Assembly (NCBI GenBank): GCA_002269645.1
Contig: NIVC01001509.1
Span: 1-64,000 of the forward strand
Length of the DNA stretch: 64,000 nt
Direction: 5' to 3'
Source: Macrostomum lignano
Taxonomy: Eukaryota
The notes under the pieces were generated by a model that saw nothing but the letters and a program-made list of their open reading frames with translations, had not been told where the DNA came from and ran no database searches. Below are positions 1 to 64,000 of the stretch, one piece after another. Numbering within the stretch: the stretch's first letter is position 1; every line of letters begins with the position of its first letter. The translations under genes were made by a program, and so were the position numbers.

Positions 1-104
1 TTTTATAATTTTATTCATGTTTTCGTGAATTAGTAAACTTGCAATAATATTTCAAGGCTCTAAAAATAACAGATACCTATTGCATTATGTACATGCTAGA
101 AGAT

Positions 105-290
105 ATAATGCCATCTTCATATCGATTTCAAGAGTGCCTTCGACTCGATTTGTCAAGGTATACTCCCTATCGTACAGCTCTGGGCATAACGTGGCTTCTG
201 CGTTCTGCCATAATGGCGATCGATGTACCACAAACGGGTCGGTATTAGTGCAGACCCCTTTTCCTACCAAACGACAACAGCTTCTGCTGC
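105..290 (+). mobile_element. Degraded non-LTR (RTE/LINE-like) reverse transcriptase fragment
   Basis: Across a frameshift the sequence reads NAIFI/DFKSAFDSI, resembling the RT motif (F/I)DFxKAFDS(I/V), followed by an AIMA-like segment. Broken by stops and frameshifts. Confidence 0.45.
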
Positions 291-1588
291 GACGATGCAT
301 GTGGTACTGTATCACGCGCGCTGCTTGATTGTCTAAGCCACCTTGTCTAAGCCAGCTGGTAGTCAAATGTTTTAGAATAATGTGTTGCGGGGTGGGCCCC
401 TCTTCTTTGACGATGTCTATAATCTCGATGTTTCTGTTGAATTAAATAAGTCGGAGGTTCGATTTGTTTCTCTCGATCTCTAACCTTCAACAAGATGTTT
501 ATTACTAATCAATGTAGCAGCAATTCCTAATAGGATATTGATCACGCAATTACGCAAATTTGTTAAGCAATTCAGTGAAATGGAGCCACAGGCTACTTAT
601 CGATATTGTTGCACGAATTTACGTTTGTCCGGATTTATCTCTGTTAGATCAGGATATTAGAGTTCAGGCCCGATTGTTGGGGCAAGCTTGTGAGCAGTTT
701 AGGAAGCAAAGAGGCGGAAACCGAGTGCGGCGAGAGGGCGAGGCGCGAGGCGCGAGGCGCAAAGGGACGAGAGCGGACAAGGGCGGACGAAGGCGGAGAT
801 TGGCTTCATTCTCACTGAACGCTAGTATATATATGATTTCTATAACGCATTTCATTGGTGTTCGCTTCACTCAATCAGATCTTTACTGCCGCACAAGCAT
901 GTGCTGTGCTTCCTGATAGGAAAACCTTCTGAAGGTTGCATTAGACTAAAAAATAACATTGGGCATAACATGCTTAAATTAAGATCACTTCAGTAGGCCA
1001 CATCATCCGCGCCCACAATGCCCACAAACGGATGCTGCTGACGTTGCAGGCACCTTACCGGCGAAGATAAGCACGCACTCGGCATTTCCTGACTGTCTGC
1101 AAACCTGCTGAGCTTTGGGGTGCGCTCTGCTTGACGGTGCTCTGGTTTTAAGACGTACTGACAGCGAATTTTGTTGTTGTTCTTGTCATTGAATGCTACG
1201 AGCTCGTAAAATGCACATTGTTGCTGTCGCGTGTTTTGCTATTGATCGAATGTACTCGTTTGTGTACTCGTAGAAAAACATCCTGGGTCGATGGCATATA
1301 CATGTACACATGATGGATCAGTATGAATACATGTACGAAGCTACATATGTTTATCGAACGTACTGCATGTACGCTCGTAAAAGACAGTAAAAAATCTCGC
1401 AGGAAAGTTAGGGATTATACTTTAATAATTATTAATTATATTTTACACATCTATTTTTTATTATAGTAGAAACTGGCAGAAAACATATGCGCACTCGTCC
1501 ATGCAATAGGAAAGCATGCATTAGTTTATTGTTGTCTTCGGCATTCTGCGTTATACAGCTGTTAAATGCCACTTAACAGTTTTGGACA

Positions 1589-3157
1589 CTACTGATTGCC
1601 CTGCGGCCTGCTCTGCTGAACCGCTTCGTCAATGCGATAGGCTTGACGACTTTTCCATAGAGCGTCTGCAGCGTGGTCCCGTTCATGTACTCCATGGTGC
1701 GCTGAGATGCACTGTTGAACCCGGTGCAGCGGGCCGCAGGTGCTGCAGTAATAACGCTTGCACTGCATCCCGCTCGACGTAGTGTAGAACAGGCTCTTTG
1801 GCGGTCCGTAGAATTCCAGCTGCGCTGTAGAGAAAGTACGTTTCTTGCGTTGGTGCTCCAGTCAGCGATTTAACCACTAGGCCGTTCCAATTGGTAGCTA
1901 TCCGGAATACTCCTGACCATTCGGAGACTACCACTGAAAGACCTTCCAGTTGGTTGCTATCCTCCTACTGACCATTCGGAGAGCTACCACTGAAAGACAG
2001 CGACAGTTGGTTGCTACTATCCTCCTCCTGACCATTCGGAGAGCTACCACTGAAAGACCTTCCAGTTGGTAGCTATCCCTCCTCCTGGTCCGAGAGCTAC
2101 CACTGAAAGATCTTCCAGTTGGTTGCTATCCCTCCTCCTGACCATTCGGAGAGCTACCACTGAAAGACCTTCCAGTTGGTAGCTATCCATTCCTCTTGAC
2201 CATTCGAGAGCTACCACTGAAAGACCTTCCAGTTGGTAGCTATCCCTCCTCCTGACCATTCGGAGAGCTACCACTGAAAGACCTTCCAGTTGGTAGCTAT
2301 CCCTCCTCCTGCGAGAGCTACCACTGAAAGATCTTCCAGTTGGTTGCTATCCCTCCTCCTGACCATTCGGAGAGCTACACTGAAAGACCTTCCAGTTGGT
2401 AGCTATCCCTCCTCCTGGTCCGAGAGCTACCACTGAAAGATCTTCCAGTTGGTTGCTATCCCTCCTCCTGACCATTCGGAGAGCTACCACTGAAAGACCT
2501 TCCAGTTGGTAGCTATCCCTCCTCCTGACCATTCGGAGAGCTACCACTGAAAGATCTTCCAGTTGGTTGCTATCCCTCCTCCTGACATTCGGAGAAGCTA
2601 CCACTGAAAGACCTTCCAGTTGGTAGCTATCCTCCTCCTGGTCGAGAGCTACCACTGAAAGACCTTCCAGTTGGTAGCTATCCATTCCTCCTGACCATTC
2701 GGAGAGCTACCACTGAAAGACTTCCAGTTGGTAGCTATCCCTCCTCCTGACCATCTCGAGAGCTACCACTGAAAGACCTTCCAGTTGGTAGCTATCCATT
2801 CCTCTTGACCATTCGGAGAGCTACCACTGAAAGACCTTCCAGTTGGTAGCTATCCCTCCTCCTGACCATTCGGAGAGCTACCACTGAAAGACTTCCAGTT
2901 GGTAGCTATCCATTCCTCTTGACCATTCGGAGAGCTACCACTGAAAGACCTTCCAGTTGGTAGCTATCCCTTCCTCTTGACCATTCCTCTTGAGAGCGAA
3001 AACTCCAGAAAACTCCAAAAACCAAAGACCGATAGATGTACTAGCTATCGTACGTCTTTTATCTTATGAGTTAAAATCTCAATCAAATCGAAAGCTACTC
3101 ACGGTCCTCAACGAATCCAGTGTACGGCTCCGTATCTCTACCAGTCTTCTTGGCCAT
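1589..3157 (-). CDS. Small two-exon gene, 96-aa Cys/His-containing protein of unknown function
   Basis: Exon 1 3157-3103 (ATG, MAKKTGRDTEPYTGFVED, donor GTGAGT). Exon 2 1824-1589 (acceptor tttctctacAG, PQLEFYGPPKSLFYTTSSGMQCKRYYCSTCGPLHRVQQCISAHHGVHERDH...QGNQ*). Phases join (55+236=291 nt). AATAAA follows the stop on the minus strand. An additional upstream exon cannot be excluded. Confidence 0.7.
1905..2990. repeat. Intronic minisatellite, ~57-bp unit
   Basis: Unit approx. gagctaccactgaaagaccttccagttggtagctatccctcctcctgaccattcgga, about 18-19 copies, inside the intron of the 96-aa gene. Confidence 0.95.
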
Positions 3158-3278
3158 TATGCACGTAAAATTAACACAAGCTATCAATAAAATTCAATTA
3201 TTAATTTGACTGTATAAATTCTCCCGCTGTAAAATATATAGGAATACGCTCAGTTTAAAACGGCGCCAACTGGCTTGA

Positions 3279-3291
3279 GTTGCTAAGCAAC
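3279..3291. promoter_or_regulatory. RFX X-box-like palindrome
   Basis: GTTGCTAAGCAAC matches the GTTGCY-N-RGCAAC RFX dyad and lies ~120 bp upstream of the ATG at 3157 (-). Confidence 0.5.
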
Positions 3292-6200
3292 TTAGCCGCC
3301 AACCATGCCCCCCGGGGTAAGAAGTTTTGGTGAGAAGCTGTCGATAAAAATACACGTGGGCGTGTACTCTGGCCAGCAGCTACAATGTACATCTGGTCAG
3401 CTATTCTCAGTGGGCCACCTGCCATTGTGCTCCTTTTCTCTCAAACTGGAACAGTTGAACCCTAAGGCATTTCTAGTCAATGTATATGCACTCCACTATA
3501 AGTAATGATGATTGTGCTACTATGAGTAGCAGTCAAGAATATGAGCCCTGGATGACACACGTAGTAGCTCGTAAATACAAGAAATTTAACCCCCTTGAGA
3601 AGTTGAGAAATGTATTTAGATAAGTTGAAAAGACTAATTATGATTCATCGGCTAAAGCTACATGTAAGTCTGTCGAGCCTAGTTCTAGAAGCTACACAAG
3701 CGGATCACACCGAAGACAGTCAAAACTTGATACTAGTGAGATCGCCGAAAGACTCATAGAGTTCGACGGCGACGCCGCGCGGTGCTCAACAATCATTAGA
3801 GATTACTCGTAATTCAGGTCTAAACTGGTTGAGCCAAGCGTCCGCCAGACTCGCCTAGCTAATCAGCTTGTTGGCTTTTTTGTCCAAAAGAAGTCAACAA
3901 CCCAACCCCTAGGATCTTGCGGGACACCTGCTTCTGCTCGGCAGTGCCTGATCCCTCCTAGAAGAAGCGGAATGCTTGGTTGGAGGACAGCGGTGAAGCC
4001 CCCATGGCTAGAGGCAGAGTCAGAGGGATAGCAGCTCAGACAAGCCACATCCGGAACGAACTGCTTTTGTAGTCCCTAACAGAGGCTACTTGGAAGTACC
4101 ACCGTAACTGTTAAACATACTGTGAGTTGCGCCACTTTGCATGCCACCAGCCCGCATATTTGTGTAGACGCAGAAATTCAAAGCTACGGATGGGACTATG
4201 GATAGACAGTGTAGAGAATTCAAGTATATATTGGTCTACCGTTTTGCTCGATTGCATTGCTCAGTGACTCTTGGTTCAACTCTGGTCTATATTACAGTGT
4301 CCTTAGTGCTAAAAAGGGCTGAGATTCTTTGAGAATAAGCTTAGGAAGGTAGGCGGCACAGCGGCAGGATGCAAGTCCAATCGCTGCTGTTATTGTTGGT
4401 GCTCTGCGTCGGAGCAGCCACTTTTGCTGCCGGTGCCAGCGTGAAAGCACCCGAATTGAGTAAGTACAACCTAAATATGATTATATTTGGTGATTAGTCC
4501 AAAAATATCCAATCTTAATAACCAAGTTACTGTATGTACATGTGACCAATAACTGAAGCCAACGGATGCAAATCGATCGAGTAAATCGGGACCGGGTTTT
4601 CTTTGCATTGCTTCGCTGCATAATCTGCATACACCATCGCAAACACAATTATACCAAATGCTCATGTGACCTATTCAGTAGTCTGTTTAAGTAGTATCAT
4701 TCTTGTTAAAAATCATTCGCTTCCATGCAAGATGGATTGAAGAACCAACTTGTCAATTAAAGAGTTTGTTCAGGGTTCAGTTCATCGGTAGTTGTCAATT
4801 CAAATGCTTTTTTTATACGAACTATAGTGTGCTCGAACCATCGGCTTGATTTGCAGAATCTTCACAGTCGCAGGCGTGCATCATCAACAAACGAAAAATC
4901 ATGGAGGCTGCCCGCAGGTACTACAAAGCGCAATACGACACGAAACTGCTCCTCTTGAAGCTGCAGCTTCGTCGCCAGCAGCTGGCGGAGAAGAGAACCC
5001 CGCACCAGCGCAGAATTCGACGCCGAATTTCGAGATTTAAGCGCCGTGTGCAAAAGGTGAGGAAGTTGTTTAAAAGGAAGCTCAGGAAAGTTACGAAGAG
5101 GTATCAGCGAAAGGTTATGCGAAAGCTGAAGGTGAAGCCTCTGTCGAATCGAAGGATTCGCTTAGTGCAGAAGGCCTTCTTCAGAAAAGGTATCATCTCA
5201 AAGAAGGCGGAGAGAATCGCTAGAAAACCAATCAGGCTAAGGCCGTTCATTCAAGGAAAGACCATCTGCAAGTCCCAAAGACTAAGACGAGACCTGAGAC
5301 GGCTGAGGTCTCCTTGAGTCGACCGAATAACCAGACGAATTTTGAGGAAATATCAAAGGAAAGTGAGAAGAGAGATGGACAGAAGATTGAGACAGCAGAA
5401 GAGAAAGACCCGGCGTTACGTAGTTACTCAGGTTGACCGTCAACTCCGTAGACTGATAATTCACAAGTGCTGCAGGGGTCGTGGAAGACGTCATGTACTA
5501 CGGCGCAAAATCAAAGCGCTTGTGAGACACTTCCAAAGTCGGGTAGGCAATGTTCGGCGCGGAAGAAGCCGTAAAATTGTCCGCAGCTTGATTCGGCGTT
5601 ATCGAAAACCTCTACGAAGAAGGCTGAGAAGGATTCTACGCCAAGTAAAGCACCGGAGTGGCAGTAGGAGAGGTAGACAGTACAACAGACAGATTAGACG
5701 AATTGTTAGGCGAATTTTGAAAAGCCGACGACCGGTTCTCAGACTTCTAAGAAGGCGTACTAGATACCAATCCAGAAGGCGCATTAGGCCCGTAACAACC
5801 AGCAAGCGTTGGCGACTGCACCGTCGAAGAGTGCTGAGACAGCGAAGGCAACTCATCAAGAAGAAAAACCGGATCTGTGGGTATACAAAATCTGGTCGAC
5901 CGTCGAAACGGGGCAAAAAATCAGGCAATTTTCTAAGTTGAGGGTGGAAAAGCAGACAAGACGCAAGCTAATAAGACGATTTGAAAAAATTAGTAGACGT
6001 CGTCGTCCAGAAGTAAAAAGGCGTCTCAGTCGAAGGCGACGAACAAAAGTAAATCGACGCCGAGCACAACGGAAGAGCGGAGAGTCAGCCGTACAAGAGT
6101 GATTAAAAAAGTTCAGCGCCTGGTTGTCAAAGCCAAGAGAGCACTACTCATCAGTTTGAAGCAGAGGCGCACTGTTCGACGCATTCGAAGGCGTAGACGT

Positions 6201-9200
6201 TCTCTGAGACGCCGTTTGAGGAGGATCATCTCGAAGAGGCGCCGGTTGAAACGACGAATTACCCTGGTCAGGGCCAGGCGCTCGAGATTGATTCAACGGA
6301 TGCAGAAGCTCAAACGCAAAAAAGCTATCATCAACAACATGAGGAAGGGATCAGTTATCGAGAACGTCACGCGTAAGACTGTTCGAATTGATAGGCGCTT
6401 GCGCCAGCTGGCAAAACGCATTACGAAGTGCACAAAAAATATCTTCCATTTGAAGCAAAGAAAAGTCAGAATAAAGCAGAGAATTATTAAAATCTCTATC
6501 CGTCGTCAAACGCTAAGGAAACGCGGTGCTCGATTTTGCGAAGAAAGGCTCGACGTCAGCTTAAAACGTTCAGAAAGCTGAACAGAAAAAAGCGGAGATT
6601 TACTAGAGGCGTGATTAAACGAAAACTTGTCAGTCGCAGAACCTTTTTCCGGGTTGAAAGACAATCCAGCCGAGTGCTGAGGCGTAAAACCAAGCTAGTT
6701 CAATCCAAGCGCAGAAGAAGAACGGCTTCAAAAGGACGGCGCCGCTCTCGCCGAGTTGTTGTCACTCGAAGGCTGACTGGTATGCACAGGAGGTGAACAG
6801 TATCTAGAGTGGTTAAGACATTCCACTGACTGGCCAAGAGAGTCACCAGCGCTGCCCGGAGAAAGCTAGTCAACCGAAGTAGAATCCTTCGAATTCAGAA
6901 ACGCCGAATTGTGTTGTTGAAGCGACGTGTCAAAAAAATTACGCATCGCGCTCGCGTTCTGAAACGGCGAGTAACGGTGATAAAAATCCGTCGCAGAAAG
7001 CTGTTGAAGCAGCTGAAACGAGTCCAGACAAAAGGAGGACCAAAAAATGCTTTCAGACAAATTGTGAGGAAAATATCCGTTTGCGGTCGGCGCATTCGAC
7101 GGCTGCGCGTGCGAAGAATTCGGCTGAGAAGACGCATCAATAGAGCCATTCGCAGGCGCAGAGTCTTGAGGGCCAGAGCGCGTACAATCCAGCGCAGAAT
7201 TGTTAGACAAGATCGAACTGTGAGCCGTTTGTATAAGAGGATTTTAGTCAGGAATATCCAATGGAAGCTTATTGGTAAAGAGACAATGCGACGCATTGAG
7301 AAAAACAATTTGAAGGTTACATCAAGGGCAGGTAGGAGAATTTACCGGCGAAAGAAGGTCATAAAGAAGCCATTTGTTCTGATCGGCAAAAGCAGAAAGC
7401 TGATACAGGTAGCCAAGCGTGCAGCAAAGGAGTTGAAGAATGTTAACAAAAGAGTAGAGCGCATAATTCGAAGAATTCTCGTCACTAAGCGACGAGTTGG
7501 TCGCCTTAAGAGACAGACGCGATATCTGAGGCGCAGTATTCAACGCATCACTCAAAGAAGAGCAACTGTTAAAAAGTACATGGCAAAAGTCAGCACTAAG
7601 CGAGCACTTCTTATTAAGCGCCTAACTCTGCTCAAATTAGGAACTATTCAGAAGAAGAAATCTGGAATGTCGGTGCGCATTCTAACCCCCAATAAAAGAA
7701 AGATAAATCTGGTGTCCCGACAAATCGCCAGGTATACAAGACGGCTTCAGAGAGTGTCTAGAAGAAACATACAGTTGAAGGCAAGGATTCGCCGCATTAC
7801 AAGCAGGCGACAGCGACTTAAGAAACGGGTGCTAATGCAACGGGTGCTAATGCTCAAGAAGAAGACTCAGAGAAGAAAAGTCCGTTTTAACACGCTGCTG
7901 AAACGATTTCAGAGGCGAATCGTAAAGTACAATGCCACTAATGCAAGGGTCTTGCGCTACGCAGTGCGACAGGCGAAGATCCGACTGACCAAGCGCGTTT
8001 TGTACCTGAGCAGAACGAAACAGCTTGGTAAGCATCTCAAACAAGGAAGGAAAGCGACGAAAAAAGCAAAAAATGGATTGCTACTAACAAAAAAATCGCC
8101 AAAAAACGTGCTGTGCGACAAATCAAGAAAATACGGCTCGTATATAAGAGAATCGCACGCGCTAAAGACAGAGTGCTGGCTAGCAGACACCGAGTTCTTG
8201 TCATTAGACGACGCAGCGTTCAACTGAAGCGAAGAATCCGCAGAATCAAGGCCAGGAGACGTCGATTGAGACGGTGCATTAGGAGAGCCGATAAAAAAAG
8301 AAGAAAGCTCATCGAGCGACTCAAACAATTGAAGAGGAAAAAGTTAATAGTGCGAAGACTCTTGTCCTCGAAAACAAAGAGTAAAATTGTGATAATATAC
8401 AGGATCAGCCGAATCAATACTGGTATCAAGCGACTGACTTACAAACTATCGACCTGTACTTCACGAATTGTGAAGTATAAAAGAAGGCGCGTCCAGCTAA
8501 AGACCCGAATTCGTAGAATCTCCAATCGGAAGCAACGTCTTCGCCGTCGAATAAGTTCAGTGCGCAGAAAGACGCGTCGGCAGGAGCGCAAGGTCCGACG
8601 GCTTGTTCTTAAGAAGCGACGCTTCACGAAACGAGTGTTGCGCAGGAAGCTGATTAGTCAATCAACGATTACTCGAACATCAACGAAAAGCCGCCGCATT
8701 GTGAAGCGCATAGTCGAGTTCAAAGACTATTTGCACTAAGGCATGGCGGTAGCAGTCTCCGCCGAAACCGAAGGCGAAGCGGTCGAGCTGCCCCTGTGTT
8801 GCGCTCAAAGCGGATTATCATTTCTGGAACTAAGGTTGTTCTTCCACGTCTTGTGTCGCTGTCAGGAGAAGACCTCGAAAGACAGTTGTAAAACGCAAAG
8901 TAGTTCTGATTAAGAAGCTTCGCAGAAGGCTTCTCAAGCAAAAAGCTAAGCTTGCTCGACAACTGAATGCTCGAGCTCTGATAAGTAAAGTTGTTCGACG
9001 GCGAGTGAAGGTTCGTGTGTCGTTCAGCAAGGTTCTAGGCCGAAGGAAGTTACTCAAGTTGACAAAAAGTGAGGTAGTTGCCAAGAAGCTACTGAAGTCC
9101 AAGCGGCCAGTTCCTGTTCGAAATCTAAAGAAACTCGAAGCCAGACTCAAGTCAAAGCTGCGTGTGCTGAGCCAAAGGGTTGCATCGGTGACTCCGGCTT

Positions 9201-9602
9201 TCAGGAAGCTGGTCAAGATGAAAAAATCTGCCTACTCTGAGGATGAAAACACTATGAAGACGGAAATTACAAGCAGCATTGTCAAGTCGAAGGAGGCCTG
9301 TACACAGCTGCTCAACCAGCAGAAGTGGCTGTACAAAACTGAGTACCAGACGCTAGTTACAGAGGATTAGAGGAGGGTAAGCGGGGCATTTCCACTACAA
9401 TTGTTTAAGATATTATACTGACTAATTATTGATAAAAAGAATGTATCGTTCAATTCATATGTACTTCAGAATTTGACACAGAAACTAACAAATGGGTTGT
9501 GAGATCAACTGAAACAGGTAAGTTTTTAGCTGAGGCGAATCAGAGCGCTGAATATTTATGTTGACTTGCTACTGCACTACTGACTTGTATCGGAATTTTC
9601 AG

Positions 9603-9893
9603 ACTGGGCCCACTTCAGCCTTGGCTGCTTTAAGGACAGTGCGTCGAAGCGCGATCTCAAGCACCTAGTTGAGACCAGCTCAGGTATGAGCCTGGCTCGT
9701 TGTCTCAAGTTGTGCAAAGACAGCGGCTATCCATTCTTCGGCGTGCAAAATGGAGTAGAATGCCGCTGCGGCAGCTCCTACGGCAACCAGGGCGTCGGCA
9801 CTTCGTCCAGCTGCAACAAGCCTTGTCGCGGTGACCCCGCGCACACCTGCGGAGGTCTCTGGCATAACAACATCTACTCGACTGGCCTGACTG
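9603..9893 (+). CDS. WSC domain exon 1 of the secreted K/R-rich gene
   Basis: LGCFKD...RDL...MSLARCLKLCKDSGYPFFGVQNGVECRCGSSY...CNKPCRGDPAHTCGG...NIY has the WSC 8-Cys pattern. 291 nt, phase 1 on both sides. Confidence 0.9.
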
Positions 9894-10433
9894 GTATTAA
9901 ATACTTTCTTCTTAGTATTAACATATCATTCGAGGGTTGGCTACATAAATTACATGGTCAGTGGGTCTTAGAGCAAAAAAATACGCGCCCCTGGGCTGTA
10001 ACGTAAAGATAGCGCGAAACCTGTCAACGAAACGTCTGACCTCGCCGGCAGGGTGCTTTCCACATCAATCAACAGTACGAATCGCTGTGGATGAAGTGGC
10101 CTGACAGCTGGAGTCGCCGACGGCGCAAAAGGTCGCTTGAAAGTGACTTGCTCGTCGCTGATCTTGAAGGGTGAAGGTTGCACGTGGCTACTCGTGACTG
10201 TGTCCATAGGGACTCATAGTAGAGACCGTGAACTTTGTTATTTCACAAATACCTGAGATGCTTCATTCTTTTGTTTGACAGAAATAGTACTAGACAACCA
10301 AAAGAGTACCTATTTACAACCTATCTGTACCTAATTTCAATGATGATGGGCACTTGCTGATCCTCAGTTCCCGTGCAATTCCCCTATGGTTCAGTGTATC
10401 TTCAGAGTCTTTACCGACAACCCAATCGAACAG

Positions 10434-10721
10434 GATACAAACTGCTCAGCATTGGTTGCTTCCATGACAAGCCGATGCGCGACTTGCCAGAATTGGCGCT
10501 CACGAGCAGCAGCCTGACACTATCCAAGTGTTCTCAAGCCTGCAGCAAGCTCGGCTTCAAGTACTTCGGCGTACAGAACGCCAGAGAGTGCTGTTGCGGC
10601 AACTCCTACGGCAAGTACGGCTCGGCAGGGTCGGACAAGTGCCGCTCGGCTTGCAGCGGCAGCAAGGAGGAGACCTGCGGTGGACTTTGGCTCAACAGTA
10701 TCTTTAAGACTGGACTGGCCA
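10434..10721 (+). CDS. WSC domain exon 2 of the secreted K/R-rich gene
   Basis: IGCFHDKPMRDL...LTLSKCSQACSKLGFKYFGVQNARECCCGNSYGKYG...CRSACSGSKEETCGG...SIF. 288 nt, donor GTGAGT. The 5' boundary is somewhat uncertain. Confidence 0.88.
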
Positions 10722-10842
10722 GTGAGTTCTGGCACTGTTCTGATATTTTGAGATCAAGCATAGCTCAACCACTTCTCAAAAAATACTGATTGCATCAGTA
10801 CTGCCGCGCTATCTACACATTTTTTTAGATTGCATTGAATCA

Positions 10843-11141
10843 GGGGGGTTGTAGACTAGTGGTTAGAGGGTCGGATTCACGACTGAAAGGTCGGGGGTTC
10901 GAATCTCGACCCACTCGGAACAATTTGTGTCCTTGGGCTAGACACTTAACTCCGTATTGCTTCAGTTCACCCAGCTGTAAAATGGGTGCCAGCATTAGCT
11001 GGGGTAATTGAGGGTGTGTGTGGCGACCTCCAGTCCTTGGACTGAACAGCCGTACGCAGCCTTCAGACGTACCGCGCAATAGCTGCGGCTGTGCTGTCGG
11101 TTGCACACCTGGCCATTAGGGCAGGTGTAATCAATTATTAT
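10843..11141 (+). mobile_element. tRNA-derived SINE with CORE-like central domain
   Basis: tRNA-like head (A box tagtggttag, B box ggttcgaatc), then tgtgtccttgggctagacacttaac...cagttcacccagctgtaaaatggg resembling the MIR/CORE consensus, and an (att)n-like tail. A second copy lies at ~15695-15912. Confidence 0.75.
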
Positions 11142-11449
11142 TTTTGAATTTCAAAACTTCTGCGGAGGGATAATAAGGACTAATAATTAATAAGGATCTT
11201 AAGGACAGTAAATTCGTATTTATTTGATTTTTTCACTGGCCCATCTAATTATTTATATTTTCTCAGGCAGGGGAAGCGTTACTCTCGAAGTGGCGCAAAA
11301 CATCAGGACGAACGGCGGTAAGAACGCGCTTCTTGTAATTTCGCGTTCGCTTTATTTCTGTTTTTTACGCTCGTACATGCTTATCTAAAAATTTTGTTAA
11401 AAATTCCGCTCAATGATCCTCTCCAAGCAGCATGCTGCAGTCTTTTCGG

Positions 11450-11705
11450 TGAGTCTCTCTCCTTCGCAGAGAATCTCTCTCCTTCTCAAAGAAACTCCCT
11501 CCTTCGCAAAGAATCTCTTTCCTTCGCAGAGAATCTCTTTCTTTCTCAGAGAATCTCTCTCCTTCTCAAAGAAACTCTCTCCTTCGCAGAGAATCTCTTT
11601 CTTTCTCAGAGAAACTCCTTCCTTCGCAGAGAATCTCTCTCCTTCTCAGAGAAACTTTCTCCTCAGAGAAACTCTTTTCCAAAGAGAGAATCGACAATTT
11701 CTCTC
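11450..11705. repeat. TC-rich minisatellite (~20-bp related subunits)
   Basis: Repeated tctctctccttcgcagagaa / ttctcaaagaaac units in an intron. Confidence 0.85.
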
Positions 11706-13839
11706 AAGAAATAAACACGGAGACAGAAAGCACACATTTCCTTTGCAGGTGCAGAAAGTTGGTCAGAATCAACATCTTCTGTGACTATCGGTATATCGAA
11801 AAGTGGGTGTGTCGAAAATTTCATAATCGCTCTTAATCGCAGCATGCGCAGATTACGCCATATTTTGTTCTCCTCCTTGTAGGTCACCCAGAAGTGTCGA
11901 CAACTACAACGGAGTTGCCCGGTGTGCAAATTGGAAGCTCTAATTCTCAATGTTCAGGGCTCCAAACTAGATATTTTTTAGAAATAGCCTAATTCATAAA
12001 ACTAAAAAATTATGATTTTTTTCTCAAATTTTAGAAGATACTACTCACCAAGTTATTCACGAGAATAGTAAGAAGTACATATAAAGTATAGAGAAGAGAG
12101 TATAATTGTTGTCCTTTGTTTTAAACAGCGCGCAGTATTGTATTCGCACGAATTTTAGACGGGCAAAGCTTGTCTGGCGCGGCCGACGTCGGTTCAATGA
12201 AAGGAATTCCTGGAAAGACTGGTGAGGAGTGGCAGCGGCAGCAAGCATTTAAAATAGAAAAGAGCACCTTTTCTAGTACATGGTGTTGTTCATTCTTTCA
12301 GACGTAGTGAAGACGGTCAATCCAGACGGGTCCGTGACCTGGACTGAGTCTTCAGACTCGCAGGTGTTTGGCGGTAAGCTGTTAAAATGCATTTTATTCA
12401 ACTTCGTAACTTTGTAAACAATCGATCTATTTCAGCGAAGGAGGGGTGCAACTTTAACAGTGTTTTCGACTGTCATTTTTAGGAGCTCCGTAACCCAGCT
12501 ACCTGAGGCTGCTCGGGTAAGAATCCAAGGTACCAGATAGCTCTCGTTCTTGGACCGGCCCTTTAATGAAGCGCCCTCACTTCCTTAATATGAGCTCGCA
12601 TAGTCTGCCTTTACCGCAGCCACTGTTCACCTACAAGTGATACATCAACTTGATTATAACAAAACTACACACTACACATGGATTTTCAGATCGGCCGAAT
12701 TGGAATACTCGAATTCTTGATAATCAGACTAAACTGATTTGGTGTTGGAATATTTAAACTATTATTTTATTGCGTACATATACTTCTTAGCTTTTCTCAG
12801 AAACTTGCGAATAAAATTTCGACTTCCATTTTAATTTTGATAACAATAAAGTGCGAATAAAAAGATAAAAATCTGTTTTTTTGGTTTTAATTCCTTCCAG
12901 GCATCGTAACTTGTCGGTAGTTTTTTCGACTTATTTCTTTTTTGTGGAACTGCTGCTGTCATACATGCACATACATGTAAGATTAATATGCAATTTTTAC
13001 CACTATACAGCTACAGTCATTGGGACTACGACAAAGAGCAAACAGTTAAAGAGCAAAATTTCTCTTTTGCAAATTAATATTGGTACGCAATAATATACAT
13101 GTAATAATGCACGACGACTAATAATCTATATGCGCTTTTTATTACTTCTATTTAGCAACGACAAAATACAGTGTCAGTCAGTCAACAGACAACGTCACAG
13201 GGTGCGTTTCAAGGCCTCGGCGCGAACGTAGGCCGTATCGCCGGCAGTGTCCGGGGCGCCGCGGCATGTGCAGTGGCCCCCCTAGCTAATTGAAAACCCT
13301 GGGTACGCCATTGGTACATGCATGTATGTAGTAACGGGAAACGATTTCTGTAAGCAATTATAAACGCCTTTTACATCCCAAAACTTTTAAAGACTTAAAA
13401 AAACGACCGTATATAGCGTATTTACGGTTAGCTACAGCGATTTTATACGGGAATTTTCGGTAATAATTTACATGTATTCCCCAGGACACAGTCCATTTTA
13501 TTCGCTTCCTCTTTCTAATTCAATTCTCTTCCATTAGATTTTGACTCATACTCTCTTTTTGCAATAACAAATATAAAGTAAATATCTAGTATAGATCGAC
13601 TGGTGCGTGTCTCTGAGTGCGCTATTTGTGATATCGCAGCATACTGCTGTACATGTATCCGACGATTTCATCGACTTTTTCACCAGATTTACACTCTTCC
13701 TTGCTTTGCCCCCAATCTCATGCGATGTCGAAAAATTTAGCTACCAGCGAACCTACGCTTAAAGAAAGCGGATGTTCTGTACGGCGTAACGGCGAATTTT
13801 TATCGCGTGAAATATGTGCAGTTGTGCATGGCAATCTGT

Positions 13840-13853
13840 GTTGCCATGGAGAC
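13840..13853. promoter_or_regulatory. RFX X-box consensus
   Basis: GTTGCCATGGAGAC is a near-perfect X-box, with a half-site (gttgtgcatggcaat) ~20 bp upstream. It lies ~480 bp upstream of the POLDIP3 ATG. Confidence 0.45.
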
Positions 13854-14323
13854 ACTCTGCAGTCCATGGTATAAACAATTTGTTAAATGAATGTGGTTTA
13901 TTGCTTGTATTTTAATTTATGAATCTTTCTAGTAAGACTGCTTTATGAAAATGCACTATCTTAATATTTTAGCGACATAAAAACTCCCACTGAATAAAAA
14001 AATTGTTTTAGATTTTCAATTTTTTAAATGTAACAACAAATCTAATCTAGCTAGCCATGACTGCCAGCGTATTTAGTTTAAAAGCGGTAAGAATTCCATT
14101 TCCATCCCGTATCACATTAGTATTTATATAGGTAGAGCAATTTCTGCTATTTCTCCATTTTCAGTCATCAACCGTCCTCGTAAGTAAGTTATATTTCAAA
14201 GGAGCAACGCAAACTGCTTCGTTCCGAACATCTTCCAACAAGTATTAAAGCCAAAATAGCTAGCTGCTACTAATAGAATAATACTCGACTGTGCTCTACC
14301 ACAAAAATAAAAGCGAAATCAAA

Positions 14324-17300
14324 ATGGACGTCAGTTTGGATGATCTTATCAAGCAGAAAAAAGTGTCAATGTAAGCATTCTAATTATTAACTTTCCTTAT
14401 TATGCCTAGTATTATTTCCCTGTCGGGACTCTAGTCTAAGGTTAGGCCTACATTATATAATTTATATAATACATGCTATTAATTATTATACAATATGGTA
14501 ATAATTTGAATATATTATATGATATATAATTATATTATATTGATATATATAGGCCTATGGCTATATGACATGTAAAAATTGTAATATATTACTTATTAGT
14601 AGGCCTATTAGTATTATAGTTTGTTTTGGGTTGGCACCTAGTAAAATATGGAATCTGCAGCAGAATTGGAATGGAATAGCTCAGTAAAATGTGGAATCTG
14701 CAGCGAAATGGTAAAATGTGGAATGAGCAATGGAATCCAGTAACTTTAACTAAAATGCAAATGCAAAGTAGCTAGGCCTAAAGTGCATTATGATCTATTA
14801 TAGAATCTTATGCCAATAAAGCTTTCAAAATTTTACCAAACTATTATGATAATAATTTTCAACACCTATCAGCTATATTATTCACAAGAGAACCTATATT
14901 ACTACTTTGAGTAAGGTCCAATAGATTCTACTATTTCTAGTTCAGTTTGCCTCAATATAGAATCATATTAAAATTTCTTTATATATCCTTTTTATACAGT
15001 TACATTGCTATAGTGTAGGCAAAGCTATATATATTTAAAAATTAATTTTTTGATTCTTATATTTCACATTTTACTTTAAGTTAGTAGATTCTACAGTTGA
15101 TTCCGCATTTTACCATTCCACTACAGATTCCACATTTTACCATTCCACTGCGGATTCCATGTTTTATTGGATACCATTTAGGTCTAGGATATAAATAGGG
15201 CCTAACTTTGGTTGGCACTAGTGCAGGTTTGTTTATAACAATAAACATAACTATAAACCAGATAAAGAGTTTGTAGTTTAATATATGTATAGTTTTATAG
15301 ATTTGGTTAAAAAATTGGTAAAGAAATTTAAGACAGTAATTATTAGACACTACCCCTTGGGCCATAGATAACTCACAAGATAGACTTCTTTGCACATTAG
15401 CATTATTACTCAAATCATCAATTCAAATCCTTATAAAGCAAATAAGATAAATCAAATGAGATAGAAAAAAATAACTTTTTTCTTATTATTTAATATTTGT
15501 TTTTGTTTCATTCTGTTTAGTAAATTTGTATACTTTTTGTTTTAATTAATTTTAATTAAACTTCCTTTGATTGAAATTCAGCTTTACCTATATGCTAAAC
15601 CTAAATTTGGCCATTTTATATGCCAACCATATGCTGCAATTTTGGCCAAGAATTTTTATAAGAGATAGAATTATAAATAATAATTGTTACCCATTGAACT
15701 CAATTGAAAAGTCAGGGGTTCGGTTCTTGACCTACTTGGAACAAACTGTGTCCTTGACACTTAACTCTGCATTGCTTCAGTTCACCCAGCTGTAAAATGG
15801 GTGCCTGCATTAGCTGGGATAATTGAGGGTGTGTGGCAACCCCCCAGTTCTTGGACTTAGCAGTTGGTGGCACATCTGCCCATTAGAGAGGCATGGTGTA
15901 TTCAATTATTATTAAATGATTACAAAAATCGTCATAACCACCCAGGCCAAAGCGCAAGCCGGGTCAGCAGCAGCAAAAGAGGCAGCAGCAGCAGAAATCA
16001 GGCCCAATAATGAGACGGCAGCAGATTAGCGACGCCCGGGACCGGATTAGCAAGCTGCGCAAACAGCAGCTGCTTACTCAGGACGCCCGCGGTCGGATTC
16101 AACAGCGCAAGTTGTCGAATATCAAGGATGCCAGACAGTTGCTAATCGGCAAAGCTAAGCAGCAGAGGCAGCAGCCGCAGTTGCAGACTGTGAAGCGGCA
16201 GGCAGCCTCGGCTGGGCCACTCGTAGTACCAAAGAAGGTCGTTGCCAACGATCTCTACCGGCAGAGGCCGGCCCCGCCGCCGCAGCTGGAGTACGAGGAC
16301 GACAACAGCTATCGGCTGATGCCTGCTGGCGGCCAAGCGCCAAGGCCGCGCGGCGGCGGCGTCGGCGCTCGCGAGATCCCAGTCCACGTAACTCGGCAGC
16401 GACGCGACCGAAGCCGATCGCCAGTGCAGCGCCGCGCGCCTCCGCCTGCGCCGCCGATGCCGCTGCCTCCGGCAGCTTCGTCAGCCACTATCTTGCAGGC
16501 CTACAAAGTGTCTATTATGAATTTGCACCAGGGCGTTACTCGCGAGGATATCTACGAATTGTTCTCTAGTGTTGGACAGGTCAGCTTTTAATTACGAAAT
16601 TTTTGTCTCTAAATATCTCCCAATTTATCCCGAAAATCACCATGAGCCTGGCAATCATTCCGGACCTCATTTAGAATCCCTCGTGAGCAGAGCTTATATC
16701 TACCAAAACCACTGTGAGAATCTCTCATGACAGCCTTATAACCTTAATCCATCCCTAGAATCTCCCAAATCCATCCCTAGAATCTCCCCAATCCACACCT
16801 AGAATCTCCCCAATCCACCCTAGAATCTCCTGAATCCACACCCAGAATCTCCGAATCCATACCTAGAATCTCCCCAATCCACCCTAGAATCTCCCCAATC
16901 CACCCTAGAATCTCCTGAATCCACACCCAGAATCTCCGAATCCATACCTAGAATCTCCCCAATCCACCCTAGAATCTCCCCAATCCACCCTAGAATCTCC
17001 TGAATCCACACCCAGAATCTCCGAATCCATACCTAGAATCTCCCCAATCCACCCTAGAATCTCCCCAATCCACACCTAGAATCTCCCGAATCCACCCATA
17101 GAATCTCCCCAATCCACCAAATAGTCTCCCCAATCCACACCTATAATCTCCCCGATCCACCCTAGAATCTCCCCGATCCACCCTAGAATCTCCCCAATCC
17201 ACCATAGAATCTCCCCGATCCACCCTAGAATCTCCCCGATCCACCCTAGAATCTCCCCAATCCACCATAGAATCTCCCCGATCCACCCTAGAATCTCCCC

Positions 17301-18636
17301 AATCCACCCTAGAATCTCCCCAATCCACCATAGAATCTCCCCGATCCACCCCTAGAGTCTCCCCGATCCACCCTAGAATCTCCCTAATCCACCCCTAGAA
17401 TCTCCCCGATCCACCCCTAGAATCTCCCCGATCCACCCTAGAATCTCCCCGATCCACCCCTAGAATCTCCCCAATCCACCCCTATAATCTCCCCGATCCA
17501 CCCTAGAATCTCCCCGATCCACCCTTAGAATCTCCCCAATCCACCCTAGAGTCTCCCCGATCCATCCCTAGAATCTCCCCAATCCACCCTAGAATCTCCC
17601 CAATCCACCATAGAATCTCCCCAATCCACCCTAGAATCTCCCCGATCCACCCTTATAATCTCCCCGATCCACCCCTAGAGTCTCCCCGATCCACCCTAGA
17701 ATCTCCCTAATCCACCCCTAGAATCTCCCCGATCCACCCCTAGAATCTCCCCGATCCACCCTAGAATCTCCCCGATCCACCCTTAGAATCTCCCCAATCC
17801 ACCCTAGAGTCTCCCCGATCCATCCCTAGAATCTCCCCAATCCACCATAGAATCTCCCCAATCCACCATAGAATCTCCCCAATCCACCCTAGAATCTCCC
17901 CGATCCACCCTTATAATCTCCCCGATCCACCCTTATAATCTCCCCGATCCACCCTTATAATCTCCCCGATCCACCCTTATAATCTCCCCGATCCACCCTT
18001 ATAATCTCCCCGATCCACCCCTAGAATCTCCCCAATCCACCCTAGAATCTCCCCGATCCACCCTTATAATCTCCCCGATCCACCCTTATAATCTCCCCGA
18101 TCCACCCCTAGAATCTCCCCAATCCACCCCTAGAATCTCCCCAATCCACCCTAGAATCTCCCCAATCCACCCTTATAATCTCCCCGATCCACCCCTAGAA
18201 TCTCCCCAATCCATCCCTAGAATCTCCCCAATCCACCCTAGAGTCTCCAAGTGCGGTGCAGAAGCAAATGAACACTGTCAAAAGAACCGTGACCTAATAA
18301 ATCCTCTCCAACAATCGCCAGGTGAAAAAGTGCGTCCTACTGCACCCTGGCGCAGCCGAAGTGGTGTACCCGTCCAAAGAGGACGCCCTGTCCGCTATTC
18401 GTCGTTACGATCGTCGCGAACTGGACGGCATGCCGATGCAGCTTCGTCTGTCGGTGGTTGGCATCAAAATGCACGCCCCCAGCGCCGGTTCCAGGCCTGC
18501 TGTAAGCGGCGGCGGTGGCGGCGCTGCTATCGACGAGCGGGCGGTTCGTGCCGCTCTGTTTCGCTCGAGCGGCGGCGGCGGCGGCGACCATCGCGGCAGT
18601 GGCGGCAGGCCGGTGAATTTCAAGGTGTCGGTCTGA
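14324..18636 (+). CDS. POLDIP3: Polymerase delta-interacting protein 3 / SKAR (ALYREF-family RRM protein), 3 coding exons
   Basis: Exons 14324-14370 (MDVSLDDLIKQKK), 15946-16579 (three DAR motifs; RRM start NLHQGVTREDIYELFSSVG) and 18322-18636 (VKKCVLLHPGAAEVVY...LDGMPM...NFKVSV*). Phases join; matches POLDIP3 as recalled. Confidence 0.88.
15695..15912 (+). mobile_element. Second, 5'-truncated and internally deleted copy of the CORE-like SINE
   Basis: Shares ttgcttcagttcacccagctgtaaaatgggtgcc.gcattagctggg.taattgagggtgtgtg and the caattattatt tail with 10843-11141. Confidence 0.75.
16745..18250. repeat. Intronic minisatellite, ~19-21-bp unit
   Basis: (agaatctccccaatccaccct)n fills POLDIP3 intron 2. 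Confidence 0.95.
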
Positions 18637-18837
18637 TTACTGAATCATCAATGCTTTTGTAGGCTTGCATAGACTGGATGGATTTTGAATTTTGTCAAAC
18701 TAATTAGCCTCAACAAACACTCTAATTTTGTGTTTAAACTTGACTTTTCTACTCTGCCCCTGTCTTATTGTGTTGAAGGGCAGTATCAACTTTTTGGCAA
18801 GGTGCTCTTCATTGTTGAACCTGTTGGAGCTTTGTGA

Positions 18838-19003
18838 TGAGTAGCACCAGCAGTGTGAGCTATGTGATCATTAGCATCAGCAGTGAGAGCTATGTGATCA
18901 TTAGCATCAGCAGTGAGAGCTATGTGATCATTAGCATCAGCAGTGAGAGCTATGTGATCATTAGCATCAGCAGTGAGAGCTATGTGATCATTAGCATCAG
19001 CAG
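18838..19003. repeat. 30-bp minisatellite interrupted by the hAT element (continues 23109-23185)
   Basis: (cagcagtgagagctatgtgatcattagcat)n on both sides of the transposon. Confidence 0.95.
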
Positions 19004-19835
19004 CAGGGGCGTAGCGAGGGGGGTATCGGTGTATCGGCCGATACCCCCAAATTTCCAAAGCAAAAATTTTTTTATTTACTTTTTTTAGTTGCAAGTGACC
19101 GTTAAGGAAGAGAAAGGTATCCGAATCGATAGAATAACAATTAACAAACGAATAGAGTGATTATATGTAATAGTATCATTAATAGCTTGTATGCATTAGA
19201 AATACATTAAGGCCTAAGGGGATGTGTGGATCTCAAGTCATTTCATTGCTTTCTTTGTACTCGTATAACTTGGTCCTTGGACAACTATCAACTATCAACT
19301 CATTCTCCCAACCGACCAACCGACTATTAAGGGGTGAGGGGGGTGAGTGAATAACCGAGGGGTGGCCGGGTGGGACTGGGGCGTGGCCCGTGGGCAGTCT
19401 GCCAGCTGAGCCAGTGGAATCAGTGATGAACGATGGGGTGGGTTGCCTGGCCAGTTTTCGCTGCAAAATGCATTAGCTTCTGAATTGTTTGAAAGAAGTC
19501 TGTCTTGAATTAACTAGAAATTAAAATTCAGGGGCCAGGGGTGAAGGGTATATTATGTACAGAGGAGAGAACTAGAACTAGAAGGAAAGAAGGAGGAACT
19601 AAATAGGCATGTACATTAAGAAAGACTAAGATGAGCATCTACGTCTGCCTGCTGACCCCACCATCCTGAGAAGACTATAAAAAGGGGAAGGAATAAGGAA
19701 AGAATTAACTATAACCTCGCCTCCTCCAAGCCGTTTATTCTAAGGCCGTAAAGCCGTTTATTCTAAATCTAAGGCAGATTTTTTTATTTCTGGACTGCTA
19801 CTAAAGTCTGCAAAAGAGTTCATGTGGAATTCAAA

Positions 19836-22576
19836 ATGAGCAAGCGAAAATCTCATGGTCATGATATCCGCTCATTATTTGAGAACTTAAAGCGGTCCCG
19901 CCCTAACCCTGATCCTGCGCTACTGTCTACGCCTAGTTCTAGCACTACACAGCCAGATTCATCTATTGTGTCTTGTGACACTGCTACTGGCAGTTTGCCC
20001 GACTTGGCTACTCCGAATTCAGTTCCAACAGCTCCCGAGCAACAACTGCAAGCTACTATTACTTCTTCAAGTCAGTTTGACGAGTCTGATCTCCAACATC
20101 AAGCAGATGAAGCAGCTGCTGAGACTGAGATCAATGTCAATGACATCGGCTATGCTGTTGAGCTTCGTCGCGATGGAAAGCTGGATACAGCTACTCGACT
20201 GCGATTCCTTAAGGACTGTTGGGTGCCCCCACAAGGGTACTCATTCCCGTTCACGCTTAAATCTGATAAGGGCAATGTCCACAAGCGCTACTTGTCTCAC
20301 CAACATCTAACTGGTCGCAACGCATGCTTTGCGTATTCTGCTAAGCTCGGCGGCGTATTTTGCAAGTAAGTTAGAAGTTAATGTGAGTTTATTGATGTAT
20401 TGCTAAATTGTACTCTTGACATCTGGATCTGGTCTTGAGGTACATGTATGGACCACAGATACTAGAACAACTCTAGTATCTAGTATCTAGTATCTAGTGT
20501 TCTAGTATCTGTGGTATGGACTTAATGCTCACTCCTACCATTCTAACCATTTCTTTCTCCTTTAGGTATTGCGTTCTATTTCTTCCGACCAACTTTGCCA
20601 TCCATGGACAAACAGTCGATGCCTTTGTGGGAACTCCATGCACTAAGTTCGATGTCATCACAACAAAGCTGAAGAAACCTTTGCAATGTGACTACCACAG
20701 AAGTGACTCTGTGATCAAAGCCGATGCCCTGCTATCTGGAACGAATGTTGGCCACATGCTGGATGTCAGTCGCGCAAAGCTAGTGAAGGAAAATAGGGAA
20801 AGACTAAAACACGTAATTGAACCAATTGAATTTCTCGCTCGCTGTGGTCTGGCTTTTCGAGGACATCGTGACTGTGGACCTATAAAAGTTCATCCAGATG
20901 GAACTATTGACTATGATAAAGGGAACTTCGTCGCGCTTCTGCAGCTTCTCGCAAAACATGATCCTATTCTACGTGAACACATTTGCACTGGACCATCAAA
21001 TGCCAAATACACTTCCAGTGAATCACAGAATGAAATAATTCAGGCTCTGTCTGATGTTATCACCCAAGATTTAGTAAAAAAAATCAACAAAGCAGGCTAC
21101 TTTGCGCTGCTTGCAGATGAGACTACGGATTCTTCGCACAAAGAACAGATGTCCATCTGTGTTAGGTACCTCGACATCAGTGATGGAAGTGTAGCTATTC
21201 ACGAAGAGTTCATATACTTTGTTCACGTTGAAGATTTGACTGGTATCGGGCTTGCAACAAAGCTTCTCGAGATGCTCGATTCTCTCCATATTACAGCACA
21301 ACTTGTTGCTCAAGGCTATGATGGAGCTTCAGCCATGTCTGGCAAGTTCAATGGCGTTCAGGCAGTGATTCGCGAGCAGCTGGGAAGAAAACTAGCAATC
21401 TATGTGCACTGTGCTGCGCATAATCTAAACCTGTCCCTGCAGGATGCTTGTAAGCTAGATTCAGTTCGTGCCGCTATTACTGCTGTTAATACAGTCACAG
21501 TCTTCATTCGTTCATCACCGCAAAGAACAGCTCTGCTTGAAAAAAAAATCAAAGAGCTGGTTCCGGAGTCATCTGTGCATCAACTTCTACAGCACTGCAA
21601 GACCAGATGGGTTGAGAAGCAGGAGGCTTTCATCCGATTCAACCTGCTCTTCCCAGCAATCATTGAAACTCTAGAGAAGATCAGCACATGGGGAGGAGAG
21701 GCAGGCAGCAATGCTCGAAACAACCTCAAACTTTTGCTAGACAGCGAATATGTTATTGCAGGCCACATCATCGATGCCGTTCTCACCATCACCAAGCCAT
21801 TATCAGAGAAATTGCAGTGTGTAGATCTCGATCTTGTTGATTGTGTCAATGAAATTAAGGCTGTCATCGATGTTCTTCGAGATCTCCGCTCTGATGATGG
21901 CCATGTCCGTTACAATAAGATATTCGATTCTGCTGAGAAAGCACTCGGCGAGCCACTACAAAAGCCTCGAACCAGTGCCAGGTGTCGACAGAAGCATCGT
22001 GCCAACCCCGATGTCTCCACGGCACGTGATTACTTCCGCATAGCAATGTACAATCCATTCCTGGATGGGATAATTGCTACTCTTGAGGAGCGCTTCAGTT
22101 CTCATGCGCAGCTTGCATTCCAGATGGCACGACTGCTTCCTCAGAGTGTTGTTGACGAAAGTTTTGACAGCGTGAAGAAATCGATAGAAATTTACATCGG
22201 ACAGTTACGAGGATTAAGCTTTGTGGACGACATCGAGGCTGAATTCTTGCTATGGAAAAAGCGCTGGCAGAATGTCGATCAAAAGGACAGACCGCGAAGT
22301 GTGCTCGAGACGTTGGTAAATTCAGCTGTTAGCCTCCAGAGCTTTCCTAACATCCGGCTTCTACTACAAGTTCTGGCGACGATTCCCGTCACCACTGCAA
22401 CTGCTGAGCGATCATTCAGTCAGCTTCGTCCACTGAAGTCGTACCTACGTTCTACAATGGGACAGGAGCGACTGACAGGATTGGCCCAGCTTCTAATCCA
22501 CAAGGACATGAAGCTGGACATTGATAAAGTTATCGATCAGTTCGTACAGAATGGGTCTCGTAGAATTGATCTGTAA
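19836..22576 (+). CDS. hAT transposase (ZMYM1/THAP12-like: TTF Zn finger, DUF4371, hATC dimerisation domain), 2 exons, 846 aa
   Basis: Exons 19836-20365 and 20566-22576 splice to give GVFCK|YC. Motifs LADETTD, GYDGAS, HCAAHNLNL, TRW and TATAERSFSQLR. No stops or frameshifts. Confidence 0.92.
20454..20513. mobile_element. 60-bp MITE in the transposase intron
   Basis: 16-bp perfect TIR CACAGATACTAGAACA/TGTTCTAGTATCTGTG, flanked by the 8-bp direct repeat GTATGGAC (20446-20453 and 20514-20521). Confidence 0.8.
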
Positions 22577-23758
22577 GTACAAAGTTAAACTTTTAGACAG
22601 CAAGTTTTGATAGGCCTAGATTGAGTATGCGTAACATACATAACTAATCACAATACGAGTAGAAGATTACATGTACATTAAATGTAATAATATAGGAACA
22701 AAAACCAAACTAATACAATAAGAGCTTGCGCATACTATTATATTCTCTATTAATCAAAATGCTATAAGTGAGCTATACTTAGTATTCTACATTTCTACTT
22801 CTTGTATTGTCCCATATGATGTAAATGTGAAATTTGCTCTTTGATATTGAATAAATAAAATCAATATGGAAGGTTGGTCACTGCGTTATTTGCTTGGAAA
22901 AGTGTTGGTGATTTGATAGAAGTTGAAATAATTTCGTTTTTTCTTGCTTTACGAATATGAATTACGAGTATATACGCATATACAAATATGTACACTAGAA
23001 GTCGTTTCATGAATTAAGCCAAGCCGGAAAAATGCACATGTAATGAGTGAAAGTAGACTGATAACAGCTAACCGATACCCCCAAAAAAAAATCCTGGCTA
23101 CGCCCCTGATCAGCAGTGAGAGCTATGTGATCATTAGCATCAACAGTGATAGCTATGTGATCATTAGCATCGGCAGTGAGAGCTGTACGGTTTGAAGTTC
23201 TCGATCAAATGTTTTAGGCCGAGGCGGATTCTCGAACTCACTATTGATATTTTCGTTGAATGTTAAAGTACAAATTTAAATTTGTCCTTTCCGTTGTGTT
23301 TCCTAATGATGCTTATTATTATAATAATTACATTTACTAATAAATAATGTCCCCAACCAGACTGCATCTGATTTTTAGCCTAATTAGTAAGCATGCATGA
23401 ATGAACTTCTATTTGTGTACTTTAAAACTTCGTTATTGTATATTATTTAAAAGCATTTGTACTTTTTTAGTTCGGCTAATTACTTATTCTATAGTTAGCA
23501 AAATTATCTCTATCCTGTGTGTTTTTGTCTGTCTGTAACCGGCCTAATTAAAATAGAGTCTACCGTAGTTTGCGAAATCAAATTAATAAGTAAATAAAAT
23601 CTGTACTGCAATTTGTCTGGTTCCGAAATAAGGTTTCTCGTATAAAAGCCTGATAAATTTGTTTGATTATTTTTTATTTAGAACATATTCGTTGAACTTG
23701 GTAGACTTGAACAGGAACTAATTATCAGAGGGTTCACAGCTCTTCACTTACTTGAACT

Positions 23759-36030: not shown

Positions 36031-36875
36031 GTCAGTCTCTGAGTTGCCTGGTCAAGAATTGCTGAGTCAGTCTCTGAGTTGCCTGGCCTAGATTGGCTGA
36101 GTCAGTCTCTGAGTGCTTGGCCGAGATTGGCTGAGTCAGTCTCTGAGTAGCCTGGCCTAGATTGGCTGAGTCAGTCTCTGAGTAGCCTGGCCTAGATTGG
36201 CTGAGTCAGTCTCTGAGTAGCCTGGCCTAGATTGGCTGAGTCAGTCTCTGAGTTGCCTGCATGGCCTAGATTGGCTGAGTCAGTCTCTGAGTAGCCTGGC
36301 CTAGATTGGCTGAGTCAGTCTCTGAGTAGCCTGGCCTAGATTGGCTGAGTCAGTCTCAGTTGCCTGGCCTAGATTGGCTGGGTCAGTCTCTGAGTGCCTG
36401 GCCTAGATTGGCTGAGTCAGTCTCTGAGTAGCCTGATCTAGATTGGCTGAGTCAGTCTCTGAGTAGCCTGGCCTAGATTGGCTGAGTCAGTCTCTGAGTA
36501 GCCTGGCCTAGATTGGCTGAGTCAGTCTCAGTTGCCTGGCCTAGATTGGCTGGGTCAGTCTCTGAGTAGACTGGCCTAGATTGGCTGAGTCAGTCTCTGA
36601 GTAGCCTGGCCTAGATTGGCTGGGTCAGTCTCAGTTGCCTGGCCTAGATTGGCTGAGTCAGTCTCTGAGTAGACTGGCCTAGATTGGCTGAGTCAGTCTC
36701 TGAGTAGACTGGCCTAGATTGGCTGAGTCAGTCTCTGAGTAGACTGGCCTAGATTGGCTGAGTCAGTCTCTGAGTAGACTGGCCTAGATTGGCTGAGTCA
36801 GTCTCTGAGTAGACTGGCCTAGATTGGCTGAGTCAGTCTCTGAGTAGCCTGGCCTAGATTGGCTGGGTCAGTCTC
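36010..36875. repeat. ~35-bp minisatellite starting at the ARID2 stop codon (~24 copies)
   Basis: (gattggctgagtcagtctctgagtagcctggccta)n. The first unit overlaps the last codons and the TGA. Confidence 0.93.
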
Positions 36876-39134
36876 TAAAAATCAAGTCTACAGTATAGTA
36901 ATAATTTGCTTTTTTATCCCAGTAAACTTTTTGGCATGCATTACATGGGTTATCAATAAATTCACGCGCGTTCCATCAATGCAAGTCTCTTTCAAGCGGT
37001 CCGCAGGATGTTCCTTGCACTCTCCTGGTCTAAACTATCCGATCCTCTGCCATTGTTGCATTTTTGTATTCTTAATGTTTTCTAAAGTATTGAGCGTGCA
37101 GTGTATGCAAATATCAAATACAATTTGTCAATCAAGCTTTTACAACACAAGAGCTTCATAGCTCGTACTTGCAAACCGATCTAGGAATGTGGATTCTCGA
37201 ATGTAAATTCTTTCCTGGTTAAGTTGTTAACAATACACATCGGTGAATATGAATTCTTGGGTACCATGCCTACTTAGTTAAGTTATTTTCGATACATATC
37301 GGTGAATACCTATTTATTAATATCTACTTGGTCAAGTTGGTAACAATGCATATCAGTGAATATGTATTCTTGGCCTCAATGTCTAATTCGCTAAGGTATT
37401 TTCTATACATATTAGTGAATATATTGTACATGTAGATTCGTAGATATAATGTCTATTAGATAGTTTTCGATACATATCGGGTGAATATAGATTCGTACAT
37501 GTATATGATGCACACTTAGGCTATTTTCGATACATATTTGTGAATTTAGATTCGTAGATATGATGCCTACAAAGTTATTGTCTATACATATCGGTGACTA
37601 CAGATTCGTAGATATGATGTCTACTAAGTTATTGTCTATACATATCGGTGACTACAGATTCGTCGATATACATATGTTCACAAAGTTATTTTCTAAACAT
37701 ATCTTTGAATACTCTACTTATTCTAGTATCTGTGACTTAGTTAAGTTATATTTCGATACATGTCGGCAATCTTCAATTTAAAAGTAATGAAACACAGAAA
37801 GCTCTGAGAGCCCAGTTTTGTATTCACACCCCTTACCCGGGGAGAAGTCAAAAACAAAATCGCTGCAACAAAGCTACACAGATGGCGAAGAAACGCCAAA
37901 CACGCACGCGGCTTTTTAATTTAGTAACGCATTGTACATCTGCAGACAACAGTGCGCACTATTCTGAATACAGAAGGCTCATTGCATACTACTTTTAGTA
38001 GAAAAAATGAGAGAAGGGAAAGCACTTAAAATAGGAAACGATTAATTAGTACAAAAAGCCTAATCCCAACTCCAGTTTGATACGCACACCAATCACCGCT
38101 ATAAATTACCCATATTACCGCTTACTTTTATTGCTTCTTGGTAGAGTGTCCCTGTTTTTGGCGCAAATACAAAAATCGATAACAAATCATGTTAAGATAA
38201 ATAAATGTACCTCAATTATTATCAAAACATGACATATATACTGGTTAATTTTACTGAATGTTTACAAGAACAAGAAGAAATAAATTATTAGTTGCGAAAA
38301 CCCAAACCGAATTTTGCTTTTTTCGATACATATCGGCTCTGAACAGAAAAAATGAACAAATTCGCTTGCGTGCCAAATCTATTAGGATATTATGAATTTA
38401 TATGAACTGTAAAAAGTCTTCTTTCGATACATATCGGCTCATAGTTTCCAGGAATTCTATGCGAGCCAGGTAATATTTTATCCAAAGATCGTCATTTTTC
38501 GAAGATTTTGCACACAAATCCTTGCACCCCAAAGTTCAAATTACACAATCAAATTAAATGAATAAAACACAATGAAAATGTGCTCTATATACTACTCTTA
38601 TTACATAAGCGCAAGTAATGAAATTCTTTGAATATGTGAAACAGTCGGAAATTATCTAAAGATAAATGTGAATTTCATTACTGAGAAAAATAAAGCTAAA
38701 GCAAACTCGTACAACTGAGCCCGTGACAGCAACTGGCACTGAGCCAATAGTAAAAAACCAGGCATGCGCCAGGCGGTTTATGCTCAGATTCTCTGAAAAA
38801 ATCGATCGCAGAATGAATGCACTTTTAATAATGCAAATTATTTTCACAGCAGTTGAATTTTTCATATAATATTAGCAGTTCTGGGTGAAAACTTTTGTTA
38901 ATAAGTGTATGAGAGAGCAGATCGCTTGATAGAGAATATAATTTAATTGCGTGACAAATCCGAATGCAAAAAAGTTGATTTTCTATACATATCGGTTATT
39001 ACTATTGTTAGTAATAAAATAAACAAGATTTATTTGACACATATCGGCTTCGCAAATTAGTTACAGAAGAAGATCCAACTGATTTCCAACCAAAAAACAT
39101 TTCGATACATATTGGACATAAATTCCATTCCGTA

Positions 39135-39470
39135 ATATTCTCGCTACATATCGGACACAGACCCAATTCTATGATATTTTCGATACATATCGGACACAGA
39201 CCCAATTCTATGATATTTTCGATACATACCGGACACAGACCCAATTCTATAATATTTTCGATACATATCGGACACAGACCCAATTCTATGATATTTTCGA
39301 TACATATCGGACACAGACCCAATTCTATGATATTTTCGATACATATCGGACACAGACCCAATTCTATAATATTTTCGCTACATATCGGACACAGACCCAA
39401 TTCTATGATATTTTCGATACATATCGGACACAGACCCAATTCTATGACATTTTCGATACATATCGGCCGT
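39135..39470. repeat. 39-bp minisatellite carrying the CGATACATATCG dyad
   Basis: (acccaattctatgatattttcgatacatatcggacacag)n, about 8-9 copies. Confidence 0.92.
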
Positions 39471-39517
39471 CAGCAATTATGAAGGATTTCCTCGTTAATC
39501 AAACACCGTAATCCCGC

Positions 39518-42500
39518 TTAGCGCAGCTCGGTTCGATTCTCCCTGTACAGCTCGAGTCCGTGATTAACGGCGGCCACGGCTCTCAGCGCTGCCTCGGCGC
39601 TGTCGCAGCGGACCCGGGCTCGAGTCTGCCTATTAGCAATGTTGAATTCCATACAGTCGGCGGCGCCACCGCCACCGCCAGAACCGCCGCCAGCTCCGTC
39701 CGCCAGCTCGTGCGGTCGGCAATAAATAATGTCCGAATAGCGGGCCTGCATTAGCACGCTGTCCTGGCTGGGCCGCTCCTTGTACTTGAGCAGGTAGACT
39801 CCCTTGTCCGAGATGATGATCCAAACGGCGGCCGAGTTGCTGGCCCGGATCGGCATGCTGGTGAGGTAGCGCTCGGCCAGGTTGCAGTTGTTCAGCTTGT
39901 ACAGCACTGTCTGCCAGTAGGCGTCCTCCGAGTTGTACTGCTTCAACATCCGGTCAAGGCCGGCTGGGCAGCGCGGCCGACGTCGCGGTTCGACGCCGTG
40001 CCGTTCGCCGGCGCCGCCAGTTTTGTCGCGGATGCTGGAGGACATCTCCGAGGCGAAATCGAGCACGCCAGCCACGGGCTTGGTGACGGTGCCGATCAGG
40101 CCTTTGCCGACGCCGAATACGAAGCCCTGCGGCGCAGTGGATGTGGACAGGGCCAGTTTAAAATTGGCTGATTGTTGGCATTGAGAATGGAGAAGGTTGT
40201 GGTCGAGCGGTCTAGCGGGTCGCTTTATTGATCAAAAGGTCGCGGGTTCGAAACTGGGAATCAAACTTTGTTATAATCTTTACAATCGATACAGTAACGA
40301 CAGTTCGAAATTTGATATCTGGCACTGTAGATTGGAAATTTGTCTAGCAAGGTCACAGGTTCGAATCCCGATAGCTCAACCCAGATAAAATTGAGATTGA
40401 ATTTACAGAAACTAACGCAATATGACTTATTTATATTCTTGTAGCCGAGCGGTCTGTTAGTTTAGTAGCGGTTCTTAAGGTCGCAGGTTCGAACCCCCGA
40501 ATAGAATTTAGAATATAAAGTAATAAAAAAGCAAGGTCATAGGTTCGAATCCTAGGCACGTTGAATTTAAAACGATTGTTTAAATTAAGGAAAGAAAGAG
40601 TTGCAGCAATCAAAAAAGCATGACAACAGCAATGTACGTGCCGTACAGTTTTCTCAACAGTCACTTGGACCTCTTCTCTCCCTTTCTGAGTCAAAGCTGG
40701 CCTGCTCACCTCTGCAGATAGACTTGGCAGAGCGCAAGACCTAACCTACTCTACCTTGCGCATATATTGAAGAAGAGAGAAAGGAAATTTGAGTCGTGGG
40801 GGGCAGGACAGGGAGAGAGAGGGAGAGAGAGCTCTGTACATTCATGGTGTACTCGCTATCCCTGCCTTTGCATTTACTCTCATTATCTAGCAAAGCTCAG
40901 GCCTTCACCTCATACCCGCCCCGTACATGATCGCCCTCTCCCCAACTCCTTAAAAAACCCCCACCGCTGAAAACGAACGCGGAAGCGAGAAGCGCTAAAC
41001 ACAGCAGACATTTTACTAAACCAGTTTTCATTTCGCTGATAATAATAGCATGATTATTAAATCAATTATAATACTAATAGTTCTGCTGCAAAGCCAGCAA
41101 GCAGTGGGCCAGATGAACACCTGCCTGAAACCAAGCGGCTGCTCCAGCGACGAGTGCTGCTTTAATATTGTGCCAAAAACTGGCGAAATCTGCCATCCCA
41201 TAATGCCCTGCTACGAGCCCTTCTCCAAGGACTGCTGCCTCAACACTCGGGTTGCTTTCACAACCAAAGGCAAGATGTACGGCTACGCCATCATACTAGA
41301 CGATCCATACTCTTACCGAGACAAGGGCAAACGGTTCCTGCAGATCTGGCTGGGCTTGCCGTACGCTAAGCCGCCCACCAGAGGCAATAATCTGCGATTT
41401 ATGGAGCCCATGCAGCCAGATTATGTGGATAAATGGGATGCCACTTACTACAGGTGAGCTTCATTTTGACAGCTCTGCTATTATTGCTAAGGGTTAACGG
41501 GATTGCTGGGATAATAGGGCTCATGGGGAATTAATCAGATCTGTCAGAGCTCACGGGGAGTTGATCAGATCTGTCAGGGCTCATGGGGAATTAATCAGAT
41601 CTGTCAGGGCTCACGGGGAATTGCTGGGATAATAGGGCTCATGGGGAATTAATCAGATCTGTCAGAGCTCACGGGGAGTTGATCAGATCTGTCAGGGCTC
41701 ATGGGGAATTAATCAGATCTGTCAGGGCTCATGGGGAATTGCTGGGATAATAGGGCTCATGGGGAATTAATCAGATCTGTCAGGGCTCATGGGGAATTGC
41801 TGGGATAATAGGGCTCATGGGGAATTAATCAGATCTGTCAGGGCTCACGGGGAATTGCTGGGATAATAGGGCTCATGGGGAATTAATCAGATCTGTCAGG
41901 GCTCATGGGGAATTAATCAGATCTGTCAGGGCTCACGGGGAATTGCTGGGATAATAGGGCTCATGGGGAATTAATCAGATCTGTCAGGGCTCATGGGGAA
42001 TTGTTCAGATCTGTCAGGGCTCATGGGGAATTGCTGGGATAATAGGGCTCATGGGGAATTAATCAGATCTGTCAGGGCTCATGGGGAATTGCTGGGATAA
42101 TAGGGCTCATGGGGAATTAATCAGATCTGTCAGGGCTCATGGGGAATTGCTGGGATATAGGGCTCATGGGGAATTAATCAGATCTGTCAGGGCTCATGGG
42201 GAATTGTGGGGAGCATGGCCCTAGTAGCTGACAACATGCGACGCAGTGATTGACTCGCTCCTATTTGTTGTCAAGGCCATCGTGTCCTCAACCGCTGGAC
42301 CGGCTGCAGGGCCTGACCAACCCCGTAGCTGACGAGGACTGCCTCTATCTAAACATATTCGTGACCAACACAACGCTAGACGAGGCCAAATCGAATGTCT
42401 ACCCGATTCTGGTGTTCATCCACGGCGGCGAGCACACCTACGGATCAGCGCAGTTCACGCCCGGTCACGTGCTTGCTCAGACCAACATCATGGTAGTCAC

Positions 42501-45500
42501 TGTGCAGTACCGGCTGAATGCGTTCGGATACTTGAGACTGGAGGGTAGCGAGGCTACGGGAAATTATGGCCTTATGGATCAGGTATGACTGGATAATTTT
42601 AACGAAGCCTAAATTGTCATTGGCAGTTCCTAAGCCTAGATGTTATTTTCTAAGTCTAGATGCCATTTCCTAAGCCTATATGCCATTTCCTAAGCCTAGA
42701 TGCCATTTTCTAAGCCTAGATGCCATTTCCTAAGCCTAGATGTCATTTTCTAAGTCTAGATGCCATTTCCTAAGCCTAGATGCCATTTTCTAAGCCTAGA
42801 TGCCATTTTCTAAGCCTAGATGCCATTTCCTAAGCCTAGATGCCATTTTCTAAGCCTAGATGCCATTTCCTAAGCCTAGATGCCATTTTCTAAGTCTAGA
42901 TGCCATTTCCTAAGCCTAGATGCCATTTCCTAAGCCTAGATGCCATTTCCTAAGCCTAGATACCTTAACTATCGTTTAAATAGATTCTTACAAAACTGTT
43001 TATCAATAATAAAAAGGTAGAGAAGTTTCAGACTCTAAGAGAACATACAATCCGGTCCCCACCCACAGGTGCAAGCGCTCCGCTATCTACAACAGGAGGC
43101 TGAAAAATTCCGCGGCGATCGAACCCGGGTCACCCTGATGGGCCACGGCTCCGGCGCCGGGGACGTCGCGCTGCACAGCATGTCGCCGCTGAGCGGCATG
43201 TACGCCGAGCCGCTGTTCCACCGGGCCATCTGGCTGTCCGGCAGCGATCTCATGTGGGGCGGCTTCACTATCTATCCGGGGGAGTCGCAGCGGTACGCGC
43301 TGGAATTGGCGGTTAAAACTGCGTGCACCAATCAGGAGCCGGGCGAGATGCTCAGCTGTCTGAGGCAGCGAACCCACGCGGAGCTGGCCGGGGCGGCTAG
43401 CGATAGCCAGGTGCACGAGCGGTCTTGGCTAGGCAAGCCGTGGAGTCCGACTGTGGACGGTGAGGCTGTTGAAGAACTATAATGTATCCCACTTTGCCTG
43501 TACGCTTTGTCTATGTCGCTAGTGCTTTGCTAGCGGAGATTCTCACTAAGTAACCTCCGCTGCCATAGACAATAAAATTAACGCCGCGAGCCAGAGTGAG
43601 GTTGATTGAACACTTTCTTCTACCATAGACAAAACGTGTCCCGCGCGAATACAGGGAGCGGAGAATACTCATAATCTCCGCGAATGTCTATGGCAAATCT
43701 CCTCGGCTTCGCATATTCGCATACTCGCAGATTCTGCATAAACATTCTCGTTCTCGTTTCAGTAGGTTATTATACATATACTACTTACTCAGTAGCTTAG
43801 GGGTGCACAGCGGCCCTGACTTTCTCAATGGCAGGCCAAGGACTACTTAAGTAAAAGGACGAGAAACCTCGTTTCTTAGAAAATGTTAGGAGGCAGGATT
43901 TTCCGAAAAATACACTACAAATTGTTATTGCTTTCGATAGGAGGCAGATCCAGTGTTTATCTTTTGATATGCTGTGACTTTCTTATAGCTCTATTAATAT
44001 TCATAAAGCTTTTCGTTGAAAAACTAGGATTCAGGTGATAAAATAGATTCATAAAACCAATGAATCGAGCCGTGCCATGCATTTTTATGATTTTTAGGTA
44101 CAGGGAATGTACGTAGAATAAAAAATTAACATAGAATCCTAATTTTCTAAACGGAAAGCTCTATGAAAGGTTTCCAGTCTTTCTATTGTACTTGAGTAGT
44201 CCTTGTGCCAGGCATGCTCACTCTCTGTGCATTAGCGATTGGCCCTCACGGATGGTGTGAATCGCACTACAAGGCCCGAACTCTCTTCTCTCTGAACTCA
44301 TCGAATATTACTCATCCCCATTGCTCAGGCAAATTCATTCTGGACACGCCGGAGAATCTCCGCAGTCAGGGCCGATTTGCTCAGACTCGCGTCATCGGCG
44401 GCATCACCTGGGACGACGGCGCCCAGTTCACTACCGACCTGCCAGGCGTGGTGGAGAACGCCAGCCTGTCAGCTGCGCTATTCAAAGAGCGAATCATGAA
44501 CATCTCTCTGGCCGTGTTTCCCCACGACGAGCACGCCATTGCTAAAGCTATCGAGTTTGAGTACACGGACTGGGCAGCCACAGACAATAACACTGCTCGG
44601 CTGCAGATGCTGCGAGATCTCTACTCGGATAGGTGAGAATCGTTCTCATTCTTTTTGAAGGCCGATTGAATCGCTCTCAATTTTATTTAAGGCCGATCGA
44701 ATCACTCTCATTTTTTGAAGGCCGATTGAATCACTCTCATTTTTTGAAGGCCGATTGAATCACTCTCATTTTTTGAAGGCCCATTGAATCACTCTCATTT
44801 TTTGAAGGCCCATTGAATCACTCTCATTTTTTGAAGGCCCATTGAATCACTCTCATTTTTTGAAGGCCCATTGAATCACTCTCATTTTTTGAAGGCCCAT
44901 TGAATCACTCTCACATTTTTGAAGGCCGATTGAATCACTCTCACATTTTTGAAGGCCGATTGAACTGCTTTTATTTTTTGAAGGCCGATTGAATCGCTCA
45001 ATTTATTGAAGGCCCATTGAATCACTCACTTTTTGTAGGCTGATTGAATGGCTTTCACATTTTTGAAGGCCGATGCATTATTGCTGATTGATAACAATGA
45101 TTTCTAATGTTTCTGATTAACATTTTTAACAAATCTGCAGGTACTACGGCAGCGGCCTGATCCGCAGCCTGCGCTTCCACGCCGACAAGCGGCCGCTGAA
45201 GAACTTCACCCAGATGTACGTGTTCAAGTACCGGAGCCGAAACGATCCAAAAACTCGCTACATGGGCGCCTATCACGGCAGCGACCTGCAGTACATCTTC
45301 GGGCTGCCCTACCTGAATGCCTCCAACTGGACTAACCTGGGCATTCAGCGACCGAATTTTGGTTACGCCGATCTAGACATGAACATGACCGACTACATGA
45401 TGTACTTTATCAGCAATTTCGTCATTCACGGCAACGCTACGCCACAATTAGTTAGAAATTTCACCTGGGACTCGTTTCGTTGGAATAATCGAACTTATTT

Positions 45501-48500
45501 CCAGCTCAATATACAGGACAACTTCGAGAACGATTTCAATCTGTATCAGGACTATCGCACCTATCACTACGCGTTTTGGAATAACTTCTTCCCCGATCTA
45601 GTTGTGCGGCCAGCCAGGATGACTACAATTATGCCTACGCCTGCTTACCTGGCCCAGTACAAGACCAGCATGTTCGCGCTTGGCGGCATATTAGCAACTA
45701 TAGTGGTGCTAATAGCCGGGCTGTCAATCGTGCTTTGCCGGCTAATGCGTACGCGTCAGACTACGTAGCTTTAACCCTACAGTGCTTTTCATTGTCAATT
45801 TCGTTTTTCTACGTTTTATTATTAACACACACTACTACCGATAGCCTACTGTTAGTAGCGCATATTGCGTTTAAGTTTTGACTTTTGATATTCTAAGTTA
45901 AAAAAGTGCCGAAGTTAATATTTAAGAACAGCAAATCAACCTATTTGCATTCCTTTTTATGCTTGTATTAATTAACTTAATTGTTTGTTCGGACTCTTAA
46001 AAATAATTTTTATGCTGAGAAACGCATGCGAATTCCATTCCGATGTAAATATATGATACCAATACCCTGGCGTTTTTGCAATACTATATAATAACATTTT
46101 AGTGTAACACAACGGTGTCTGTAGCCTTCAGGCTGCTAAGTGCTTGGTTAAACATGTTAAATCATTCCACGAAAATTTATGCAACTTTTAAAGTGAATAT
46201 TTAAGTTTCGTGTAAAAATCCCAAGACTAATTAAATGCTCATTGCTATGCTACCAAATGCTTTATCAAGCTAAATGGCTATGCTTTGATTGACAAATAAA
46301 TTTACCTGCTTGCATTGACAGATCCAAGTATGGCTTACATAAATATAAAAGACATCATTTTGCTAATATTTTTGCTAATATTTATAATTCAGTGGCGAAA
46401 GTAGGTTGGTTTATGCATTCAACACTACATATCGGCTATTTTTAAAAACCATAATTTTCATTCGATTTCGTTTTTAATTTTTTTGTTCCAAAAAATGTAA
46501 TAGATTAAAATATTTTAATAAAATTCTTCAATAATAATTGCTGAAATCGAGTAACCAAAAGTGTAAAAAAATCCACTCACAAAAAAATTGTGCCCCGTGT
46601 GAGGATCGAACTCACGACCTTCAGATTATGAGACTGACGCGCTACCTACTGCGCTAACGAGGCAGCTGCTGGTAGAGCAGTTGCCTAAGTATTTATAGTT
46701 CCGTCTCTGGGTCTGGGCTGGAACCCCATGAATGGAGAGAGGGGGGAGTGGATAGAGAAAATCAATTCTAAGGACACAAGCCCTCTAAGGTCAGAGCTCT
46801 TATGTGTTTGTGCGTGCGTGCACAGGATAGAAAAAGGAAGGGGAGACTAAAAAAAGGAAGCAAAGGAAGGGATGCAGCATGTGCAGTGGCAGTGCCACTC
46901 TCTATATTATATCTCTACCATCCATGATTCTATAATAGTAGATTAGCAAACAGCACAAGTGGCTGTGGGTGGGTTTTAGAATCACGTGATTCTTTAAACA
47001 TCAAAAATTAGTGTACAATATAATACACACACAGATTTGCGAGCAGATTCTAATTGGTTGGTTCCACCCGCGCCGCCGCCGGGCCCCCTTCCCCCTTACC
47101 TCGAGGCCGCGCTCGGAGGCGCCATAGTAAGGCTGAGTTATTATGGAGGTGATGCCGCCAATGATGCCGTGCCCAAACCCCTTGACCCCGGCTGACCAGT
47201 GGCCCCGAAGGGTGCCGGATTTTGAAGCGTCTTCTCGCAGTTTGCCCCTCTTGGCCAGGTGCCTCTCGTCCATATTGAGTATGGTGAGGCCGTCAGAGAT
47301 GCTGCCCGTCACCTGAGCGAGTGGGATCGATTTGGTATTGATTTGGCTCCCAACTCTGACAGCTCTGACAACTCTGACAGCTCTGACAACTCTTAGAACC
47401 CGAAACTCTGAGAACCCGAAACCCAGAAAACCCAAAACTGTGAGAACCCGAAACTCTGGAGAACCCGAAACTCTGATAACCCAAAACTCTAAGAACCCGA
47501 AATTCTAAGAACCAGAAACTCTGAAAACCCAAAACTGTGAGAACCCGAAACTCTAAAAACCCGAAACTCTAAGAACCAGAAACTCTGAAAACCCAAAACT
47601 GTGAGAACCCGAAACTCTGATAACCCGAAACTCTAAGAACCAGAAACTCTGAAAACCCAAAACTGTGAGAACCCGAAACTCTGATAACCCGAAACTCTAA
47701 GAACCAGAAACTCTGAAAACCCAAAACTGTGAGAACCCGAAACTCTGAGAACCCGAAACCCAGAAAACCCAAAACTGTGAGAACCCGAAACTCTGGAGAA
47801 CCCGAAACTCTGATAACCCAAAACTCTAAGAACCCGAAATTCTAAGAACCAGAAACTCTGAAAACCCAAAACTGTGAGAACCCGAAACTCTAAAAACCCG
47901 AAACTCTAAGAACCAGAAACTCTGAAAACCCAAAACTGTGAGAACCCGAAACTCTGATAACCCGAAACTCTAAGAACCAGAAACTCTGAAAACCCAAAAC
48001 TGTGAGAACCCGAAACTCTGAGAACCCGAAACTCTGAGAACTCGAAACTCAGAGAACCCAAAACCCAGAAAACCCGAAACTCAGAGAACCCGAAACTCAG
48101 AGAACCCGAAACTTAGAAAACCCGAAACTTAGAAAACCCGAAACTCAGAAAACCCGAAACTCAGAGAACCCGAAACTCAGAGAACCCGAAACTGTGAGAA
48201 CCCGAAACTCAGAGAACCCGAAACTCAGAGAACCCGAAACTCAGAGAACCCGAAACTCAGAGAACCCGAAACTTAGAAAAACCGAAACTCAGAGAACCCG
48301 AAACTCAGAGAACCCGAAACTCAGAGAACCTGAAACTCAGAGAACCCGGAACTCAGAGAACCCGGAACTCAGAGAACCCGAAACTCAGAGAACCCGAAAC
48401 TTAGAAAAACCGAAACTCAGAGAACCCGAAACTCAGAGAACCCGAAACTCAGAGAACCTGAAACTCAGAGAACCCGGAACTCAGAGAACCCGGAACTCAG

Positions 48501-50102
48501 AGAACCCGAAACTCAGAGAACCCGAAACTCAGAGAACCCGAAACTCTGTTAACCAAAGACTTTAGGATTGCATTAAAATCAGTACTGATTTAGTCACCTT
48601 AGCTGTAGAATTGGAAATGCCGTGAAACACGCCCTTAACCAAGCCCTTGACATTTCCATCGCGAATCAGTCCCGTGATGCCCTCGGACAGGTCTGTGAAC
48701 AGGCCGATGGGATTGCCGAGAAAGTCCACAGATCCCAGGATCATGACGGCGTGAGACCGCAGCTCGTGCGAATAGTGCAGCAGGGCTTCGCGCAGCAGCA
48801 TATTAGCCGTCTCGAACAGGTGCTCCCGCCTGAATACCGCCAGCTCAACTCGGGCATCCTCGAATCCGATGAGATGCCGCGCGTTCAGAGCCTCCTTGAC
48901 TTGGCGGAGCTCAGGCGGCAGCTCGGACGATGGCCGATAGACGGAGAGCGAGATGCGGCCGGCCTCAACCTGTAGCGAGCCGAAATAGTAGCGGCGACTG
49001 CGAGCGCAGGCCTCCGCAACCTCCGCTACGGTTCTGGGGTGCGCGTAGGGGTGATGGGAGAATGGGAGACACGTGTTGCGGTTCAAGCATTTGTATAAAA
49101 TAAGGTTGCACTAATATATTTAATTTCTGAGAAACTACTGTAGTTCTCAGTTGTTTCCGACAAACTCCAAAAGTTTCCGACAGTTTCCGACAAACTCCAA
49201 AAGTTTCCGACAGTTTCCGACAAACTCCGACAGTTTGCGACAGACTCCGACAGTTTCCGACAAACTCCGACAGTTTCCGACAGTTTGCAACAGACAGTTT
49301 GCGAAAGACTCCGATAGTTTGCGACAAACTTCGACAGTTTCTGACAGTTTGCGACAACTCCGATAGTTTCCGACAAACTCCGACAGTTTCCGACAAACTC
49401 CGACAGTTTCCGACAGTTTGCTACAAACTCCGACAGTTTGCGATAGTTTACGACATACTTCAACAGTTTCCGACAGTTTGCGACCGACTCCGACAGTTTC
49501 GGACAGTTTGCGACAAACTCCGACAGTTTGCGATAGACTCCGACAGTTTCCGACAATTTGCAACAAACTCCGACAGTTTGCAACAAACTCCAACAGTTTG
49601 CGATAGACTCCGACAGTTTCCGACAATTTGCGACAAACTCCGACAGTTTGCAACAAACTCGGACAGTTTGCGACAATTTTCTACAGTGTCCGACAGTTTT
49701 CGACAGTTTCCGACAGTTTCCGACAAACTCCGACAGTTTCCGACAATTTTCTACAGTGTCCGACAGTTTTCGACAGTTTCCGACAAACTCGGACAGTTTC
49801 CGACAAACTCCCTATAGTTTCCGACAAATGTTCATGGGTTCCCGACTTCCCAAAAGACTCTGTTTAGTTTCACTCACCGCTGCTGCTCCGTGAAGTCCAG
49901 CTCCTCCAGTTCAGAGTCCAGCTGCTGCTCCAGCTGGTGCAGCCCAAAGAACAACGCCACCTTCCAGACTAGGCGCTCCTCTAGACAGAGCGACAATCGG
50001 CCAATTCGAGCGTGGCAGTACTGGAACACTTCGGCATTCCAACGCGGGCACAGGTCGCGTATCCAAGACAGGGTTAGCACCGGCTGCGGCAGAGGCGGCG
50101 GC

Positions 50103-50136
<34 letters not shown>

Positions 50137-62100: not shown

Positions 62101-64000
62101 AAAACGGAAGTATTGCTTAACTGTAGGGCCAGTAGAAGCGTGGAAGTAGCTTAGTATATGGCTTTTTCTACTCAAACTGATCCATTTTATTTACTAATTG
62201 TCGCTTAGATAATGACTCATTTTATTGGCTAATTGGCCGCTCAAATGTCGCTAAGTTTACGACTCATTTTATTAGCTAACTGTCGCTAAATTGTTGCTAA
62301 GTTTATGACTCATTTTATTGGCTAATTGGCCGCTCAAATGTCGCTAAGTTTATGACTCATTTTATTAGCTAACTGTCGCTAAATTGTTGCTAAGTTTATG
62401 ACTCATTTTATTGGCTAATTGGCCGCTCAAATGTCGCTAAGTTTATGACTCATTTTATTAGCTAACTGTCGCTAAATTGTTGCTAAGTTTATGACTCATT
62501 TTATTGGCTAATTGTCGCTAAATTTTTGCTAAGGTTATGGCTCATTTTATTGGCTAATTGGCCGCTCAAATACCGCTAAGTTTATTACTCATTTTATAGG
62601 CTAACTGGCCGCTTAAATGTCGCTAAGATTATGACTCATTTTATTAGCTAACTGTCGCTAAATTTTTGCTAAGTTTATGACTCATTTTATTGGCTAACTG
62701 TCGCTAAATTGTTGCTAAGGTTATGACTCATTTTATTGGCTAATCGTCGCTAAATTGTTGCTAAGGTTATGACTCATTTTATTGGCTAATTGTCGCTAAA
62801 TTGTTGCTAAGGTTATGACTCATTTTATTGGCTAATTGTCGCTAAATTGTTGCTAAGTTTGACTCATTTTATTGGCCAACTGTCGCTAAATTGTTGCTAA
62901 GTTTGACTTATTTTATTGGCTAACTGTCGCTAAATTGTTGCTAAGGTTATGACTCATTTTATTGGCTAATCGTCGCTAAATTGTTGCTAAGGTTATGACT
63001 CATTTTATTGGCTAATTGTCGCTAAATTGTTGCTAAGTTTGACTCATTTTATTGGCCAACTGTCGCTAAATTGTTGCTAAGTTTGACTCATTTTATTGGC
63101 TAATTGGCCGCTCAAATGTCGCTAAGTTTATGATTCATTTTATTGGCTAACTGTCGCTAAATTGTTGCTAAGTTTATGACTCATTTTATTGGCTAATTGT
63201 CGCTAAATTGTTGCTAAGTTTGACTCATTTTATTGGCTAACTGTCGCTAAATTGTTGCTAAGTTTGACTCATTTTATTGGCTAACTGTCGCTAAATTGTT
63301 GCTAAGGTTATGACTCATTTTATTGGCTAATTGTCGCTAAATTGTTTCTAAGGTTATGGCTCAAATGTCGCTAAGGTTATGACTCATTTTATCGGCTAAT
63401 TGTCGCCAAGATTATGACCCATGTGATTTGCTGATTGGTCATTAAACTTAAGACGCAGTTTCAGCTATCAAAAACGGCTAAGATTATAACCAATTCTTGC
63501 AGATTTTTGAGACATTGGATCAGGAAAATCGTTTCACCTTGACACTCAGCATCGGCAGGTGATAGCTCAGGTCCTGCGGCAGCAGATTCACCAGGCACAC
63601 TGGCGGCTCAATAAACACCGAATGACCCGGCAGGGCCACAGACTGGCCGACAATATCCGCCGGGAAATTCTCGCGCAGCACGCTGGTCACCAGGTGATAG
63701 TCGGGCCCGGTTGGTCCGGCGTTCGAATCCAAAATGTCGTCGTCGGCGCCGCGGTAACGGCAGGCGCAGAGGGCGTCGCGCCGTTCCATCGGCTTGACGG
63801 CCCGGCGCCAGTCGACAGATTCACGCGCAAAGTCGACCGACCAGCGCTCGCTGACGGCCGGCCGGACGCGGAAGGCGCAATCGGCGATGTAGCGAATCGG
63901 CACCGGCAGGCAGTCGCCGGGCTCCAAGTGGAAGCTGCGAGCGCCACTCGGTTCGAAATGCTCGTGCGAACGCAGCTGCAGCTCAACCCGATGGTGCAAC
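39518..64000 (-). CDS. VPS13D: Vacuolar protein sorting 13D, 3' portion (gene continues beyond the window)
   Basis: Exons in transcript order: >63999-63538, 62097-61816, 59608-59021, 57426-56851, 56501-56256, 50707-49878, 49033-48598, 47312-47100 and 40126-39518, all in phase. Motifs [57 protein letters not shown] and [19 protein letters not shown]; the C-terminal PH-like region matches VPS13D as recalled. Confidence 0.92.
40198..40560 (+). other. Cluster of degenerate tRNA-like / SINE-head fragments
   Basis: Four B-box-like segments (aaggtc.c.ggttcgaa) near 40238, 40350, 40478 and 40535. Two are preceded by A-box-like gt.g.cgagcggtct. No intact cloverleaf. Confidence 0.5.
41050..45768 (+). 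CDS. Non-catalytic carboxyl/cholinesterase-fold type I membrane protein (neuroligin/CLAM-like), 5 exons, ~677 aa, nested antisense in a VPS13D intron
   Basis: Exons 41050-41453, 42276-42582, 43069-43459, 44329-44632 and 45141-45768 are in phase. Signal peptide, [44 protein letters not shown], nucleophile elbow GHGSG (Ser to Gly), [13 protein letters not shown]-terminal TM helix and a 9-aa tail. Confidence 0.88.
41495..42210. repeat. Composite intronic minisatellite (two alternating 28-30-bp subunits)
   Basis: agggctcatggggaatt followed by either aatcagatctgtc or gctgggataat. Confidence 0.92.
42630..42965. repeat. 20-bp intronic minisatellite
   Basis: (cctagatgccattttctaag)n. Confidence 0.92.
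44640..45075. repeat. ~29-bp intronic minisatellite
   Basis: (ttttgaaggcccattgaatcactctcatt)n. Confidence 0.9.
46591..46663 (-). tRNA. tRNA-Met (CAT), elongator
   Basis: Minus strand GCCTCGTTAGCGCAGTAGGTAGCGCGTCAGTCTCATAATCTGAAGGTCGTGAGTTCGATCCTCACACGGGGCA, with a T-run terminator downstream. Confidence 0.96.
47345..48548. repeat. ~18-19-bp intronic minisatellite with higher-order structure
   Basis: (gagaacccgaaactca/ct)n variants; a ~360-bp block is repeated. Confidence 0.92.
49150..49830. repeat. 10/20-bp intronic minisatellite
   Basis: (ccgacagtttccgacaaact)n variants. Confidence 0.92.
50720..51960. repeat. 25-bp intronic minisatellite
   Basis: (gattcttgagggggcggatgaaggc)n next to a VPS13D acceptor. 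Confidence 0.95.
53090..53096 (+). promoter_or_regulatory. H1 box (AAACACA) in the histone H1 promoter
   Basis: AAACACA lies ~160 bp upstream of the H1 ATG, with a GC-box-like ggcgggcg at ~53047 and a TATA-like tttaaaaata at ~53129. Confidence 0.45.
53253..53948 (+). CDS. Linker histone H1 (H1.0/H5-like globular domain), intronless, 231 aa, nested antisense in a VPS13D intron
   Basis: [36 protein letters not shown]...[10 protein letters not shown] winged helix, plus a K/A/P-rich C-terminal tail with SPKK motifs. Confidence 0.96.
   Translation: MTEASAPAPAAAGKAKKPRASKKKEAKPRSHPSYTDMIVKAISALKDRKGSSRQSITKYLRANYKFGADERVDAYVKAALKAGSKSGRFVHTKGVGASGSFALGEKSGKAGGASPRKAAGAKRKASPKKRPSAAAKKPAGAKKASPAKKRPKAAAAAAAPAAAAAAPAAAAAAPAAAAKPRKSAGAKKPKKAAAGGAKKKPAAAKKKPAKPKAAKAKKPKASPKKKATKKK
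54735..56250. repeat. (GATA)n compound microsatellite
   Basis: GATA/GACA/GATG units over ~1.5 kb, beginning directly after a VPS13D donor on the minus strand. Confidence 0.98.
57610..58975. repeat. Two-phase intronic minisatellite (~37-bp unit switching to a 29-bp unit)
   Basis: Shared core ggggaatgctgagatgccaa; the tail changes from ttcttataatcccaaa to gtctcaca at ~58470. Confidence 0.93.
59765..60350. repeat. 18-bp degenerate intronic minisatellite
   Basis: (ggggataatcatgggaga)n variants. Confidence 0.88.
61105..61835. repeat. 27-bp array plus five 44-bp units containing a VPS13D splice donor
   Basis: The 27-bp unit gagaggcagattcaagagtaggcagtg equals the 44-bp unit minus ctcacctgtttgatgat. 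Confidence 0.95.
62200..63420. repeat. AT-rich composite intronic minisatellite (~45-bp units)
   Basis: gctaagtttatgactcattttattggctaattgtcgctaaattgtt variants. Confidence 0.92.

What the first reader, a model, noticed from the sequence alone, without database searches (positions are those of the whole stretch)
4369..12482. Giant secreted polycationic (Arg/Lys) protein with tandem WSC domains: candidate glue, mucus, seminal or antimicrobial secretion
Seen: splicing exon 1 (hydrophobic signal peptide) to 4857 gives one reading path through ~1,500 codons of K/R-rich sequence (44 of 100 residues K/R in a block I counted; acidic residues are rare), then two WSC exons and small S/T-rich exons. The DNA is not a tandem repeat, so the composition was probably built and kept by selection. 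Established: WSC domains are extracellular glycan-binding modules, and large K/R-rich secreted proteins occur in flatworm temporary-adhesion systems (Macrostomum ap1). From memory, and to be verified, WSC proteins were also reported among Macrostomum prostate transcripts. Inference: signal peptide + polycation + 2xWSC does not match ap1 (lectin/vWD/EGF domains) or any protein I recognise, so it may be an undescribed electrostatic cross-linker for polyanionic glycans.
Basis: partly seen in the sequence, partly recalled or inferred. Interest (0 to 1): 0.8.

Follow-up and report, generated by a model that had tools for sequence, protein, structure and literature searches.

The report
Broken polycationic exon in flatworm WSC gene
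A Macrostomum lignano gene of the known prostate-type secreted WSC-lectin family carries a 4.5 kb exon that once encoded about 1,500 residues of lysine/arginine-rich helical rod. In this genome copy three stop codons and six or seven frameshifts break that exon, so the proposed giant protein cannot be made from it as assembled.

Summary
They are a signal-peptide exon (4369-4459), a 4,520-nt K/R-coding block bounded by good splice sites (4857-9376), two intact WSC exons, and small S/T-rich exons ending at TAG 12480-12482. The block carries a real coding signal: 40% K+R, 2.6% D+E, all six Arg codons, heptad periodicity, long predicted helices.

It is not one reading path. Three in-frame TGA codons and six or seven frame changes break it, and its length is 3n+2. 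The assembly (M. lignano Mlig_3_7) was polished with Illumina reads, and 4.9 kb of other coding sequence in the window has no such lesion. The breaks are therefore probably real.

All other exons are phase 1-1. Skipping the block gives an open 344-aa secreted 2xWSC protein. This matches a published family of prostate and seminal-fluid WSC transcripts of about 1 kb (for example RNA815_80.4).

The K/R block has no homologue among 1.84 billion representative proteins, and no annotated protein covers the locus.

Verdict: a decayed orphan polycation exon inside a known-family gene. It is moderately interesting, and the giant protein is unproven.

The parts
4369..4459 (+). Exon 1: start codon and signal-peptide-like leader; ends in phase 1 before GTAAGT
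   Evidence: The c-region FAAGA resembles that of the prostate transcript RNA815_80.4 (VFAAGA). No signal-peptide predictor was available.
4857..9376 (+). K/R-rich block: a former giant phase 1-1 exon (AG|...|GTAAGC), about 1,500 codons of polycationic heptad-repeat sequence, now broken
   Evidence: Composition and codon usage. Stops by frame. Junctions. Length 3n+2. Internal protein repeat crossing a frameshift. Heptad signal. Predicted helices. No homologue.
5315..5317 (+). In-frame TGA number 1 in the K/R frame
   Evidence: TGA is an ordinary stop in this genome; the H1 gene ends in TGA.
6794..6829 (+). In-frame TGA numbers 2 and 3 (6794-6796 and 6827-6829). K/R-type sequence continues in the same frame on both sides.
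6515..6540 (+). Best-located frameshift (frame 0 to frame 2)
   Evidence: The paralogous repeat at 8296-8709 reads in one frame. It aligns to 6279-6524 in frame 0 and then to 6524-6685 in frame 2.
9368..9370 (+). TAG ending the K/R frame six bases before the donor. The frame needed by the next exon is open only from 9343.
9470..9517 (+). 48-nt mini exon, phase 1-1
9603..9893 (+). WSC domain exon 1, phase 1-1, eight cysteines
   Evidence: Pfam PF01822, E 2.8e-17. Splice sites.
10368..10721 (+). WSC domain exon 2, phase 1-1
   Evidence: Pfam PF01822, E 5.8e-18. Splice sites.
11267..11317 (+). Small exon (51 nt, phase 1-1); predicted only
11749..11790 (+). Small S/T-rich exon (42 nt, phase 1-1); predicted only
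11883..11921 (+). Small S/T-rich exon (39 nt, phase 1-1); predicted only
12302..12373 (+). Small exon (72 nt, phase 1-1); predicted only
12436..12482 (+). Last coding exon, with TAG at 12480-12482; predicted only

Best explanation
The locus is a member of the Macrostomum lignano family of small secreted two-WSC-domain proteins known from prostate gland cells. Between its signal-peptide exon and its WSC exons it carries a 4.5 kb exon. That exon once encoded about 1,500 residues of an almost purely cationic, heptad-periodic alpha-helical rod.

In this genome copy the exon has decayed, with three nonsense codons and six or seven frameshifts. The giant 'polycation + 2xWSC' chain cannot be translated from it.

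Every exon is phase 1-1, so the gene can still encode an open 344-residue secreted protein if the block is skipped (exon 1 to 9470): signal peptide, short linker, WSC, WSC, S/T-rich tail.

Shown: the anatomy, the lesions, the phases, the coding signature and the family resemblance. Inferred: that the lesions are real mutations, that the block is skipped rather than the whole locus being silent, and that the short product acts as a secreted glycan-binding seminal-fluid-type protein.
For: Exon status of the block:
- Acceptor at 4857 and donor at 9377. The K/R frame opens 13 nt before the acceptor, and the K/R composition fades just before the donor.

Genuine coding signature:
- K+R is 40%, against at most 21% in shuffles.
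- 57% of Arg codons are CGN, so this is not simply purine-rich DNA. Codon-position bias is strong.
- Similarity peaks at lags 7 and 14 (z 5.9 and 6.6). Hydrophobic period 3.5 exceeds all 50 shuffles.
- AF2 predicts helices of 40-128 residues, mean pLDDT 72.

Decay:
- Stops and shifts are located.
- One shift is proven by an internal paralogous repeat that reads straight through it.

Lesions are unlikely to be assembly errors:
- The Canu assembly was polished with Pilon using Illumina DNA and RNA reads (PMC5730564).
- Only 2 of 7 shift windows contain a homopolymer of 5 or more bases.
- Three lesions are substitutions.
- 4,884 nt of other coding sequence in the window (carboxylesterase exons with contiguous HMM coordinates, hAT transposase, H1) has no lesion, where 7.6 shifts would be expected at the block's rate (P about 5e-4).
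- Three nonsense codons imply about 1.4% neutral divergence, and 7 indels in 4.5 kb give an indel-to-substitution ratio near 1:10. I recall that as typical of neutral decay; it was not checked here.

Short model:
- Nine exons with canonical sites give 1,035 nt, open from ATG to TAG.

Family:
- RNA815_80.4 is a 969-nt prostate-specific transcript with two WSC domains (PMC4490696).
- Many prostate-limited transcripts of about 0.7-1.4 kb have WSC-type hits (PMC5977470, Table S1).
- The short model aligns to the RNA815_80.4 locus at 26% identity over 234 residues, E 1.5e-13.
- In both genes the signal-peptide exon ends in phase 1.
Against: - No transcript data could be consulted, so neither skipping nor any expression is shown.
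- No annotated M. lignano protein covers either the WSC exons or the block. This would also fit a silent locus.
- All frame changes go in the same (-1) direction. Random mutation would seldom do that, and it hints at systematic one-base deletion errors.
- M. lignano is a neopolyploid, and polishing can fail where near-identical copies exist.
- Zero lesions in the 1,035 nt of other exons is only weak evidence that they are still constrained (2.2 expected, P about 0.11).
Confidence: 0.62

Rival explanations
1. The giant protein is real. The lesions are consensus errors, or are private to this copy. The worm makes a secreted protein of about 1,850 residues: a polycationic coiled-coil rod, two WSC domains and an S/T-rich tail.
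For: - The splice sites and phases fit such a protein.
- All frame changes are in the -1 direction, and two lie at runs of 6-7 A bases, as in long-read deletion errors. Adding seven bases gives 4,527 nt, which is 3 x 1,509.
- The coding signature is strong.
- Mlig-ap1 shows that this species does secrete giant K/R-rich proteins (PMC6410801).
Against: - Three substitution-type TGA stops, with TGA used as a normal stop in this genome.
- Most shifts are not in homopolymers.
- The assembly was polished.
- Other genes in the window are intact.
- No protein resembling the block exists in the annotated proteome or among 1.84 billion representatives.
Confidence: 0.15
2. The whole locus is a dead duplicate of a WSC gene in a neopolyploid genome, and nothing functional is made. 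The intact look of the WSC exons is chance.
For: - No annotated CDS or protein covers any exon.
- P(0 lesions) in the short exons is still about 0.11 under neutrality.
- The decay appears recent, at about 1.4% divergence.
Against: - Nine exons keep canonical sites and an open frame.
- Both WSC domains score well above threshold across the full model and keep their cysteines.
Confidence: 0.17
3. The block is included in the mRNA and translation stops at the first TGA (5315). The product is a secreted polycationic peptide of about 160 residues.
For: Exon 1 joined at 4857 reads openly through 152 K/R-rich codons up to TGA 5315.
Against: - The stop would lie far upstream of many exon junctions, making the mRNA a classic target of nonsense-mediated decay.
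- K/R coding continues for 4 kb beyond the stop, so the stop is secondary.
Confidence: 0.03
4. The block never belonged to the WSC gene. It is an unrelated gene remnant or mobile-element cargo lying in intron 1.
For: - The family member RNA815_80.4 has no such block in its 0.9 kb first intron.
- The block has no homologues.
Against: - It has the same strand, a phase-matched acceptor and a strong donor exactly at the ends of the coding signal.
- There is no poly(A) tail and no repeat flanks, and no other copy exists in the window.
Confidence: 0.03

Closest known systems
M. lignano prostate-specific secreted WSC proteins (RNA815_80.4; WSC-type Mlig-pro transcripts such as Mlig-pro46)
   Same: - Signal peptide followed by two WSC domains.
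- The short model has a CDS of about 1 kb.
- The signal exon ends in phase 1, and the WSC exons are phase 1-1.
- 26% identity over 234 residues to the RNA815_80.4 locus.
   Different: - It carries an extra 4.5 kb K/R exon (decayed), a 48-nt mini exon and an S/T-rich tail encoded by five small exons.
- Expression site is unknown.
- It is not in the annotated proteome.
Mlig-ap1, the cohesive protein of the M. lignano adhesive organ (PMC6410801)
   Same: - Same species.
- Secreted, with very long K/R-rich regions and extreme positive charge, combined with carbohydrate-binding modules.
   Different: - ap1 has tandem KR repeats plus C-type lectin, vWD/C8/TIL and EGF domains. Here there is no DNA tandem repeat, there is heptad-helical I/L/V-K/R sequence, and the only domains are WSC.
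- No sequence match was found, but the ap1 sequence itself could not be obtained.
- ap1 is intact and expressed. This block is broken.
WSC-domain proteins in general (yeast Wsc1-4 sensors, fungal exoglucanases, WSCD1/2, KREMEN, polycystin-1)
   Same: Cysteine-rich WSC module of about 80-90 residues in an extracellular context (family knowledge from Pfam PF01822).
   Different: No transmembrane segment, kinase-pathway tail or enzyme domain is present. No known WSC protein that I am aware of has a polycationic coiled-coil arm.
Decayed exon or pseudogene after gene duplication
   Same: Nonsense codons and frameshifts are confined to a sequence with a clear former coding signature. The lesion numbers fit a short period of neutral drift.
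   Different: Only one exon is hit. The rest of the gene is open and remains in frame without it.

Membership tests
WSC domain (PF01822) proteins | Match to the family profile above the curated threshold | tested here: met
   63.2 and 65.3 bits against a cut-off of 27.8. Profile positions 12-82 and 2-82 of 82 are covered.
WSC domain (PF01822) proteins | Conserved set of about eight cysteines per domain | tested here: met
   Read from the translations: eight Cys in 9603-9893 and at least nine in 10368-10721.
M. lignano prostate secreted WSC family (RNA815_80.4-like) | Signal peptide plus two WSC domains in a transcript of about 1 kb | tested here: met
   The short model is 1,035 nt and 344 aa. 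Family transcripts are 0.7-1.4 kb. The signal peptide was judged by eye only.
M. lignano prostate secreted WSC family (RNA815_80.4-like) | Sequence similarity and shared exon phases with a verified member | tested here: met
   tblastn against L003 gives E 1.5e-13 at 26% identity. The signal exon ends in phase 1 in both genes.
M. lignano prostate secreted WSC family (RNA815_80.4-like) | Expression limited to prostate gland cells | not testable with these tools
   No transcript or in situ data for this locus. No annotated protein.
Mlig-ap1-type K/R-rich adhesive proteins | Long, extremely basic K/R region | tested here: met
   K+R 40%, D+E 2.6%, net charge about +555 over 1,482 codons.
Mlig-ap1-type K/R-rich adhesive proteins | Tandem KR repeat units | tested here: not met
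   No DNA repeats. Only weak protein-level repeats, at an offset of about 670 residues, plus heptads.
Mlig-ap1-type K/R-rich adhesive proteins | C-type lectin, vWD/C8/TIL and EGF domains | tested here: not met
   Pfam finds only WSC in the locus.
Mlig-ap1-type K/R-rich adhesive proteins | Sequence homology to ap1 KR regions | tested here: inconclusive
   Zero hits in both protein searches. However, compositional correction weakens such searches, and the ap1 sequence was not held in the supplements.
Functional protein-coding exon | An uninterrupted reading frame between its splice sites, with length compatible with the phases | tested here: not met
   Three TGA codons, six or seven shifts, a TAG six bases before the donor, and length 3n+2.

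The most novel reading that the evidence does not exclude
Either an intact copy of this gene exists in M. lignano (another homeologue or allele), or the lesions are assembly artefacts. The worm would then secrete a protein of about 1,850 residues. Its 1,500-residue heptad-periodic helical arm, with net charge near +550, would be fused to two WSC lectin domains and a mucin-like tail. This would be an undescribed kind of electrostatic rod-plus-lectin cross-linker for polyanionic glycans, or for an acidic coiled-coil partner, in seminal or adhesive secretions.
Probability: 0.15. Interest if true: 0.65.

Novelty: new variant of a known kind. Interest (0 to 1): 0.35.

Why it matters
If the reading is right, a rapidly evolving seminal-fluid-type lectin family acquired a giant orphan polycationic module and then lost it. 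The same species built a similar kind of module into its adhesive protein Mlig-ap1. That would be a concrete example of the birth and death of extreme-composition secretory modules through phase 1-1 exon shuffling.

It also has a practical use. It warns annotators that this 4.5 kb 'ORF-rich' stretch is not a translatable gene as assembled, and it supplies an unannotated WSC gene model.

If an intact copy exists, it would be a new design of charged secretory protein and worth in situ and RNAi tests.

Tried and rejected
1. Short introns at the frame changes. Rejected: K/R-type sequence runs on without a gap from one frame into the next, leaving no room for introns of the 85-474 nt seen in this gene. 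A 39-nt GT..AG stretch around TGA 5315 has a weak donor and is implausibly short.
2. TGA recoded as a sense codon. Rejected: the H1 gene in the window ends in TGA.
3. Homopolymer assembly errors as the general cause. Only the shifts near 5915 and 8060-8110 lie at runs of 6-7 A bases. The others do not, and control genes are intact.
4. K/R richness as a by-product of purine-rich DNA. Rejected on codon usage and shuffles.
5. Retrocopy or transposon cargo. There is no poly(A) tail, no flanking repeats and no second copy.
6. Homologue searches with the 438-aa ORF gave nothing, both with the word index and with full phmmer. The WSC model found only three distant metagenome proteins.
7. The Mlig-ap1 sequence could not be retrieved from the paper's supplements.
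8. Pfam on the K/R ORFs gave only sub-threshold coiled-coil noise.
9. Rfam found nothing in the locus.
Full report
**Source.** The complete H1 ORF of the window (53253-53948) is encoded at the same coordinates of NIVC01001509.1 in GCA_002269645.1. PMC10733133 names that accession as the Macrostomum lignano Mlig_3_7 assembly. The window is therefore the first 64 kb of that contig. The assembly was built from PacBio reads with Canu, then polished with Pilon using Illumina shotgun and RNA-seq reads (PMC5730564).

**Anatomy.**
- ATG 4369 opens MQVQSLLLLLVLCVGAATFAAGASVKAPEL. The exon ends at 4459 before GTAAGT with one base of the next codon, which is phase 1.
- An acceptor (ttgatttgcag) ends at 4856. 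From 4857 the phase-matched frame reads KSSQSQACIINKRKIMEAARRYY... and becomes K/R-rich.
- The K/R signal runs to about 9230 and fades into a neutral or acidic tail. A strong donor (AGG|GTAAGC) follows at 9377.
- Downstream lie a 48-nt mini exon (9470-9517), WSC exon 1 (9603-9893), WSC exon 2 (10368-10721) and four small exons (11267-11317, 11749-11790, 11883-11921, 12302-12373). The last exon is 12436-12482 and ends in TAG.
- Every internal exon has AG/GT borders and a length divisible by three, and all are phase 1-1.
- Both WSC exons match PF01822 at E about 1e-17 across almost the whole profile.

**Is the K/R block more than chance?** Yes.
- Along the open frames, 1,482 codons give R 26%, K 14%, L/V/I 26% and D+E 2.6%, with net charge about +555.
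- Shuffled versions of the block reach at most 21% K+R in a frame and a longest ORF of 271 codons. The observed values are 31% in a single fixed frame, 40% along the path, and 465 codons.
- Arg uses all six codons (AGA 99, CGA 82, CGC 64, AGG 63, CGT 38, CGG 31). Codon position 1 is 44% A and 10% T. This is selection for amino acids, not a purine-rich DNA tract.
- Residue similarity peaks at lags 7 and 14 (z 5.9 and 6.6). Hydrophobic residues recur every 3.5 residues, above all 50 shuffles.
- AlphaFold2 on the 438-aa ORF alone predicts helices of 40-128 residues with mean pLDDT 72.
- The encoded sequence is therefore a heptad-periodic, almost purely cationic helical rod.
- There is no DNA-level repetition. 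At protein level, 6279-6685 resembles 8296-8709 (34-48% identity, E 1e-7 to 1e-10), and the lag-668 signal agrees with this.

**Is it one reading path?** No.
- The K/R frame has in-frame TGA at 5315, 6794 and 6827, with K/R-type sequence continuing in the same frame on both sides.
- It moves from frame 2 to 1 near 5915, from 1 to 0 at about 6080-6100, from 0 to 2 near 6524, and from 2 to 1 at 8060-8110. It moves from 1 through 0 to 2 between 8737 and 8850. An alternative reading of that last stretch is one further stop plus one shift.
- It ends at TAG 9368-9370, six bases before the donor. The frame that the next exon needs is open only from 9343.
- The block is 4,520 nt, which is 3n+2.
- The shift at 6524 is proven. 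The paralogous repeat at 8296-8709 reads in one frame and aligns first to frame 0 and then, without a gap, to frame 2.
- The frame changes are not introns, because K/R sequence passes directly from one frame to the next.

**Are the lesions real mutations or errors?**

For errors:
- All shifts go in the -1 direction.
- Two lie at runs of 6-7 A bases.

For real mutations:
- Three lesions are substitutions, and TGA is a normal stop here (H1 ends in TGA).
- Five of the seven shift windows contain no homopolymer of five or more bases.
- The assembly was polished with short reads.
- 4,884 nt of other coding sequence in the window has no lesion, where 7.6 shifts would be expected at the block's rate (P about 5e-4). 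That sequence comprises five carboxylesterase exons covering profile positions 24-515 contiguously, a 686-aa hAT transposase and H1.
- Three nonsense codons among 655 possible stop-creating changes imply about 1.4% neutral divergence. Seven indels in 4.5 kb then give an indel-to-substitution ratio near 1:10. From memory, not checked here, that is in the usual range for neutral decay.

I conclude that the block is probably decayed in this copy, with about 0.8 confidence on this point alone.

**What can the locus still encode?**
- Exon 1 and all later exons share phase 1, so joining 4459 to 9470 gives an open 1,035-nt CDS.
- The 344-aa product has a signal peptide, a 16-residue linker, two WSC domains and an 82-residue tail with 28% S+T. 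The mature pI is about 8.
- Under the decay rate of the block, 2.2 lesions would be expected in these exons and none is seen. At P about 0.11 this is only a weak hint of continuing constraint.

**Comparison with what is known.**
- Arbore et al. 2015 described RNA815_80.4, a 969-nt tail-specific transcript expressed in prostate gland cells. It has two WSC domains, and its knock-down abolishes staining by a prostate antibody (PMC4490696).
- Weber et al. 2018 list many prostate-limited transcripts of 0.7-1.4 kb whose best hits are WSC-domain proteins (PMC5977470, Table S1).
- Patlar et al. note WSCD2 homology for Mlig-pro46 and several other seminal-fluid candidates (PMC6953679).
- I mapped RNA815_80.4 to NIVC01000084.1 (locus L003). 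Its signal-peptide exon ends in phase 1 (GCCGGTG|gtaaga). An intron of about 0.9 kb with no K/R signal follows, then a WSC exon, a 100-nt intron and a second WSC exon with the stop. Fifteen bases of the transcript between the first two blocks could not be placed.
- The window's short model aligns to that locus at 26% identity over 234 residues, E 1.5e-13.
- The WSC part of the finding is thus a new, unannotated member of a described family.
- The same species has a documented giant secreted K/R-rich protein, Mlig-ap1. Its KR regions total more than 3,600 aa with pI above 14, and it also has C-type lectin, vWD and EGF domains (PMC6410801). The present block shares the kind of composition but not the domains or the tandem repeats.
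- No sequence relationship could be shown. The 438-aa ORF finds nothing through the word-indexed search or in a full phmmer scan of 1.84 billion representatives. The ap1 sequence itself was not available.

**Mechanism.**

Best-supported reading: an ancestral gene of the prostate WSC family gained a symmetric phase 1-1 giant exon encoding a polycationic coiled-coil-like arm. In this copy the exon has drifted for roughly 1-2% divergence and is no longer translatable. If the locus is still used, the block must be skipped, giving an ordinary secreted two-WSC glycan-binding protein.

For the intact ancestral or paralogous form, one would expect a rod with hydrophobic a/d positions and K/R elsewhere to need a polyanionic partner, such as sulfated glycans or an acidic coiled coil, with the WSC pair giving glycan specificity. 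This is inference only.

**Limits.**
- No transcript data, no read-level check and no other M. lignano contigs could be searched.
- The small downstream exons and the signal peptide are predictions from sequence alone.

Noticed in passing
window 10835-11106; also 15705-15857; L003 6831-6927: A tRNA-derived SINE-like element (contains GGTTCGAATC) lies in the intron after WSC exon 2. A copy at 84% identity lies elsewhere in the window, and a copy at 89% lies on another contig. Neither ARAGORN nor Rfam calls it.
   Followed up: partly
window 11454-11674: A 20-nt tandem repeat of about 10.5 copies lies in an intron between the small exons. It produces spurious 'SLSFAENL'-type ORFs in three frames.
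   Followed up: no
L003 8841-10615 (NIVC01000084.1): The NCBI protein for the prostate gene RNA815_80.4 (BOX15_Mlig005381g2, 171 aa) starts at an internal Met and lacks the signal-peptide exon that the published transcript contains. Fifteen transcript bases between exon 1 and the WSC exon are not found in this contig; this could be a micro-exon or an allelic difference.
   Followed up: partly
window 20516-22576 (+): An intact 686-aa ORF carries DUF4371 and the hAT C-terminal dimerisation domain. It may be a recently active hAT-type transposase. It is not on record as an annotated protein.
   Followed up: partly
window 53253-53948 (+): A single-exon linker histone H1 gene lies inside a gene on the opposite strand annotated with a 4,560-residue product. 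That gene is VPS13-like, judging by a weak VPS13_C hit at 39521-40075.
   Followed up: no
window 41050-45768 (+): A five-exon carboxylesterase or neuroligin-like gene has introns filled with minisatellites, for example 41502-42210, 42627-42961 and 44652-45074.
   Followed up: no
window 16746-18248, 23759-24654, 30338-33896, 50726-51961, 54737-56250 and many others: Minisatellites and microsatellites are very dense. Examples are a 30-mer in 119 copies and (AGAT)n in about 375 copies. They create long spurious ORFs on both strands.
   Followed up: no
window 25776-25851 (-) and 46590-46663 (-): tRNA-Asn(GTT) and tRNA-Met(CAT) genes.
   Followed up: no
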